Notes under the pieces: model-generated
Database searches by the model: none
Seen by the model: only the letters and a program-made list of their open reading frames with translations
What the model was told of the DNA's origin: nothing
Position numbers and translations under genes: made by a program
Shown here: positions 1-64,000 of the stretch, one piece after another
Layout: each line of letters starts with the position of its first letter
How positions within the stretch are numbered: the first letter of the stretch is position 1
Origin: an uncultured delta proteobacterium
GTDB taxonomy: Bacteria; Desulfobacterota; WTBG01; CAIYCZ01; CAIRTM01
DNA: 64,000 bases
Assembly: GCA_963718965.1 (NCBI GenBank)
Contig: CAVRBJ010000038.1
Span: 86,402 to 150,401, forward strand
Direction: 5' to 3'

Positions 1-188
1 TACACAGCGGTTCCGCCGGATTCAGTAATTTGTTTCGCAACTGCCTCACCGGATTCCCGGTTCCTGTCGGCAATAACCACCCTGCCCCCTTCGTCAGCAA
101 ATCGGTGAGCAACACCTTTGCCGATGCCGGCTGCCGCACCTGTAATAATAATATGCTTATTTATAAATCTTTTTGCGCTTTGTTCCAT
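1..188 (-). CDS. SDR family oxidoreductase, N-terminal part only (gene runs off the left edge)
   Basis: Reverse translation from the ATG at 186-188 gives MEQSAKRFINKHIIITGAAAGIGKGVAHRFADEGGRVVIADRNRESGEAV..., with a Rossmann TGxxxGIG motif. AAGGAG (rc of 195-200) lies 6 nt upstream. The fragment is absent from the ORF track. Its N-terminus is nearly superimposable on the SDR at 6764-7570. Confidence 0.75.
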   Translation of the reverse strand, partial: MEQSAKRFINKHIIITGAAAGIGKGVAHRFADEGGRVVIADRNRESGEAVAKQITESGGTAV

Positions 189-253
189 TTGCATCTCCTT
201 ATATTAGTTGCTCCGCACACAGTTGGCTATGCAACTAATTATGCAATATAATA

Positions 254-703
254 TTATCCGTTTATAAGATTTTCATAAACTTTACGCAATACATCCTTGC
301 AAATCTGAAGATGCTCAGGAGAAATATCTTTCATGGCGCATAGTCCGTTTGCAATGCCCAACGGTATCAGTTCCTGTTCCAGCTCTTTACCTTTCGTGGT
401 TAAATAAATACGTTTTTGTCTTCGATCTATTTTATCAGGTACACGCACAATAATATTGCGCTTCTCAAGTCCGTCTATTTGCCGCGTCAAGGTTGTTTTA
501 TCTTTACACATCCCATCAGCAAGCTGCTGCTGAAACTGGCCGTTCTCTTTCCAAAGCAGCAGCAGAATCATCCACTGTTCAACAGTTATATCATAGTTGG
601 CTTTTGTAAAAATATTCTGCAAACGGCAGAGCTGGGCTCTTGCTGTCTTGTCCAGGAGATACGATAATGAATCATTGGGATTAAATTCTGATGTATAGTC
701 CAT
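254..703 (-). CDS. MarR family transcriptional regulator
   Basis: Intact 149-aa ORF. It has a winged-helix core typical of MarR (...QWMILLLLWKENGQFQQQLADGMCKDKTTLTRQIDGLEKRNIIVRVPDKIDRRQKRIYLTTKG...). Confidence 0.85.
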   Translation of the reverse strand: MDYTSEFNPNDSLSYLLDKTARAQLCRLQNIFTKANYDITVEQWMILLLLWKENGQFQQQLADGMCKDKTTLTRQIDGLEKRNIIVRVPDKIDRRQKRIYLTTKGKELEQELIPLGIANGLCAMKDISPEHLQICKDVLRKVYENLING

Positions 704-1405
704 GGATTAAATAGCCAAGCTAATTCTTTTGTAATTATTATTTGTATTCCAGAAACAAACAGAAATATGACCATCCGACAAAGCCCAAGAAAAAAATAAA
801 TTAGTTGAACTTACAACTATTAATTAGACTATTGAATTTGTCTTGTCAATCGGAAATTATCAACTTCTGAAAATATCCATACGAAATCTCCTGCAACCTT
901 GACAGCAGAAAAGAAATCGTGTACGTAGCAGAATACATATTGGCTTTGAAGCCAAATTCAATTTTTTAGTGCACTAGTAGAATGGGAAGACCTAAAATGA
1001 CGCTAAGTGAACCACTGAACAGGGTGGCCTATTGCTTCTTTATCATCGGAGCGGCCCGGTCCTATTGCGACAATGGCAGCCGTTTTCGTTGCAAATAATG
1101 AGTTGCGGAGTGCTGCTTGATTTCCTGGAGAGCATGCTGCCGATGATAGGAGTCACGGCCCTAAAGATGCACCTTCAGGGAATAAACAGCATGATTGTTT
1201 TTGCCATCGTGCTTCGGCTTTGTCGTGCGGCTGCTTTTTCCTGCAGCCCTCCTGCTGCGCAGAGCCGGCCGTATAGCAGCCTATCACAGCATTATTACGG
1301 TAATTCAGGTCGCCTGGTTTATCGACCATAGAGCCCTTCTGTTCTGTATGTATAAATTCCCTCTGCTTCCATCAGGTGCATGACATATTCAATAAGGAGA
1401 CTGCC

Positions 1406-2617
1406 ATGGTGTATGACATTGCAATAATCGGAGCGGGCCCTGCGGGGCTGATGGCGGCAAAAACCGCCGCTGAACTGGGATTGAAAGCAGTTGTTACTTG
1501 AAAAGCGACAGGATGTATCGCTGATCACCCGTGCCTGCTGCGAACAGCTCATTATGGACAAAGACTTTCAGGGCGATACGGTCCGCCTTGAAGCTGGAAA
1601 AATTGTCTCACTCAACAACGGCTTCTCTGTCGACTACGGAGGCCCGACTGTTGATGTCACTGATAAGTATTTCATCTCCCCTGCCGGCAGGACCATTCAT
1701 TTTGCCTATCCCGACAAAAGCCCCATCGTAATCAAGATCGACAAGGGGCTCATGCTCCGGAACCTGTGGGATGCTCTGCTGCGTCGGGTGCTGAGTTGCG
1801 GTCAGGCACGCATGTAACCGGCGCTGTTGATCGCGCGGATATGGTTGCGCTTTTCATAACCAGCGCAGGGGAACAAAACGTGATCAATGCCCGCAAGCTT
1901 ATTATTGCCGACGGCGTCAATTCTCGAATTGCGGAGCGCATGGGAATAAACAGCAATCGCCAATGCTTTGCTTCAGCTCTGTGTGTCATCTATTTTCTGA
2001 AAGGCGTTGCCGGTTTTGAACGCAGCGCCCTGAAGACGTATTTCGGCCGCGCGTACTGCGGTCTTGCACCGCTTACGCTCAACACAGCTCTTGATGATGC
2101 CGACACCGCCTGCCTGGTCGTGATCGGCAACAAAAACAGCCCGCCGGAAAAAATGTTTCAGGATATCGCGCATAAAGGCGCTCTTTCTCCGGCGCTTCGG
2201 AATGCACGGGTTATAAAAAAAACCGGCTGCGCAGCACGGGCCTACTCATCCCTGAAAGTGCCGCATGCAGGCAATGTTCTTGTGATCGGCGATGCAGCAG
2301 CCTATGTCGAAGTCGAGATGCAGGGCGCCCTTGCCTGCGGCTTTCGTGCAGCAGGCGCTGTTGCCGATGAGCTTGAGGGCCGGGACGGATTTAGCCAGTA
2401 CACTGCATGGTGGCAGAAGGCATTCGAATTCAATGGCGATGACTGGCTGCAGGTTGCGCAGGGATTTGCCCTGGTGCCGACCTACACCGATGAAGAGCTT
2501 GACTATCTCTTCGGACTCATCGAAGATGAGGTTCTTGAAGGCACCTATAACCAGTACAAATCTCCGCGCCTCATGTGGAATGCAATTTTAAAACATGAAG
2601 CAGCGGATACGCTCTGA
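1406..2617 (+). CDS. FAD-dependent oxidoreductase, geranylgeranyl-reductase-like; frameshifted in this sequence
   Basis: The ATG at 1406 follows AAGGAG. The N-terminus MVYDIAIIGAGPAGLMAAKTAAELGLKAV is a GxGxxG dinucleotide fold. Reading continues in ORFs 1491-1817 and 1766-2617 (...LIIADGVNSRIAERMG..., ...VLVIGDAAAYVEVEMQGALACG...). Shifts lie near 1490 and 1770-1815. Confidence 0.75.
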
Positions 2618-2699
2618 GCGGCCTGAACTGCATGAAAAAATACACAGCCGGGCCAAAACAAGCCTGAGCGACATGCTGTAAGGCAGAGGAGTATATCGA

Positions 2700-3325
2700 T
2701 TGACCGAACAGGATAAAAAGACACGAATCCTCAATGCGGCCATGAAAATTTTCGCCTGTAAAGGCTACCAGTACACCACCATCGCCGAAATCGCAAAAGA
2801 GGCAGGCGTCTCAAAAGGCCTTGTGCATGTCTATTTTGAAAACAAGCTCGACATACTGCTGGAGTCATTCTTTTCTTTATTGAAAGCGTCAATGATCTGA
2901 TCAATCAAAAGCTCGCCCTGTGCACAAGCCCGGTTGAGCGGCTGCATGCCGTATTTGCAGCCCTCAGGAAATTATGTCCAAAGCAACAAAAATCTCTACT
3001 GGGGGCATATACTCAAAGAAGTGCCTGCCGGAACAGAGAAGATGAAGGATGAAGATCTGCAAAAAAAATATGCGCTGATATCGAGGCGCCCGGCAGCTGC
3101 AGCAAACCCTCGACGACATTATTGCCGACGGACAGCGGCAGGGTCTTATCGAGACAACCCTCAAGCCTGCAGGTCATCCGGCAGATCATCGGCGGTTCAA
3201 GCCAGATGCTGTACCAGGGCCTGATACTTGAAAGCCATGGCAGGCGCGTCATGGGCTATAACGAAGAGGATGTGCGCCTTGGCATGAAGGCTTTAATCGA
3301 TAAATTTGTAATAAAAAAAGCGTGA
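2700..3325 (+). CDS. TetR/AcrR family transcriptional regulator; frameshifted
   Basis: A TTG start at 2700 follows GGCAGAGGAG. The N-terminal HTH is ILNAAMKIFACKGYQYTTIAEIAKEAGVSKGLVHVYFENK. The C-terminal part must be pieced from other frames up to the stop at 3325. There are at least two shifts. Confidence 0.7.
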
Positions 3326-3329
3326 AAGG

Positions 3330-4811
3330 ATGGACTCCATGACAGAAGGCTTATCTGATGACTTCAAAAAAGCTCTGACAGATATCGTCGGCGAGCAGTA
3401 CGTGACTGATGACCCGGTGACGCGCTTTACCTACACCCGCGATGCAAGCCTTTTCGGCGGAACAGAATCCGCGCTTGTTGTGCGGCCGGGCTCAACCGAT
3501 GAGGTGTCGCGCATTGCAGCATTGTGCAATCGGCAGCGCGTGCCCATCGTGATGCGCGGCGGCGGCGCCACTATTTACGGCCAGCCCAAGGGCGACCCTG
3601 ACCGTACCGTTCTGCTGGACATGACGCGCATGGACCGGGTTCTAGAGGTTAATGCAGAGAGCATGACCGTCACAGCCGAAGCAGGCATTATTTTGGGCAA
3701 AATGGTGCATGCCTGCAAAAAGAATGGTTTTTATATGTGGTCGCCTTTTGCGCCTTTGCATATGGTATCACTTGGCGGATGGATATCAGGCGTTGCTGGT
3801 GCGGCGGGTCTCTGGACCGATATCGTGAGCATCACCGTGGTGCTTGCCGATGGCACCATTGTGCAAACCGGCGGCGGACCAGGCACCAATGTGCATCAGG
3901 CCCTTGCCTATAACAGGAATCTGGGAGGGCCGGATTTTGCCGGAATGTTCATCGGCGATGGCGGCTCCTTCGGCATTAAAACCCAGGCTACCATCCGCAT
4001 GACGAAACACCCCGCCAAGCTGCGGGCGGGCATTTTCGCTTTTGATTCAATCGAGCCTGCGCTTGAGCTCGTGCGGCTCCACGTTGAACGCCGGCCGGTG
4101 CTGCGCTTTGACCCGTGCTGGTATTTGGCGCCGGGGCAATGAAAAATTTTATGGGTGATACCGACGAGGTTGCGCCCTTTACCGTTCAGTGCATGATACA
4201 GGGCCACGAGGAGTCCGAGGTTGAAGCACGGCTTGCCACCATTAACAGCCTTGCCGATCAGTGCGGGGCACAGCGCAACTTCATGCTCGATGCCATGGCT
4301 GAAGCCATGGGAACACCAACCGGCGAGGACAGCGAAATGGACTGGATGGCCATTTTCAACAGCTTCGGCATTCCGGCATGGCTGCCCTTCAACCTGCCGC
4401 GGCAGGGCTTTGCGGAAGTATATAACAAGCTTATCGCCTGGCGAAATGATCGGCTCAAGAGCGCCGAAACGCAGTGCCTTCGCGTGCGCACAACCTGGGA
4501 GTTTTTCACCGCTTCGGACCCAAGCACCATCGTCGGTGAAATCGACGTTTTCTTTGCCGATGTTGACAATCCGGCTGCAATCTGCCTTTGCACGCACTTT
4601 AATGGCTGATTTTCAAAAATACGCCCACAGCCTTGGATCAATTGATGTCTACAATCAGGGATTCATGTCAGACCTGAACGCCTCGTGCTGGTCCCCCGGC
4701 TTCAAGAGCCTGTTTGAGGCTGTCAAAGGAGTTGTTGACCCTAATGGCATTCTCAATCCCGGCCAGTGGACCGGTAGTTATTTAAACGAAAAGGAGAACA
4801 GCAATGGCTGA
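3330..4811 (+). CDS. FAD-binding oxidoreductase (FAD_binding_4, VAO/GlcD type); frameshifted
   Basis: Fragments 3330-4142, 4115-4609 and the tail of 4221-4811 join into one protein. The N-terminus has the PCMH-type FAD fold (...ALVVRPGSTDEVSRIAALCNRQRVPIVMRGGGATIYGQ...). The family-typical C-terminus is ...LFEAVKGVVDPNGILNPGQW. Confidence 0.8.
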
Positions 4812-6034
4812 AAATACATTCCGTGAGCTCGACAATGTTCGCAGGTATATATACAGCTGCCGCACCTGCGGCGTGTGCAGGTACAAGGTTACCGGCAAAG
4901 TTCCCTATGTCTGCCCCGTAAAAAAGGCGACTCCGGGCTTTGAAAACTTTTCCTCCCGCGGCAAGATCATGCTGGCGCAGGCCCTGCTTGAAGGCAGCCT
5001 GCAGCCCACTGAGGGTCTTGGCCCGGGCTGCCTACAGCTGCACCCTCTGCGGCAACTGCATGACCCAGTGCGGCGCCACTGATCAGGACACGGGCAAGCC
5101 CCTTGTCGACAATACGGCCAGTGGTCGAGGCACTGCGGGCTGACCTGCTGCGGGAATGTCCCGATCTTGTGGATGAGGCCTATCGCCGCGTGCTTGCGCA
5201 GACCCGCCAGTATGGCAATCCCTGGGGCATGCCGCGCTCGGCCCGGGGCAAATGGGCAAAGGGGCTCAAGCTCAAGGATGCGCAGAAGGAGAAGACGGAT
5301 GTCCTTCTTTTTGCGGGCTGCACCATGAGCCTGAATCCGGAGCTGGCTGAGCGGGCAAAAAAAGCTGCTGCCGTGCTACAGGCGGCCGGTGTCGACTTCG
5401 GGATACTGGGTGGCTCTGAGCCCTGCTGCGGCAGCGTGCAGAAGCGTATCGGCGACACTGACCTTGCCGCAGAGATGATCGCAAACAATTCGAAACTTCT
5501 CAACAGCCTTGGCTGCACAACAATCGTCACGCTCTGCGCCGGATGCTGCAACATGCTGAAAACGGAGTATGCAAAGACCGATGAAAAACTTGCGCCGAAG
5601 GTGTATCATCTGGTTGAATATCTGTCGCGGCTTATAAAGGATAAAAAGATTGCCTTCACCAAAGAACAGACATATGACGGTGGCCTATCACGATCCCTGC
5701 CACCTGGGACGGCATCTGGGCGTTTTCAACCCGCCGCGCGATATACTCAAGGCGCTGCCGGGGATAACGCTTGTCGAAAGACCGGCAACGCGGGAGAACA
5801 CCATCTGCTGCGGCGCCGGAGGCGGCATGCGCCTGTTTGAGGACGGCAGCACTGGCAGCGGATATGGGCCGGGAGGCGCTTACCTCAGCGAAAAAAACAG
5901 GGGCTCAGGCGATTGTATCGGCCTGCCCGTTCTGCGAAACAAATCTCGCTGCAGCTGCGCAGGAGATGGACAAGCCAATGCCCGTATACGACATTATCGA
6001 TCTGGTGTATGATGCGGCAGGGCTTAGCGGTTGA
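4804..6034 (+). CDS. (Fe-S)-binding protein with two CCG domains (GlcF/HdrD-like); heavily frameshifted
   Basis: The start overlaps the stop of the FAD gene by 8 nt. Ferredoxin-type motifs are CRTCGVCRYK and CTLCGNCMTQC. CCG motifs are ...LFAGCTMS...EPCCGS...TLCAGCCN... and ...YHDPCHLGRH...ICCGAGGG...SACPFCETNL. About four shifts are needed across ORFs 4804-5082, 4940-5143, 5103-5840, 5650-6012 and 5771-6034. Confidence 0.8.
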
Positions 6035-6134
6035 GGACTGCAGGCTATGAAACGGCGCACTGTTTGCTTAACCACACCGTGCAGCCCCTGTCCTGAACCT
6101 GTCGTAAAACAGCATAAACAAGGAGAAGACGGTT

Positions 6135-6687
6135 ATGCCAAAACTCATCATCCCCTCTGCCAACGCTCAGGAAAAAATAATTTTCACTGCATTCGGAATA
6201 CGTCTTATCGAAGCATTGTCAGCAGAAGAATTTGAAAAAATTGCGGCCGTGTATATCAGCTCGCACAATGTGCTCAACCTTGCCACCTGCCGCGACAATA
6301 AGCCGCGCTGCACAACGCTTGAATATTTTAATAGCGGTCTGACAGTGTATATTTTATCAGAAGGCGGCAGCAAAATTCTCAATATACTGAAAAACCCCCG
6401 CGTGTCCTACACCATCAATGACCCGTATGAACCCGCAAAGGATTATCTCAGCGCCTCAGGCCTGCAGGTGTGGGGCACTGCGGCTGTTTTTAAAAAGCAC
6501 GATGACCCTGCGCATGCGCAGGAAATTATGAGCTTTTTCCGCAACAAACAAGCCGTGGCAGACCAGGGCCTGGAGGCAGGCTGTCAGCAGTGTCAATTTC
6601 AACATGATAACCATAGAGCCGCACAAAATTCGCTATCTCGACCTGCGCCGGGGATTTCGCAATGTGATCTGGGAGAAAGACCAGTAG
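6135..6687 (+). CDS. Pyridoxamine 5'-phosphate oxidase (PNPOx) family FMN-binding split-barrel protein; one frameshift near 6580
   Basis: The body reads ...SHNVLNLATCRDNKPRCTTLEYFNSGLTVYILSEGGSKILNILKNPRVSYTINDP...GLQVWGTAAVFKK... After a shift the tail reads ...NMITIEPHKIRYLDLRRGFRNVIWEKDQ, with a stop at 6685-6687. Confidence 0.65.
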
Positions 6688-6763
6688 ATTTGTCCTTGCC
6701 TGCAGAGCATATTCAGGCCGGCCCAGAATGACGGTAAAATTTTACTTTGAAAGAGAGGATGCT

Positions 6764-7570
6764 ATGGACAGCGGAGCAAAAAGATTTATCGGCCGTCATG
6801 TGATCATAACCGGCGGCGGCTCGGGCATAGGCCGGGCCACGGCGAACCGCTTTACCGATGAAGGAGCAAAAGTCGTTATAGCTAACCGCAACAGGTCAAA
6901 CGGAGAAAAGGCCGCAACCGAAATAATGGAAAAGGGCGGCACGGCCTGCTATATTTCCTGCGACGTGGCCATCCCCGAGTCAATTGACGCGCTGGTGAAG
7001 CAGGCCGTTGCGACCTACGGCCCGATTCATGTCGCCGTGTCAAATGCCGGCATAAACGAGAAGCAGCCCTCGGCCTTTGATCTCACCGTTGAGGAGTGGG
7101 ACCGCATCATGAATGTGAACGCACGCGGCTCGCTTTTATTCTGCCGCGCCTGCGCCATGAACATGATGGAAAACGGCATCGCAGGCTCCATCGTCACGGT
7201 TTCCTCGGCCATGGCCAGGGGCATCAAAACAGAAACCGGCGCGTATCCGGCTTCCAAGGCCGCGGTTGTCATGTTCACCAAGAACCTTGCCAAGTGCTTT
7301 GCGCCCATGGGCATAAGGGTCAACTGCGTGTCGCCCGGCGTTGTGGCCACGGAGATCTGGCACTCGATTGAGGATGCCATGATGGCCGAGCGCGATACGT
7401 TTATCGACTGGATCATAGAGGAGTCGGTCAAAAACGGGCAGTTGCTCATCCCGCGCAAGGGCGAGCCCGGAGAGGTGGCATCAGCGATTGCTTTCCTGGC
7501 ATCTGATGAGGCCTCCTATATTACCGCTCAGAACCTGAGCGTCGACGGCGGAACGGACTGGTGCTGGTGA
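6764..7570 (+). CDS. SDR family oxidoreductase
   Basis: The gene is intact. The ATG at 6764 follows AGAGAGGA. Motifs are TGGGSGIG, NAG and YPASK (YxxxK). It is a paralog of the truncated SDR at 1-188. Confidence 0.9.
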   Translation: MDSGAKRFIGRHVIITGGGSGIGRATANRFTDEGAKVVIANRNRSNGEKAATEIMEKGGTACYISCDVAIPESIDALVKQAVATYGPIHVAVSNAGINEKQPSAFDLTVEEWDRIMNVNARGSLLFCRACAMNMMENGIAGSIVTVSSAMARGIKTETGAYPASKAAVVMFTKNLAKCFAPMGIRVNCVSPGVVATEIWHSIEDAMMAERDTFIDWIIEESVKNGQLLIPRKGEPGEVASAIAFLASDEASYITAQNLSVDGGTDWCW

Positions 7571-7641
7571 TAGCGAAAACGGCTTGATAGTAAAGCCGTG
7601 GCACACGGCAAAACGCCACCCTGCTCTTGTGCTTCAGGAGA

Positions 7642-8127
7642 TTATGAAGGCTTTTCCGCCGGGTCAGTCAGTATGTCCAAAGCCGCTTCAACCAACCGGT
7701 GCAGCCGGCCATGCAAGACGAATTCAACGCCGACCGGGCGCCAGCCGATGGTTTTGAAAAAATTTACATTTTCACTGAGTATATTTGCGTAGAAATGCTC
7801 GGCTCCCTGCAGCTTCACCAGAGCTACTGCGGCAAGAACAAGCTCGCGGCCTGCCCTGCCCCGGTATCTTTTCAGCACCGCAAGCCTGCCGCCCCACCAA
7901 ACGCCGCCGTCATCCTGATACACGCGCACCGTTCCGATAATGCGGCTTTGATAAAAAGCTGCAATATGAATGGCGCCACGATCATATTCATCCCGGTCGC
8001 TGTGTTCAAAAAGATGCTGCTCCTGCACAAAAACTTTCCGGCGGATGTCAAGGCACTGCGCCAGTTCATCATCACTTTCAATCTGTCGGCAGATAATGTC
8101 GATCATTGTAGTCAGGCTCTTCTTCAA
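7642..8127 (-). CDS. GNAT family N-acetyltransferase
   Basis: Intact 161-aa ORF. It carries an acetyl-CoA binding block (...VLKRYRGRAGRELVLAAV...). Its start overlaps the 3' end of the upstream radical SAM gene. Confidence 0.85.
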   Translation of the reverse strand: MKKSLTTMIDIICRQIESDDELAQCLDIRRKVFVQEQHLFEHSDRDEYDRGAIHIAAFYQSRIIGTVRVYQDDGGVWWGGRLAVLKRYRGRAGRELVLAAVALVKLQGAEHFYANILSENVNFFKTIGWRPVGVEFVLHGRLHRLVEAALDILTDPAEKPS

Positions 8128-9204
8128 ACAGCGACAGGCAGGAGCAGGCGCCGCAGCGGACGCAGCCCGCTTTTGATGTGCGTCGAAGCAAGACCGTAGC
8201 TGTGCAAGTATGCAGGGCGGTGTCGGAGTAGATTTTCTCCATGTATGAGGGCTCAGGGGGCCGCCGACCGCTCGAGCAGCGTTCCCGGAATAGGGCGAAG
8301 CGGCAGCACGTAGGGAAAGACGCCAAGCGAGGCGATATGCTCGACCATGGCCATAAATGCTTCCCGCGTTTCGCCAAGGCCTGCTATCAAAAAACTGCTG
8401 ACCTGGTTGTGGCCGAAAACAGAAACGGCGTATTTCCAGCAGTCGTTATACGCCTTGAGCCCCAGCTGCGCTTTCCCGGGTGCCAGATCGGCAAGCAGCC
8501 TGATATCGCCAACCTCGACGTGAATGCCCAGCGTATCTGCTCCGGCGGACTTAAGAAGATCAAGTGCTTTCGAAGCCCGTGGCGGATGCACCTGCACGTG
8601 CACCGGCATGTCGGTGCGCTTTTTAATCTCACGAATGCAGTCTGCAAGATGTTCAAGGCCGCGGGACTCGTCATTCCATACGCCGGTAGTGAGTGTAGCA
8701 TGCCGGGCCGAGTCAAGCTCAGAGGCGCAGGCAGCGGCGCTGCCCAGATCGAAGGGCTCTTTTATCAGGACGGTGGAGTTATTCTGTAGCGACAGGCCGA
8801 TGCCGCAGAACCGGCACTGCTGAGGTGTATTCCAGTACAGGCAGTCCTGATGTACGGTCGAAGCAAAACAGTCGCTTCCGTGCAGCAGACCAAGCTGTCG
8901 CAGCGGAAGTCCAGCCGAAGTTGTCTGGTTGTAAAAGCCGGGCTCCTGCGGAAAAGTAACGGCACACAGTTGGATGTTTTTCCTTGTAAAGCAGCCAGCA
9001 GTCGCCGCTGTGCTCTATACTGTATGGAGAAAAAGAAACATACCAGCTTTCCGTAGGTACGTTCAGATGTCGTCCTTCAATAATAACGGTACGGCCCTCT
9101 GCCGGCCCTGCCCCGCCCGAGCGGCCGGTATGGCCGTCAGGCAGAGTCACGCCCAGACACTGTAGTTCTACGAAAAGCCGTCTTAGTTGAAAAAAATCCA
9201 TGGT
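8078..9204 (-). CDS. Radical SAM-type protein (resembles the MSMEG_0568 family that pairs with a GNAT); frameshifted
   Basis: The protein is assembled from reverse frames in 8779-9264, an unlisted frame over 8610-8965 continuing into 8253-8609, and 8078-8377. The N-terminus is MDFFQLRRLF...GRSGGAGPAEGRT. The Cys cluster is SDCFASTVHQDCLYWNTPQQCRFCGIG. A TIM-barrel-like body follows (...MPVHVQVHPPRASKALDLLKSAGADTLGIHVEV...FLIAGLGET...). The C-terminus has CVRCGAC. Shifts lie near 8965 and 8260-8290. Confidence 0.6.
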
Positions 9205-9275
9205 ATCAGGCTTTCTGGCTGTCAAGAAAGGTGAGTATCCTGCGGCGGTAGGCATTAAAGGCATCCGTAGTTACA

Positions 9276-9965
9276 TCACGGGGATAGGGCAATGTCTATG
9301 GACAGTTCAAGACTGCACCGTGCGGGCCTGCTGGAAAAGCCAATGACCTTCTGGCTTAAAAATATCGCTTCATCAATGCTGTGCGTAATGAAAAGTATTG
9401 TTTTGTGAGACTGCTGCCATACATCCAGCAGAAACTGTCGCATCTGGCTCCGGGTTTGCGAGTCAAGAGCGCCGAAGGGCTCATCCATGAGAATGATGTC
9501 AGGGTCGGTAATCATAGTTCGGGCAAGGGCAACGCGCTGCTTCATGCCGCCGGAAATTTCACGCGGATACCGGTCATGACTGCCTTCAAGTCCGAAGCGC
9601 TTGATGAAATCAAAGGCCCTGTCGCGGCGTTCGTGCAGTGGGTATGCCCTTCATTTCAAGACCGAAGGCGATATTCTCCCAGACTCTGCGCCAGGGAAAA
9701 AGAGCATACTCCTGAAAAACAAAGCCGACCTGCTTCCATGGCTCGGCAGGCGCTTGTGCCATGTATGAGAATATCGCCTGATGTTGCATATTCAAGGCCC
9801 GCGATAATGCGCAGGAGTGTTGTCTTGCCGCAGCCGCTCGGGCCGATGATGGAGACAAAACTGCCGGTGTCGACTGTCCAGGTCTATGCTGTCAAGGACA
9901 ACAGTCTCAGCACCTGATTGTTCATCGGTGAATGTTTTGCAAAGCTTTTTAACTTCAAGGCTCAT
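9276..9965 (-). CDS. ABC transporter ATP-binding protein (nitrate/sulfonate/taurine NitT/TauT type); frameshifted
   Basis: The start is [12 protein letters not shown]. Walker A is [11 protein letters not shown] (in a shifted frame). The signature and Walker B region reads ...[33 protein letters not shown]... About three shifts are needed. Confidence 0.8.
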
Positions 9966-9983
9966 GTGTCACCAAATCGTGTG

Positions 9984-10751
9984 CTAGCGCCACCGAAGCG
10001 CACGCGCTTCAAGCCAGCGCAGCACTGCGTCGAGCAAAAACCCTATACTCCCTATAATTGCCATACCTGCTATGACAAGATCGGGGCGCTGAATGTCCCT
10101 GGCAGTCATAATCATATACCCCAGGCCATAGCCGCTTTTAACGCCCGTGAATTCCGCAGCAACCAGCGTCATCCAGCCGATGCCAAGCCCGATGCGCAGC
10201 CCCGTAAAAATGGAGGGCGTGGCGCCGGGCAGCAGCACCTTGTAAAAAATCTGCCGGCGTGTTGCGCCAAGAGTTTTGGCTGCGCTGATTAAAACCGGTT
10301 CGACGGAAAGAACACCTGACATGGTGCTCAAAAGTATCGGAAAAAAGCAGCCAAGAAAAATGATGAATGCTGCAGAGCGAAGACCGATGCCGAACCATAG
10401 AATGGCAAGGGGTATCCAGGCCAGGGGCGGTATCGGGCGCATGGTTTCAATGACAGGAGTGAGCATGTCACGAAGCAGTCGCGACCAGCCGCAAAGGATG
10501 CCAAGCGGTATGGCGGCGGCCAGCGCAAGCACGAAACCCAGGCCAACGCGCTGGAGGCTGTACAGGCAGTGGAACAGCAGCCCGCTGCCTTGCGGCAGCC
10601 CCTGGAAAGCGAGCTCCTGCACTGCCGCTATAATCTGCAATGGTGAGGGCATTTTCCCGGCGGGAAGCAGTCCTGCTGCAGCAGACAATTGCCACAGCAG
10701 GACTACAAGCAGGGGAAACAGTATTTTTCCTTTTGAGAAAACTGGCTGCAT
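9984..10751 (-). CDS. ABC transporter permease (NitT/TauT type)
   Basis: Intact 255-aa ORF with multiple hydrophobic spans. It contains an EAA-like loop (...AAKTLGATRRQIFYKVLLPGATPSIFTGLRIGLGIGW...). Confidence 0.85.
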   Translation of the reverse strand: MQPVFSKGKILFPLLVVLLWQLSAAAGLLPAGKMPSPLQIIAAVQELAFQGLPQGSGLLFHCLYSLQRVGLGFVLALAAAIPLGILCGWSRLLRDMLTPVIETMRPIPPLAWIPLAILWFGIGLRSAAFIIFLGCFFPILLSTMSGVLSVEPVLISAAKTLGATRRQIFYKVLLPGATPSIFTGLRIGLGIGWMTLVAAEFTGVKSGYGLGYMIMTARDIQRPDLVIAGMAIIGSIGFLLDAVLRWLEARALRWR

Positions 10752-10770
10752 AGAGTACTACCTGCTCTGC

Positions 10771-11705
10771 TTATTGAAAAAATGCCTTTGAAAAACGCTG
10801 GTCTGCGTCAGATTCCTTGACATAGCGCAGTTCTTTCAGGAACACAACAAACTCAAGGGCCTTTGCCCTATCCAGGCTGCCTGTGTAGATACAGTGCTGC
10901 AGAGCCTGCTCAACAACGGCACGATCCATGGATGTATATTTCACGCCGATCGCCGCTGCTTCATCAGGATGATCGGCAATGAAAGCGCAGGCTTTTGCAT
11001 GGGCAGCCTGTATCTTTTTAATAGTTTGCGGCTGTGCGCTCACAAAGCGTGCGGCTGGCAATAAGCACGCAGCAGGGATGGTCTTTCCAGATGTCAGCAG
11101 AATACAGCAGAACCTGCGCCGCAGCTGACTGCAGAGCCTGCGCCGGATAGGGCTGCCAGGCAATAAAAGCGTCGATATTTTTCTGCTCAAGGGCCTGCAG
11201 CATCTCCGGCGGTTTCAAAATAATGGCTCGAATATTCTGAAAACTCATCATGCTGTTTTTCAGTGCCCGCCGCAGCAGGAAATCCTGCATGGTGGCATGG
11301 CCGGGAAGAGCTACAAATCTGCCTGCCAATGCTTTGAGAGAATCGGTGCCGGAGCCCTTTCGCGCAGACAATGGCAGATCCTTCAAGGTTTACCTGTGCG
11401 ATGAACTGTATATCTGCAGCGCCGTTGAGCAGCGCAGCCGTAGCCGGGGCCTGCCCCACATATCCGAAATCGAGATCACCCGAGCCGAAGGCGCTCATTT
11501 CCTCCGGGCCTGCCTTGAAAACACCGCCGACCTGCACGTTCAGGCCCTGTTCTGAAAAGTAGCCCTTCTCAATGGCTATAAATGCAGGCAGATGATGCAG
11601 ATCGCTTTGCAGGTAGCCAAGGCGGAGAACGGAGTCATCCTTTTTGGCGCAGGCGCAGAGCGAAAGAATCAGACAGAGGAGAACATAATAGAATTGGAGC
11701 CTCAT
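10771..11705 (-). CDS. ABC transporter substrate-binding protein (NMT1/SsuA/TauA-like); frameshifted
   Basis: The N-terminal signal or lipoprotein-like peptide is MRLQFYYVLLCLILSLCACAKK, followed by LRLGYLQSDLHHLPAFIAIEKGYF. Three reverse fragments (11187-11705, 11018-11386, 10771-11190) join with two shifts. Confidence 0.7.
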
Positions 11706-11710
11706 GGAGA

Positions 11711-12208
11711 TTATTTCCCGGAAGGTTTTTTAGAAGGCTTTTTCTCAACCGGATCGGCCATCAGCTTTTCAATATGGCCTCGCGGATATTTATTGCTGTC
11801 AGGCTCATGCAGTTCATCAGTATTCATATTCCATTTCTCAACAATGGCGCCATCGCTGTAATTGCCTTCCTGCTTTGATCCGTCAGGGCGCTGCAGCACC
11901 CCCTTGCCGGCCATTTTGCCATTCTGCCACTGGCCGTCATAGACATCGCCGTCAGCATAGGTGTATTTGCCATGGCCGTTAAATTTGCCGTCGAGAAAAT
12001 TGCCGGTATATATGTCGCCATTGGCAAAGGTGAAAGTGCCATAGCCCGTGCGTTTTCCATTTATAAATTCTCCCTCATACTTGTTGCCGCTGTCCCACAC
12101 CCAGGTGCCGATGCCATTTTTGCAATCTCCCTCGGTGCAGGCGGCATTCCCCTGCTGCGGGAAAAACAGGCAGGCAAGAACAACTGCTGAAGCAACCAGT
12201 TTTTTCAT
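11711..12208 (-). CDS. MORN repeat-containing secreted protein
   Basis: The gene is intact. The signal peptide is MKKLVASAVVLACLFFPQQGNA. Repeated YxGxxxxGxxxGxG units follow (YEGEFINGKRTGYG, YTGNFLDGKFNGHG, YDGQWQNGKMAGKG). Confidence 0.85.
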   Translation of the reverse strand: MKKLVASAVVLACLFFPQQGNAACTEGDCKNGIGTWVWDSGNKYEGEFINGKRTGYGTFTFANGDIYTGNFLDGKFNGHGKYTYADGDVYDGQWQNGKMAGKGVLQRPDGSKQEGNYSDGAIVEKWNMNTDELHEPDSNKYPRGHIEKLMADPVEKKPSKKPSGK

Positions 12209-12226
12209 CTCTCATCTCCCATACAA

Positions 12227-12257
12227 CAATTCCCCGTCAACGACTGACGGGGAATTG
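12227..12257. other. 13-bp perfect-stem hairpin between the Hdr-like operon and the MORN gene
   Basis: CAATTCCCCGTCA (12227-12239), loop ACGAC, TGACGGGGAATTG (12245-12257). No clear U-tract follows on either strand, so it is not a canonical intrinsic terminator. Confidence 0.4.
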
Positions 12258-12303
12258 TAATTCTTAATTCAAAAATCCGCAATGCAAAACACTGCCACGC
12301 CAG

Positions 12304-13690
12304 TTACTCGCTCTCGGCCGCACCGGCTTCATCCTTGCCGCCACCCGCCTCAATCCCGAGCCCCATGCAGACAAGCTCGGTAATATCGCGCATGGTGACC
12401 GGCGCATTCATGGCCTGTATGCCGATCTGAAGGCCCTGGTAGCAGAACGGGCAGGCGGACACAAGCTCGGTTGCACCGGTTTGAAGCGCATCTGCAACGC
12501 GTTTCTGCGAAATCTTGTTTTGCATGTCGGGATAGCCCGACTTGAGTCCGCCGCCGGCGCCGCAGCAGCGGGAGTTCTCGCGGTTGCGCTCCATCTCGAT
12601 AAGCTTCACGCCGGGAATGAGGCTGAGCAGCTCACGCGGAGCATCAAACACGCCGCTGTGACGGCCCAAATGGCAGGGATCATGATAGGTGACCGTGAGG
12701 TTAACGGGCGTTTTAAGCTCGAGTTTCTTCTGCTTGATCAAATCGACGATATACTCGCTGGTGTGCTTCACCTCAAAATTCAGTTTGCCGATCTTGGCAT
12801 AATCCTCGCGGATGGTCTTCATGCAGCCCGCGCATGAGGTCACGAGGGTCTTAATGCCGAGGTCATTGAACTGCTCGATATTTTCCTTGCAGAGCTTTTC
12901 GAAGCTCGGTCGGTCGCCCATGCGCAGGAGAACAGAGCCGCAGCACTTTTCCTTGTTGCCGAGTATGCCGAAGTCGATACCGGCGGCATCAAGAATATTG
13001 GTCGTATTGATGCCGACTTCTTCAACATTATTGTCGTAGGAGGCTGTGCAGCCGACAAAGTACAGCACCTCGGACTTGCTTTTGGAGAATATCCTTCGGC
13101 TCATCCTTGATGCGCTTTTTCTTCTTGGCAAGCTTGCCCCAGCGAGCGCGCGAGCTTCTGGGCTGGCCCCAGGGATTGTCATAATTTTTTGTCTTGAGAA
13201 CAAGGTCTTTTTGTGAATCAAGGGGGCCGCAGTCTATATCAACAATGGTTTCGCGAATTCGCTCCCAGAGCTCAACCGTGTCGATTGCCACCGGGCAGAC
13301 GAAGTGGCACTGCATGCAGGTGCTGCAGGCATACAGGTCTTTGGCAAAGGCCTTCATCTCCTCCTCGGTCACGGGCTTTTTACCGCAGAGTTTTCCAAGA
13401 AAGCTGTCGGCGCTGAAGGCGCCGTGCTGACGGGATATGATGTCCTTGAACAGGCGCGCGCGTCCACGAGGAGTCAGGGGCTCGCGGCTGTCCTGGTCAT
13501 AGGCAGGGCACCAGTTGGAACACTCGCCGCAGCGCGTGCAGGCATCAAGCTCCATGAGCATGCGGGGGCTGAACTTTTCGATATTTAATTTTTTCATGCC
13601 CTGCACCGGGGCCGGTGATTCAGCCTGAGGCGTCGTTTCCGCCTGTGCCGGTGCAGCAGTTGCTTCCTGATTTTTTATTTCGTTTTCCAT
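12304..13690 (-). CDS. HdrD/DsrK-like Fe-S oxidoreductase (2x[4Fe-4S] ferredoxin domain plus two CCG domains); one frameshift near 13080
   Basis: The N-terminal half (13028-13690) has CTRCGECSNWCP and CSTCMQCHFVCP. The C-terminal half (12304-13221) has ...YFVGCTASYD...EKCCGS...TSCAGCM...YHDPCHLGRH...RCCGAGGG...SACPFCYQGL. Confidence 0.8.
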
Positions 13691-13702
13691 GGTCGCCTCC
13701 TT

Positions 13703-14485
13703 TTAATGTGCCCGCTCTGAAGCGTCAATAACGATTTCAAGGGGACTGACAATGACATGCCAGGCCTTGCTGAAGGGTATATAGCCGCAAAAAAACAGCG
13801 ACACGAGTGCGTGCAGCCATACCCAGGGGTTATAGGTTGCCCAGGTCAATCCCATACCTTTAAAAATGCCCGCCATAATATTTCCAACAAAAGAATACGC
13901 GGCAACATCTGCATATATGGGATTGGTGAGACGCAAACCTTCGCACAGGAAACCAGTGAGCGCAATGGTTGTGAGCAGGCAGAGGGACAGAGTGTCCTTT
14001 TGTATGGTTTCAAGCTGCTTGGTTTTGATGACATAGCGGCGAACAATGGCGATGGCAAGCCCAACAACAAGCATAAGGCCGAAAACATCGCCCCACACGT
14101 CAAGCACGCGAGCGCCGAATCCGCCAAAGGGAGCATCGGTGAATTTAAACATTGTTCTGGCAAGAGCCGTGTCTGGCGGCAGGAAATGGCTGGCAAGGGC
14201 CATGACCGTTGTCTGTGCGAAAAGGCCCATAAAGCCGATAAATATGCAGAAATGCATGAGCCAGCGCACAAAGCTGATTTTTAAAATCTGCACCTGCAGC
14301 AGGCAGTCAAAAATAAATGCCTTGATTATGGCAGGAATATTGAGGCCATGATGCAGGCTTGGCGCTTTACCTTTGAACCACAGCGTTACACTTGCAAATG
14401 CACCTGCTATAAAACAAAGAACGATTATTACCGTCAGTGTATAGAGTGCTGCGGTTGCGGGGAAATACAGGTAGCTATCGTACAT
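13703..14485 (-). CDS. Integral membrane protein, DsrM/HdrE/NarI-like (putative haem-b quinol-interacting subunit)
   Basis: Intact 260-aa ORF with 5-6 hydrophobic spans, lying 12 nt upstream of the HdrD-like gene. The C-terminal block WVWLHALVSLFFCGYIPFSKAWHVIVSP parallels WWAHALILLFFLNYLPYSKHLHILTSLP in the membrane domain of the gene at 62244. Confidence 0.65.
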   Translation of the reverse strand: MYDSYLYFPATAALYTLTVIIVLCFIAGAFASVTLWFKGKAPSLHHGLNIPAIIKAFIFDCLLQVQILKISFVRWLMHFCIFIGFMGLFAQTTVMALASHFLPPDTALARTMFKFTDAPFGGFGARVLDVWGDVFGLMLVVGLAIAIVRRYVIKTKQLETIQKDTLSLCLLTTIALTGFLCEGLRLTNPIYADVAAYSFVGNIMAGIFKGMGLTWATYNPWVWLHALVSLFFCGYIPFSKAWHVIVSPLEIVIDASERAH

Positions 14486-15679
14486 GTCGACCTCCTTTGC
14501 TGGTGTAGCACACCACCTTGTTTCAGGTGGAAGTATATTGTTAAAAACGCCGCAGTAGCCTTGCGCAGCGTTAAAAAAAGAAACCCGGCAAGCGCCGTTT
14601 CCTGTCCACAGGGCTGCCCGTCGCTTCGCAGCTTCTGTATAGTTTCTGCCACTTCAACTGCCTGCTTGGTCAAGAGCTCTATTTCAGAACTTTCGATACA
14701 TTCCAAACACGCAGACGCCTCGAGCTCACGCGCCCGCTTCCAGATTGTTTCAATAAAAACTCGGATTTTTTCCGGATCATATACCTTTCTGCCGATAAGC
14801 CAGGTAAAGGCCGTGCGCTCAAGAGAAAGAGCCATGATGCGGGCATTGCTTACAGCACTCAGAAAAGAGCGGTACTGTTTTTTTTCACAAGGGGCCTTCG
14901 CAAGCCCCACTGCAACCCGGCAATGACTGGTACTCCTACCGGTAAAAATCTCAAACAGCAGGCTGTTTGCTGCAAGATAATCGGGATGCTCGAAATGGGG
15001 CCCGAAAAGATAAAAAAAACCCTTGCCATAGGCCTTTTTAATCGCCGCTGCATTTCCCAGCAATGCTCGGACGGCTATTTCACGGTCTATCAGATACTCT
15101 GTCGAGTCGGTAAAGCCCGCGTATTCGGCCAGCACCTCAACATCATCTGATGGCAGAAAAGCCGGGCCGCCATAGAGCGGAGCTTCTATATACTGCCCGT
15201 CACGGCCCCAGCCGTGAGAGTCTCAGTTGCAAACCCTCGCGCACAGGGTGATACACATACCGGCAGCCATACTCTGTGCAGAACTTTTCAGGGTTTGTCA
15301 CTGCCTCGGGCAGATCTTTTGTCAGATTTGCAATGCGAGCTGCCACAAAGTTAAACTGATTGAGCGGCGGCAGCGATGAATTCAGTGGCAGATAAGCGCC
15401 TGCACAGGCCCCTATATAAATGCCGCCACAGAGTACAAACTTTTCAATAGCATCGGCACCGATTTTACCTAACGCCTGGGCTATGGCAAATGTGTCGCCT
15501 CCGGAAACAAAAAACACATCTACTCCGGAAAGTGCATCAGCGGCGATATCATGATCATCAAAAAAATTAACGCTATGATATTCTTCACGGTCGAAAAGGT
15601 CGGCAAACCATGTCCATGAATGCGATGCACCCTGCCCGACATAAATACCTATTTCCGGCTGATTTTTCATCATAAGCAA
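14434..15679 (-). CDS. Class-I glutamine-amidotransferase-like / BPL_N-like domain protein; frameshift near 15200
   Basis: The N-terminus reads ...IGIYVGQGASHSWTWFADLF...VDVFFVSGGDTFAIAQALG...FVLCGGIYIGACAGAYLPL, matching the GG-Y-G-CAGAY pattern of the BPL_N fold. After the shift it continues as ...GRDGQYIEAPLYGGPAFLPSDDVEVLAEYAGF... into ORF 14434-15135. The last 52 nt overlap the next gene, so the 3' end is uncertain. Confidence 0.55.
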
Positions 15680-15800
15680 AAGTTAGTGCGTTACTTATTT
15701 GACCGCTAAGTTGTTTTAGAATTTAACAGATTTCACAGTGCTTTACAAGGATAAAGCTCAATAGCGTGTAATGGAAAGAAAAGATTTATTGTTCAACCCG

Positions 15801-16127
15801 CTAAACCTTTTTTTTCACCTGCTTGAGTATGGGGTAGAGAGCCTCCTCGATCCGGGCATATTCCAGGGCAGCATCTTTAGCAACTTTGTACCAGTCAAGA
15901 ACGTCTGAAGGCAGGCTGGCTGAGCTGTCCTGTAGACGCGCTTCAATATGTTTTAAAAGCATCAGCACAAAATAGCGTTTGTCCTGCATAAGCCAGTCTG
16001 GGCCCGGTCCGCAGGATTTTTTTTTGCAGGCGCAGGCTGCGATATCAAAGCCGACCAGCGCCCCTACCCTTTTGACCTCTTTAAAATCAAGACGGTTAAA
16101 ACCTTTCTGGTGAAGCATATTACACAT
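15801..16127 (-). CDS. Hypothetical protein (108 aa)
   Basis: An intact ORF, co-oriented with and 14 nt upstream of the hydrolase gene. I recognised no family. Confidence 0.45.
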   Translation of the reverse strand: MCNMLHQKGFNRLDFKEVKRVGALVGFDIAACACKKKSCGPGPDWLMQDKRYFVLMLLKHIEARLQDSSASLPSDVLDWYKVAKDAALEYARIEEALYPILKQVKKKV

Positions 16128-16140
16128 AACCCCTCAGACT

Positions 16141-17020
16141 TTACTTCAGGTATTTAGCATACCATTCAAGAGCTTTGCCGGCAGAAAGCTTGAAATACTC
16201 GCCCTCATACACATCATAATGCCGTGCCCCTTCAATGATAAAAAGCTCCTTTGGTTCAGGGGCCTTTTCATACAGAATTTTTGATTCTTCCACCGGACAG
16301 ACGATATCGCAAGAGGCGCCGATGATCATAACGGGAATATTCAGGCCGGCGATATGATTCTCGGGTTTGCACTCCATGCTCTCCTTGATGGTCAGCAGCG
16401 GCAGCCTGTTTTTGAGCTTGGGATGAATTTCGACGGTCTTTTGATAAAAATCTTTTGAATCCGGATCGGTGAGAATCTGATCCATGTTCATCATGAGGGG
16501 TTTATTTTTCGTGACTGAGCGCTGCCAGGCCTTCTGCAGGGTGCTCATAAGTTTTTCTCGTGCTTCTTCATTCATTGCCGCCTGCCACCATGCGCTCGCC
16601 GCTTCCGAAGGTTATCTGCACGGAGAGGCATTTCACCCGCGTGTCGATAGCTGCTGCGTAGATTGCATTGGCTCCGCCAAATGATGTGCCCCAGAGGCCG
16701 ATGCGCGCAGGATCGACCTGCGGCAGGGTCTCCAGAAAAGTTATGGCATTGCGGATATCAACTACCTGCTCTGCAGGCACCAGCCTGCCCCGCTCGCCTT
16801 CGCTATCGCCAAATCCGCGGTAATCGAAAACACATGCTGCAAAGCCGTTCTGTGAAAAAAAATCGGCATACGGGGGCAGCAGTATTTCACGGATGCCGGA
16901 AAAACCGTGGCACAATACAACAGCAGGCAGCCGGCACCCTTCGCCTAAGGAATCAGGCAGATACAGATCGCCTGCGATCTTGCAGTTTTCAGAATAAAAA
17001 ACAATTTCCTGTTTCATCAT
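16141..17020 (-). CDS. Alpha/beta hydrolase; one frameshift near 16570
   Basis: The ATG at 17020 follows AAGGAG. HGFSG is an oxyanion-type motif and the nucleophile elbow is GLWGTSFGG. The C-terminal half is in ORF 16141-16575 (...IIGASCDIVCPVEES...GARHYDVY...). Confidence 0.8.
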
Positions 17021-17306
17021 GCAGCTCCTTTGAAGACAATAATCAAATTGGCAGAGGCTGATACATAACAAAAATGCCGCTCTGGCACAAACAGAAAAAA
17101 ATAGGTGATTTAATACAGACCGCCATAATAGAGCTTAATCCCGCAACAGGCTGATGCAGTCAAACAAGGAACTGTTTTTCATAATTGGACAGCAGGGTCA
17201 TTTAAAACTCATTGGTCCAAAAAATAATATTTAAAATTTTAAAATTTATAATATACTCTATTATGAATATTGAATTTTATTTTTCTAAAACAAAGGAGGA
17301 ACGGTC

Positions 17307-17945
17307 ATGATACTTATTGTGAAGATGCTTGGTGACACTAACGCAAAAAGGATGTGGGATTCAATTGTCCGTCAGCAAGACGAACTGCAGTCAGCGCTCG
17401 GAAGGAAGGGAAAGCTGCTCTATCTAAGCAAGCGCAGGGGCTATAATGAAGCCTGTCTTTTTGTGCATGTCAAGGATTCCGGCAGTATCATAGACCTTGT
17501 TGTTGACCATTTAAGTAAAATTGACGGCATATCATCCTTATGCATTGCGCATCTTTTCAAGCCGCGTTTTTTTCCTGTGCCAAAAGACACCTATGACATG
17601 AAACGCTATGTCATTACGGCAAAGGTGAGCCCCAGGCATTTCACTGATGTCTATAAAAAGCTGCTCAATCCGAACCTGCCGGAAGGTCTTAAGAGAGTGT
17701 ACTATGCTTTCACGTTCCACAGCTATGATGATAACCTGCAGTATTCTTTTTTGGCTAAAAACGAGGAAAGCGCCCAGAAATATGTTAATGACAGCATCAA
17801 TAAGGTAAAAGGCGTTATCATAGCGGATTTGCATCAGATCGAACGCACAAAGGCTTTTATAACCTACAAAGAATGGGTGAAGTACACATCAGAGGAAGAG
17901 AGTATTACGCCCGGTCAGTACCATATGATAAATGATGCTGAATGA
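17307..17945 (+). CDS. Hypothetical protein (212 aa), possibly two tandem RAM/ACT-like small-ligand domains
   Basis: The gene is intact. The ATG follows AAGGAGG after an AT-rich spacer. The two halves share a similar pattern (...CLFVHVKDSGSIIDLVVDHLSKIDGISSL... and ...YSFLAKNEESAQKYVNDSINKVKGVIIADL...). The domain call is tentative. Confidence 0.5.
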   Translation: MILIVKMLGDTNAKRMWDSIVRQQDELQSALGRKGKLLYLSKRRGYNEACLFVHVKDSGSIIDLVVDHLSKIDGISSLCIAHLFKPRFFPVPKDTYDMKRYVITAKVSPRHFTDVYKKLLNPNLPEGLKRVYYAFTFHSYDDNLQYSFLAKNEESAQKYVNDSINKVKGVIIADLHQIERTKAFITYKEWVKYTSEEESITPGQYHMINDAE

Positions 17946-17979
17946 CTTAAATAAGCTTTACAAGTCAGCGTGATAAAAC

Positions 17980-18016
17980 AATCGCCTGCCATGCTGTGTG
18001 GCAGGCGATTTTTTTC
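17980..18016. terminator. Bidirectional intrinsic terminator between the 212-aa gene and truA
   Basis: AATCGCCTGCC, a 9-nt loop, GGCAGGCGATT, then TTTTTT. The opposite strand also has a T-rich tail. Confidence 0.7.
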
Positions 18017-18060
18017 TGATTCCTGCAACAAAAATGAACAGTGAGTGTTCAAACGGCAAC

Positions 18061-18806
18061 TTAAAACTCGACAGTATAGAGAAACAGGCCATGCGGCGGG
18101 GCTGTAATGCCTGCATTGCTGCGCACTTTGCTCTTCGATAATTACCTCAATAGCACTTGACTCAAGTCTTGCCGGAGCCCACTTCCACAAGCGTGCCGAC
18201 GATGATGCGCACCATATTATAGAGAAAGCCATCAGCCTTGAAATATATTCGAGCCTGTGCCCGTCCATTTATAAAGTCAATGCTGTACATTTCGCGTTCC
18301 ATTGATTTTTTTTTCTATTTCAGCGTGGTAAAGCTCTGAAAATCATGTCTCCCGATAAACTGTGCCGCCGCTTGCTGCATGGGATTCACATCAAGGGGCT
18401 CAGGTATATGCCAGGCATATTTCCGCTCAAAAACATCATGCCGTGGCGCATTCCAGATGCGGTAGAGATAGGTTTTGCTTTTGGCATTGTAGCGGGCATG
18501 AAAGCGCTCGTCGGCGGGTTCGGCTGTTTTGACGATAATATCTTCCGGTAAATAGCGATAGCAGTAATCAAGCATCTCGCCAGGGCTCATGCGGCTCGCC
18601 GTTATAAAATTTGCAGCCTGGCTGTAGGCATGGGCGCCGGCATCGGTTCTGCCCGAGCCGATGAGCTCGATTTTTTCTCCCGTCATTCGCGACAGCACTG
18701 CCTCGATCTTGCCCTGTATGGTATTGTCGCTGTCTCCCAGGCGCTGCCAGCCCCGATAGCGCGTGCCGTCGTACTGCATAGTGAGCTTGATGTTTCTTTT
18801 CTTCAT
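18061..18806 (-). CDS. truA: tRNA pseudouridine(38-40) synthase TruA; frameshifted
   Basis: [23 protein letters not shown]...[11 protein letters not shown] (catalytic RTDxGVHA-type motif) ...[10 protein letters not shown]. It continues after shifts near 18315 and 18180 as ...[20 protein letters not shown]..., to the stop at 18061-18063. Confidence 0.85.
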
Positions 18807-19017
18807 TGCGGTTTCCTGTACATGCAAAATGTTGATGGGCCATTGTCGGCTATCCGCCACTGCCGAGTAAGCCGCATGCCATGCCGTTTATATCGTGGCA
18901 AATGTTCGAGCTTTATTTTTTGAAGGTTATTAAAAACTTGCTGTATTGTGCTGATAATACTATCACATATTCAATAGTCATATACAGAATTAAAACCTGA
19001 AAATACAAGGAGGAATT

Positions 19018-19191
19018 ATGGCGGAACATGTATGCAAAGGCGAACACACGGGTCATCTCTGTCTGCTGGCAAGCCAGGAGAAGTTTGAAGAAATAAAAAA
19101 GCTTGCCAAAAGCCCCAAATACATCTGCTTCAACTGCGGCCGGGTTGCCGACTCGGATAAAAATATCTGCAACCCCATGCCTCTTGACTGA
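19018..19191 (+). CDS. Small Cys-rich protein (57 aa), unlisted in the ORF track
   Basis: A strong AAGGAGG RBS lies 4 nt before the ATG at 19018. Translation is MAEHVCKGEHTGHLCLLASQEKFEEIKKLAKSPKYICFNCGRVADSDKNICNPMPLD. It lies antisense to the non-homologous tail of ORF 19053-19793. Confidence 0.55.
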   Translation: MAEHVCKGEHTGHLCLLASQEKFEEIKKLAKSPKYICFNCGRVADSDKNICNPMPLD

Positions 19192-19221
19192 GACATAGGG
19201 ACGACCATACAGTGGGCAGCA

Positions 19222-20154
19222 TTAGCACGGAGCTGCGTGCAGCTGCTGCGAATAGCATCGGCCCCCATCCATGCCGCACCATACACGCCTGCCGAATCAC
19301 CGAGCTGGTTTTTCAGAATCGGCGTCTTCATGTGTTCGCAGAAAACATACTTTTTCACGCGCTCAATGCCGAGGGTATACAGCTCATCGATATTTGAAAG
19401 TCCGCCGCCCAGAACCACTGCATCCGGATCGAGAATGGAAATAAGCCCTCCCAGACACCGGCCGAAGTCATCGAGAAAAAGATTGAAAGCCTCGACACAT
19501 TCGGCATCACCGCTGCGAAAGCCCTGAACAATGGATTGCATCGAAATAATGCGCCCGTAACGCGCATAAAAAGCCGCTTCGACACCGCCGCCGCTTATTT
19601 TTGTTTCAACGCAACCCTTATTTCCGCAGTAGCACGGCACCCCATGCGGATCAACTGCATAATGGCCCCACTCTCCGGCAATATTATGCAATCCTCTCCT
19701 GATATGCCCATCGATGCACATTCCGCCACCACAGCCCGTTCCCATGATAACGCCGAAAACAAGACCATAGCCCAGGCAGCCCCGGCCCTGCATTCGGCCA
19801 GAGTAAAACAGTTGGCATCGTTCTCGACGACGACACTGCAGCCCAGTGCACGTTCAATATCACTGTGCAGCGGCTTGCCTATAAGGCATGTCGTATTGGC
19901 ATTTTGTACAAGGCCCGTTCCGGCATGTATCGAACCCGGTATGCCGATGCCAATAGTATGCTTTTGTTGAGCAGGGACATGCTGCCCTGCTTCTTTTATC
20001 AAGGCGCACAGTGCATTGCAGTACTGCATCATACCCGTCACGTTGCGGTGTCGCAATACGCTTTCTGAACAGAACGGCATCATCCGGAGCAAGCAGCGAT
20101 AACCTCGGTTTTTGTGCCGCCAAGATCAATGCCAATTTTAAAAGCGTCAGTCAC
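19222..20154 (-). CDS. ROK family sugar kinase (NagK/glucokinase-like); frameshifted, both ends uncertain
   Basis: VTDAFKIGIDLGGTKTE is the ATP-binding start. The ROK zinc motif region is ...GEWGHYAVDPHGVPCYCGNKGCVET... The C-terminus is ...LGDSAGVYGAAWMG. About three shifts are needed. A 1-nt change in the T6 run at 20157-20162 would extend the start to the ATG at 20177. A shifted stop lies at 19222-19224. Confidence 0.7.
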
Positions 20155-20197
20155 TGTTTTTTGTATGAAATATTCATGAAATCAATCTACCAGTTTG

Positions 20198-20233
20198 TTT
20201 GTCGCTTGACAAAATAAATAAAAAAGCTAGAAT
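20198..20233 (+). promoter_or_regulatory. Candidate sigma70 promoter with overlapping palindrome upstream of the first SDR paralog
   Basis: TTGACA (20206-20211), N16, TAGAAT (20228-20233). The -35 box is embedded in the palindrome TTTGTC-GCTT-GACAAA (20198-20213), a possible TetR-type operator. Confidence 0.35.
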
Positions 20234-20305
20234 AAATACCAGTTGGTCGGTATGCATTTATAATGCAATAATTTGCTCATTTAAAACAATTCAAGGAGAC
20301 AGGCT

Positions 20306-21119
20306 ATGAAATCAGTCATTATTACCGGAAGTTCTAAAGGTATAGGTCTGGGCATGGCGCTTGAATTTCTCAAAAACAATTGTTCCGTCCTGATAAGCTC
20401 ACGAAAGCAGGCTGATGTTGATGCTGCTGTAAAAGACTTTTCCGCGCAATTCGGTGCTGAAAAAGTTATGGGCCTGACCTGCGACGTGACAGATATCAGC
20501 ACAGGTGCAGGCTCTCTGGGATGCCGCAGCCGCAAAATTCGGCAAAGTCGATATCTGGATCAATAATGCAGGCGCTGTAAACACTACCCTTCCGGTTTGG
20601 GAAGTGGATCCCGATGAAATTAAAACCGTCATTAACACCAATATTGTCGGCCATATGTTTGGCGTAAAGGTCGCAATGAAGGGCATGCTGAAGCAGGGCT
20701 TCGGCCAGATTTACAATTTTTACGGCTTCGGCTCAAATGATGATAAAAAGCCCGGCGGTCTTGGCGTCTACGGTACGACAAAGCGCGCCATCCGCTATCT
20801 CACCGAACTGCTTGTCGAAGAGGTTAAAGATACGCCTATTCAGGTCGGCTCTCTCATGCCGGGCACTGTCATAACCGAGCTTATGATTAAAACCATCAGC
20901 ACTATGCCTGCGCATCAGCGCGAAATGCTCAAGAAAAACTTTAATATCGTTGGTGACAAAGTTGAGACCGTATCCGAATTTCTGGTTGAAGAAATACTGA
21001 AAAATGATACAAACGGCGCTGTTATAAACTGGATGACCGAGGAAAAATTTAAAGCCCGCATGCAGGACCCCTATTATCAGAAACGGGATTTATTTTCCGA
21101 ATTAAAACTCGATGCCTGA
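20306..21119 (+). CDS. SDR family oxidoreductase, paralog 1 of 3 (NOL/NYC1-like blocks); one frameshift near 20500
   Basis: The ATG follows CAAGGAG. Blocks are MKSVIITGSSKGIGLGMALEFLK, ...VDIWINNAGAV..., ...VYGTTKRAIRY... (YxxxK) and ...LMPGTVITELM... It aligns along its full length with the genes at 22671 and 23503. Confidence 0.85.
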
Positions 21120-21138
21120 AATTAATCGAGCCTCGGCC

Positions 21139-21734
21139 ATGACCGCAAAAAAAGCCCCGGAACTGCGCAAGGAAGAGATTTTTAATGCAGCTCTTTTTTG
21201 TTTTAACCAGAATGGCTATTATGAAACCTCGATTGATATATTGCTGCAAAAGCAAAAATAACCAAAGGCGGCATTTATCATCACTTCACCTCAAAAAAAA
21301 GCCTCTTCATTGAACTTTTTCATACGGTTGCCAACCGCTACTTTGAAACGCTCAAGCTTAAAATACACAAGCCATCGGATGCATCACAGCATATGCAGGA
21401 TCTTGTCAGTAAATCCGAAGAAATATTCAATGAAAATATGGATATTCTAAGATTCTGCTTTGAGTTCATGTCGCTTGCAACACGCGATGCAGAGATACGA
21501 CGGGCTGTGAGCGACTTTTATAAAAACAGGGTTGCCATATTCGCTCAGACACTGTCTGACGGGGTGGGTAAAGGCATGTTTAAGGATATACCTGCAGAGG
21601 CCGTTGCACGGTCACTCTATTTTTTATCCATGGGCTTTTTTCTTACCTATTTTACCGTTGATATCGATTTTGACCCCATGACACAGCACACGATTAATAT
21701 GAAAACGTTCATGGAGGGGATCAAAAAGCAGTAA
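21139..21734 (+). CDS. TetR/AcrR family transcriptional regulator; one frameshift near 21250
   Basis: MTAKKAPELRKEEIFNAALFCFNQNGYYETSID, then after a shift IAAKAKITKGGIYHHFTSKKSLF (HTH). The C-terminal ligand domain is in ORF 21393-21734. Confidence 0.8.
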
Positions 21735-21820
21735 TAACGGCACAACTGTTGAAGCGATACAGCCAGAAACTAAGCAGGTAAAAACCAAACAATAATGAAT
21801 CAGTATGGAGGAATCAGCAC

Positions 21821-22729
21821 ATGAAACACATGACACGGACACTTACAGTACTGACACTGGCCATTGCCGCGCTTTTTTTCTTTACTGCGGCAACTGCGGC
21901 AGAACCACAGGCGGCAAAGGAAACAAAGGCCAAGGCTATCGACACCAAAGAACAGAAAACCAGCAATCACCCTGAAATTCCTGATGGCGTTTCCTGCAAT
22001 GACTGCCATGAAGTCAAGTACGATGCCAATACGACCGCGACCCAGGTCTGGCTGACCGGAGAGTCCCCGGCCAAAAAAGCTGGCGAAGGCGTTATGCCAA
22101 AAGAAAAAATCTGGCAGGAATTCACCAACATGATCGGCAACAAGACCGGAACTAAAACCTTTATCCTGGCCACCTGCCTGAACAATGAGCCGCTTTCCAC
22201 AACTGCGGAATTTTCCCTTGATCCGGCAAAAAAGGTTCTCTACGGGCTGCATGAAATGGGTACTGAAAAACTCAATCACGTACAAAACAACCCAAAGGTG
22301 AGCCTCAACTGGCATAAGGATTTTGACAGCTTTGCCGATTTCCGCTGCTGCCAGATAAAGGGACATGCCGAGCTGCTTGAAAACACCACCCCTGAATTTG
22401 AAGCCGCGGTAAAAAATTTCCTTCCCTATGAAAAAAGCGTGCGTCTGCCGGAAAATGCAACCGCGCAGCAAAAGGAAGATGCCTATAAGGCACGGCGTGA
22501 CATGCTCAAAAAAGGCAATTTCGTCGTGATGAAAATCTCCATTGACCGCATTACCATGGCAAATTCAGCTTTCACAAAAGAGGGTTTCCGCATATATCAG
22601 CGCTGGGTCACACTGATGGGCAGCAATAGCAGGCAGAGCGGTAAACCGCATCACATTACAGGAGCACACTATGAAAACTATCGTCATTACAGGAAGCACC
22701 CGCGGTATCGGCCATGGTATGGCCCTTGA
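21821..22729 (+). CDS. Secreted protein with one CXXCH haem-c motif fused to a PNPOx-like split-barrel domain; 3' end uncertain
   Basis: The signal peptide is MKHMTRTLTVLTLAIAALFFFTAATAAEP. The haem motif is CNDCH. The body reads ...FILATCLNNEPLSTTAEFSLDP..KVLYGLHEMGTEKLNHVQNNPKVSLNWH...CQIKGHAELL...VMKISIDRITM... The last ~60 nt overlap the next SDR, whose own RBS and ATG are at 22671. The true stop is therefore probably earlier or shifted. Confidence 0.6.
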   Translation: MKHMTRTLTVLTLAIAALFFFTAATAAEPQAAKETKAKAIDTKEQKTSNHPEIPDGVSCNDCHEVKYDANTTATQVWLTGESPAKKAGEGVMPKEKIWQEFTNMIGNKTGTKTFILATCLNNEPLSTTAEFSLDPAKKVLYGLHEMGTEKLNHVQNNPKVSLNWHKDFDSFADFRCCQIKGHAELLENTTPEFEAAVKNFLPYEKSVRLPENATAQQKEDAYKARRDMLKKGNFVVMKISIDRITMANSAFTKEGFRIYQRWVTLMGSNSRQSGKPHHITGAHYENYRHYRKHPRYRPWYGP

Positions 22730-23478
22730 ATTTTTAAAGCGCGGCTGCTGCGTCATGATCAGCGGCCGCAAAAAAGAACAGGTGGACAGTGAGGTTGAAA
22801 AAATTCGCTGAAGCTTACGGCAAAGATAAAGTTGCCGGCCACCCCTGCGAAATTACCAGCTATGAGCAGATACAGGCCCTGTGGGATGCTGCCGTTAAAA
22901 GCCTTCGGCACGGTTGACATCTGGATAAACAATGCGGGCGTTACCCACCCAACGCTGAATGTCAGGGAGCTGACACCCGCTGATATTAAAAATGTTGTCG
23001 ACACCAATATCACCGGTCTGATGTATGCAAACCAGATTGCCTTGCGTGGCATGACAGCTCAAGGGCATGGTTTTATTTACAATATGGAAGGCCACGGCAG
23101 CCATGATGAATATATTGCAGGGCTGTCGGTTTATGGCGCAACAAAACGGGCTGTTACCTATTTCACAAATTCGCTGCTGCATGGAGATCGATGGCGATAC
23201 GGTCAAGGCAGGACTGCTTTCGCCGGGAATCGTTATGACCGATTTTATCATTGATGAAATGCGCAAGCTGCCGCCGGATCGTTTTGAAACGGCAAAAATC
23301 GTCTACAACTGCCTTGCCGATACGGTTGAAACCGTGACGCCCTGGCTGGCTGAAAATATCCTGGCCAATGAGGAAAGCGGCAAAGAGATTGCCTGGCTGG
23401 ACACGGAAAAAGCCAATGAGCGTTTCAATTCCGATGAATACTGCAGCAGAGATCTGCTCAGTCAATTCGGGCTGTTAA
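22671..23478 (+). CDS. SDR family oxidoreductase, paralog 2 of 3; frameshifted about four times
   Basis: MKTIVITGSTRGIGHGMALEFLKRG..., ...VDIWINNAGVTHP..., ...VYGATKRAVTYF..., ...LSPGIVMTDFIIDEMRKLPPDRFETAKIVYNCLADTVETVTPWL... The ending ...LSQFGL parallels ...FTQHGL of paralog 3 if one base in CTGTTAA (23472-23478) is removed. Confidence 0.8.
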
Positions 23479-23502
23479 TTAATCTACTATTTGGGGGTAT
23501 AT

Positions 23503-24312
23503 ATGAAATCAGTTGTAATAACAGGCAGTTCAAAAGGCATCGGCCTTGGTCTGGCAAAAGAATTCTTAAAAAAAGGCTGCTCGGTCATGTTTTCAAGCTT
23601 TGCCAGGGCTGAAATGGAGCAGGAGTTCGAAAAAGCTGCAGCTGAATTCGGCAAGGACAAGGTTGCCTGCTTTCACTGCGATGTCACCAGCCTTGAGCAG
23701 GTTCAGGGGCTCTGGGATGCGGCTGTAAAAGCCTTCGGCAAAGTTGATATCTGGATGAACAATGCCGGCATCGCCAATACGACCCGTCTTTTCTGGGAGC
23801 TCGAAGCAAAGGAAATTCCCCGCGTCGTCGGCACCAACATGACCGGCGTTATGTACGGCAGCCATGTGGCGATACGGGCTATGATCGCTCAGGGCTTTGG
23901 CGCTATTTATAATTCGGAAGGCTTTGGCAGCGACGACATGTTTGTCAACGGCCTTGCGGTGTACGGCGCAACCAAGCGCGGTGACCGCTATTTCACCGAA
24001 GCGCTGGCCGAGGAGGTCAGCAAAAATGAAATACCCGTCATTGTGGGCACGATAAGCCCCGGAATAGTGCTGACTGATTTCCTGCTTGATGACATGCGGA
24101 AAATGCCCCCCGATATTCTTGAAACGACTAAAGCGGTGTACAACAGCCTTGCCGACACGGTTGAAGTTGTCACCCCGTGGCTGGTTGAAGAAGTGCTCGG
24201 CAATACTGATAACGGCAAACGCATCATCTGGCTGACCGAGGAAAAAGCAAATGCGCGGTTTGAATCCGAGGAATACTACACCCGGGATCTTTTCACGCAG
24301 CATGGCCTATAA
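23503..24312 (+). CDS. SDR family oxidoreductase, paralog 3 of 3 (intact)
   Basis: The start is the ATG at 23503. Blocks are MKSVVITGSSKGIGLGLAKEFLKKG, DIWMNNAG, VYGATKR and ISPGIVLTDFLLDDMRKMPPDILETTKAVYNSLADTVEVVTPWL. Confidence 0.9.
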   Translation: MKSVVITGSSKGIGLGLAKEFLKKGCSVMFSSFARAEMEQEFEKAAAEFGKDKVACFHCDVTSLEQVQGLWDAAVKAFGKVDIWMNNAGIANTTRLFWELEAKEIPRVVGTNMTGVMYGSHVAIRAMIAQGFGAIYNSEGFGSDDMFVNGLAVYGATKRGDRYFTEALAEEVSKNEIPVIVGTISPGIVLTDFLLDDMRKMPPDILETTKAVYNSLADTVEVVTPWLVEEVLGNTDNGKRIIWLTEEKANARFESEEYYTRDLFTQHGL

Positions 24313-24324
24313 GGTATTTAAACA

Positions 24325-24343
24325 TTGACAATAAAGATGTCAA
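24325..24343. promoter_or_regulatory. Palindrome TTGACA-N7-TGTCAA upstream of the MFS gene (candidate operator / -35 box)
   Basis: TTGACAATAAAGATGTCAA lies about 75 nt upstream of the ATG at 24418. The half-site is shared with the palindrome at 20198-20213. Confidence 0.3.
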
Positions 24344-24417
24344 CAACATAAACTTTGCAAAATTGAAATCCTAGCATAAACAGTTATTTTAAAACAACCA
24401 TTAACAAGGGAGGGAAA

Positions 24418-25980
24418 ATGGCTGAAGCAACCGAAACCACAATCAAAGCTCCTAAATTCGCCGGCATCACCATACTGTCGGGTCTGTCCAAGACCAACTA
24501 TTTCTTCATGTTTTTCAACACCTTCCTTATCGGCATGTTCCTGAGCGTTACGGCGGTTCTGCAGCCGGCTTTCATGAAAGATATTATTAAAATCGATCAG
24601 GAGTTTGCCGGCACCATCATCAGTTTTCTCCAAAACATGAGCCAGATTGCAACACTGCTTTTTGTCGCATTGATCGGCGCTTTGTCCGATAAAACCGGCC
24701 GCAAAATAATGGTTCTTGCAAGCTTTATCGTCCTGTTCATTTCCTACTACCTGTTTAAAATCTCCAATGCAAATTGCTATTGGGCTGGGTATTTCACCGG
24801 AGATAGCAGCGACAATCTGCGCCTGGCTGAGCTTCGCACCCGATAAAGCCTCTGCATTTACCTCTTTTGCCCCGGGCCTGCTCGTATCCTATGTGGCGCG
24901 TTTTCTGGTCGGCATTGGTCTGATACTCGGCTTTCCGCAGTTAATTACCATGGTCGGTGACTATACCCGGGACAAGGACCGCGGCAAGGGCATGGCCATG
25001 AACGGTATGGCTTCGGGATTTGCCGCCCTTGTAGTTTTTGGCCTGTTCGGCGCTATTATGAAAAAAGGCGGCGTGCTGGCAGGTTTTGATGCCTGCCTGC
25101 TGCTTGCGGCAATAGGCGCCGTGCTGACCGCGGTATTCATGAAAGACAGGATGCCGGAGCAGGCCGCTGAGAAGCAGGGCCTCAAGGATGTCATTCCCCT
25201 GGTTAAGGAAAGCATGGCTTTAAAAGCCGCCTATTTGACTACACTGGTTACCCGCGCCGACATCGTGGTTCTTGCGACCTATCTGGTTGCCTGGGGCGTC
25301 ATGGCAGGACCTGCTGCAGGGTATGATTCCGGCAAAGCTACCTTAATGGCCACAATTCCCATGATGATCATGGGCGTCATATCTTTAGTTTGCATTTCCT
25401 GTTATCGGCGTGATGCTCGAGAAAAAAGGCAGGATGCCGACAATTATTTTCAGTGTTCTCTGCGCCGGCATCAGCATGCTGCTCGTGGCTATTGCCCCGG
25501 GCCCATTCCATTGGCTGTGCTTTCTTGCTGCAATTTTTGCCGGTATCGGCATGGCAGGATCGATTGTCGGCGCCAATACCCTTGCCATGGATGCCTCCCC
25601 AATAACACTTATGGGCGCGGTTATGGGCGGCCTCTCCACCATGCAGCCCATTGGCATTCTGTTTTTTCTTGCACTGGGCGGAGTTTTGTATGACGGGATC
25701 AGCCCGGGTGCAGCTTTTGCCCTCAAGGGCATCGCCAGCATCGCTCTGGTTGTATGGCTTTTCACCATCAGAAATGACGTCACGGAGGAAATAAAGGCGA
25801 CATTCAATATGGACTGGGAAGAGGGCTGCAAAATCGAAGATGATGAAGATCCCCGGCGGCGTGCGCCAGGGAGCCATCGAGGGTACCGAGTCCTATGCCC
25901 AGGACCAGGGCCTGACAGAGGTCACCGTTGCACTTTGCCAGGAACTCAAGAAAATGATGGATGAGGCTGACGGCGTGTAA
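24418..25980 (+). CDS. MFS transporter with a C-terminal PCP_red-like domain; frameshifted about three times
   Basis: The ATG follows GGGAGGG. Twelve-TM-like hydrophobic content runs across ORFs 24418-24846, 24716-25693 and 25410-25964, including the MFS loop ...GALSDKTGRK... After a shift near 25830 the tail reads MDWEEGAAKSKMMKIPGGVRQGAIEGTESYAQDQGLTEVTVALCQELKKMMDEADGV, with a stop at 25978-25980. Confidence 0.7.
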
Positions 25981-26085
25981 TTATTATAAAGATCATTAAA
26001 AGGCTGCCAGCCTGTGGCAGCCTTTCTTTTTTTAGGTTCTCTCCCAGGCACATATGCGATGCTGTAATCAAAAAAAGGAACTTGC

Positions 26086-26537
26086 ATGACTGTTTCTGCT
26101 GCCGAAATAAATTCGAAAGGAAAAACTGCGAGCCCTGCTTGCAGCAAGAAAAGCCTCTCTTCTAGCAGAACTTCGCAAGTCAATGGAAGAACAGAGAACA
26201 GAAAACAGCAGCATGTCATTTGAACTTGCGCAGGATGACGGTGATAAATCAGTTGAAGATCATGAACGGCATGTACAGGCTTCCGTAGCAGAGCATAAAA
26301 TCAGAGCAGCTTGATCGTATTGAGCAGGCACTTGAAAAACTTGCTGCCGGAACCTACGGCATATGTGCTGAGTGCGGATGTGAAATACCGCTTCAGCGTC
26401 TTGCAATACAGACATGCACATCGTACTGCGTTGGCTGTCAGGAAGAAATAGACCAGATGAACAAACGTGACAAGCTCCTCATTCAGAAAAACGAATCGAA
26501 GCTCGAAACAACCTATGACTATCTGCCTGATGATTGA
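26086..26537 (+). CDS. TraR/DksA family C4-type zinc-finger protein; two frameshifts
   Basis: The coiled-coil part is ...KLRALLAARKASLLAELRKSMEEQRTEN... The zinc finger is GICAECGCEIPLQRLAIQTCTSYCVGC. The reverse ORFs 25893-26219 and 26301-26657 are shadows. Confidence 0.7.
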
Positions 26538-26631
26538 ACCGTTAAACCAAACGGATAAAGAATTTGACTCACCTGTGTGCCTCCTGTTATAGATACAGCA
26601 GACAACTAACTCCACGGACAAAACGAAATCT

Positions 26632-27618
26632 ATGCCGGTGCTTCTTGAAGTCGACAATCTCCAGACGCAGCTTCATTTGCCACAGGGCAGCGCCCATGTC
26701 GTTGATCATGTCAGTTTTACACTAAGCAGCAGCCAGACACTGGCGCTGGTCGGCGAATCAGGCTGCGGCAAAACAATGACCGCCTACTCTATTCTCCGCC
26801 TTCTGCCCTCACCTCCCGCAGCTATTACCGGTGGCAATATTTTATTCAACGGCGAAAATCTCCTTGCTCTGCCAGAAAAAAAAATGCGCCGGATCCGCGG
26901 CGGCAAAATTTCTATAATCTTCCAGGAGCCCCTGACGTCGCTTAATCCGGTTTTCAGAGTTGGAAGCCAGATAGCAGAGGTTCTGCAGGTTCATACAGGC
27001 TTGTCCTCGAAAGATGCACTTGAAAAGACCGTGCAGCTGCTGAGCGATGTGGGAATACCGTCACCGGAGCAGCGAATTCGAGACTACCCTCATCAAATGA
27101 GCGGCGGCATGCGACAGCGTGTAATGATTGCCATGGCAATTGCCTGCAAACCACAGCTGCTCATTGCAGATGAGCCGACAACCGCTCTTGATGTAACCGT
27201 GCAGGCACAGATTATGGAACTGCTCAACCGGCTCAAAGAGCAGCACACTATGGCGCTGCTGCTTATCACGCACGATTTGGGTGTTGTTGCTGAAGCCGCA
27301 CATGATGTTGCCGTCATGTATGCAGGCAGAATTCTTGAATACACGGATGTTGCAACACTCTTTGCCAAACCGGCAAGCCCCTATACCCAGGGCCTTCTCA
27401 ATTCACTTCCGCGGCGAGGCGTTACTCGGCTCAAGCCGATACGCGGCATGATACCCTCTCTTTTTGAGTTGCCGAAGGGATGCAAATTCTCCTCGCGCTG
27501 CGACAATGCTTTCGACCTCTGTATGCAGCAGGAGCCTGATCTTATAAACATCGCACAGGGTTGCGGGACAGCCCATTTTGTACGCTGCTGGCTCTATCAA
27601 AATGAAGCGCCCAGGTGA
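26632..27618 (+). CDS. ABC transporter ATP-binding protein, oligopeptide/dipeptide OppD/DppD type
   Basis: Intact 328-aa ORF. Walker A is GESGCGKT, the signature is MSGGMRQRV and Walker B is [12 protein letters not shown]. The C-terminal oligo_HPY-like tail is ...[11 protein letters not shown]...CKFSSRC. Confidence 0.9.
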
Positions 27619-27624
27619 AGGATT

Positions 27625-28597
27625 ATGGATAGCACTCGATTGCTTGACATCATAGACCTGAAAAAAAGCTTCCCTGTTTCAAAGGGGTTTTTTTCTCGCA
27701 CGTTCGATTGTATCCAGGCTGTCAACGGCATCAGCTTCAGCATTATACAGGGTGAAATCCTTGGACTTGTCGGCGAATCAGGCTGCGGCAAATCAACCGT
27801 GGCACGGCTTGCGCTCAACCTTGATCGACCCGACAGCGGCAGCATACTGTTTAAAGGGTGACAATATCTTTGAACTAAAACATGCAGCGCTGAAACAATT
27901 CAGACGCAGTGTACAGATAATCTTCCAGGATCCGTTCTCATCCCTCAACCCGAGAAAAAAAGTCGGCAGCATTATCGGTGAACCGCTCCTGATACACGGC
28001 ATTGCTGCCCGTCGCGACATACCGGAAAAAGTCATCAAACTTATGGAGCTTGTCGGGCTTCGCAGGGATTACTATAACAGGTATCCCCATGAGTTCAGCA
28101 GCGGCCAGCGACAGCGCATAGGCATTGCACGGGCACTCAGTCTTATGCCCGAACTGATTGTGGCGGACGAACCGGTATCAGCCCTTGACGTTTCTATTCA
28201 GGCGCAAACCATCAACCTTTTGTTGGATTTACAGAAGCAGTTCGGACTTACCTATCTTTTCATTTCACATGACCTGTCTATTGTAAGACATGTCAGCACG
28301 CGCGTTGCTGTCATGTATCTGGGAAAAATAGTCGAACTCGGGCCGAATGCCCGGTTATATGAACGCCCTCTTCATCCATACACAGAAGCGCTCCTGTCTG
28401 CGGTGCCCGCACCTGACCCCGGCATAAAAAAACAGCGTGTCATATTAAACGGCGATCCACCCAGTCCGATTGGACGACGTACGGGTTGTGCGTTTTCCGA
28501 CCGCTGCCCTATTGCAGATGCGGCAATGTGTTTTGATACGGAGCCCGCCTTTGTTGAAAAAGCAACTGGTCATTGGGCTTCATGTCATAAACGCTGA
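27625..28597 (+). CDS. ABC transporter ATP-binding protein, OppF/DppF type; one frameshift near 27860
   Basis: GESGCGKST, ...ILFKG|[32 protein letters not shown]..., [27 protein letters not shown], ...[12 protein letters not shown]. Confidence 0.85.
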
Positions 28598-28616
28598 CAG
28601 GGGAGATGCTTCGGCA

Positions 28617-30533
28617 ATGTCTGCACAAAACCCTACCATACATGAACTGAGAGCGAATCTGCGAAATATTGCCGGGCAGCTTGAAGTTATGCTATCCGCG
28701 CAAAAGGGGTATGAAGAAATATTTCTTTCAACAAACGCCAACAAATCTGACATTCTTCAGCTTCTCAGCAAAAATCTTCGCGTAGACTATGTAAGCCCTT
28801 CATCATGGCCAATCACAGGATATACCCCTGAAGAAATGGTTGGGCGCAGTTGCCTTGATTTTATTCATCCGGATGATATGTCAAGTGCCATGGATGCTAT
28901 TTTTGAAATTATCGAGTCCGGCCAGTGCGATCGATGTATTGAATTTCGCATCAAGCACAAGAGCGGTTATTATGTGCCCGTTGAAGCGATCGGCAAATAC
29001 ATGGCAAACATGCTGGATGCCGGAGGTATCATCATACATTACCGGAATATGACTAAACAAAAAAAGACTGAGTACGAGATATTCGAACAGAAAAAATTTT
29101 ATGAAACCATACTCAATACGATCTATGATGGCGTATTCGTCACTGATCGCGGCGACACAATCACCTTCATCAACAATGCTTTTTTACTTACTACAGGCCT
29201 GTCTGCCGACAGGGTAATGGGCAAAAATATTCTGCTCGATATATTAGCTGACAGCTCGCAGCATTTTCAGAACTATTATGCTCAGGCCCGCAGTCGATTG
29301 ACTCCGATTAATTTCGACAGCATTCCTGCAACCACATTTTCCGGCATTACCATATTCCTTTCCGGCTGGTGTATACCCAAGAATGCTGAAGGCGTTTTTG
29401 ACGGAATGATCTGCACATTCACCGACATAAGCGAGCAGCGTAAGATAAAAGAAAAACTTTCTGAAAGCGAAACCCGTTTCCGCTCCATAGCAGAAACAGC
29501 CACCGACGGCATCATTACGGTAAAGAGAAGCGGCGAGGTTATTTACTGGAACTCGGCCGCAACACACATATTAGGCTACAGCGCTCAGGACATTGTAGGT
29601 AAGGATATTTACAAAATAATGCCCGACACGATCATGCAGGATCACAAGACGATATTTGCAGAGCCCGAACGGGAGCAGATCAAGGTAAACATCGGGCGCA
29701 GCATTGAAGGCAGGGCTCGAAAAAAAGACGGCACTTTTTTTCCAATCGAGCTGTCCCTGGGAAGTTGGACCATCGGCGAGGAAACATATTTTACCGCAAT
29801 TATTCGCGATATCACGCATAGAAAGCATATCGAACAGTCTCTGCAGCATTCAGAGCAGGAACTTAAAAACCTTTCCTCCCGCCTTTTGCACGCACATGAA
29901 CAGGAGCGCAAGCGCATAGCATATGAACTGCATGACGGACTCGGGCAAATTCTGAGCGCTGCAAAAATAGGTGTCAAAACCATGCTGGATGCGTATTCTC
30001 AACGGCATACCGCTCGCACACACAATCCCGAGGATAGCCTTCCGGGCATCATTCAGTCTGCCATTGACGAGGTGCGGAGAATTTCACGGGATTTGCGGCC
30101 GTCAATTCTTGATGATCTTGGAATTATAGCTGCACTGCATTCATTTTGTTTTGATTTCGAAAAGGTTAACAGGACTATAACTGTCGTCAGAGAAATTAGC
30201 GCGTGCGACGGGAATATTCCTGAAAAAATAAAAATTGTAATCTACCGTGTCACTCAGGAGGCTTGCACCAACATTGTTCGCCACAGTCATGCAAACAGGG
30301 TTACGGTGCATCTTTCATCTGTATCAGGAAATGTACAGTTGCGCATACACGATAACGGCACCGGCTTTGATCTGCACACACTGCATGATGGCAGAGAATC
30401 AGATCGAGGCCTGGGATTATCAAGCATGAAAGAGCGGATTGAGTTTTCCGGCGGCTGCTTTTCGCTGACGTCTTCACCGGATCAGGGCACAACCGTTCAG
30501 GCACTCTGGCAATCGGGCCAGACAGCAGCATAG
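28617..30533 (+). CDS. PAS-domain sensor histidine kinase (HisKA_3/NarX-type dimerisation domain plus HATPase)
   Basis: The ATG at 28617 follows AGGGGAG. Three PAS-like modules are present. The H-box is ELHDGLGQILSAAK, followed by N/G boxes (...THIVRHSHA..., ...DNGTGF..., GLGLSSMKERI...). No cognate response regulator is adjacent. Confidence 0.85.
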   Translation: MSAQNPTIHELRANLRNIAGQLEVMLSAQKGYEEIFLSTNANKSDILQLLSKNLRVDYVSPSSWPITGYTPEEMVGRSCLDFIHPDDMSSAMDAIFEIIESGQCDRCIEFRIKHKSGYYVPVEAIGKYMANMLDAGGIIIHYRNMTKQKKTEYEIFEQKKFYETILNTIYDGVFVTDRGDTITFINNAFLLTTGLSADRVMGKNILLDILADSSQHFQNYYAQARSRLTPINFDSIPATTFSGITIFLSGWCIPKNAEGVFDGMICTFTDISEQRKIKEKLSESETRFRSIAETATDGIITVKRSGEVIYWNSAATHILGYSAQDIVGKDIYKIMPDTIMQDHKTIFAEPEREQIKVNIGRSIEGRARKKDGTFFPIELSLGSWTIGEETYFTAIIRDITHRKHIEQSLQHSEQELKNLSSRLLHAHEQERKRIAYELHDGLGQILSAAKIGVKTMLDAYSQRHTARTHNPEDSLPGIIQSAIDEVRRISRDLRPSILDDLGIIAALHSFCFDFEKVNRTITVVREISACDGNIPEKIKIVIYRVTQEACTNIVRHSHANRVTVHLSSVSGNVQLRIHDNGTGFDLHTLHDGRESDRGLGLSSMKERIEFSGGCFSLTSSPDQGTTVQALWQSGQTAA

Positions 30534-30692
30534 TATATGCTTTTCGTATTAAGTGATACGATCTCAGAATCACAATGCGGCTTATGTTCAGTTGAACGTG
30601 AACTGTGTTTTACACATAAAACAATAAAAGACTTCCGGGACAACCATGTATTACATCACAACATTTATACAAAATAATGCAATGAGCCTTAC

Positions 30693-32057
30693 ATGTACTG
30701 TATGAACGCCAAAAAACACAGCATGTTGCTTGCAGTACTGCTTTTTTCAGCCAGCATCTGTTCCTGCGGCACAGGAGCCCGTGCAGCTGATGCTGTATCT
30801 GCTGATCCCGGAACTCCATCGAACGAGGCCAGTACTCCGACTGACGACGGCAGCTCGAATACCAGCTATACCGTTCAGCAGGGAGACTGCCTGGGGAAAA
30901 TTCTGCGTGAAATATTTAAGCTGCCAGAAGCAGTAATTTTCAGCCCCCAGACAGCCCTCTCCATTCAAAAAGCAAATCCGCATATACACAACCTCAATGC
31001 TTTGCAGCCCGGTGAAAAACTTTTTGTGCCTCCGGATATGCAGCAGCATATGCCCTCAAAGAACATGGTCCCTGATGCGGGGACACCCCCCCCGCCCTCT
31101 TACCCGGAACAGGCAGGCACACCTGTCTTCGTGCCGCAAAAAAAACAAAGCATCAAACAACAGCCTGCCACTGGTGACAACGGCAGCACACGCAATGATG
31201 CGCAATCAGAACAGGTCATGCACATTGCAACAGATGAAACAACTATCAAAGAAGATGCTCTCGCGAGTACAGACGCACTCCGTCATGAAAAAAACATCAG
31301 GCGCATGCTGATTGACTTCGTACATGCCTTTGGCGGCTATGACAATACAAGCTGCATGAAAACCCTGCCGATTGAGAACGGTGGAACTATTGTCATGGAT
31401 TGCAGTACATTCCCCGTATATGAATTTCCCTGGGGGGCAAGGATTATCATGGATTATGGTGACCACCTGCCTTCGCCGGTACGTAAAATGATCTCCGCGC
31501 AATGGAATGATACGGAAATCATCACCGCAGGCTACACTGAAAATGCTGAAACAATTTTTTCACGGGTGATCGACGGCTGCGGTCTGCTTAAAAACGAATC
31601 CGGCAATCGCTACACTGTCATTCGCGATACTATACAAATCAGTGTCAGCGGCAACTGGATTGTTCATAAAAACAATTCGCAAAAAAATATTTCTGTTATA
31701 TCAATTACACATGACGTGTGCCTCCCGGTTCCAGAAAGCCTGCAGGCATACCTTGCCGGCCTTGGCATCAATCTGCTGCAATTAAGCACGGTAGAAAAAC
31801 AGCGCACTGTAAAACCGGACCATTTTAGCCCTGAGTTCAAGGTTATACATCTGCAGGCAGATCCTGTGCGCATGACGGACATGATTCTTGAACTTATAGG
31901 AATAAAGCCCCAAAAAAATATTAAAACTAAAATCACGCCACAAAATGCGCGGGGCATAACATTTGAAGTAACAATCGATAGAAAATTTGAATTGGCCGGT
32001 AAAACCTGCTTTATTGACTTTAAAAATCTGTCCGCCAACATAGCCTCATATGCTTAA
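30693..32057 (+). CDS. Secreted LysM domain-containing protein (454 aa)
   Basis: A signal-like N-terminus is present (MNAKKHSMLLAVLLFSASICSCG). The LysM-like segment is YTVQQGDCLGKILREIFKL...LNALQPGEKLFVP. I did not recognise the rest. Confidence 0.6.
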   Translation: MYCMNAKKHSMLLAVLLFSASICSCGTGARAADAVSADPGTPSNEASTPTDDGSSNTSYTVQQGDCLGKILREIFKLPEAVIFSPQTALSIQKANPHIHNLNALQPGEKLFVPPDMQQHMPSKNMVPDAGTPPPPSYPEQAGTPVFVPQKKQSIKQQPATGDNGSTRNDAQSEQVMHIATDETTIKEDALASTDALRHEKNIRRMLIDFVHAFGGYDNTSCMKTLPIENGGTIVMDCSTFPVYEFPWGARIIMDYGDHLPSPVRKMISAQWNDTEIITAGYTENAETIFSRVIDGCGLLKNESGNRYTVIRDTIQISVSGNWIVHKNNSQKNISVISITHDVCLPVPESLQAYLAGLGINLLQLSTVEKQRTVKPDHFSPEFKVIHLQADPVRMTDMILELIGIKPQKNIKTKITPQNARGITFEVTIDRKFELAGKTCFIDFKNLSANIASYA

Positions 32058-32328
32058 TAATAATGGTAACAAAATACTCCAAATAGATTTAAAAACAGAT
32101 AATTACATAAATTTAATTCATGAATTACTCGATTTCTGCGCAGTCCAAAACAGCTCTTCCCCTGCACATTTCCAGTACGACCAATCTGAAAAAGCATCGA
32201 TAGAGGTAAGCATACCGGGATTTTTACTTCATACTAAATACGGTGATTTTTTATTAACAAATATTGAAATTGATAAAAATATATTAATTTTTCTATCAGA
32301 TATTGATGTAAAAACTGTTAAATTTTAA
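32050..32328 (+). CDS. Hypothetical protein (92 aa), low-GC
   Basis: The ATG overlaps the stop of the LysM gene (ATGCTTAA). Composition is much more AT-rich than the neighbours. I recognised no family. Confidence 0.35.
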   Translation: MLNNNGNKILQIDLKTDNYINLIHELLDFCAVQNSSSPAHFQYDQSEKASIEVSIPGFLLHTKYGDFLLTNIEIDKNILIFLSDIDVKTVKF

Positions 32329-32592
32329 ATTTTGATTATAATTAAAAATAATATAATTATTATTATTTTATAAAAATTAATTTATTAATATAATAGAAAG
32401 CTATCTATGTTGTAGCAAAAAAGGTGTAAAGTTTGTTTAGGGCATAACCGATACATTCATTGTAAAGCAAAAAACCTGTCGAACATACAGAAACAGATTG
32501 AATACAGGGTTCTCGTAATCAGGCTTAAAATCTGTCGGCAGAAATACAAAAGTACGTGCAGACGGATAATGAATGTTACAAGGAGATTCAGG

Positions 32593-32793
32593 ATGCCCGA
32601 CGAAATAATGGACATCAGAAGTGCTGCAAAGTACCTTCAAATTAAAGAACGTACACTGTACCGTCTTGTTGGTGAAGGTGAGATTCCTGGAATAAAAGTC
32701 GGTGGCCAATGGCGTTTCAGCAAAAAATGTCTTGAAGGCATGTTTGCAAACGAACCTAAAAAGATTTTTCATGTTGAGCGTGTAACACAATAA
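32593..32793 (+). CDS. Helix-turn-helix (excisionase/MerR-superfamily, HTH_17-like) DNA-binding protein
   Basis: The ATG at 32593 follows AAGGAG. The sequence is MPDEIMDIRSAAKYLQIKERTLYRLVGEGEIPGIKVGGQWRFSKKCLE. Confidence 0.7.
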   Translation: MPDEIMDIRSAAKYLQIKERTLYRLVGEGEIPGIKVGGQWRFSKKCLEGMFANEPKKIFHVERVTQ

Positions 32794-32936
32794 ATCCTTT
32801 ATTTTTTAAACACGAAGCCGTCAAAGCCCCTCCCTTTTCAAGCCCTCCATATTAAATCTAAATGCTATCCAGTACTGTAATTTTTCCAACAGCATGCGAG
32901 TATTTCATAAACTACTTAGCAGGCTAAAGATTCCCC

Positions 32937-32965
32937 TTGACATTGATTTAAAGTTTGGGTAATCT
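32937..32965 (+). promoter_or_regulatory. Candidate sigma70 promoter in the AT-rich spacer ahead of the flavoprotein cluster
   Basis: TTGACA (32937-32942), N17, TAATCT (32960-32965). It lies about 300 nt upstream of the start at 33280, so the assignment is tentative. Confidence 0.25.
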
Positions 32966-33279
32966 TTTTATGAAAAAAATATACATATATATTTTGAACT
33001 AATGGCTTTATTCAACGGTGCCGGCTCACTACATACAATACGACAGCTATATGATTCTATATACCTATGCTTAACACTGGTCAGCCTCACCATAAAAAAA
33101 TATCCTGAAAAACCCGATTAAAGGATATCTATCGTACGTATTTCCCGATACATGCAAACAACAAAAACATATGCCGACAGACCAAAAAGAACTATTGCTT
33201 TTAACCCTGTTAAATATTAAATTTAAAAATTACAACCGGCAAAAACCAACAGTTATTTAAATCACACGTGGAGAAGCAT

Positions 33280-34764
33280 ATGAGCACAGCAGCAACATCG
33301 TTAAAGAGCATCATCGATGCCGTGGCAGGCGTTGTTGGAGCGCAGAATGTCAGCACAGACATCGACACCCTGAAGCAGTACTCAAAAGATACGAGCCTCA
33401 TGCCTGCACGCATGCCTGACATGGTCGTCAGAGTTCTCAACCGTGAGCAGCTCATGGGTGTCTTGAAAATCGCTAATGAGCACCGCATTCCCGTTGTACC
33501 GCGCAGCTCCGGAACCGGCACCTACGGCATCGCCATTCCTCTTGAAGGCGGCATTATTGTTGATCTGTCGAGCATGAAGCGCATCCCGCGCATCGATACC
33601 CGCAATCGCTGGGCACTGATCGAAGCTGGTGTCACGTTCGGTGAACTACGCGATGAGCTGGCAAAACAGGGCATGCAGGCACTGAATACACTGCTGCCGC
33701 GCAAGGACAAGTCTGTCATATCCAGTGTGCTTGAGCGTGAGCCGGTGCTGGCTTGTAAGACTGAATGTGATGAGCCCCTGAGAACCATGGAATTCGTATG
33801 GGGAACGGGCGAGCTGATGAGAACCGGCGCAATGTCTGTGGACTCAATGCCTCCGGAGGAAATTCCCAACAAAACATCCTCCGATCTCTGCTCGGTCGGC
33901 GGCCCCGGCATTGACTGGTGGAGGCTCATGACAGGAACGCAGGGAACCTTCGGCGTCATAACGGTCATGAATGTAAAAATTTTCCACAAAGCTCTCCAGC
34001 AGAAGGTTGTTATTCTAACCTTCAATAACCTTGAAGACCTGGTAAAACCCCTGTATGCTATTCAGCACCGTGAAATCGGCCACGAGTGTTATGTTCTGAA
34101 CAACTACGATGTTGCGGCGATCCTTGCCGACGAAGACAAGGAAATTGCAAATCTTGCCAAGAAAATACCGCCTTATTGTATCGTTCTAAATCTCTGGGGC
34201 GGTCAGTTTTTTCCCGAGGAAAGAATCGCCTATGAAGAAAAGGCTGTCAACGAAATAGCCGACCAGTATCAATTTTCAGTTGCCAATGGCCTTTCCGCCA
34301 TACCCGATGCAAATAAGCGCCTTGAAAACATGCTGGCCACCCCCTGGGAAGGCGATATATACTGGAAAGACCGCTATGCAGGCGCATGCCTTGAGCTTGT
34401 ATTCGAGGCCGGCCTGGACAAAATTCCCGCATACTGGAAAGTATTCACCCAGCTTGCCGGCGAATATGGCATCGACACCAAGACCCTTGGCCTCTATATT
34501 CAGCCTCGCCAGCGCGCGCGCGTCTGCCATGTTGAATTCCACATTCCCTGCGATCCCAATGGCGCAGACCTTGCAGCTGTCAAAACATTCCATCGCAAGG
34601 CGGCCGAAGCCGTGATGAATGCGGGCGCGTTCTTCTACCGCCCCTACTATGACTGGTCTGAAATGATTTTCGCCCGCTCAGGCTATTCATTTGAAGCGAT
34701 CAAAAAAATCAAAAACATACTCGACCCGAACCATACCCTCAACCCGGGCAGAATGGGTCTGTAA
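33280..34764 (+). CDS. FAD-binding oxidoreductase (FAD_binding_4, VAO/GlcD/GlcE type), copy 1 of cluster (intact)
   Basis: The ATG at 33280 follows GGAG. ...PDMVVRVLNREQLMGVLKIANEHRIPVVPRSSGTGTYG...IIVDLSSMKRI...AGVTFGELRDEL... The family-typical C-terminus is ...IKKIKNILDPNHTLNPGRMGL. Confidence 0.85.
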   Translation: MSTAATSLKSIIDAVAGVVGAQNVSTDIDTLKQYSKDTSLMPARMPDMVVRVLNREQLMGVLKIANEHRIPVVPRSSGTGTYGIAIPLEGGIIVDLSSMKRIPRIDTRNRWALIEAGVTFGELRDELAKQGMQALNTLLPRKDKSVISSVLEREPVLACKTECDEPLRTMEFVWGTGELMRTGAMSVDSMPPEEIPNKTSSDLCSVGGPGIDWWRLMTGTQGTFGVITVMNVKIFHKALQQKVVILTFNNLEDLVKPLYAIQHREIGHECYVLNNYDVAAILADEDKEIANLAKKIPPYCIVLNLWGGQFFPEERIAYEEKAVNEIADQYQFSVANGLSAIPDANKRLENMLATPWEGDIYWKDRYAGACLELVFEAGLDKIPAYWKVFTQLAGEYGIDTKTLGLYIQPRQRARVCHVEFHIPCDPNGADLAAVKTFHRKAAEAVMNAGAFFYRPYYDWSEMIFARSGYSFEAIKKIKNILDPNHTLNPGRMGL

Positions 34765-34817
34765 TAAGCAGGCATAGGCATAACAAGGTTTGCAACCAAT
34801 TACTATAGGAGACAACA

Positions 34818-36519
34818 ATGGCTTTCAATGAAATAGCTCTCAAAGCATTACAGGACGTGGTTGGCGAAGAAAACGCCTCGACAGACAGGGTACTGTGTCA
34901 GGCCTATTCCCGCGTACAATGGACTGCTGACGGCTGCATTCAACGCAATGAAATGAAGACCTCCATGCGGCCCGACTGCATCGTGCTGCCTTCCTCCACA
35001 GAGGAAGTGCAGTCCATCTACAAACTTGCCAACCGCTACGACTTCATCGTCATACCCCGCGGCACCGGCATGATCAACGCGGCTTTTGCAAACCCGACGC
35101 AGCGCATGATCGGAAAACCCATCTGCATTATTGATCCCAAGCGCATGGATAAAGTCATTAAGGTCGATGCCAACAATATGTATGCGGTCATCGAGCCCTA
35201 TGTCTGCTTTGCCGCTCTGCAGGCAGAAGCAATGAAGGTCGGCTGCATGGCCCCTTCACCCCCTGCAGGCTCGCAGATATCGGCCCTTGCAAATATTCAG
35301 TGGCATGGCGCCTACGGCAACTCCTGGCTTTCAGGCCTTGGCGCCAATCAGCTTCTGTCTTTTGAGCTCGTACTTCCCAATGGCGAGTTGCTCAAAAGCG
35401 GCTCCATCGCTCAGCAGGGCCCTGAAGAAGACTGGATATGGAACGATGGCCCCGGCCCTGATCTTCGCGGTTTTTACCGCGGCGCACAGTTCGGCCATGC
35501 CGGCGGCATGGGCATGGTGACAAAAATTTCCACACGCCTTTTCCCCTGGCCCGGCCCGACTGTTTTCCCGACAAACGGCAATGCCATTGAAAAAGAATCC
35601 CATTTCACCAAAGATAAGATTCGCTGGTACATGATCGACGTGCCCGAAAAAATTAAAGAGTACCCCAAATTCGAAGCAGAACAGCTCCGCTGGTCCTGCG
35701 ACCTGCACTACGAAATCGCCAGGGCTGAGCTTGCTATTGTTGTGCAGCATAATGCCAAGCAGTTCATGATGACCTGGGCGGCGCGCAGCAAGGAAGAATT
35801 CCATAAGGGCGCCAATGAAGAATTCTTTCCCCGCGGCTACAATGTCGTAGCTCTTTCTTCGCTGACCTCCCTTGAGCAGCTCGAATATGAAGAAAAGGTT
35901 CTCAAGTCGATCGTAGCCAAAATGGGCGGTTCATTCCTGTCAGAAGAGTCCAAGGATCCCATGGACCGCGAGCGGTATAATGTCCTGGATGCGCATTACC
36001 AATGACTGGATCACGCACCGGCCATTCAATGAGACTGTCGCGGCCCAGCGACTGCTTCCATCAGGGCACGGCATGCCTCGACTCGATCGATGCGGTCACC
36101 GATGAAATCCTGCGTGCAAACACACCAGCAGCGAAAAGAGCTTGTCGAGCAGGGCAAAGGCAAAGACCTGCTTCCGATCAGCTTCTACGGCGGCTGGATC
36201 AGCCCCATTGAAAAAGGCTATGGCGCTCTGATGACAACCGACCTGTGGCCCGAGCAGGAACCCGAGAAAGCCGCTCAGGCAATTCAGCTGCTGTTCGGCT
36301 CGCTGCATGGGCATGCTTGCAACCAAAAGCGCAGGCGCTACGGTCTGCCTGCTTGGACCAGCTTATGACCTTCTTGGACCGCAGTTCTATAATGTGCATC
36401 TTATGGTTAAGGCGATGAAGCGTGAGTTCGATCCGAACAATATTTCCAATCCGCCGTATGCTACCAGTCCTGACGTTGTTAATCCGAAGCAGCTTAGTGA
36501 ACTCACAAAAGTTCTGTAA
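34818..36519 (+). CDS. FAD-binding oxidoreductase (FAD_binding_4 type), copy 2; frameshifted three or more times in the last third
   Basis: ...PDCIVLPSSTEEVQSIYKLANRYDFIVIPRGTGMINA... is intact to 36005. The C-terminal part is spread over frames 36002-36211, 36090-36368 and 36307-36519. It ends ...VKAMKREFDPNNISNPPY... Confidence 0.75.
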
Positions 36520-36576
36520 TGTTAACAGGAGACAGCGAACAAACTTAATTGCATGAAAGGAGCACTATAATGTCTG

Positions 36577-37573
36577 ATGAATATGGGAACAATTGAAAAA
36601 ATCATGATGACCAAGCCTTTCAAGGTTTTCGACAGCCACGGGCATCCGGGGCTTGAGAAAATAGGCATTGCCGACCGCCCCGGCTGCATCGATTTCTGGT
36701 GCGGCAATACGGTCGTGTCACGCTCCATGATGGGCGCCCGCGCTTTCCTTGGCGACCCCAACCCCTTCAGCTTCATCACCAAGGCTGAAGAGTGCCCCAA
36801 TATGACCCCCGAGGTCTTTATCCAGTACATGGATATGGCAGATGTCGAGGCCATGTGCCTGCAGTGCATTCACGGCATCACCGATCCGGCCCCGGGCTAT
36901 CCCAATGGCTGGAAATGGTATGTGCCCAATGAATATGTCAAGAAGACCTTTGTCGATGCCTTCCCCGGCCGCTTCACCGCAGTCGGCGGCGTGCATGCCC
37001 GCTACGGCCAGCAGGCGGCCGTTGAAATGGTCATTTCCGCCAAGGAAAACGGCTTCCCGGGCATAAAGATTCATCCGCCCACGATCGGCTACCCGAACAA
37101 CCCCGATCTGTATCCCGCGTATGCCAAGTGCGAAGAGCTGGGGCTGCACGTGCAGATTCACACGGGCGTTGAAGAGCTGCCCGGGCACGCGCGCCAAGTA
37201 TCAGCATCCGGTGTATGTGGATGATGTTGCCATGGATTTCCCGAAACTGAAGATCCTGCAGCTGCACTGCGGCGTGTTCAACAACCCCATGATGGGCCTG
37301 TGGAACGTGATGAAGCATGACAATCTCTACACCGACATCACGATCCCCCACCCGACGCTCATGCAGTTCAAGTACTACTGGGATATGGATCATATGCGGT
37401 TCCTTGAATTCTTCATGCCCGACAAAGTTTTCTACGGCACGGATTTCCCGCTCACGCTGCCGTGCTACGGCGCCATGGTCAGCAATATCATGACCATGCC
37501 CCTCTCCATGGAATTCAAGCACAAAATCATGGGCGATAATTTCAGAAAATTCATCAGCTGGGAAAGCAAGTAA
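36577..37573 (+). CDS. Amidohydrolase-2 (metal-dependent hydrolase/decarboxylase, ACMSD/LigW/LigI-like) family protein; one frameshift near 37190
   Basis: The N-terminal metal motif is FDSHGHPG. ...FPGIKIHPPTIGY...LGLHVQIHTG... continues in 37121-37573 (...PKLKILQLHCG...FYGTDFPL...). An RBS-linked ATG at 36570 in another frame suggests a further shift at the very start. Confidence 0.8.
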
Positions 37574-37671
37574 GCCGGCAGGGAGCTGAATCTGATGCGG
37601 AATCTGAAACGACATTTTCTCACGCTGCACTTGAACCGGAATTCGTTAAATAAAACCGGCTGATTGTTAAA

Positions 37672-37709
37672 GGGTGTTCGACGTCACAGTACGACGAACA
37701 CCCTTTTTT
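37672..37709 (+). terminator. Intrinsic terminator splitting the flavoprotein cluster into two transcription units
   Basis: GGGTGTTCGACGT, loop CACAGT, ACGACGAACACCC, then TTTTTT. Confidence 0.75.
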
Positions 37710-37784
37710 CTATGACTACAACGGAGCATCATGCTCCAGAAAAAAATTAAGAGGTTTAACTACACTAAACTAAGGGAGTTTACT

Positions 37785-38178
37785 ATGGAACTGAATCTCA
37801 AGAAATGGGAAGCCTACATGCAGCAGGATCCGGCGCTACAGGACCGGTTGCAGAGGATTAATCCCCAGGGCTATCCGGCCACCAGAAAGGGCGACCTGCT
37901 GTGCCTGAAAGCAGGCAAGAGGTCCATCGTCGTGAGCTGGAATGGTAAGCAGCTCAGTGTCGAGTCGCGGGAACCGAAAAAAGTTTTTCTCTCATGGAAT
38001 CTCGGCGAGAAAAAATTCAATGAGCTGTTTCTTATCCGGCACAACCCCTCCGGTCCTTGTGGCTATGAACAATGACCAGGCAAACATCAAGGCTGAAGCA
38101 GACCACCACAATGGTTCGCTCATAGTCAGCTTTATGGTTATGCTGCAGGAGTGCAATGAAGGAGGTGCCCGCACATGA
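37785..38178 (+). CDS. SCP2 (sterol-carrier/lipid-binding)-like small protein; one frameshift near 38050
   Basis: The start is MELNLKKWEAYMQQDPALQ... The tail after the shift, ...FNELFLIRHNPPVLVAMNNDQANIKAEADHHNGSLIVSFMVMLQE, fits the SCP2 C-terminal pattern (G-K-hydrophobic-K-hydrophobic-x-G-D ... hydrophobic helix) only loosely. The stop overlaps the next start (ATGA). Confidence 0.45.
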
Positions 38179-39452
38179 AAAGTTTCTTTACTGATTTCGA
38201 GCCAGTAAAAACGCTGAAGCCCAAAAGCGCTGCAGAAGTACAGGAAATCATCAGGAAGGCCAATAAGGACAAGACGCCTCTTGTACCGATGAGCTCCGGC
38301 AAAAACATGCAGGATACGCATCTGCCCACGGTAAAGGGCGCAGTTGCCGTTGACCTGTCAGGCCTCAAGGGCTGCTACTTTGACGCTTTAAACCGCAATG
38401 CAACGGTTGAACCCGGCGTCACATTTGCCGACCTTGAAAAGCAGTGCGCCAAGGCAGGGCTTCGCACACTCACAAGTATTGATGTCCCCAGAGATGCATC
38501 AGTTCTTTCAACCTATCTTGAAATGATGCCGCTTGTATCAGTGGCCAAAGTATCACCCCTGGGAAATGCTCACCATGGAGGGATACCGGGCGGATGGCGA
38601 GCGTTTCGCAACCGGCCAAATGGCTATGGTTCAGGACCGTCCGGACAAATACTCCTGGGGCGTATCATTCGCCATGGTGGCACGTTTATACTGCATGGCA
38701 CAGGGAACTCTTGGCATCATCACCAAGGCAGCCGTAACGCTGAAAGCCGCCTTGCCTGAGGCAGAGGTTCTGTATTATCCCTGCTCCACATCAACCAGGC
38801 GACACAAGCACTCAAGGCATTCCTTTTCACCGAGGAACCGCATGAAATTTTTGCCGTCAACAAAACCTATCTGGCTGAACTGCTGGGGGAAAAAGCATCA
38901 AAAGATATGCCCGCCTGGACAGTTGTTGTCGTAAACCGCGGTGCAGACAAAGCGGAAATCAGCTATAAGAAGCAGGATGCCGCAGACATAGCAAAGCGCA
39001 TCGGCGGCTCGCTCATCACAGCTGTGAAGGGTGTAAAGAATTCTTCAAGGACAATTCTTGCTGAAATAGCCTCTCCGACAGGTGCTCCGCTGCACAAAAA
39101 CGGCAAATGCTGGGCTCCCATTGTGAGCATAGCTACTGCCGAGCAGATAGCTGCTGTATCGGGATCAATCCCCAAAGCAGCGGGCTCGATTCTGATGCCT
39201 CTGCAGGCAGGCGGCTGCTTTTATTATCAGCCAGATCTTCGCTACGCCGAAGGCGATATCGTGAAAACCCGTAAAGAGTATGTCGCCATTTGCGAAAACA
39301 TGCTCAAAACAGGCATGCTCTTTCCCCGACCCTCGGCACTGATTGCCAAACAGGTTGCCAAACAGTATCCTGATAATTTCAACGTGCTGAAAGACATCAA
39401 AAAGGCCGTTGATCCCAAGAATATCATGAACCCCGGAAAACTGGGACTTTAA
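38175..39452 (+). CDS. FAD-binding oxidoreductase (FAD_binding_4 type), copy 3; frameshifted two or three times
   Basis: ...LKPKSAAEVQEIIRKANKDKTPLVPMSSGKNMQD...AVDLSGLKG...PGVTFADLEKQC... The middle part is in 38533-38934 (...AQGTLGIITKAAVTLK...). The C-terminus in 38907-39452 ends ...LKDIKKAVDPKNIMNPGKLGL. Confidence 0.75.
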
Positions 39453-39465
39453 GGAGGTGATAGCC

Positions 39466-40614
39466 GTGACGAGAGAAGAACTGCTCGACAAATCTTTACA
39501 CTGCAACAGATGCGGCACCTGCCGCGGCGTTACCCAGGATGTCATCCCTGATGTGGCTTTTGCCACACAATGCCCCTGCGGCTCGACTTTTTATGGCTGC
39601 TATGAGCCCTCAGGCCTTATGTATATGGCACGGGGCATAGCCATGGGTAACCTGAAATGGAACGATGATCTTGCAAAAGTTCTCTATTCCTGCACCATGT
39701 GCGGCTACTGCGACGATTTCTGCCAGCGCGGATATCGCCATACCCCTGCCATAGAAATTCTTGAAGAACTGCGCAGGGATATACCGCAAAAGCTGAAGCC
39801 GAAATCACTGCAGAAAGCAACCGAAAGCCTCAATATACCTAAGGGACAGAAGCTTGCAACCCTTGCTGCCTATGGTATCACGGATATCGCTCCGGGCAAA
39901 AAGGCCGACACTGTTTTCTTTCCCGACAATACGCTCATGCTTAATGCTGCAAAGCTCAAAGAAATAGGTTTTCTTATCAGCAAGAGCGGTAAAAAAGTCA
40001 GCTGCTTCATCAGCGAACCTCTTCCGCCTGTAAGCGCAACACTTGTTTTCGGCGGCTGCGATGATGCACTGGCTGCCTGCATGGCTGAAATCGATGACCG
40101 GCTTGAAGACGCGGCAGTAAAAAAAGTTCTTGTGTATAATCCCGAAAGCCTGTCAGTTCTCAAGCGCAACAGCAAAGCCGGCGTAGAGTTCATCTCCATG
40201 ACGAGCTTCTATGCAGGTTTGCTCAAAAGCAAAAAATACAAAAAACTCAAAATGCCTGCTGTCACCTATCAGGATCCCTGCCACCTTGGACGCTACTCAA
40301 AAGACTACGCAGCTCCGCGTGAAATTATTGCAGCCCTGGGGTTGAAACTCAATGAAATGTGGCGCTCAGGAAACAATTCTCTGTGCTGCGGCGCAGGCGG
40401 AGGCGTTTTGGCCGGCAATCCGGCGCTAGCAAAGAAATATGCTGAGAACCGTTGGCATGAAGCCAAGGCTACCGGCGCCAAAGTCATGATCACTGCCTGT
40501 CCCTACTGTCTTGCAAATCTCTCCGGCGCCAGGCCCAAGGATTTCAAAACGGTCGACATCACTTCGCTGGTGGCGCAGGCTTACGGCTTCACAGGAAAGG
40601 AGGGCGGCAAGTAA
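39466..40614 (+). CDS. (Fe-S)-binding protein with two CCG domains (GlcF/HdrD-like), intact
   Basis: The GTG at 39466 lies 8 nt after AAGGAGG. Motifs are CNRCGTCRG, CTMCGYCDDFC, ...YQDPCHLGRY..., ...LCCGAGGG... and ...TACPYCLANL. Confidence 0.85.
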   Translation: MTREELLDKSLHCNRCGTCRGVTQDVIPDVAFATQCPCGSTFYGCYEPSGLMYMARGIAMGNLKWNDDLAKVLYSCTMCGYCDDFCQRGYRHTPAIEILEELRRDIPQKLKPKSLQKATESLNIPKGQKLATLAAYGITDIAPGKKADTVFFPDNTLMLNAAKLKEIGFLISKSGKKVSCFISEPLPPVSATLVFGGCDDALAACMAEIDDRLEDAAVKKVLVYNPESLSVLKRNSKAGVEFISMTSFYAGLLKSKKYKKLKMPAVTYQDPCHLGRYSKDYAAPREIIAALGLKLNEMWRSGNNSLCCGAGGGVLAGNPALAKKYAENRWHEAKATGAKVMITACPYCLANLSGARPKDFKTVDITSLVAQAYGFTGKEGGK

Positions 40615-42137
40615 TGAAAGAACAAGATATCATTAAAGGCTTAAAAAGGATCGTTGGTGCCGACTGGGTGCGCTCAGACGAGCTCAGCCGTTTTCATAAC
40701 GGCGCTGATGTGCTCACGCATTTCGGCCAGGGCGCTTTGTATCCAGAGAATCATCCCGTTGCGGTTGTCATGCCCGGTTCAACCAAAGACGTGCAGGCAG
40801 TGGTAAGGTTTTGCAACAAAAACAGCATCCCTCTCTACTGCGTCGGCGGAGGAACAGTTCTTTTGATCGGCTCCATTCCCGGCAAACCCGACATGGGCAT
40901 CATCTTTGATTTTCACCGCATGCAGAAGGTGACACTAGATAAAGACCGCCTTGTCGTTCGTGCTCAACCCGGTGCGACAGGCCTCCAGGTCAGTCAGCTT
41001 GTGCGCAATCAGCAAATCGGCTATCGGCCCTACTTCGGCGGCAGCCCCGGCACATCACTGTTCGTGCCCTATCAGGTATTTACCGGCCAGAATAAAATGG
41101 CAGGCTATCTCGACGGCATGGGCATCAACTGTGTTGCGGGAATGGAAATGATACTTCCGAGCGGTGAAATCGTCCGCACGGGCTCCATGATGAATCCGAA
41201 GGCTCCAGGCTGGCCCCATGGCCCCGGCCCTGCCCTTACGTATCTGCCTTTTTTCTCTAATGCAGGGTATGGCGTTGTTACTGAAATGGAGTTCCGCTGC
41301 TTTTCAACACCTAATGAAAACGCCTCTCTCTGGGTTACGTTCAAGAGCCTGGCTGTTGCCTGCAAGGCAATGAATGCAGTTATCAGAAGCGAGTATGCCT
41401 GCGGCGCTACGGTCATGGGCCCCGGCTGCTGGACACATGCTCTCTACTCCTCTCAGCACTGGCAGGAAGGCGCCCATTTTGTCAAGGGCACGCAGGACAT
41501 CAATCTCATCGGGATGTCATTTCGCGGCTCCAAGCGCAAGGTTGATTATGAGCGCAAGGCATGCATAAAACTTCTTGAAAAGCACGGCGGTACGGTTATG
41601 CCCTCATGGCTTGTTGCCATTCTTGATGGTCATGAGGCAAATGCAGCAGGCTGGCAGCAGTGCAACAGCCCCAAAATATGCGGCACGCTCAACGGCAAGT
41701 CAAATTCCGGCGGCATTTTCGTTTCCGGCGGCGTGTTCGATCAGATGAAGCAGCTTGAGGACTATATGCGCCTTGGCATGGCTGAGTATCAGGATGTATG
41801 TCGCAAGAACCCTGAATTCCTGAACCATCCGCATCCCACAATTCGCCTCTACGCAAGCTGCGGTCAGACCTATCTTTCCATGGGCGGACATGCAAATGCC
41901 GCAGGCGAAGTTATTTTCGTTCTCGACTATGCAAGCCGTCAGTTTCTGCCCATGATCGGCGAAATCAAGGGTCGGTTCGACAAGCTTATGAAGGATATCG
42001 GCATGGCGCCTCTGGGCGTTGGTCGTGACGGCCGCACCTGGACTGAATGCCACGATCATTTCGAAGTAGCAAAAATCATCAAAAAGACTGTGGATCCAAA
42101 TGGCTTCATGGCTCCAGGTGTTGCTTTCCCGCTGTAG
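40614..42137 (+). CDS. FAD-binding oxidoreductase (FAD_binding_4 type), copy 4 (intact)
   Basis: The start overlaps the stop of the Fe-S gene by 1 nt. ...PVAVVMPGSTKDVQAVVRFCNKNSIPLYCVGGGTVLLIG...IFDFHRMQKV...PGATGLQVSQL... The C-terminus is ...AKIIKKTVDPNGFMAPGVAFPL. Confidence 0.85.
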   Translation: MKEQDIIKGLKRIVGADWVRSDELSRFHNGADVLTHFGQGALYPENHPVAVVMPGSTKDVQAVVRFCNKNSIPLYCVGGGTVLLIGSIPGKPDMGIIFDFHRMQKVTLDKDRLVVRAQPGATGLQVSQLVRNQQIGYRPYFGGSPGTSLFVPYQVFTGQNKMAGYLDGMGINCVAGMEMILPSGEIVRTGSMMNPKAPGWPHGPGPALTYLPFFSNAGYGVVTEMEFRCFSTPNENASLWVTFKSLAVACKAMNAVIRSEYACGATVMGPGCWTHALYSSQHWQEGAHFVKGTQDINLIGMSFRGSKRKVDYERKACIKLLEKHGGTVMPSWLVAILDGHEANAAGWQQCNSPKICGTLNGKSNSGGIFVSGGVFDQMKQLEDYMRLGMAEYQDVCRKNPEFLNHPHPTIRLYASCGQTYLSMGGHANAAGEVIFVLDYASRQFLPMIGEIKGRFDKLMKDIGMAPLGVGRDGRTWTECHDHFEVAKIIKKTVDPNGFMAPGVAFPL

Positions 42138-42154
42138 CAACAGTCGATAGACAT

Positions 42155-42191
42155 AAAAAAAGGCCGGTGATTCAATCACCGGCCTTTTTTT
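42155..42191. terminator. Bidirectional intrinsic terminator after the flavoprotein cluster
   Basis: AAAAAAA, GGCCGGTGA, loop TTCAA, TCACCGGCC, TTTTTTT. Confidence 0.8.
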
Positions 42192-42230
42192 ATTACTCTG
42201 TATCTGTACTGTGCTACTTTGTTTTGCATA

Positions 42231-42781
42231 CATGGTTCGACCCTTTGACTGATCGACAGGCTCACAGTTCAGGACTCACCATGAACGGAATATCCATGTA
42301 ATTATGGTTATAAAACCGTTCGCAATAAGCTTGTCGAAGGATGAACGGCCCTTTTGCGGAGGATTATTAACATGGTGCATAGTACAGGCATTAAGTATGA
42401 TCTTCAGGAAAAGCTTATTTTAATTATTTTTTGACTTAAATTGATAAATAGATTAAATATTTAATCAGTTCGGGTTTAGTACCCTCGCAGCTAGAGCAAT
42501 TTAAGCTTAAGGTGGCCTTTGCTGCTTCCTTAGCGAACCCCGGCCCGTACGCTCTGAGCCTCTCGAAAGTTGCACGGGAAAAACCTGATGCCCTTTTGCA
42601 CTTTCATGGTTCGACAAGCTCATTACGATCGGAAATGGAAGCTGCCACAAAATATTGAAAACAGTTCCAGGTGTCATCACAACCTTAACTTGCGCTAGCC
42701 GCGCATCCAGTCATTTCGTCGTATGCCGGACGCCTGAACAAAGAAGACTGGATACCGGATCAAGTCCGGCATCACGAAATG
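42231..42781. repeat. Non-coding tract dense in imperfect inverted repeats and a recurring GTCGAAC(C)ATG-type motif
   Basis: CATGGTTCGAC occurs at 42231 and 42605, and its near-complement GTCGAAGGATGAA at 42333. The hairpin CCGTTC...GAACGG spans 42316-42348. The segment 42316-42343 is about 80 percent identical to the reverse complement of 42605-42632. A long hairpin pairs CATTTCGTCGTATGCCGGAC (42712-42731) with GTCCGGCATCACGAAATG (42764-42781). No ORF is present. Confidence 0.45.
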
Positions 42782-42845
42782 TTTTCAATACCCCGTCCGC
42801 ATACGGCGAGATGCTTTATTAATACAGTATGGTGTGTTGAGAACT

Positions 42846-45800
42846 ATGAAGCTGTTCACGCCAAAAGTATGGTTAAAAAAATGCTCGCCTAATTTTGGCA
42901 TCGGGCAAAGTCTTATTTGGTCAATACTGCTTTTCGGTTTGTTTATTTCGATAGGTACCGGGGCTATTCAAAGCTATTTTGATTATCAAAAGGAACTGGC
43001 GGTACTTGATCAAAACTTATCAGATATTGAGCATACACACTTTCCATCAATTATAGAAAATGTATGCTCAAAAAATACTGGTTTACTAATCAAGCAAGCA
43101 TGCGCCATTAAAAATATCCGCCATATTGTGCATGTAACTATCAATGACGGACAAAATGAACTGGCTTTTGCCGGAGAAATTTCAGGCAGGCGACTGATCA
43201 GCCGCCACTATCCAATAACTTGTTTTTATGACAAAGCTACAAGACAAACAGGCCTTCTGACAGTAACAGCCAGCGCCGATGGCATTATTTCCGCTTTCAA
43301 GAATTCCTTTTTCAAAATTCTTATCCGCGATGCAACAAACACCCTGCTGCTTGCAGGTGCAATTTTTCTGTGTTTCCATTATTTCTTCAAGCGTCGTGTG
43401 AAAGCACTTATTTCCTACCTTCAGGCACTTTCAGAGCAACAGTTCCAACAGCCTCTTGCTCTCAGGCGCAGACGCAGAAAAAAGCCTGATGAGCTGGATG
43501 CAGTAACTGCTTCAATAAATACCGTGCGGGAAAAGCTGCTGTCCTGCTGTGCGCAATTGGACGAAAAACAGCTGCACATAAACACCCCTGAATCCGTGCT
43601 GTCGCAGGTGCTGCACTCGATCCCCCTGTCAATTTTCTGGAAAGACTCACAGGGCGTCTATCTCGGCTGCAATAAAAAATTTTCTCTTTTGGTCGGTCTT
43701 GAATCACCTGATCAAATTATTGGAAAAACCGATGTCATTCTGAACTGTGCGACAGAAAAAGCCGAGCAGCTCCGGGTATTGGATCGGAAAGTCATTGAAA
43801 AAAAACAGACGCAGCATATCGTTCAACAGCTGCGAATGCCCTCTGGGGCACCGCAATGGCTGGATATTACCCTGGTGCCGCTTATCAATGAGGCAGGTTC
43901 AAGCTATGGCGTTCTCGGGCTTATCGCTGATATTAACGAACAGAAACTGGCGCAGGAAAGCCTGCGCCAGAGTGAGCAGCGTTTTCGGAGTTATTTCGAA
44001 CTGCCGCTTACCGGTATTGTCATTACTTCCGTTGAAAAAAACTGGCTTGATGTTAATGAGCGTGCATGCTCAATACTGGGCTATACAAAAGAAGAACTCC
44101 TGCAAAAAACATGGTCGTCAATGACACACCCGGATGACCTTGCCGTCGATGTTGAAAAATTCAATCTAATGCTTGCATGGGGCAATTGATCAATATGCCA
44201 TGGAGAAGCGCTTTATACGAAAGGATGGCAGCATTGTATATGTAAACCTGGCTGTCGGCTGCGTGCGCACTACAGACGGTTCCGTTGACTATGTTGTTGC
44301 GCTTTTTGACGATATATCCGGGCAAAAAAAATCACAAAATGAGCTTGTCATGCTGTCTGCCGCTGTTCAACAGGCACACGAAATTATCATCATTACAGAT
44401 ATGCAGGCTGTTATCCAGTATGTTAATCCGGAATTCACCCGCATTACGGGCTATAGCAGCCAGGAGGCCATCGGGCACACACCCGCGCTGCTGCGCAGCG
44501 GAAAGCATGATGAAATTTTCTACAAAATGCTCTGGTCAACGATTGTGCAGGGTGCAGCATGGCGCGGCAGATTTGTTAACCGAAAAAAAAATGGCGAGCT
44601 CTATGATGAGGAAGCCGCCATTTTTCCCATACGCAGCGCAGCAGGAATCCTTACAAACTATGTTGCCGTCAAACGTGACATAACCCATGATCTCAAGATT
44701 GAGCAGCAGTTGCGGCAGGTTCAAAAAATGGAAGCAATCGGAACGCTTGCCGGAGGTATCGCCCATGATTTCAATAATATTCTTGGCGTTATTTACGGCT
44801 ATGCCGAAATGTCCATGGACCCTGCGGAAACAATGCCGCAGATAAACAGCAATCTCCATCAGCTCATCAGCGCGGCAAACCGCGCAAAAGATCTCATACG
44901 CCAGATTCTCACCATCAGCCGGCAGACGGAAAAGGAGGCCCTGCCGGTGACAATCTCTCCTATCATCAAGGAGGTCATCAGATTCATACGCGCCTCACTG
45001 CCCTCAACAATACAGATAAAGCAGGCACTGACTGCAAAAAACGACCTGATTCTTGCCGATCCGATACAGATACACCAGCTGCTTATGAATCTGTGCACAA
45101 ATGCCGGCCACGCAATGAAGGATTCAGGCGGCGTTCTTGAAATCAGCCTTAAAAACCTTTACTTCAGCGATGAGGATGTGCGGGAATTTCCTTTATTGAA
45201 AAGCGGCGATTATATTTGCCTGTCGGTTCACGACACGGGTTGCGGCATATCAAACAGTAATATGGAGCATATTTTTGAGCCGTATTTTACGACAAAAGAA
45301 CCCAGCGAAGGAACCGGACTTGGCCTGGCTATGGTGCATGGTATCGTGCGTAAATGCGGCGGCGATATCAGGGTCTATAGCGATGTCGGTAAGGGTTCGC
45401 AGTTCAATATTTATCTGCCGGTCATAGCAAGAGAGTCCGAGAATACCATCGAAACAGCCACGGAAATTCCACGGGGCACAGAGCATATATTATTTGTCGA
45501 TGATGAAATAGCGCTGGTAAAAACAAGCAAAATAATTCTTGAGCGTCTCGGCTACACGGTCACAGGCATGACAAGCTCAGAGCAGGCGCTGGCTTTATTC
45601 AGGAAGTCGCCGGATGCATTTGAGCTTTTAATAACGGATAAAACCATGCCTGAGCTATCGGGGTTTGATCTCATGCAGGCGATTAAGTCTCAGCGGCCGG
45701 ATATGCCGATGATTCTCTGCACGGGCGTAAGTGTCAAATCGGATATTGAAAAAATTCGGGAGATGGGTATCAATGCATTTGTTTTGAAGCCCTTCAACAA

Positions 45801-45873
45801 ACAAGAGCTTGCCTGCATAATCAGAGATGTTCTGGATCATAGACATGTGCCGGAATGGGCTGAGAAAACCTGA
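42846..45873 (+). CDS. Hybrid sensor histidine kinase/response regulator (TM, PAS x3, HisKA, HATPase, REC); one frameshift near 44180
   Basis: The N-terminus has two hydrophobic spans and PAS modules follow. The H-box region is ...LAGGIAHDFNNILGVI... The ATPase boxes are ...NLCTNAGHAM...DTGCGI...GTGLGLAMV... The receiver is ...ILFVDDE...LLITDKTMPELSG...KPF... The fragments are 42834-44189 and 44173-45873. Confidence 0.85.
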
Positions 45874-45895
45874 AAAAAGCCTGCTGCACAAACCA

Positions 45896-46906
45896 CTATA
45901 CCAGGAACTGCTGCAGCCGGGACTCCATCTCTTCATAGTGGAAAAGCCTGCCGAAATCCATAAGGCCGGACAGGGCACGAGAGTGAACCCTGAACCCGCT
46001 CTCCTCGAGAATTGAAACCGGATTTAAACCGCCGATCACGATGGCGCCCGCACGGCCTTCGCTCACCGGAATATCCAGAAGCGGCTGGCCGGGGCGGCCG
46101 ATACACATGAATGCGCCAAGGCCCGCCTTTTCAAGCTTCTCAGCAATTGTCTCTACCATATCTCTGCTTTCTGCGGGAAACTCCCTGAACCCGACTCCGA
46201 TACGGCCATTGCCGGTTTTGATAGCGCCGATATAGTTGGTCATGCCGCTGCGGATAAAAATCTCTAGGGGGTCAATGCTCGTGCCGTCATACATGATGAT
46301 CTCGACAAACCGCACGGGCTTCTTGTCGCGCAGTTCCAGCACTCCGCCAAAACGCGAATTTGTGGGAATGCCGTGCTGCAGCAATACGCCGTTGAGAGTA
46401 ATCGAGCAGACAGTGCAGATCCCGATCATGCCCTCAGGTACGGTCAGCTGACCAATGCGCTCACCGGGAGCAAGAAAAGTAATCAAATTGCCCATGGCAT
46501 AGCCATCGGCATACACTTTCTGCATCATGGGAAGACACTCGGCAACCTGACGCGGATCCGCCAGCGTCGTATTCACAACAAGCTTTCCGGTTCGATTGGC
46601 AAGGTTGAAATTCATACGATAGGTCATCTGGTCTATTTTCGCGGAAAGAAAGCCGACGCGCTCAATCGTCTTGCTTGACTCGAATTCAGACAATCCAAGC
46701 TCGGTAATGCGATGGCAGCACTTATCAGTTTTTTCGATCAGCCCAGCATCAAACATTTCCTGCAAATAGAGCCTTACGGTGCGCTCGCTTATTTCATGTC
46801 CTTGCGACAAAAGCTCCTGGGCTATTTTGGAGCTGCGCATGGGCTTTTCAATATCTTTGATTATGCTTAAAATAGCATTTTTTTTCTTTGCAGCTTTTTC
46901 ATGCAT
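45896..46906 (-). CDS. nrpR: NrpR-like regulator (winged HTH plus one DUF128/NRD domain)
   Basis: Intact 336-aa ORF. ...ILSIIKDIEKPMRSSKIAQELLSQGHEISERTVRLYLQEMFDAGLIEK...ITELGLSEFESSKTIERVGFLSAKIDQMTYRMNFNLANRTGKLVVNTTL... matches the N-terminal architecture I know from methanogen NrpR (HTH, then an NRD beginning ...RVGF...). It is divergent from gdhA. Confidence 0.75.
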   Translation of the reverse strand: MHEKAAKKKNAILSIIKDIEKPMRSSKIAQELLSQGHEISERTVRLYLQEMFDAGLIEKTDKCCHRITELGLSEFESSKTIERVGFLSAKIDQMTYRMNFNLANRTGKLVVNTTLADPRQVAECLPMMQKVYADGYAMGNLITFLAPGERIGQLTVPEGMIGICTVCSITLNGVLLQHGIPTNSRFGGVLELRDKKPVRFVEIIMYDGTSIDPLEIFIRSGMTNYIGAIKTGNGRIGVGFREFPAESRDMVETIAEKLEKAGLGAFMCIGRPGQPLLDIPVSEGRAGAIVIGGLNPVSILEESGFRVHSRALSGLMDFGRLFHYEEMESRLQQFLV

Positions 46907-47199
46907 TCCGGCAAAACCTCACAGTCTCAATTGCAGCAAAAATTAATATACTACTGCCGATTTTTATAACATCACAATAACGGTTTTTGAAGGTTAACAA
47001 ATATTATATGGCTAATCAAACATTTTTTAAAAAAAAGTACTTTATCTGAATTGTCGATAATTGGCAAAAAATCCTATCGTAAAAAAAAAATATGGCATTT
47101 TTGCCAAATAATAAAGCTAAAATTTTAACAATTATATGCTAACCATTCAAAATAAATTGACTATTTACAGTATTACTGTTACATATATCAAAGTTAGCA

Positions 47200-48742
<1,543 letters not shown>

Positions 48743-48758
48743 TCAGTTTAAGCACGGG

Positions 48759-48790
48759 AAGCCCCTTCGTCAGCGAAGGGGCTTTTTTTT
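48759..48790 (+). terminator. Intrinsic terminator after gdhA
   Basis: AAGCCCCTTCG, loop TCAG, CGAAGGGGCTT, then a T-run. Confidence 0.8.
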
Positions 48791-49036
48791 TACAGCTACC
48801 TTTTCGGTTCAACCGGTAAAAAACCTTCCAGCATAAAATTCCACCCTTTTCAGCAAATTTCGACACTCATACCATGAAGCACTAAGTCAACAAACACCCT
48901 GTTGGTGTTGGTTTTCATTAATACCAAACATGACTGCATAGTCTATATCTAGTATGCGTTTGGACTTGACACACCATATGTTTTTTATCTATACTTCAAG
49001 ACAAGAAAATTCAAAAAAACTTTGAAGAGATTGAAT

Positions 49037-50242
49037 ATGAAAATAAAAAAAATATTTATTTTTGTCTTTTTAGCAACTTTTTTTACTTTTTTCTTATTCC
49101 AAATCGCCCCTGCCATTGCTGCAAAAAAGAAAATAACAAAACAGCCTCCTGCGGCAACGGAAAAACAAAAACCTGATCAGGATGAATCAGGCAGTGCGCC
49201 TTCAGGTGCCAATAAAACCTCGGAACAAAAAACCAACTCAAAAAATCCTTATCTTGGCGCTATACTTATTGATGCTGCAAGCGGCAAAGTGCTGTTTGAA
49301 GATAATCCAGATGCGAAGGGCAATCCGGCAAGCATCATCAAGCTCATAAACCTGCTTGTAGTGCTCGAGCATATAAAAAATCGATCCATCACTCTTTCGG
49401 ACAATATCACCATCACTGCTGAGGCCTCAAAAACAGGAGGCTCCCAGGTTTACCTGAAAGAGAATGAAGTGTTCACGGTTGACGAACTGCTCTATGCGCT
49501 CATGGTTCAGTCTGGCAATGATGCTGCAGTTGCCCTTGCCATACATGTCGGCGGAACAAAAGACGCCTTTGTCGAACTCATGAATGCAAAGGCGCAGCAG
49601 CTGGGCATGACCAACACAAAATTCCACTCAGTGCATGGCCTGCCGCCCGGCAAGGACCAGATGCCAGACGTATCAACCCCGCGCGACATTGCCATACTGT
49701 GCCGAGAACTGCTTAAATGGAATGATGTGCTGCGCTACACATCGGTTAAAGAGCGACCCTTCCGGCCTGATGCTGCCCAGCCCTTTATCATGCGCAACCA
49801 TAACAAGCTGCTGGGGAGTTTTGAAGGCTGCGACGGATTTAAGACGGGATATTACAGAGTGGCAGGCTTCTCTATTGCGGCAACAGCTACAAAAAGAAGT
49901 GCGCGGGCCATCGCAGTTGTTTTCGGCAGCCAGAACCGCCATGTTCGCGATGCAAAAACAAAGGAGTTGCTTGCCCGAGGCCTTGCCGAGCTTGTAAAAA
50001 ACGCCCCGCCTGCAGCTGCGCCAGCAGCTGCTGTTGCTACAGCCCCGGCAGCAGCTGCGTCTGAACAGCCTGTTGTTGCAGAAAAACCGGTTGTTCATGC
50101 CGATGCCGCTGATAAAGATGTCGTTCAGATATCAACGCGCACGCTTAAAATTATAGGCATTTCAGCTGCGGCTTTTATTATCCTTCTTGCATGCTTTTTT
50201 ATGTTTAAAGGCAAAAAAAAGAAAGACTTTTTAAACGACTGA
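49037..50242 (+). CDS. D-alanyl-D-alanine carboxypeptidase (peptidase S11, PBP5/6-like) with C-terminal membrane anchor
   Basis: The gene is intact, with a signal peptide. Motifs are SxxK (ASIIKL), SGN (VQSGNDAA) and KTG (FKTGY). An Ala/Pro-rich linker and a terminal hydrophobic helix follow. Confidence 0.85.
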   Translation: MKIKKIFIFVFLATFFTFFLFQIAPAIAAKKKITKQPPAATEKQKPDQDESGSAPSGANKTSEQKTNSKNPYLGAILIDAASGKVLFEDNPDAKGNPASIIKLINLLVVLEHIKNRSITLSDNITITAEASKTGGSQVYLKENEVFTVDELLYALMVQSGNDAAVALAIHVGGTKDAFVELMNAKAQQLGMTNTKFHSVHGLPPGKDQMPDVSTPRDIAILCRELLKWNDVLRYTSVKERPFRPDAAQPFIMRNHNKLLGSFEGCDGFKTGYYRVAGFSIAATATKRSARAIAVVFGSQNRHVRDAKTKELLARGLAELVKNAPPAAAPAAAVATAPAAAASEQPVVAEKPVVHADAADKDVVQISTRTLKIIGISAAAFIILLACFFMFKGKKKKDFLND

Positions 50243-50283
50243 TACCACGACGTTGCGCATATGATTTCATATACGATATAAAA

Positions 50284-50315
50284 AGCCCGTTCCGACAGCA
50301 TGACGGGCTTTTTTA
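50284..50315. terminator. Intrinsic terminator after the carboxypeptidase gene
   Basis: AGCCCGT, a 12-nt loop, ACGGGCT, then TTTTTT, with an A-run upstream. Confidence 0.75.
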
Positions 50316-50389
50316 ATCATCCTTATTTCCGGCTGAGCTGGAGCATGGTTAACGTATAATCAGAATTATGTTTTTGAAAGGATCGCCAT

Positions 50390-50716
50390 ATGCCCTACCG
50401 AGGCAGGAATAAAACACGTTGGCCAAAAGTTACAGCCGAACCAAAAAGCGTTGAAGAACTTCTCAAGGAGATGAAAAAAAACCCTTCTGCCGATGCTAAC
50501 TACCGGGAGCGGTCTCTGAAAATTCATGGACTTATTTGCGCCAAGTGCGGCACAGAGTTTGAACTTGCTAACAAACATCTTCTGACCGTACACCACAAAG
50601 ACGGCAATCATAAAAACAACCCGCCCGACGGATCCAACTGGGAAAATCTCTGCATCTACTGCCATGACGATGAGCACAGCAGAGGTGTTCTGGCTGATTA
50701 TCTTACAAAAGGATAA
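50390..50716 (+). CDS. yajD: YajD family HNH nuclease
   Basis: Intact 108-aa ORF. ...ERSLKIHGLICAKCGTEFELANKHLLTVHHKDGNHKNNPPDGSNWENLCIYCHDDEH... contains the HNH/Zn motif. Confidence 0.8.
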   Translation: MPYRGRNKTRWPKVTAEPKSVEELLKEMKKNPSADANYRERSLKIHGLICAKCGTEFELANKHLLTVHHKDGNHKNNPPDGSNWENLCIYCHDDEHSRGVLADYLTKG

Positions 50717-51136
50717 ACTATAAAACTCAGCTCTTTATCCCGCACTTTCACTATTTAGGTTTATCTTCATCTGACAAAAAAAATATAACTTCTGGTAATA
50801 TAGAATAATTACGTAATGGTCCGCAATCCAAATTAAGAGCCGCTACATGTGGAGTTTTTTGCCGGGCAAACACGGATTCAAGATACGGCATGCTCTATCC
50901 TTCCTGGATTAAATTAAATTAAAGCCGGTTGCCTTGCGACTATCGCTCATGAAGGCGGACCCGTTTGGAATCAATCAGTAATAAAGGAACTGTTGTTACG
51001 GGACATGTACCTGCGTACCATTAAAACGCTTGTGCATGATACATATTTGAACTAGTGCGGGACACTTTTTAATAGACGAAACCTTTTATTTATTATAACT
51101 ACCTGAAAAAACACATTTTAATTAATAAATCCGAAT

Positions 51137-51151
51137 TGGCACAATACTTGT
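51137..51151 (+). promoter_or_regulatory. Candidate sigma54 (-24/-12) promoter upstream of the riboswitch leader
   Basis: TGGCAC-AATAC-TTGT has the canonical 5-nt spacing. The -12 element is TTGT instead of TTGC. Confidence 0.3.
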
Positions 51152-51244
51152 ATAAAATATTTATTGAGTGCATGAACAGGTTCTAAATTTAAATGTTCAG
51201 TGGGCGTTTTCTTGTGATTCGAACATAAAGGACATTTCAAAGTA

Positions 51245-51335
51245 CCAAACCGAAAAGAGCACACTACTTCGTAAGAGTAGGTCGCAAAGTTACCGATCCT
51301 GAAATGCAAGGACAGCGGGACTGCCGGTAGTGAAA
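51245..51335 (+). promoter_or_regulatory. Candidate c-di-GMP-I (GEMM) riboswitch aptamer
   Basis: AGCACAC, then the hairpin CUACU(U)C-GUAA-GAGUAG capped by a GNRA tetraloop (51271-51274), then GGUCGCAAAGUUACCGAUCCU ... AGGACAGCGGGACUGCCGGUAG. Compare the Vc2 aptamer blocks GGGCAAACC...GAAA...GGGACGCAAAGCC and AGCGGGGUUACCG. The downstream operon encodes a PilZ protein. Confidence 0.6.
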
Positions 51336-51352
51336 TTATTTGTCACAGCCGG

Positions 51353-51381
51353 CCTCTCCTTATTCCCAGGAGGGGTTTTTT
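51353..51381 (+). terminator. Riboswitch expression platform: terminator hairpin that also sequesters the RBS
   Basis: CCTCTCC (51353-51359), a 9-nt loop, GGAGGGG (51369-51375), then TTTTTT. The 3' arm contains the AGGAGG that serves the TTG start at 51383. Confidence 0.6.
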
Positions 51382-51382
51382 A

Positions 51383-51862
51383 TTGCAAGAAAGACATAGG
51401 CTTTTCTTCTACAGAGACCACAATGACATGAGGCTCAATATGGATGTACATTTTAAAAAACCTCGCATACTGATAGTGGATGACAGTCGTCATATCCGTG
51501 ATGTTATCAGGTCGTTTTACGATGAATACGGCTTTGATGTGCTGGAGGCGGTTAACGGGAGGGAAGCGGTGGAGATGGCCCGGACACATGCACCTGACCT
51601 GATTCTGTTGGACATACAGATGCCGGTGATGAACGGCTACGAGGCAGCCGTCATTTTAAAAAATGACAAGGCTCTTAAAGACATCCCGCTACTTGTCCTT
51701 ACTGGTCAGGCATTTTGTGAGGTGACGGAACGGATAAGCGGTATGTATGACGGGTATCTGAGTAAACCTTTTAATCAGGAAGATCTGATAAAAGAGACCA
51801 TGCAGTGCTTGTCCAATAGAATATCTAAACCACTCGTAGACACTCAAACAAAGAGTGTATAA
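51383..51862 (+). CDS. Single-domain response regulator (CheY-like receiver)
   Basis: ...ILIVDDSRHIRDVIRSFYDEYGFDVLEAVNGREAVEMARTHAPDLILLDIQMPVMNGYE...LVLTGQA...YLSKPF... The start is TTG at 51383, or an internal ATG at 51428 or 51440. Confidence 0.85.
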   Translation: MQERHRLFFYRDHNDMRLNMDVHFKKPRILIVDDSRHIRDVIRSFYDEYGFDVLEAVNGREAVEMARTHAPDLILLDIQMPVMNGYEAAVILKNDKALKDIPLLVLTGQAFCEVTERISGMYDGYLSKPFNQEDLIKETMQCLSNRISKPLVDTQTKSV

Positions 51863-51927
51863 TCAGGTAATAACGACCACGTCAATACAGTTATATTTTT
51901 GATAGTTTTAAACCAGTGGAGGGGTAC

Positions 51928-52192
51928 ATGCAGAATATGGAAGAATCTTTCTATGAAAAGATGCGCGACAAGGTTCGATTCAATATTGAACTCAACATTA
52001 GGTATTGCATCAAGGGGCATGGCCAGCAGCATCAGGAATGTCGGATAGCCAATTTGAGCGCCAGCGGTGCAATAGAACACTTCCCTCGTACGGAAAGCCC
52101 CATACGTTGTTGTGAACATCGGATTGCATAGTACTGGTGGTCGCAGTAAAGCGTCACAAAATCAATCTTGGGAAACTGAAAAGTGCTCATGA
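51928..52192 (+). CDS. PilZ domain protein (c-di-GMP receptor); one frameshift near 52075
   Basis: The ATG at 51928 follows GGAGGGG. The motifs are RxxxR (RDKVR) and (D/N)xSxxG (NLSASG). After the shift the frame reads ...LVRKAPYVVVNIGLHSTGG... and ends at TGA 52190-52192, which overlaps the next ATG (ATGA). Confidence 0.65.
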
Positions 52193-52335
52193 ACAACAAA
52201 ATGACGAAGGAAGAACTGATTAATATTCTGAAGGGCCTGCTTAAAACTCAGGAGGATGTTTCATTCCTGTTGAAACTTGATAAGCCGGATTTGGAAAAGC
52301 TGGTATCTGTGGTGCGGAACTATGTCGATGGGTAA
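52189..52335 (+). CDS. Small hypothetical protein (48 aa), translationally coupled to the PilZ gene
   Basis: MNNKMTKEELINILKGLLKTQEDVSFLLKLDKPDLEKLVSVVRNYVDG. It shares an ATGA overlap with the shifted PilZ stop. It falls below the ORF-track cut-off and I recognised no family. Confidence 0.4.
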   Translation: MNNKMTKEELINILKGLLKTQEDVSFLLKLDKPDLEKLVSVVRNYVDG

Positions 52336-52455
52336 CGGCATTAAATTTTTCTAAATTTGTTTTAACCTTTTTTTAATTATCACATGTTAAATTGTAAAAA
52401 GATTAAAGCAAAAAATAGAGCAACAAAACAAGCAGGGCGTTTTTTTATCTGATAG

Positions 52456-52492
52456 TGCAGGGAGTGTGCCCCCCCCTTTCATGCTCCCTGCA
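52456..52492 (+). repeat. Hairpin repeat copy 1 with C-rich loop
   Basis: TGCAGGGAG (52456-52464), a 19-nt loop TGTGCCCCCCCCTTTCATG containing C8, then CTCCCTGCA (52484-52492). Confidence 0.55.
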
Positions 52493-52557
52493 AAAATCAG
52501 TTTCCTGAGGCGAAAGAATGCTTCAAGAGTAGTATTAGAATAAAATTTCTTCATAAA

Positions 52558-52593
52558 GTGCAGGGAGAATGTCCCCCCTCATTTTCCCTGCAC
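52558..52593 (+). repeat. Hairpin repeat copy 2 with C-rich loop
   Basis: GTGCAGGGA (52558-52566), an 18-nt loop GAATGTCCCCCCTCATTT containing C6, then TCCCTGCAC (52585-52593), followed by GCCTCCTCCTT. It is a direct repeat of copy 1, about 103 bp downstream. Confidence 0.55.
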
Positions 52594-52859
52594 GCCTCCT
52601 CCTTCAGGATACTTGCATATTCAAAAAATTTCATACAGATTAATGGTTCATTAACCATGGCTTAACTTCAAAACCGGAGATGCTGCCGTAAAGCCGTATG
52701 GTTTTATTGCATAGTGCTTCTGGTGATAGTGTCATTGTCCTAAGAAATTAAAAAGCATCTCAAAAAACTGTTGGTCCAAATCCGGGTTTTTAAGATAAAC
52801 ATTGTTAATGCCCTGGGTGCTCCGCGCTCCAGCACATTTAGTGTATCTGCTTGTCTGGT

Positions 52860-53636
52860 TCATTCATCAACCTGCCCAGCATGCTTTTCCAGCATCGATT
52901 CCAAATCCTGCTTCAGCAGTAAATGCCCGGTAAATGAAGCAGGGTCACGGGATGCCACACATGCTGCGTACAGGCCCCAGGTTTCGGGACGGTCCCAGCC
53001 GCTGCGGTCGATGTCGGGATTGAGATATGCCCAGCCATCGCTGTCAGTATTATCGGGCATAATGGCATTCACGGCAATGCCGTACTGCTTCAGCTCTTCA
53101 GCAAGGCCCAGAGTCAGGCGGTTCAACGCAGCTTTGCTCACATCATAGGCAATGCCCGTAAAAGGATCATGCCGTAATTCACGGGTCACCACGGATGAAA
53201 TATTTATGATATGCCCACTGCCCTGCCGCATCATGGCAGGCAGCACCGCCTTCGTGCACAGCACCGTTCCGCGCAAATTGACATCCAGTATCTTATCCCA
53301 GTTTTTTTGAGGCATCTCATGAAACAGGGCAGGAAAGTTTGTTGCGGCGTTGTTGACGAGTATGTCGATGCGCCCCCACTCCTGCAGTGTTTTTTCAACC
53401 ATCTGAGCAACGGACTGCTCATGTGTAACATCGGATCTGATGGCAAGCGCCATGCCGCCCTGCCTGCTAATCTCTTCAGCTGTGGCTGCAATGGTTCCTG
53501 CTATCGTCGGAAGATTCAGGCGTGTTCTGGCTGCGGCAACTACCCGTGCACCTTCACTGGCAAGGGCAATGGCGATTGCCTTGCCAATTCCACGGCTCGC
53601 GCCGGTAACAATAGCAACGCGGTTATGTAATGTCAT
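52860..53636 (-). CDS. SDR family oxidoreductase
   Basis: Intact 258-aa ORF. Motifs are TGASRGIG, NNAA and YDVSK (YxxxK). Confidence 0.9.
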   Translation of the reverse strand: MTLHNRVAIVTGASRGIGKAIAIALASEGARVVAAARTRLNLPTIAGTIAATAEEISRQGGMALAIRSDVTHEQSVAQMVEKTLQEWGRIDILVNNAATNFPALFHEMPQKNWDKILDVNLRGTVLCTKAVLPAMMRQGSGHIINISSVVTRELRHDPFTGIAYDVSKAALNRLTLGLAEELKQYGIAVNAIMPDNTDSDGWAYLNPDIDRSGWDRPETWGLYAACVASRDPASFTGHLLLKQDLESMLEKHAGQVDE

Positions 53637-53749
53637 GGTGAGAGTATCCTTTCAGCCTGGCTGTTTCTGCAGGCCAAACTCCAGGGTGCGCACATAAACA
53701 GCAAAGCCCGCCATGCAGTCATGACGGGCTTTGCTGGTGATTCGTCTGT

Positions 53750-55081
53750 TTAGTCAAAATAGTTGTAATACTCTATGCCCAGATGTGTAATAAGCTCCTC
53801 GCCGATAATGTAGCGCAAAGTATTTTTCAGCTTGGTAAGCTGAATGAAAAGATCATGCTCGGGGTAAACCGATTCAGCGGTCATGGGAGCCTTAAAATAA
53901 AACGACAGCCATTCCTGAATGCCTGGCATGCCGGCCCGGGCCGAAAGATCAGCAAACAGCACGAGGTCAAGCACCACAGGGGCTGCAAGGATTGAGTCAC
54001 GGCAGAGAAAATTGATCTTTATCTGCATTTTGCGGCCCATCCAGCCGAAAATATCGATATTGTCCCAGCCCTCCTTGTCATCACCTCGGGGCGGATAGTA
54101 GTTGATGCGCACCATATGATGCACCTTGCCATAGAGGTCAGGGTACAGATCAGGCTGCAATATCGTATCAAGGACGGAAAGTTTTGAAACCTCTTTGCTT
54201 TTAAAAGATCCCGGGTCGGCAAGAACTTCACCATCACGGTTGCCAAGAAGATTGGTGGAAAACCAGCCGTCAATACCAAGCATACGGGCCTTCAGGCCGG
54301 GGGCAATCATGGTCTTCATGAGTGTCTGGCCTGTCTTGTAATCTTTTCCGGCTATTGGCACGCCCATCTTTCGGGCAAGCTGCGTGAGTGCAGGCATATC
54401 GGTGCACAGATGTGGAGAGCCGTTGATATACGGAATGCCGCTTTTTATGGCCGTATAGGCATACACCATGCTGGGTGCAATATGGTCATCGTTTTCCTTG
54501 AGCCCCTTTTCAAATGCCTCGATGGACTGATGCACTGCCGAAGGGTCCATATAGACTTCTGTTGAGCCGCACCAGATCATGACCATGCGGTCGACGCCAT
54601 TGTCGGCGGCAAACTTTTTTATATCTTCATCAAGCAAAAGGTGCTTATCCCACCAGGTCCCGCCTTTCTTGATATTGGGGCCATCGAGCTTTTTTACATA
54701 GCGGCGATCAAACACCGCTTTCATGGGATGGATGTCAGCGAGAAAATCCTTCACCGGTTCGAGCTGCTCAGGGGTCAGAACACCTGCATGCTTTGCGGCT
54801 TCATAACAATTATCAGGGAATATATCCCAGCCGGCGCAGACAATATCTGATAGTGAGGCAAGCGGCACAATGTCTTTAATCAGGGGCTGGCGGTTTTCAT
54901 CACGGCGGCCAAGCCGAATATGCCCCATCTGCGTCAGCGACCCATAGGCCGGATACAGCCCCCGGCGTATCGATTCAAGGCCGGCAAGAAATGTCGTGGT
55001 TACCGCGCCCATTCCCGGCATGAGTACGCCGAGCTTTCCCTTTGGTTTAGCAATTACAATCTTCTTTCTGTCCATCATCAT
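53750..55081 (-). CDS. ino1: Inositol-3-phosphate synthase (myo-inositol-1-phosphate synthase)
   Basis: Intact 443-aa ORF. ...LGVLMPGMGAVTTTFLAG... is the NAD fold. ...MVMIWCGSTE..., ...YINGSP..., ...GKDYKTGQTLMKT...LGNRDG... and ...SKLSVLD... are MIPS family blocks. Confidence 0.9.
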   Translation of the reverse strand: MMMDRKKIVIAKPKGKLGVLMPGMGAVTTTFLAGLESIRRGLYPAYGSLTQMGHIRLGRRDENRQPLIKDIVPLASLSDIVCAGWDIFPDNCYEAAKHAGVLTPEQLEPVKDFLADIHPMKAVFDRRYVKKLDGPNIKKGGTWWDKHLLLDEDIKKFAADNGVDRMVMIWCGSTEVYMDPSAVHQSIEAFEKGLKENDDHIAPSMVYAYTAIKSGIPYINGSPHLCTDMPALTQLARKMGVPIAGKDYKTGQTLMKTMIAPGLKARMLGIDGWFSTNLLGNRDGEVLADPGSFKSKEVSKLSVLDTILQPDLYPDLYGKVHHMVRINYYPPRGDDKEGWDNIDIFGWMGRKMQIKINFLCRDSILAAPVVLDLVLFADLSARAGMPGIQEWLSFYFKAPMTAESVYPEHDLFIQLTKLKNTLRYIIGEELITHLGIEYYNYFD

Positions 55082-55124
55082 CTCCTGAAAAATCGAAAGT
55101 TCGCATGTGTCATCGCAACAGCAC

Positions 55125-56180
55125 CTACAACCGGTCTATATAATCTTCACCTATCCTGACAAAGTCAACCCAGTGCCGCATGGGATAGGCCTGATGCAGG
55201 GTCTGGTTTTTTATGCTCTTCCACAGGCAGGCCACGAGCCAGCGCCTGCAGTCGGTCGGACTGCCAAGCAAAGCGGCGAGGCTGTCGGCAAGGTCCTGAT
55301 CGTCAGAATCAATCGGAGTCCCGCGCCAGTAGCTCTCCAGTGCTGCAAGATATGCTGCGGTTATTGTGCGTCTGCCGCTGATGCCATTGTCTTTGCGCGG
55401 AAGATTGCCGCGCCATTTCATGCAGCCGATGCTGCTGACCAGTATATCAATCCGGCGCACGAATTTAAAATGGCAGGCAGGCTCTGCAGACCCGCCCACA
55501 TCGCAAAGAAAATCGCGCGCAGATCGGCCCATTTTCCGGTTAATGTCGTTTTCAAGATAGGCCATGCGCTCATGCCAGGTATGAGGCAGTTCCTGCGGAT
55601 GATGGGGAGCAAGGGGTGTGGCAGCATCTTTGTCGTTAAAGCCCCAAAACGAGCAGTTGATTGAGCGGCATGCCAGACCATAATATGTCCGCTCGGCAAG
55701 CATGGCTTTAAGAGGATCTTTTGTGCCCAGAAAGGCATAGACTTTATCGATGGTCTGTTTGCCGCCCAGATCATACCCGGCTACATCCTGGGGCGGTAAA
55801 TCATGCACCCAGCCCTTGAGTGCTTCAGCATAGTCGACAAGTTCCTGCCTGCGGCCGGGGCTAACCTGATAGTGCAGGCGAAGCGCCGTGTGTTTGCTGC
55901 CGCCGATGATCGAGCATATTTCATGAACGCGTTCGGGATAGTCGTAGCGCCATATGCAGCAAAAATCTGCTGCAATGCGACGTTCCTCATCCTCATGGCT
56001 GAGCGGTCCCAGCCCTTCTTCAAGCTCATGAATTAAGCCTAAATCCGAATCTGAGCCATAGCCCTGCCGGAGATTTATATCATGGAATTTGCCGCTTTTT
56101 ACAAGATGGCTGATAAGGCTCAGCGGTATGCCCTGTCTGCCCAGCGTTATGCCATGCGGTGAAAGCAGCATCTCTTCCAT
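55125..56180 (-). CDS. Conserved-looking hypothetical protein (351 aa) immediately upstream of ino1
   Basis: An intact ORF, co-oriented with ino1, with a 43-nt gap to it. It is rich in Cys, His and Trp (CCIWRYDYPERVHEIC, HHPQELPHTWHERMAYLEND). I recognised no family. Confidence 0.55.
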   Translation of the reverse strand: MEEMLLSPHGITLGRQGIPLSLISHLVKSGKFHDINLRQGYGSDSDLGLIHELEEGLGPLSHEDEERRIAADFCCIWRYDYPERVHEICSIIGGSKHTALRLHYQVSPGRRQELVDYAEALKGWVHDLPPQDVAGYDLGGKQTIDKVYAFLGTKDPLKAMLAERTYYGLACRSINCSFWGFNDKDAATPLAPHHPQELPHTWHERMAYLENDINRKMGRSARDFLCDVGGSAEPACHFKFVRRIDILVSSIGCMKWRGNLPRKDNGISGRRTITAAYLAALESYWRGTPIDSDDQDLADSLAALLGSPTDCRRWLVACLWKSIKNQTLHQAYPMRHWVDFVRIGEDYIDRL

Positions 56181-56280
56181 AAGCGATCCCCCGACCCTGT
56201 AAAATCTTTAATTAAAAAAAATAATATGCTATATTTTTGCTGGCTTTAAAGTCTCTTTATAAAAACAGGTTTATCAAAAA

Positions 56281-59200
56281 ATGACAAGAAAATTTTTCTC
56301 TGCAGGCCTTTCCATACTGTGTTTTGTTCTCATCCTTGTGGCTCTTGCAGCAACCCTTGGCATGCAGCTGCTGGGAGATTTGAAAACCTATGTTCAGATT
56401 TCGCTCCGGAATGTTGCTGAAACAACCGGCTACCGCATAACCATTGAGGATATCAGATGGGATATTTTTGAAGGCACAGGAGTAAGAGTAGACAATCTTG
56501 TACTGTATGACACGGCAGGTACAACACCCTTGCTCGAATGCCGAAAAGTTCATATTAAATTCGATATACTGCCTCTTGTAAAAGCCAAACTAATCGTCTC
56601 TCGTGTTATTCTTGATGGTCCGCATGTAACCGTTCATCGCAACAACAATGGCAACTGGATGCTCCCCCCACTTGCTTTTCCGGAAAATACCGCCAGCATC
56701 AGCCATCTTGATGCATTCTCCGACTTCTCAATCGCTCTCAAACGATTTACTATAAGCGGCGGTAGCCTTCATTTTGACGACAGGCTCCGTAATGTAGAAT
56801 TTCACCTTCACGGTATTATGCTGGAAATGCTGCGCGATAAAAAATCCGGCGCCTTTGGTTTGACTATACATGCACAGCAGCCACCGGAAGAAGGCGGCTT
56901 AGTCGCGTTCAAAGGCACTTTTCAGGGCATAGACTTCCACGGGCGCCCTGATCGGCTCAACGGTAGTGGAGAACTCACGGTCAAGTCGGCAAAACTGCTG
57001 CGCCTTACACCCTATATCTACGACAATGCAACAACGGGTGCTGCGCACTCGTCGCTCAATGCCGCCCTCACAGTAAAACTTGAGCCGGAATGGCAATTTT
57101 CTCTAGAAGGCAGCATCGATTCCGACAATATGTCTGCTCCATTGCCTGGTGGCAAGCTTCTGGCACTGGGAAAAAGCAGTTTTGCCTTTTCAGCCCAGGC
57201 AAGCAACGGGCTACTGCAACTGGACAACTTCAAACTCACGTTTGCCGATAATGCAACGATTGCGGGGAAATGCACACTTACCCGCATGGATGCATCAGCA
57301 GGCCGTCTGGAGCTGAATTGCTCTTCAAACAGGATACCGGTCCACGACATGGCAAAGCTTGCCGGTTCATTTGAAGCACTGCCTCTGCAGGTAAAGGCCA
57401 TACTTGCACGCACACGCCGCGGCAGCCTTCAGGTAACTGACGTGCAGGTGCTTGCCAGTCTCGGGCATGGGCCTGGGCAGTCGCCTGCAAAGCTGACCGG
57501 CAAGGTTGAGCTCTATGATGTCGTAACACATTTCTCATCCCAGATACCTGCTCTTCGCATCTCTCATGCGCAGCTGCATCTGCAGGATAATGAATTCCTT
57601 GAAGCTGCAATTTCCGCGCAGTGGCCAGGCACTGATAATCACACGCTGGTAGCAAAAATAGAATCGGCCTTTCATGAACCCAGGATTACCCTACATGCCG
57701 ACTCCGAACTGAATGCTGCAGGTGCGGAAGCCACCATCCAGGCAGCAGCCCCTGCATTTGTCGAAAAAATCAGCTTTCAATCAGGAAGGATTACGGCAAA
57801 AACACAGCTCACATACTCGCAGCAATGGCATATTGCAACTGCTCTTGATTTTCAGCAGGCAGCGGTAGGAGCAGCCGGGAAAATTTCAAAACCTGAAGGC
57901 GTTCCGCTGCGCATCGAAGTAAAAACATCCATCACAAAAGACATGACCGCGCCCCTTCCCTTGTCCTTTACGGTTTTCAATAGCGCCGCTGTTCGAGCCG
58001 ACGGTAAGGTCAAAAGCTGGGAACCCCTCATCTGCAGCGGCACCTACCAGGCTGAAAATTTCGACCTGTCCGCTTTCGAAATACCAGACATTAAAGGCCT
58101 GCTTACTATTTCGGGCACATTAAGCGGTACTGGCAAATGGCAGATGCCGGCCAGTGACACGGTTAATTTCCCTGTACAGGGCACCTGCAGGCTCAAGGAT
58201 TTTTCTATGGTTGCCACAAACAGCGGCAAGCTGCTTGTGGGCGGCAATCTGGACGGATCCTTCGAAAGTAGCGCTGTAAAAATTCTTTCATGCCGGGCCA
58301 CTATGGGTGAAACAAGCGGCACACTTTCTGGCAGGCTAACGACACTGCTGCCTCCGCGCGGCAGGCTCGATATAGTTGCTGATCTTTTTGATATTGATGA
58401 TTTCGTCATCGTTATTGATAATTTCATAGCTGTTAATGAACAGATAAAACTGAAGAAAAAAGAGCCGGCTACGCCATCACATACTCCCGACATGCTTATG
58501 CTGACTGATCTGGATATGCCCTTGAAGCTTAAACGGCTCAATCTCTGGAACTGGGATTTAGACAACGGTACCTCCATGTGGACCTTTAAAAAAGGAGTTA
58601 TGCACTGGGACGACATTACCCTTATAGGCGGTGGCGGGCCCATCAACGGCACGGTACTGTTTGATCTTTCCAACCTGCCTGTGCGAACGCTGACGCTTTC
58701 ACCGTCGCGCTCTCAGTCGGATTTTCTGTTTGTTGTGCCTGCCCTTCGAAAAAACCGCACCATTTCCGGCACCATGGATATGAACGGGTGGTTTTCATCG
58801 ACATTTTCCCGAAAAGAGGAACTCGGCAGGAATATGACAGGAAAATTTCATATCGATGTTGTGGATGGAAAAATCCAAAAGCTCACGATGCTCTCAAAAA
58901 TACTTGAGCTTATGAATTTGAAATATGTATTCAGTTTCATGTCAAACGATATTCCTTTCCACGGGTATGCCCTATGACACTATTACAGCCGATTTCACTG
59001 TTGATCACGGTGTTATGAAAACAGATAACCTTCAGCTGACAGGTCCTGCCATGAACCTGTCGGCAGTAGGCACTATCAATATGGGCACGGAAGATATGGA
59101 TTTGATCATCGGCGCTCAGATTCTTGAAACATTCGGAAAAATAGTAGGCGCTATTCCCCTTGCCGGCAGTATTGTTACCGGTAAGGACAAAACAATTACC

Positions 59201-59377
59201 CTGGCATATTTTAAGGCGAGTGGATCCTATCAGGATGCCTCTGTCATGCCCATGCCGGTTAAGTCTTTAAGCGCCCCGGTTATTAAAATAATTAATTCGT
59301 TTTTGTATTTTCCCAAAAAGCTCCTGAATCAATCACCTGAGACAGGCACTCTCTCAACTGATAATACGACACGCTGA
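56281..59377 (+). CDS. AsmA family / AsmA-like C-terminal domain protein (large envelope-biogenesis protein); one frameshift near 58950
   Basis: The N-terminal membrane anchor is MTRKFFSAGLSILCFVLILVALAA. A long beta-rich body follows. The C-terminal fragment 58925-59377 (...YDTITADFTVDHGVMKTDNLQLTGPAMNLSAVGTINMGTEDMDLIIGAQ...) resembles the AsmA C-terminal module. Confidence 0.65.
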
Positions 59378-59793
59378 CACCCTTCATCTACCGCACCGGC
59401 AAAGCTTATTGTCTTGATGGTCCAATTTCCAAATTTATTCAGGCAACGAGGGTGCAGGAGGGAGCCGGGAAGAAAAACGGCGGGGTACGATGTGTTCGTA
59501 GTGTTGTCTGCCCATTGAGATAGTCGAAGGAACCACGGTAGTCTGTCAAGGAGAAGTACACGTTCGGATAGCAGGCTCTCCACCCATCAAATAAAGGTTC
59601 TGAAGCGAGAATTCCTTGACCCTAAACACTGTACCCTGAAACCAGAGCAGGTATCGTTTTTGCCAATGAACAGCTTTATGCACTGACTGTCTGCATATAA
59701 TTAGCCTGCTAATAAAACTTGCTTTGTTTGTTTTATCATGTTAATTTAGAGACTTATTCTATTTAACGGTTTTGTTTTCATCACGACTCAGCG

Positions 59794-59839
59794 TTGACAA
59801 AATGTTTTTTTAACCATCTACATATTGCCATTTTGTCAA
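59794..59839. promoter_or_regulatory. 11-bp perfect inverted repeat upstream of etfB (candidate operator)
   Basis: TTGACAAAATG (59794-59804), N24, CATTTTGTCAA (59829-59839). It lies about 190 nt upstream of the etfB ATG in an AT-rich spacer. Confidence 0.3.
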
Positions 59840-60030
59840 ATTACAGTATGAAAACCGTCATTCGGCAAATATATTTATTTTAACATTTTATATTTTTTTA
59901 TAATTAAAATTTTAATTTCAGTATAGAGGCACTCTTAACCGCCAATCAGAAAAAATTTGGCCTTAATCTTGCCAATAGTAACACTGCAAATAAACATCTC
60001 GACTATAAATAATTTTACGAGGAGAGTTTT

Positions 60031-60842
60031 ATGCATATTGTCGTCTGTGTAAAGATGGTGCCTGACACGACTCAGGTAAAAATCGATCCGGTAACCAACA
60101 CGCTAGTGCGTGAAGGTGTGCCCTTCATCACCAATCCCTACGATACTAATGCAGTTGAAGAAGCAATTCGCTTCAAGGACAGATATGGCGCGCATATAAC
60201 AGCCGTCTCGATGGGCCCGCCAGCTGCAGAAAGCGTACTGCGCAAGGCGATCTCACAGGGAGTCGATGAGGCAATACTGCTCAGCGACCGCGTATTCGGT
60301 GGCGCCGACACGCTGGCAACCTCAACCGTGCTGGGCCTTGCCATAAAAAAAATTGCCGAGAAACGGCCTGTTGACATTGTGCTGTGCGGCAAGCAGACCA
60401 TAGACGGAGATACTGCGCAGGTTGGCCCGGGTATCGCCCGGCGGATGGACATCCCCCAGCTCACGCTTGTTGACGAAGTCTGTCGGTGAATCAGGAAAAT
60501 AAGACCATGAAGGTGCGCCGCAAGCTTGAAGCCTATCATGAAATTATTGAAACCAAAATGCCCTGTCTGCTCACTGTTGAGCGCGAAATCAACACGCCCC
60601 GCTACCCGACCGTACCCGGCCGTCTTGATGCTGAAGAGGCGCCAATTCAGGTATGGACCAATGCCATGCTTAAGCTTGACCCGAAAACAATCGGCCTTTC
60701 AGGATCGCCCACGCAGGTGCGCAGAATATTTGCTCCCGAGCGAACCAAGGGCGAAGTCATCATGGGCGAGGCGGATCAGAAGGACAATGCCGTGGAAGCA
60801 ATGTTCACGAAGCTGAAGGAATGGGACTTTATCACAGCGTAA
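60031..60842 (+). CDS. etfB: Electron transfer flavoprotein beta subunit; one frameshift near 60475
   Basis: The ATG follows GAGGAGAG. MHIVVCVKMVPDTTQVKIDPVTNTLVREGVPFITNPYDTNAVEEAIR...AVSMGPP...GADTLATS...VLCGKQTIDGDTAQVGP... continues in 60486-60842 (...KVRRKLEAYHEIIETKMPCLLTVEREINTPRYP...). Confidence 0.9.
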
Positions 60843-60872
60843 ATAACTAATTGATGAGTTGTGGGAGGATAC

Positions 60873-62204
60873 ATGGATCAACAGCCGAAAAAAATAAAAA
60901 AACCCCGTGGCAAAGCCCGCCTGCTTGAAGGAAAGTGTATTGCATGCGGCGCCCGCTGCCAGGCATCATGCCCGAGCGATGCCATTGAAATGAATGCGAA
61001 GGAAGAGCCTATCATCAGCGCTGAAAAATGCATCAGCTGCCAGAAATGCGTTAAGATCTGCCCCGGCAGCGCCATTGAGATGTATTTCACTCCGGAAGAA
61101 CTTAAAATTATCGAAGAGCTTGCAGCGCAGGGCGGCGCAGCTGCCCCTGTCGAGGAAGAAGAGAAAAAAGAAGAAAAATCGCCCGAGTCAAGCATCGCCG
61201 CCTGGAAGGGCGTATGGGTGTTTGTGGAACAGTTTGAAGGGCATGCCCATGAAGTTGCATGGGAGCTTCTGGGCAAGGGTCGCATACTTGCAAATGACCT
61301 TGGGGTAGAGCTTGCCGCATTCGTGCTCGGCGACAATGTCAGGCATCTGGCTGATGAGGCCTTCTGCTGGGGCGCAGACAAAGTCTATCTCATGGACAGC
61401 CCTGTTCTGAAGCATTACCGCACCACCTCGTATCTCAAGGGCTGCGTTGATATCGTCAATAAATATAAGCCTGAAATAGTGCTCATGGGCGCGACGGGCC
61501 TCGGGCGCGACCTTGCCGGCGCTGTGGCGACCGATCTCAAGACCGGTCTTACGGCCGACTGCACGAGCCTGACCATCGACACCAAGATGCGCCTCCTTGA
61601 GCAGACCCGTCCGGCTTTCGGCGGCAATATCATGGCAACCATTCTCACGGAAACACACAGGCCGCAGATGGCCTCGGTGCGGCCCCATGTGATGCCCAAG
61701 CCGGAATATAAGGCGGGCGCCAAGGGTCAGCTCATTGAAGAGCCCTTCACCATGAAGGAAGAGGATATTCCGACCAAGGTGCTCGAAATCATCAACACCT
61801 CATCAGAAGGTTCGGTCAATATCGCCGGAGCCAAAATTCTTGTTGCCGGCGGACGCGGGATGCTCAGCCTTGACAACTTTAAAATGCTTGAGCAGTTTGC
61901 TGAAATGATCGGCGGCGTTGTTGCCGGTTCACGCTGCGCAGTTGATGAAGGATGGATTAAGCATGACCGGCAGGTCGGCCAGACAGGCAAAACCGTGCAT
62001 CCCAAGCTGTATATCGCCTGCGGCATCTCCGGCGCCATTCAGCATCTGGTAGGCATGCAGGATAGCGAATTCATCATCGCCATCAACAAGGACAAGACAG
62101 CCCCGATTTTTGATGTGGCCCATCTTGGCATCGTCGGCGATGTGATGGAGGTCATACCGTCGCTGATTGAAAAATTCAAACAGACCAATGCCCGACCGAA
62201 CTGA
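60873..62204 (+). CDS. etfA: Electron transfer flavoprotein alpha subunit with N-terminal 2x[4Fe-4S] ferredoxin domain
   Basis: The gene is intact. The ATG at 60873 follows GGGAGGA. The ferredoxin motifs are CIACGARCQASCP and CISCQKCVKICP, followed by the EtfA body (...VLMGATGLGRDLAG...LYIACGISGAIQHLVGM...). Confidence 0.9.
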   Translation: MDQQPKKIKKPRGKARLLEGKCIACGARCQASCPSDAIEMNAKEEPIISAEKCISCQKCVKICPGSAIEMYFTPEELKIIEELAAQGGAAAPVEEEEKKEEKSPESSIAAWKGVWVFVEQFEGHAHEVAWELLGKGRILANDLGVELAAFVLGDNVRHLADEAFCWGADKVYLMDSPVLKHYRTTSYLKGCVDIVNKYKPEIVLMGATGLGRDLAGAVATDLKTGLTADCTSLTIDTKMRLLEQTRPAFGGNIMATILTETHRPQMASVRPHVMPKPEYKAGAKGQLIEEPFTMKEEDIPTKVLEIINTSSEGSVNIAGAKILVAGGRGMLSLDNFKMLEQFAEMIGGVVAGSRCAVDEGWIKHDRQVGQTGKTVHPKLYIACGISGAIQHLVGMQDSEFIIAINKDKTAPIFDVAHLGIVGDVMEVIPSLIEKFKQTNARPN

Positions 62205-62243
62205 ATAATGCGAACAATTAACCTCTTTATATAGAGAAAGGAG

Positions 62244-64000
62244 TTGCCCTTGAGCCCTTTAGAAAATATCATTTTTGCCATCCTCTGTGTTGGCGGCGTT
62301 CTTTTTTTCCTGAAAAACGTATTCCGGCTCCTTGCAATGATCTGCCTGGGACGCACTGAAAACAGATTCGACAGCCTGATTGGACGCTTCACCGGCATGC
62401 TGACCTATGGTTTCGGCCAGTTGCGCGTTGTCAGCGAAAAATTCGGGTTTAACCATTTCCTTCTCTTCTGGGGATTTCTCGTTCTGGTATGCGTAAACTC
62501 GGAGTTCTTTATCGCCGGCGTATTCCCCAAATTCAGCTGGGATTTCATAGGCGAAGTTCCCTGGGGCCTTGTTATGGGACTGGCCGACATGATGAGCCTG
62601 GTGGTGCTGGCTTGCGTTTTAGTCGCACTGTTCAGGCGCCTGGTCGTCAAGCCTTTTTATATAGACTCAACCTATGACGCGTATCTGATTCTCTCCCTTG
62701 TCGGCTCCCTCATGATAGCCTATTTCGGCATGAACGCGTGCTGAAGCTGCTATGGGAACCTCGAAACAGTAATACATGTTCATCTCAAAGTCCCTGGCTT
62801 CGATGTATATGCCGGCATGCCCAGCTGCATACCCTGCATGTATGGGCGCGCGTATTCTGGTGGGCCCATGCCCTCATTCTGCTGTTCTTCCTGAACTATC
62901 TGCCCTACAGCAAGCACCTGCACATTCTGACATCGCTGCCGAACTGCTTTTTCCGCAGTTTCAAGCCCGTCACCACCGTGCCGCGGCTGACTTTCAAAAA
63001 GGGCTTCACGTTCGGTATTTCCAAAATCACCCAGTTCCGCTGGAAGGACCTGCTGGATTTTACGGCCTGCACCGAGTGCGGACGCTGCCAGGCAAACTGC
63101 CCGGCCTATCTCACTCAAAAGCCTCTCAATCCGAAAGAAGTCGTGCATAAGGGTAAGGTGAATCTGTTCGCCAACGGCAATGAGATCATGGCCCACCGGC
63201 CTGCCGATATGCTGGCCCCTGCGCCTGAGGATGCCGCAATGTGCGTACCGCTGATTAACGGCCGGGAGGAAAGCATATCACGGGATGCCATCTGGGCGTG
63301 CACCACCTGCGGCGCCTGCATGCAGAAATGCCCCGTCTTCATCGAGCATGTGCCCAAAATCGTTGAGATGCGGCGCCACCTTGTTATGGAAAAGTCGGAG
63401 TTCCCCGAAGAGCTCACCACCTTCTTTGAAAACTCCGAGCAGCGCTCAAACCCCTGGGGCATTGCGCCTTCTGACCGCGCCAAGTGGACTGTTGATCTCA
63501 ACGTACCCGTGCTGGGAGACGGCGTTCAGGCCGAGTATCTGTTCTATGTCGGCTGCGCAGGTGCTTTTGATTCCCGCGCTCGTCAGGTGACCCAGGCAAT
63601 GACCAAAATTCTCAATGCTGCAGGAGTTAACTGGGCAGTACTGGGCAATGAAGAGAAATGCTGCGGCGATTCGCTGCGCCGCCTCGGCAATGAATTCGTT
63701 TTTGAGAAAATGGCCAAAGAAAACATTGCTGTTCTTGAAAAATACGGCATCAAGAAAATCATCACCTACTGCCCGCACTGCTTCACAACGCTCAAGAACG
63801 ACTATAAGCAGTTCGGCTTCGACGCTGAAATTATTCATCACACAACATTTATCAATGACCTCATCAAGGCAGGCCGCATCAAGGTCGACTCAGGCGCTCT
63901 TACCGGCACAACTGTCGTGCATGATTCCTGCTATCTTGGCCGCTACAATGATCTCTATGAGGCTCCCCGCTCAATCGTCAAGGCATGCTCGGGCAAGGCC
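62244..64000 (+). CDS. Membrane-anchored Fe-S oxidoreductase (N-terminal multi-TM domain plus 2x[4Fe-4S] plus CCG domains; Etf-linked quinone oxidoreductase type); frameshifted, continues beyond the right edge
   Basis: The N-terminal hydrophobic part is 62244-62744. After shifts (62740-62860) an open frame runs from about 62858 to the window end: WWAHALILLFFLNYLPYSKHLHI...CTECGRCQANCP...CTTCGACMQKCP...FYVGCAGAFD...EKCCGDSL...TYCPHCFTTL...VHDSCYLGRY... This frame is missing from the ORF track because it has no stop inside the window. Confidence 0.8.

Follow-up and report, generated by a model that had tools for sequence, protein, structure and literature searches.

The seven-gene block at positions 33280-42137 of the window (the whole stretch of 64,000 nucleotides analysed here) is real and conserved among uncultured sulfate-reducer relatives. 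It encodes four VAO-type flavoproteins, one Fe-S protein, an Amidohydro_2 enzyme and a small protein. With a probability of roughly 50%, its two transcription units constitute one soluble multi-flavin/Fe-S oxidoreductase and (de)carboxylase system, which is not a glycolate or lactate dehydrogenase and whose substrate is probably hydrophobic and aromatic. The features of the block are as follows.

33280..34764, + strand: gene 1, type-A VAO-fold flavoprotein, 494 aa, intact (FAD_binding_4, 69 bits)
34818..36519, + strand: gene 2, type-B VAO-fold flavoprotein, about 565 aa, broken frame (FAD_binding_4 as the sole Pfam domain)
36570..37573, + strand: gene 3, Amidohydro_2 metal enzyme, about 340 aa, broken at 37183 (PF04909)
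37669..37709, + strand: intrinsic terminator or attenuator between genes 3 and 4 (-21.1 kcal/mol, z = -4.1, then a T-run)
37785..38178, + strand: gene 4, 130-aa orphan with a predicted SCP2 fold, broken at 38035 (AF2 model and Foldseek)
38175..39452, + strand: gene 5, short type-A' flavoprotein, 425 aa, broken frame (FAD_binding_4 and FAD-oxidase_C end motif)
39466..40614, + strand: gene 6, HdrD/GlcF-like Fe-S protein, intact (CCG, 61-67 bits; Fer4_8, 25-26 bits)
40614..42137, + strand: gene 7, type-B' VAO-fold flavoprotein, 507 aa, intact (FAD_binding_4, 70.7 bits)
42162..42191, + strand: intrinsic terminator closing unit 2 (GGCCGGTGAT-TCA-ATCACCGGCC, then T7; -20.6 kcal/mol)

Reading frames and conservation of the block

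The FAD_binding_4 domain was found by Pfam in genes 1, 2, 5 and 7, Amidohydro_2 in gene 3, whose start codon is ATG at 36570 or 36577, and CCG together with Fer4_8 in gene 6, which likely starts at GTG 39466 behind AAGGAGG (39457 in the ORF listing). Genes 1, 6 and 7 alone have uninterrupted frames in the window; the other four are broken by single-base indels, positioned here by reference to the closest relative, L004. These are one-base insertions at 35984, 36013, 36122 and 36306 in gene 2, at 37183 in gene 3 and at 38035 in gene 4, and a gain at 38533 and a loss at 38789 in gene 5. The original prediction had presented seven plain genes, evidently reading through these breaks without reporting them; the two overlaps that it described are present in the sequence, where the start of gene 5 overlaps the stop of gene 4 (ATGA at 38175) and the start of gene 7 shares one base with the stop of gene 6 (TAATG at 40614).

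After correction against L004, all seven genes show 92-97% identity to their orthologs, zero stop codons and dN/dS values of 0.04-0.12 at a dS of about 0.36 (gene 1, 97% and 0.04; gene 2, 96%, stop-free, and 0.05; gene 5, 95%), so the frame breaks of genes 2-5 are almost certainly sequencing or assembly errors rather than gene decay. The dN/dS values against L004 demonstrate strong purifying selection on the seven genes. Interruptions in four of the seven frames could be taken as a sign that the block consists of decaying pseudogenes in this genome, but this is most improbable, as the dN/dS of the corrected, stop-free genes is as low as that of intact genes. Moreover, conserved flanking genes are also broken by single-base insertions (at 32046 and 44178), many further ORFs of the window are split, and the breaks in four long-read MAG relatives (L009, L013, L033 and L034) lie at other positions.

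The identical seven-gene order is kept in 19 of 19 species-level MAGs of uncultured Thermodesulfobacteriota with contigs spanning the region, so that the view of the block as a conserved unit has held, and nine more loci, cut by contig ends, agree with this order. The genes flanking the block vary from locus to locus. The strong terminator predicted after unit 1 was recovered as the hairpin and T-run between genes 3 and 4, which recurs at this position in 18 of 23 loci with different stem sequences but preserved pairing; the remaining five loci have a gap of only 62-71 nt. The separation of two transcription units by a terminator is thus a conserved feature.

No transporter, CoA ligase, beta-oxidation or aromatic-pathway genes are linked to the block. 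Electrons had been proposed to flow toward membrane modules such as a DsrMK-like pair at 12304-14485. This route found no support: the pair does exist but is encoded on the opposite strand at a distance of 19 kb, and other genomes show no membrane module linked to the block. Flavoproteins of the geranylgeranyl-reductase (GG-reductase) family adjoin the block in eight loci and are absent beside it in most, and their family score of 86 bits is below the cut-off of 159. Genes of this family also occur in L022, L038 (four copies) and L039 (two, inside the cluster), as well as near the second FAD/CCG pair of the window.

Variant loci retain part of the block. L039 and L040 carry orthologs of gene 3 (78%) and gene 2 (67%), two GG-reductase-like genes, and orthologs of gene 6 (64%) and gene 7 (59%), in this order, and L029-type loci carry genes 2 and 7 alongside an alpha/beta hydrolase and another Amidohydro_2 gene. 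Since there are loci in which orthologs of genes 2, 3, 6 and 7 co-occur but genes 1, 4 and 5 are missing, we infer from these few variant lineages that the type-B and type-B' flavoproteins, the Fe-S protein and the amidohydrolase may form the core of the system.

Properties of the encoded proteins

The flavoproteins, described in the original prediction as four mutually divergent paralogs, are better described as two paralog pairs. By profile comparison, gene 5 is the partner of gene 1 (type A, E = 3e-39) and gene 7 that of gene 2 (type B, E = 2e-22). Gene 1, preceded by a GGAG ribosome-binding site ahead of its ATG, carries an FAD-oxidase_C motif at the C-terminus. The order of genes 5-6-7, flavoprotein A, Fe-S protein and flavoprotein B, is that of ordinary three-gene modules in the phylum; L038 represents such a trio, to whose A and B subunits genes 1 and 2 are 45% and 51% identical, respectively. 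The AF2 model of gene 7, of moderate confidence (pLDDT 69.5), matches D-LDH, VAO/EUGO/PCMH and AGPS about equally (TM 0.65-0.76, 15-19% identity), and these structural matches do not separate the subfamilies.

Gene 6 contains two ferredoxin-type Cys motifs, a degenerate first CCG domain and a complete second one, whose cysteines are conserved in 23 of 23 sequences. By sequence, this cysteine set suffices to ligate two clusters of the ferredoxin type and one of the CCG type. No transmembrane helices were found in gene 6 or in the other block proteins.

Gene 3 passes the Amidohydro_2 HMM threshold, as had been proposed, its intact ortholog scoring 86.6 bits for PF04909, and its metal ligands (HxH, His, His and Asp) are invariant; it has no NCBIfam match. 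In a PDB profile search it matches best BB4693 (9e-10), ACMSD (5e-9) and LigW (1.6e-4); of the families in the proposed ACMSD/LigW/LigI assignment, LigI was not matched in this search. These weak profile hits place gene 3 closest to the ACMSD/LigW decarboxylases and favour a putative decarboxylase over a hydrolase. ACMSD/LigW-type enzymes are reversible (de)carboxylases.

Gene 4 has no match in Pfam or NCBIfam, even with its intact orthologs, and no sequence likeness to SCP2 was detected by Pfam, by a PDB profile search or by a profile search of 1.84 billion proteins. Its homologs form 51 clusters, each at least 53% identical, and its profile matches only seven clusters among the 1.84 billion representatives. 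Its AF2 model (pLDDT 90.7) has UbiJ-SCP2 and insect and rabbit SCP2 as the top Foldseek matches (TM 0.5-0.58, probability 1.0). The SCP2-like call of the original prediction therefore failed as an HMM assignment but stands as a fold, which is predicted with confidence from one structural model at moderate TM scores. The suggested hydrophobic ligand becomes more plausible because of this predicted fold.

Proposed mechanism and alternative functions

In the proposed system, the VAO-fold subunits would abstract a hydride from a hydrophobic, probably aromatic substrate or subject it to other flavin chemistry. The electrons would pass to the two [4Fe-4S] clusters of gene 6, then to its single intact CCG-type cluster, and from there to an acceptor, which could be a quinone or a disulfide, either of a protein or of a small molecule. 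The Amidohydro_2 enzyme may take a carboxyl group off, or put one on, a product or precursor. The SCP2-fold protein, whose translation is probably coupled to that of gene 5, would hold a poorly soluble ligand and deliver it to the type-A subunits, which are lineage-specific, and the conserved hairpin could lower or separate the expression of unit 2. Gene order, codon overlap and analogy suggest that the proteins form a complex.

A role in the biosynthesis or remodelling of a membrane isoprenoid lipid or quinone, in which the SCP2-fold protein would, like UbiJ/UbiT, hold a polyprenyl intermediate for the flavoproteins and a ring decarboxylase, appears doubtful. It would account for UbiJ-SCP2 as the best fold match of gene 4, for the GG-reductase-family genes beside the block, in the variant loci and in this window, for the very strong conservation of the proteins without linked catabolic genes, and for AGPS, an ether-lipid enzyme, among the equally good fold matches. 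However, the GG-reductase family call falls below its cut-off and most loci have no adjoining copy, prenyltransferase, methyltransferase and lipid-synthesis genes were not found nearby, the block occurs in only a narrow range of MAGs and is not a general trait, and the SCP2 fold is also found in catabolic enzymes, for example alkylsulfatases. The block is distinctly unlikely to be a functional counterpart of the heterotrimeric flavoprotein described from anaerobic benzene degraders (compared below), using unusual flavin/Fe-S chemistry to activate a chemically inert hydrophobic compound and the Amidohydro_2 enzyme as a carboxylase. The reversibility of ACMSD/LigW-type enzymes would permit the latter, and the A-FeS-B order, domains and degenerate Cys motifs agree with BzS1_12970/80/90 and 'Magic' proteins 24-26, as do the subunit lengths of 494 aa for gene 1, 431 aa for the L038 Fe-S protein and about 565 aa for gene 2, compared to 488, 431 and 577 aa in BzS1. 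Against this, six GenBank accessions of the gene 2 family (one from the block and five from related variant or paralog clusters) do not appear within the 100 best BLAST hits of BzS1_12990, the authors assign other functions to distant homologs with 23-42% identity (PMC13416013, PMC13101534), the CoA ligase, CoA transferase and Bam neighbours are missing, and the block-bearing MAGs originate not from hydrocarbon sites but from lakes, soils, wastewater and sediments.

Two copies of an ordinary glycolate, D-lactate or other 2-hydroxyacid dehydrogenase (GlcDEF or Dld/LldEFG type) would be a very improbable identity, although two flavoproteins with a CCG protein have the composition of GlcDEF, many homologs are named 'glycolate oxidase' by JGI pipelines, and mouse D-LDH is the one structure that the gene 7 model fits best. 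The flavoproteins score just 54-72 bits against a GlcD equivalog cut-off of 568 and reach profile E-values of only 1e-8 to 2e-11 with GlcD, none has a significant match to GlcE by HMM or profile comparison, and gene 6 scores 40 against a GlcF cut-off of 333 and has a single intact CCG domain. The GlcD motif HAGDGNMH...EHG is kept in none of the four, and such dehydrogenases offer no role for SCP2-fold and Amidohydro_2 partners. As judged by sequence, none of the four flavoproteins belongs to GlcD, GlcE or D-LDH, in line with the original prediction.

Comparison with known systems

The multi-flavin/Fe-S oxidoreductase and (de)carboxylase system proposed here shares parts with several known enzymes. 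E. coli glycolate dehydrogenase, GlcDEF, likewise combines two VAO-fold flavoproteins with a CCG Fe-S protein, and the proposed system would, like GlcDEF, be a dehydrogenase without a need for oxygen, but the block differs in its gene order, its one intact CCG domain and the absence of the GlcD active-site His/His/Glu motif. The VAO/PCMH 4-phenol oxidoreductases (vanillyl-alcohol oxidase, eugenol oxidase and p-cresol methylhydroxylase), whose substrates are hydrophobic aromatics, rank with the best matches of all four flavoproteins in both sequence and fold; the sequence matches cover the FAD domain only (E = 1e-9 to 1e-17, 15-19% identity), and these enzymes are homo-oligomers or flavocytochromes, which, unlike the block, have no CCG protein partner. 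Gene 3 resembles the ACMSD/LigW branch in its HxH/His/His/Asp ligands and PF04909 membership, at E-values of just 5e-9 and about 1e-4, and BB4693, its closest solved relative, is itself uncharacterised. Gene 4 is similar to SCP2/UbiJ-UbiT domains in predicted fold and in size (about 130 aa) and, like UbiJ, partners flavoproteins, whereas its invariant polar motif MNNDQKN...DHHNGS is not known from SCP2.

The nearest described relative, as likened by gene order and domains from published descriptions, appears to be the benzene-degrader trio, BzS1_12970/80/90 (Musat et al. 2026, PMC13416013) and 'Magic' proteins 24-26 of Ca. Anaerobenzenivorax ORM2a (Toth et al. 2026, PMC13101534), an abundant, biochemically uncharacterised enzyme suspected to start anaerobic benzene breakdown. 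The original prediction did not mention this trio. The block differs from it by a second A/B pair without an Fe-S gene, by the Amidohydro_2 and SCP2-fold proteins, which are unmentioned in these two papers, and by its neighbours, as the CoA ligase, CoA transferase and Bam genes of the benzene clusters, and beta-oxidation genes, are absent from it. The trio has the same order as genes 5-6-7, namely a flavoprotein with FAD_binding_4 and an FAD-oxidase_C end, an Hdr-like Fe-S protein and a larger FAD_binding_4-only flavoprotein, and its Fe-S subunit, like gene 6, lacks part of the Cys motifs. Both systems are far from GlcDEF and VAO/PCMH, and both are found in Desulfobacterota.

Architecture and conservation of the block

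The region 33280-42137 holds seven co-directional genes, as determined by ORF listing and Pfam scans, with FAD_binding_4 in four genes, Amidohydro_2 in one, and CCG and ferredoxin-type domains in one. Their order is A, B, amidohydrolase, SCP2-fold protein, A', Fe-S and B', in which the letters denote two types of flavoprotein; genes 1-3 make up unit 1 and genes 4-7 unit 2.

Genes of the block, with single-base differences placed by alignment of the window to L004, the locus of its closest relative
33280-34764, plus strand: gene 1, flavoprotein of type A
34818-36519, plus strand: gene 2, flavoprotein of type B (flavoprotein 2); single-base insertions at 35984, 36013, 36122 and 36306
36570-37573, plus strand: gene 3, Amidohydro_2 enzyme (amidohydrolase); single-base insertion at 37183
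37785-38178, plus strand: gene 4, small protein of predicted SCP2 fold; single-base insertion at 38035
38175-39452, plus strand: gene 5, flavoprotein of type A' (flavoprotein 3); +1 at 38533 and -1 at 38789
39466-40614, plus strand: gene 6, Fe-S protein with CCG domain
40614-42137, plus strand: gene 7, flavoprotein of type B'

The overlaps described in the original prediction, ATGA at 38175 and a single base at 40614 (TAATG), were both read in the sequence, and the terminator that it placed between the units was recovered as a hairpin at 37669-37709 (-21.1 kcal/mol, z = -4.1) followed by a T-run. Another terminator, at 42162-42191 (-20.6 kcal/mol), closes unit 2. Both were missed by a generic promoter/terminator scanner because of a stem mismatch. 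In 18 of 23 loci, a hairpin and T-run occupy the gap that separates gene 3 from gene 4, the stem sequences varying yet still pairing, and in one subclade this gap is just 62-71 nt long and lacks the hairpin. A TTGACA-type -35 element lies 5' of gene 1 in several loci, and the promoter scan found no sigma-54 motif 5' of genes 1 and 4.

Some further elements were observed around these signals. A small palindrome, GGAGCATCATGCTCC (window 37723-37737), between the terminator and gene 4 recurs with compensating changes in L004 and L009, and may act as an operator or form an RNA hairpin. A perfect palindrome, ATGAGTGCACTCAT, lies about 60-80 nt 5' of gene 1 in L017-L020, L024 and L034, where it overlaps the -10 region of a TTGACA-type promoter and may serve as the operator of a repressor; it is missing from the window's own region 5' of gene 1. 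Just 5' of gene 1, a 66-aa HTH_17 (excisionase-type) DNA-binding protein is encoded at 32593-32793 on the plus strand, within a 1.2-kb AT-rich gap (32050-33270; GC about 0.40).

A scan with one genome per species yielded 32 loci. Their MAGs all belong to uncultured Thermodesulfobacteriota or 'delta proteobacteria' and come from lakes, soils, sediments, groundwater and wastewater. The seven genes keep the same order in all 19 loci in which a contig spans the region; nine loci cut by contig ends agree with this order, and four are variants. Conservation as a unit, on which the original prediction had staked its proposal, is thus borne out. No gene family of the flanks was found to be conserved across the loci, and with the constant seven-gene order the unit therefore consists of the seven genes. 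The flanks of the block encode sensor kinases, the HTH_17 protein, an ABC transporter ATPase, an NrpR-like regulator and glutamate dehydrogenase. Exact look-ups returned no identical gene on record for the window's CCG protein or for gene 7, and no published description of the exact gene combination was found in the literature. The block is real, strongly conserved and uncharacterised.

The variant loci allow us to infer which genes probably form the core. In two of them, L039 and L040, genes 2 (67%), 3 (78%), 6 (64%) and 7 (59%) have orthologs, two GG-reductase-like flavoproteins take the place of genes 4 and 5, and gene 1 is absent; in loci of the L029 type, gene 2 (66%) and gene 7 (65%) stand beside an alpha/beta hydrolase and an Amidohydro_2 protein other than gene 3. 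From these comparisons, the core would consist of B, B', the Fe-S protein and the amidohydrolase (genes 2, 3, 6 and 7), and the type-A subunits and SCP2-fold protein would be lineage-specific accessories, apparently replaced in other lineages by GG-reductase-like flavoproteins. Flavoproteins of this family, scoring under the family cut-off, occur near such modules in eight block loci, in L022, L038 and L039, and at 1491-2617 of the window.

A super-cluster of L039 (2236-19545; JGI 3300041076) contains five FAD_binding_4, two CCG and two GG-reductase-like genes, together with Amidohydro_2, Fe-ADH, a Fe_bilin_red-like gene and an AKR-ferredoxin fusion, and shows that FAD/CCG-type modules are extensively shuffled. 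The window itself has a second, separate cluster at 1491-7570 on the plus strand with the building blocks of the L038 and L039 variant clusters.

Second cluster of the window
1491-2617, plus strand: GG-reductase-like flavoprotein
3330-4811, plus strand: FAD_binding_4 protein, split
5103-6031, plus strand: CCG protein, split
6135-6731, plus strand: PNPOx-like protein
6728-7570, plus strand: SDR

On the other side of the block, a gene for an NrpR-type regulator (45896-46906, minus strand) adjoins that for glutamate dehydrogenase (47231-48742, plus strand); the synteny of the two genes extends to L004 and L009. Regulators of the NrpR family are mainly known as nitrogen repressors of methanogenic archaea.

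Reading frames in the window

Only three of the seven block genes are open in the window, a point absent from the original prediction. L004 is syntenic with the window over 30697-48837 at 88-91% nucleotide identity, and in its frame all seven proteins are 92-97% identical to those of L004 and free of stop codons. At a dS of about 0.36 against L004, dN/dS is 0.04-0.12, and in this the 'broken' genes behave as intact genes. Flanking conserved genes are split by the same type of insertion at 32046 and 44178, many further ORFs of the window are split, and long-read MAG relatives have breaks at other positions. Because of the low dN/dS, the lack of stop codons, the split flanking genes and the different breaks in relatives, we conclude that the frame breaks almost certainly represent assembly errors, not decay. 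That the block consists of pseudogenes, as its interrupted frames could be taken to mean, is hardly credible; pseudogenisation was rejected on the dN/dS values, the stop-free corrected genes and the same insertions in the flanks. Selenocysteine read-through of the stop codon at 36003-36005 was also rejected, because the single-base insertion at 35984 accounts for it.

Frame-breaking single-base indels occur throughout the window, mostly as insertions and outside long homopolymers. The split conserved genes include a 559-aa ORF (30693-32328) and a hybrid sensor kinase (42834-45873), and further split ORF pairs lie at 3330-4811, 12304-13690 and 23067-25693. The window looks like an unpolished long-read assembly.

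Flavoproteins and partner proteins

All four flavoproteins match FAD_binding_4 (PF01565) with 57-73 bits, compared to the Pfam gathering cut-off of 26.4. The proposal of four divergent flavoproteins holds in number, but profile-profile comparison groups them as two paralog pairs. Genes 1 and 5 (type A; E = 3e-39) both have the FAD-oxidase_C end motif, and genes 2 and 7 (type B; E = 2e-22) have FAD_binding_4 only; E-values between the pairs are 1e-10 to 1e-17, and E. coli GlcD is weaker still. The MAG of L038, which also carries the block, holds elsewhere an ordinary trio of A (495 aa), Fe-S (431 aa) and B (550 aa) proteins, of which A shares 45% identity with gene 1 and B 51% with gene 2, with only 27% between the Fe-S protein and gene 6. 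These identities and the paralog pairs therefore underlie our reading of the block as A, B, amidohydrolase, SCP2-fold, A', Fe-S, B'.

None of the NCBIfam equivalogs is approached by any of the four. The best scores on the GlcD equivalog TIGR00387 are 54-72 bits, compared to a cut-off of 568, and no GlcE-type partner was detected, the hhalign probability to E. coli GlcE being 1-9% and the NF008439 score about 21 bits (cut-off 284). The sequence H-x-G-D-G-N-x-H and a downstream E-H-G form the metal and substrate site of GlcD, D-LDH and D-2-HGDH. The GlcD motif HAGDGNMH...EHG is kept in none of the four, at most its first His being found in genes 2 and 7, as judged from low-identity global profile alignments with some uncertainty. 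Their expected position outside GlcD, GlcE and D-LDH is in agreement with the missed GlcD and GlcE cut-offs and with the loss of this motif. Matches to solved structures cover the FAD domain only (E = 1e-9 to 1e-17), those to VAO/EUGO/PCMH being about equal to those to D-LDH. An AlphaFold model of gene 7, the sole flavoprotein modelled (pLDDT 69.5), has the full two-domain VAO fold of FAD and cap domains; it aligns with D-LDH, VAO/PCMH and AGPS at TM 0.65-0.76 and 15-19% identity over about 520-560 columns, and structure matching did not separate these three about equidistant subfamilies. At such identity the cap domains do not align reliably with those of the 4-phenol-oxidising VAO/PCMH subgroup, which is marked by a Tyr/Tyr/Arg phenolate-binding triad and a residue for covalent attachment of the flavin. 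Homologs of gene 2 are often named 'glycolate oxidase' by annotation pipelines, and some fragments 'photosystem II stability/assembly factor-like'; these names are misleading.

Gene 6 matches the CCG domain PF02754 with 61-67 bits. It has two ferredoxin-type Cys motifs and, by the pattern CXnCCGXmCXXC, a degenerate first CCG domain that has lost its cysteines and a complete second one; C271, C306, C307, C344, C347 and both ferredoxin motifs are kept in 23 of 23 sequences. It is an HdrD/GlcF-like CCG protein by these motifs, and falls short of a GlcF-type subunit with two CCG domains, scoring 40 bits on NF008434 (cut-off 333). No transmembrane segments were found in any of the seven proteins.

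The Amidohydro_2 assignment of gene 3 (PF04909) was upheld at 86.6 bits, well above the gathering cut-off of 26.4, and the metal ligands HxH, His, His and Asp are invariant in 14-20 orthologs. Profile searches against solved proteins gave BB4693 (9e-10), ACMSD (5e-9) and LigW (1.6e-4), with weak margins and an uncharacterised top match, and no match to a LigI-type lactonase at E <= 0.01.

The SCP2-like character proposed for gene 4 stands for the predicted fold and fails in every sequence test. There was no Pfam or NCBIfam match at E <= 1 and no match to PDB sequences by profile search; its 51 homolog clusters are all at least 53% identical, and a profile search of 1.84 billion protein representatives returned seven clusters only, all of its own family, with no bridge sequences. 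The confident structural model (pLDDT 90.7) best matches UbiJ-SCP2 and insect and rabbit SCP2 (probability 0.92-1.0, TM 0.47-0.58). Because the sequence tests are negative and the model matches SCP2, the label is thus a statement about the predicted fold only.

Candidate function and relation to the benzene-degrader trios

The best reading of the block, to which we assign a probability of about 50%, is a soluble multi-flavin/Fe-S oxidoreductase with a hydrophobic and probably aromatic compound as its substrate. The proteins may form a complex in which gene 6 would relay electrons onward to an acceptor, gene 3 would perform metal-dependent (de)carboxylation, and gene 4 would be a ligand carrier serving the type-A subunits. 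The suggested electron route to the DsrMK-like pair at 12304-14485 found no support; the pair is real, but it is unlinked to the block in other loci.

A canonical GlcDEF or D-LDH system, as many database names would have it, is very improbable in light of the family scores and the lost motif. Ordinary hydroxy-acid oxidation would limit the value of the block to better annotation of proteins mislabelled 'glycolate oxidase'. Lipid or quinone biosynthesis is less remote, but still unlikely. With no conserved flank, the context offers no substrate hint beyond GG-reductase-like neighbours, which are patchy. The remaining alternatives concern the benzene-degrader trio family, which is the chief reason for interest in the block because this family currently supplies the candidate enzyme for anaerobic benzene activation. 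The block is new as a variant of a family only just noticed, and to our knowledge no member of this family has been biochemically characterised.

Two papers of 2026 drew attention to flavoprotein/Fe-S/flavoprotein trios as the proteins of highest abundance in anaerobic benzene degraders (PMC13416013, PMC13101534), and these trios are candidates for the long-sought oxygen-free benzene activation step. When the sulfate reducer BzS1 grows on benzene, about a fifth of its proteome consists of three proteins (BzS1_12970, BzS1_12980 and BzS1_12990). These are two FAD oxidases, one of 54.5 kDa with both domains and one of 65.8 kDa with the N-terminal domain only, and an Hdr-like Fe-S protein of 46.5 kDa (PMC13416013). 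NaphS2 and Desulfosarcina variabilis have distant syntenic homologs (23-42% identity) that are thought to perform other functions (PMC13416013). The orthologous 'Magic' proteins 24-26 of Ca. Anaerobenzenivorax ORM2a are a predicted GlcDEF-like heterotrimer, and two of the four motifs in its Fe-S subunit are missing cysteines (PMC13101534).

Genes 5-6-7 resemble this trio, as the papers describe it, in the order A (FAD_binding_4 and FAD-oxidase_C), Fe-S, B (FAD_binding_4 only), and gene 6 shares with its Fe-S subunit the partly degenerate Cys motifs. In contrast, an amidohydrolase and an SCP2-like partner are mentioned in neither PMC13416013 nor PMC13101534, and the flanks of the block have no CoA-ligase, CoA-transferase, beta-oxidation or Bam neighbours such as those of the benzene clusters. 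Of six GenBank accessions of the gene-2 family, one belonging to the block proper and five to related variant and paralog clusters, none appears in the published top-100 BLAST matches of BzS1_12990; the 'core' clade of the trio is set at 63% identity or more. Orthology to the benzene trio is therefore unlikely, and the relation, with the trio compared by its published description, is one of family architecture.

Benzene-type activation of an inert compound, for which the shared gene order speaks and against which the different neighbours stand, is quite unlikely. We consider slightly more speculative still that the block is a freshwater/soil counterpart of the candidate benzene-activating enzyme, a duplicated flavin/Fe-S machine that would functionalise an inert hydrophobic molecule on an SCP2-fold carrier, with an ACMSD/LigW-like enzyme adding or removing a carboxyl group; if true, it would represent a previously unknown oxygen-independent route of C-H activation or carboxylation. 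The partner proteins of the block form a defined set that, together with its natural variants, could guide the biochemistry of the whole family. Compared to the benzene-degrader trio, the same building plan is here elaborated and strongly conserved, with the A/B pair in duplicate, a single Fe-S subunit, an enzyme resembling (de)carboxylases and a protein of predicted lipid-carrier fold, and it is present in many uncultured Thermodesulfobacteriota of non-hydrocarbon habitats.

Follow-up and report, generated by a model that had tools for sequence, protein, structure and literature searches.

What kind of RNA switch lies in the leader of the cheY-like gene of this uncultured delta proteobacterium (Desulfobacterota), which ligand would it read, and in which direction would it act? 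GEMM RNAs have long been described beside chemotaxis or signal-transduction genes. A sequence-only reading of this locus had proposed a c-di-GMP-I riboswitch controlling an operon of CheY, PilZ and small-protein genes, through a hairpin that is both a terminator and the hiding place of a ribosome binding site. We have analyzed the locus within a stretch of 64,000 nucleotides of DNA, here called the window, and compared it with related loci (labeled L with a number). On balance we favor a single explanation, in which a GEMM-Ib-like riboswitch with adenine at position 20 lies in the cheY leader, behind a sigma54-type promoter, and acts through a terminator in a ligand-OFF manner. The features discussed are collected in Table 1.

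Table 1. Features of the riboswitch-cheY locus, in positions of the window
Feature	Position	Strand	Basis or detail
Sigma54-type promoter candidate	51137-51151	+	TGGCAC-N5-TTGT; -24 box perfect; -12 box GT, not GC
GEMM-I-fold cyclic-dinucleotide aptamer	51248-51328	+	RF01051 match, RNAfold, conservation
P1 (ACCG/CGGU)	51249-51252 paired with 51325-51328	+	
J1-2	51253-51258	+	AAAAGA
Ligand-reading nucleotide	51258	+	A, equivalent of Vc2 G20; cmscan alignment and numbering of PMC3764141
P2	51259-51285	+	GUAA loop at 51271-51274
P3 (UCCU/AGGA, CCG/CGG)	51288-51322	+	
Switching hairpin H_A	51323-51353	+	GCCGGU/GCCGGC and inner GUGA/UCAC stem
Intrinsic terminator	51353-51381	+	CCUCUCC, 9-nt loop, GGAGGGG (51353-51375), U6 (51376-51381)
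Shine-Dalgarno sequence of cheY	51430-51433	+	GAGG, 6 nt before ATG; read from sequence
cheY-like stand-alone receiver gene	51440-51862	+	140 aa; Pfam Response_reg (PF00072), 5.2e-24
Truncated PilZ gene remnant	51928-52131	+	Residues 1-57 homologous, 10 unrelated codons, TAG 52129-52131
Conserved small protein, function unassigned	52189-52335	+	48 aa; co-oriented with the operon, not specifically linked

The element in the leader is a genuine member of the GEMM-I family. The Rfam c-di-GMP-I model RF01051 matches positions 51248-51328 (+) from end to end (model positions 1-87 of 87) in cmscan, with a score of 51.1 bits (E = 4.6e-07), above the gathering score of 35. A covariance-model search had been offered with the sequence-only reading as the check on its family assignment, which is borne out. 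The elements from which that assignment was made, i.e., AGCACAC (51258-51264), the GUAA-capped P2, GGUCGCAAAG, P3 and ACAGCGGGACUGCCGG, are all found in the leader where they had been placed. Folding 51248-51328 alone with RNAfold gives a P1/P2/P3 three-helix junction with the GUAA loop capping P2.

The aptamer is 91-98% identical to those of four related loci. The corresponding values are 46-73% for the upstream 100 nt, 73-77% for cheY, and 36-38% for the leader beyond the terminator. In an alignment of six sequences 96.5% of the cells are paired, compared with 54.5% or less when the partners are slid. Double-sided changes occur at four pairs of this alignment, where covariation is weak because the relatives are little diverged. 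The tetraloop receptor of P3 (the UAAg and uAu model positions) is deleted in the cmscan alignment. A receptor-less P3 together with a GUAA loop is, we assume, the GYRA-loop 'type 2' layout that Sudarsan reportedly described in 2008 for GEMM-I members, and should not disqualify the RNA from the class. The archetype of RF01051, Vc2 of Vibrio cholerae, shares with the RNA in the window the three-helix junction, a J1-2 of 6 nt, a GNRA-capped P2, the core GC-AA-AG and AGC...CUGCC, and the covariance model itself. It differs in having a GAAA tetraloop and an 11-nt receptor in P3, where the window has the GUAA loop and the receptor deletion. We consider it almost certain that the element is a functional riboswitch.

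Which cyclic dinucleotide might this RNA recognize? In the numbering of Vc2 the reference positions are G14:C93, G20 in J1-2, C22:G45 and C92 in J3-1 (PMC3764141). In the cmscan alignment A51258 stands opposite model position 11, a G, and adjoins the GC pair on its 5′ side; A51286 and A51287 correspond to A47 and A48, and C51324 to C92. The RNA thus has A at position 20 with C92 retained, which is the criterion for GEMM-Ib, and the c-di-GMP-specific contact set of G20, A47 and C92 is incomplete, with A47 and C92 present and A in place of G20. Position 20 is A in all five riboswitch-cheY loci that have the site on their contig (the window, L153, L168, L170 and L171). In the paralogue L084 it is G, in a pocket sequence that is otherwise near-identical. 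It is also G in Vc2, which discriminates against cGAMP.

A20 is the signature of GEMM-Ib, the subtype that senses 3′,3′-cGAMP or is bispecific, and the determinant of cGAMP recognition (PMC6140456, PMC6456294). The GEMM-Ib riboswitches of Geobacter (Gs1761, upstream of pgcA, and Gmet_0970) have the same GEMM-I fold, A20, C92, A47/A48 and terminator platform as found here. Because position 20 is A, 3′,3′-cGAMP, or cGAMP together with c-di-GMP, appears more likely as the ligand than c-di-GMP alone, and it is rather probable that cGAMP is included. Given A20, the automatic label 'c-di-GMP-I riboswitch' may name the wrong ligand; the earlier proposal holds good for the fold family, but c-di-GMP as the ligand is doubtful.

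The selectivity of natural A20 aptamers extends from 1200-fold down to bispecific binding (PMC6456294, PMC6140456), and some of them prefer c-di-GMP. Cbe 1-2 of Clostridium beijerinckii, a natural GEMM-I aptamer that carries A20 as here, is bispecific, and binds c-di-GMP at 30 nM and cGAMP at 463 nM (PMC6140456). An A at position 20 is thus not enough by itself to decide the ligand. The same riboswitch might therefore have c-di-GMP as its sole or dominant physiological ligand, again with purely transcriptional control of cheY. Aptamers of the Cbe 1-2 type favor this, and the module regulated in the relatives contains PilZ, a protein of the c-di-GMP pathway, and in one relative a protein with HD and HD_5 domains (HD-GYP type) that also belongs to that pathway. 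Yet the invariance of A20 in the cheY-linked family, against G20 in L084, suggests a selected difference, and in a Geobacter aptamer the single change A20G is enough to reverse the specificity, switching Gmet_0970 to c-di-GMP selectivity (PMC6456294, PMC6140456). We regard c-di-GMP in this role as possible, if somewhat unlikely.

How might ligand binding be communicated to the gene? The stem CCUCUCC/GGAGGGG with its U6 tract had been taken for an intrinsic terminator, and this is confirmed. The terminator scan reports it at 51351-51377, the stem extending that far when H_A is open, and its 3′ strand with the U-tract matches at 13/13 positions in each of the four relatives. There are five terminator-like sites in the region, compared with 1.3 expected. 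The folding energy of the terminator lies between −10.9 and −13.6 kcal/mol, the full stem giving −13.6 kcal/mol.

Between aptamer and terminator lies the alternative hairpin H_A, which sequesters C92, the 3′ strand of P1, and C51353, the base at the foot of the terminator stem. Every one of the five loci has H_A in its pre-terminator fold, and four also have it in the minimum free energy fold. In the ensemble calculated without ligand, pairing probabilities are up to 0.999 for the pairs of H_A and 0.0 for those of P1. The outer helix of H_A is retained among the loci while its loop is replaced, and the innermost pair is U.G in the window and A:U in L153, L168 and L171. The abutment of H_A on the terminator, with an overlap of one base, is common to all the relatives and to the paralogue L084. 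The unliganded ground state is calculated at −40.4 kcal/mol, compared with −38.2 kcal/mol when the aptamer and the extended terminator are enforced, a difference that binding in the nanomolar range would readily make up.

These folds suggest the following mechanism. Ligand binding would close the short P1 helix and engage C92; P1 and H_A are mutually exclusive. In the absence of ligand H_A would form and hold the bottom base of the terminator, leaving, at a distance from the U-tract, only a 6-bp stem of −7.6 kcal/mol. Once ligand is bound, the 3′ strand of H_A would be freed, and the terminator could zip down to the U-tract at the full −13.6 kcal/mol. More ligand would then mean more termination, i.e., an OFF switch. 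We lean towards OFF polarity because the liganded state is predicted to lengthen the terminator down to the U-tract. The importance of the base of a terminator stem beside its U-tract is well established, and the polarity reading rests on that base, since the liganded and unliganded predictions differ in just the bottom 1-3 pairs of the terminator. The 6-bp stem is still predicted at a probability of 0.93 in the unliganded ensemble. Two other class I riboswitches, Cd1 of Clostridioides difficile and Bc1 of Bacillus thuringiensis, work by ligand-promoted intrinsic termination and are OFF switches, the same polarity as proposed here. They lie upstream of motility or signaling genes, carry G20 and respond to c-di-GMP, and their hosts and platform sequences are unlike those of the window. 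Bc1 has two terminators (PMC11218506).

The opposite polarity is that of the Geobacter pgcA GEMM-Ib riboswitch, where ligand lowers termination. The characterized Geobacter GEMM-Ib members are ON switches (PMC6456294), located before cytochrome, pilus and polysaccharide genes, where here we have the OFF reading and a CheY-type receiver (with PilZ in the relatives). Moreover, both states are predicted to contain a terminator stem, and thermodynamics alone leaves the polarity unfixed. Nevertheless the freed 3′ strand of H_A can solely lengthen the terminator, and the predicted folds contain no antiterminator favored by the liganded state. An extended antiterminator reaching into P3 (GGG 51317-51319 with CUC 51354-51356) was considered and dropped, being energetically poor at −27.4 compared with −32.9 kcal/mol. 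An ON switch is in our view unlikely.

A further pairing is available to the leader RNA. J1-2 (GAAAAGAG) can pair with the 5′ strand or loop of the terminator, over 8/8 positions in L153 and L171 and more weakly in the window. This may simply reflect the composition of an A-rich and a U-rich sequence.

Upstream of the aptamer, the TGGCAC-N5-TTGT sequence noted initially as sigma54-like is indeed present, and gains support from the relatives. A sigma54 promoter is expected to have GG at −24 and, ten bases away, GC at −12 (TGGCAC-N5-TTGCW), whereas the −12 box of the window, L153 and L168 reads GT. Taken by itself the sigma54-like motif occurs about as often as chance predicts, with two matches in the whole window against 1.35 expected. 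The support for a sigma54 promoter comes rather from conservation of the motif in related loci, the box being kept in three relatives. GAATTGGCACAATACTTGTA is unchanged between the window, L153 and L168, and L171 has a canonical TGGCGC-N5-TTGCA at an equal distance from the aptamer. In L170 the site of the sigma54 box is occupied by a sigma70 consensus, TTGACA-17-TATATT. From these comparisons we give a little better than an even chance to transcription of the leader from a sigma54 promoter.

The first gene encodes a stand-alone receiver domain, as had been recognized. All the residues aligned with D12, D13, D57, T87, Y106 and K109 of E. coli CheY, which make up the acidic pocket, the phospho-acceptor Asp and the T/Y/K switch, are identical, and 70 homologues at E ≤ 1e-30 have the same N-terminus. 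Where does its translation begin? The sequence-only reading chose TTG 51383, with the terminator stem hiding its ribosome binding site, and neither part of this withstands comparison. In L153, L166 and L170 the frame of the TTG is not that of cheY, and in L168 and L171 in-frame stops lie between the two, i.e., the TTG fails in 5/5 relatives. All 15 of the homologous proteins retrieved carry the start block M-x-x-x-F/S-x-KPRILIVDD, which forms the N-terminus except where the gene call begins upstream and runs through the leader (P0011 and P0013). The conserved start is ATG 51440, and gene callers place the start there or at ATG 51428. Judged from these alignments, cheY is translated from its own Shine-Dalgarno sequence and ATG 51440; the relatives have AAGGA, AGGGAG or CGGA at a matching distance. 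From terminator to ATG the leader behaves as non-coding sequence, since its identity between loci is so low and its length varies from 57 to 93 nt. Because cheY has its own Shine-Dalgarno sequence and an ATG 57 nt beyond the terminator, control would be transcriptional only.

The original proposal, in which a c-di-GMP class I riboswitch has a terminator that also hides the AGGAGG of TTG 51383, such that transcription and translation would both respond to the ligand, consequently appears improbable. It has in its favor the Rfam family name, the AGGAGG placed 8 nt 5′ of a TTG whose open reading frame continues in frame into cheY in the window, a AGGAGGGGUUUUUUAUUGCA block that is invariant in the relatives, and the ability of A20 aptamers to bind c-di-GMP tightly (PMC6140456). 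Each of the start-codon comparisons above runs against it, as do the divergent leader of variable length and the A at position 20.

The arrangement recurs. The riboswitch lies upstream of cheY homologues in L081, L153, L168, L170 and L171 also. Part of it can be seen in L166, and likewise in P0011 and P0013, two translations that read through the leader. Among the relatives riboswitch-cheY-pilZ turns up repeatedly as a module, in which the regulated unit would be cheY-pilZ; in L082 cheY has been lost. A CheY scan of the genome contigs returned relatives at ≤46% identity, dominated by the generic receiver pattern, and seven such loci were without the riboswitch. One metatranscriptome shared 4% of the sampled words, just fragments of 30-40 nt of the generic DIQMP receiver motif from other organisms.

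In the window itself the second gene is not intact. The RxxxR and NxSxxG motifs that had identified it as PilZ are there (RDKVR and NLSASG), but it retains just residues 1-57 of a protein that is 116 aa long in its homologues (P0002, 80%). Those homologues carry PF07238, a domain in which the RxxxR and D/NxSxxG motifs belong to a full six-strand beta-barrel, while the open reading frame here has no Pfam PilZ match at E ≤ 0.1. Nucleotide homology to L082 and L083 stops at 52099, and a tblastn search found the C-terminal half of PilZ nowhere in the window, returning residues 1-57 only. A simple assembly indel was rejected as the cause, the other two frames giving nothing PilZ-like. The truncation junction is also covered by a separate contig in run X1, and the remnant there has a further frameshift. 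On this sequence comparison, pilZ is a truncated remnant in the genome of the window.

The third open reading frame, of 48 aa, belongs by homology to a real small-protein family (18 homologues of 44-73 aa, 56-100% identical, none with a Pfam domain). On other contigs its neighbors are unrelated, e.g., Flavin_Reduct, a trypsin-like protease and a terminase. It had been described as coupled to PilZ through an ATGA overlap, which in fact lies in another frame; the PilZ stop codon is 57 nt before ATG 52189. Given the doubt over c-di-GMP, the truncation of pilZ and the uncoupled 48-aa frame, the suggested feed-forward loop of an RNA receptor acting over a protein receptor is therefore not intact here.

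The truncated pilZ, its further frameshift in strain X1 and the reciprocal loss of cheY in L082 might suggest that the riboswitch is a decaying, non-functional relic in an eroding locus, but this is hardly credible when aptamer and terminator are conserved better than any other part of the locus, the intact cheY coding sequence included, and cheY retains all its catalytic residues.

We return to the A20 riboswitch with a terminator of probable OFF type in the cheY leader. It is otherwise a quite ordinary representative of a riboswitch class that is well known. Correcting the start codon and recognizing the truncation of PilZ guards against over-reading the operon. More speculatively, and as a distinctly tentative proposal, A20 riboswitches that sense cGAMP may, in uncultured Desulfobacterota outside Geobacter, act as OFF switches that shut a sigma54-driven CheY-receiver/PilZ module. 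If so, this would be the first cGAMP riboswitch of OFF type, those characterized being ON. Should cGAMP be the ligand, riboswitch-mediated cGAMP signaling would extend past the exoelectrogenesis genes of Geobacter to a phosphorelay/PilZ module, possibly with opposite polarity. In that case cGAMP would act as a repressor of both a c-di-GMP receptor and a phosphorelay node, linking two cyclic-dinucleotide systems by direct cross-talk.

The leader upstream of cheY had been read from sequence as a c-di-GMP-I riboswitch followed by a terminator, and all of the leader sequence elements listed in that sequence-only reading lie where it placed them. A covariance-model search gave a match to RF01051 (c-di-GMP-I) of 51.1 bits; the gathering score is 35. 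The match covers 51248-51328 on the + strand (E = 4.6e-07, model positions 1-87 of 87), and is the sole gathering-level Rfam match in the window (cmscan, Rfam 15, whole window). Folded in isolation, 51248-51328 adopts a textbook three-helix junction, and a terminator scan confirmed the proposed terminator stem and U-tract. The locus is a further example of a known riboswitch class, and any Rfam-based annotation would detect it. The association of GEMM with chemotaxis and signalling genes reportedly dates from papers of 2007-2008.

Features of the riboswitch-cheY region (window coordinates; C92 in Vc2 riboswitch numbering)
Feature	Position	Strand	Description
P1	51249-51252 / 51325-51328	+	ACCG with CGGU; fold of aptamer in isolation
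J1-2		+	6 nt, AAAAGA; fold of aptamer in isolation
P2	51259-51285	+	GUAA cap; fold of aptamer in isolation
P3	51288-51322	+	fold of aptamer in isolation
Hairpin H_A	51323-51353	+	tail G-C92-CGGU pairs with GCCGGC immediately 5′ of terminator
Terminator	51353-51375	+	CCUCUCC, 9-nt loop, GGAGGGG, then U6; scan match 51351-51377
pilZ remnant	51928-52131		residues 1-57 at 88% identity, then 10 unrelated codons; stop 52129-52131
48-aa ORF	52189-52335		conserved small-protein family without Pfam domain

The tail of the aptamer also takes part in the hairpin H_A. P1 and H_A cannot coexist, and C51353 is common to H_A, as its last base, and the terminator stem, as its first. In the predicted unliganded ground state (-40.4 kcal/mol) P2, P3 and H_A are formed together with a 6-bp terminator, while enforcing the aptamer extends the terminator to 51351-51377 (-38.2 kcal/mol). 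The extended terminator hairpin by itself has a predicted energy of -13.6 kcal/mol, and the 6-bp hairpin -7.6 kcal/mol. The pair probability of P1 is 0.0 in the predicted unliganded ensemble, in which the 6-bp terminator stem is still predicted with probability 0.93. Ligand binding would free the 3′ strand of H_A, whereupon the terminator stem would close down to the U-tract, and for this reason the model suggests an OFF switch. Underlying this reading is the general property of intrinsic terminators that a weaker, set-back stem terminates less. Folding of the riboswitch leader revealed no structure giving ON behavior; an antiterminator extended into P3 was rejected as energetically unfavorable.

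The same aptamer is present in a near-identical contig (L081). More distant relatives were obtained by scanning metagenome contigs for a DNA pattern, giving locus L153, and through CheY homologues of 65-80% identity, giving loci L166, L168, L170 and L171. The aptamer lies 5′ of cheY in L153, L168, L170 and L171 (49.7-56.1 bits, Rfam); the L166 contig begins within P3. Two of the homologous proteins, P0011 and P0013, are over-extended gene calls translated right through aptamer sequence. With the window as reference, identity in four relatives is 91-98% for the aptamer and 100% for the terminator 3′ strand with its U-tract, compared with 46-73% for the 100 nt 5′ of the aptamer, 45-84% for the aptamer-terminator linker, 36-38% for the post-terminator leader and 73-77% for the cheY coding sequence. 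The RNA elements are thus more constrained than the protein. H_A is also conserved, with its outer helix retained and its loop swapped between lineages; the window has U.G as the innermost pair, where L153, L168 and L171 have A:U. Across six aligned sequences, pairing in the proposed helices reaches 96.5% and falls to 54.5% or less when the partners are slid, and four pairs show changes on both sides; since sequence diversity is low, this covariation is supportive, not strong. Directly 5′ of the aptamer (51223-51247) a block CAT-AAA(A/G)GAC(A/G)TT-N-AAA is kept in the window, L153, L168, L170 and L171, even though the promoter region of L170 is otherwise unrelated. The block could belong to a structured part of the leader RNA; no pairing partner for it was identified.

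Which ligand does the aptamer bind? In the cmscan alignment A51258 stands opposite model position 11, where the model has G as the base immediately 5′ of the conserved GC pair. In the Vc2 riboswitch G14:C93 caps P1, G20 lies in J1-2, C22:G45 in P2, A47-A49 in J2-3 and C92 in J3-1 (PMC3764141). As J1-2 is 6 nt in both Vc2 and the window RNA, A51258 corresponds to position 20; A51286 and A51287 correspond to A47 and A48, and C51324 to C92. The cGAMP-binding GEMM-Ib riboswitches have adenine in place of G20, the mutant Vc2 G20A accepts either ligand, and bispecific examples occur among natural members (PMC6140456). With A20G the Gmet_0970 aptamer, otherwise selective for cGAMP, becomes selective for c-di-GMP, and the pgcA riboswitch is ~1200-fold cGAMP-selective (PMC6456294). 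A20 is invariant in the cheY-linked riboswitch family; paralogous tandem aptamers in locus L084 have G, with the same 3′ pocket sequence. From the position, the literature and this invariance, the c-di-GMP label is not safe, although membership of RF01051 stands. On sequence grounds cGAMP is probably a ligand, bound selectively or shared; that c-di-GMP is the physiological ligand seems less likely.

The L084 aptamers (3430-3818; 60.6 and 60.4 bits) lie on a contig that stops 5′ of the regulated gene. The first has the same platform design, its tail hairpin abutting a 9-bp terminator with a one-base overlap.

The closest known systems are the Geobacter GEMM-Ib cGAMP riboswitches, which share the GEMM-I fold and A20. 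However, those are ON switches preceding extracellular electron-transfer genes, whereas the window locus is a predicted OFF switch preceding cheY. Cd1 and Bc1, OFF switches of class I, have the polarity predicted here, but carry G20.

Translation had been proposed to start at TTG 51383, with the ribosome binding site hidden in the terminator. This TTG lies 8 nt past the AGGAGG of the terminator 3′ strand in the window and in four of five relatives (the exception being L170), and in the window its ORF happens to read into cheY. But its frame differs from that of cheY in L153, L166 and L170, and in-frame stop codons cut it off from cheY in L168 and L171; the spacer varies from 57 to 93 nt. All 15 retrieved homologous proteins contain the block M-x-x-x-F/S-x-KPRILIVDD, N-terminal except where the gene call extends upstream of it, and each locus has a purine-rich Shine-Dalgarno sequence 6-9 nt 5′ of the cheY ATG. 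We assign the cheY start to ATG 51440, with its own GAGG (51430-51433), and its ribosome binding site is therefore not sequestered by the terminator.

The sigma54-like box TGGCAC-N5-TTGT, taken alone, occurs in the window at the chance rate, yet it is conserved in relatives. A 20-nt block GAATTGGCACAATACTTGTA is the same in the window, L153 and L168, L171 has a canonical TGGCGC-N5-TTGCA at equal distance from the aptamer, and L170 has a perfect sigma70 consensus, TTGACA-17-TATATT, at this position (L170 2033-2165). This favors a real promoter here, probably of sigma54 type in most copies, from which the transcript would start near 51162, ~85 nt 5′ of the aptamer. Compared with the other copies, L170 shows an apparent swap of promoter type 5′ of the riboswitch-cheY unit.

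The cheY gene is intact in the window. Its product is a receiver domain, as had been proposed (Pfam Response_reg, 5.2e-24), with residues D12, D13, D57, T87, Y106 and K109 of E. coli CheY at aligned positions. The adjacent PilZ protein fared less well: its RxxxR and NxSxxG motifs are retained (RDKVR, NLSASG), but only residues 1-57 of 116 are encoded. PilZ homologues have 116 aa and PF07238; the fragment is unrecognized by Pfam. Nucleotide homology to intact pilZ genes stops at 52099, and a search of all frames across the window did not recover the C-terminal half. An assembly indel was rejected as the explanation, because the junction also appears in a separate 297-nt contig from run X1, a related strain; there an extra G after 52013 would again shift the frame. 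The truncation is thus real, and pilZ seems to be a decaying remnant. Its supposed ATGA overlap with the 48-aa ORF lies in a different frame. Of the 18 homologues of that ORF, 16 measure 44-49 aa. The ORF represents a real small-protein family, and in other contigs its neighbors are unrelated (Flavin_Reduct, a trypsin-like protease and a terminase small subunit).

Two direct hairpin copies with a C-rich loop (GCAGGGAG...CTCCCTGC), ~103 nt apart, lie 3′ of the small ORF (52443-52593). Directly 5′ of the riboswitch leader is a small HNH-endonuclease-domain gene (50390-50716, 108 aa), and synteny with L153 begins only past it, at ~50887.

The cheY-pilZ module is found in L153, L169 and the contigs encoding homologues P0010 and P0035; no riboswitch was detectable in L167 or L169. 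The reciprocal case is seen in L082 (1-353) and L083, where an intact 116-aa pilZ follows only the last ~70 nt of cheY, without a cheY ORF or a riboswitch 5′ of pilZ, and a second PilZ paralogue comes next. The module seems prone to rearrangement. On the P0035 contig a riboswitch-linked cheY paralogue and PilZ are followed by an HD-GYP-type protein of 323 aa (HD_5 and HD domains), and the full module may include a cyclic-dinucleotide phosphodiesterase.
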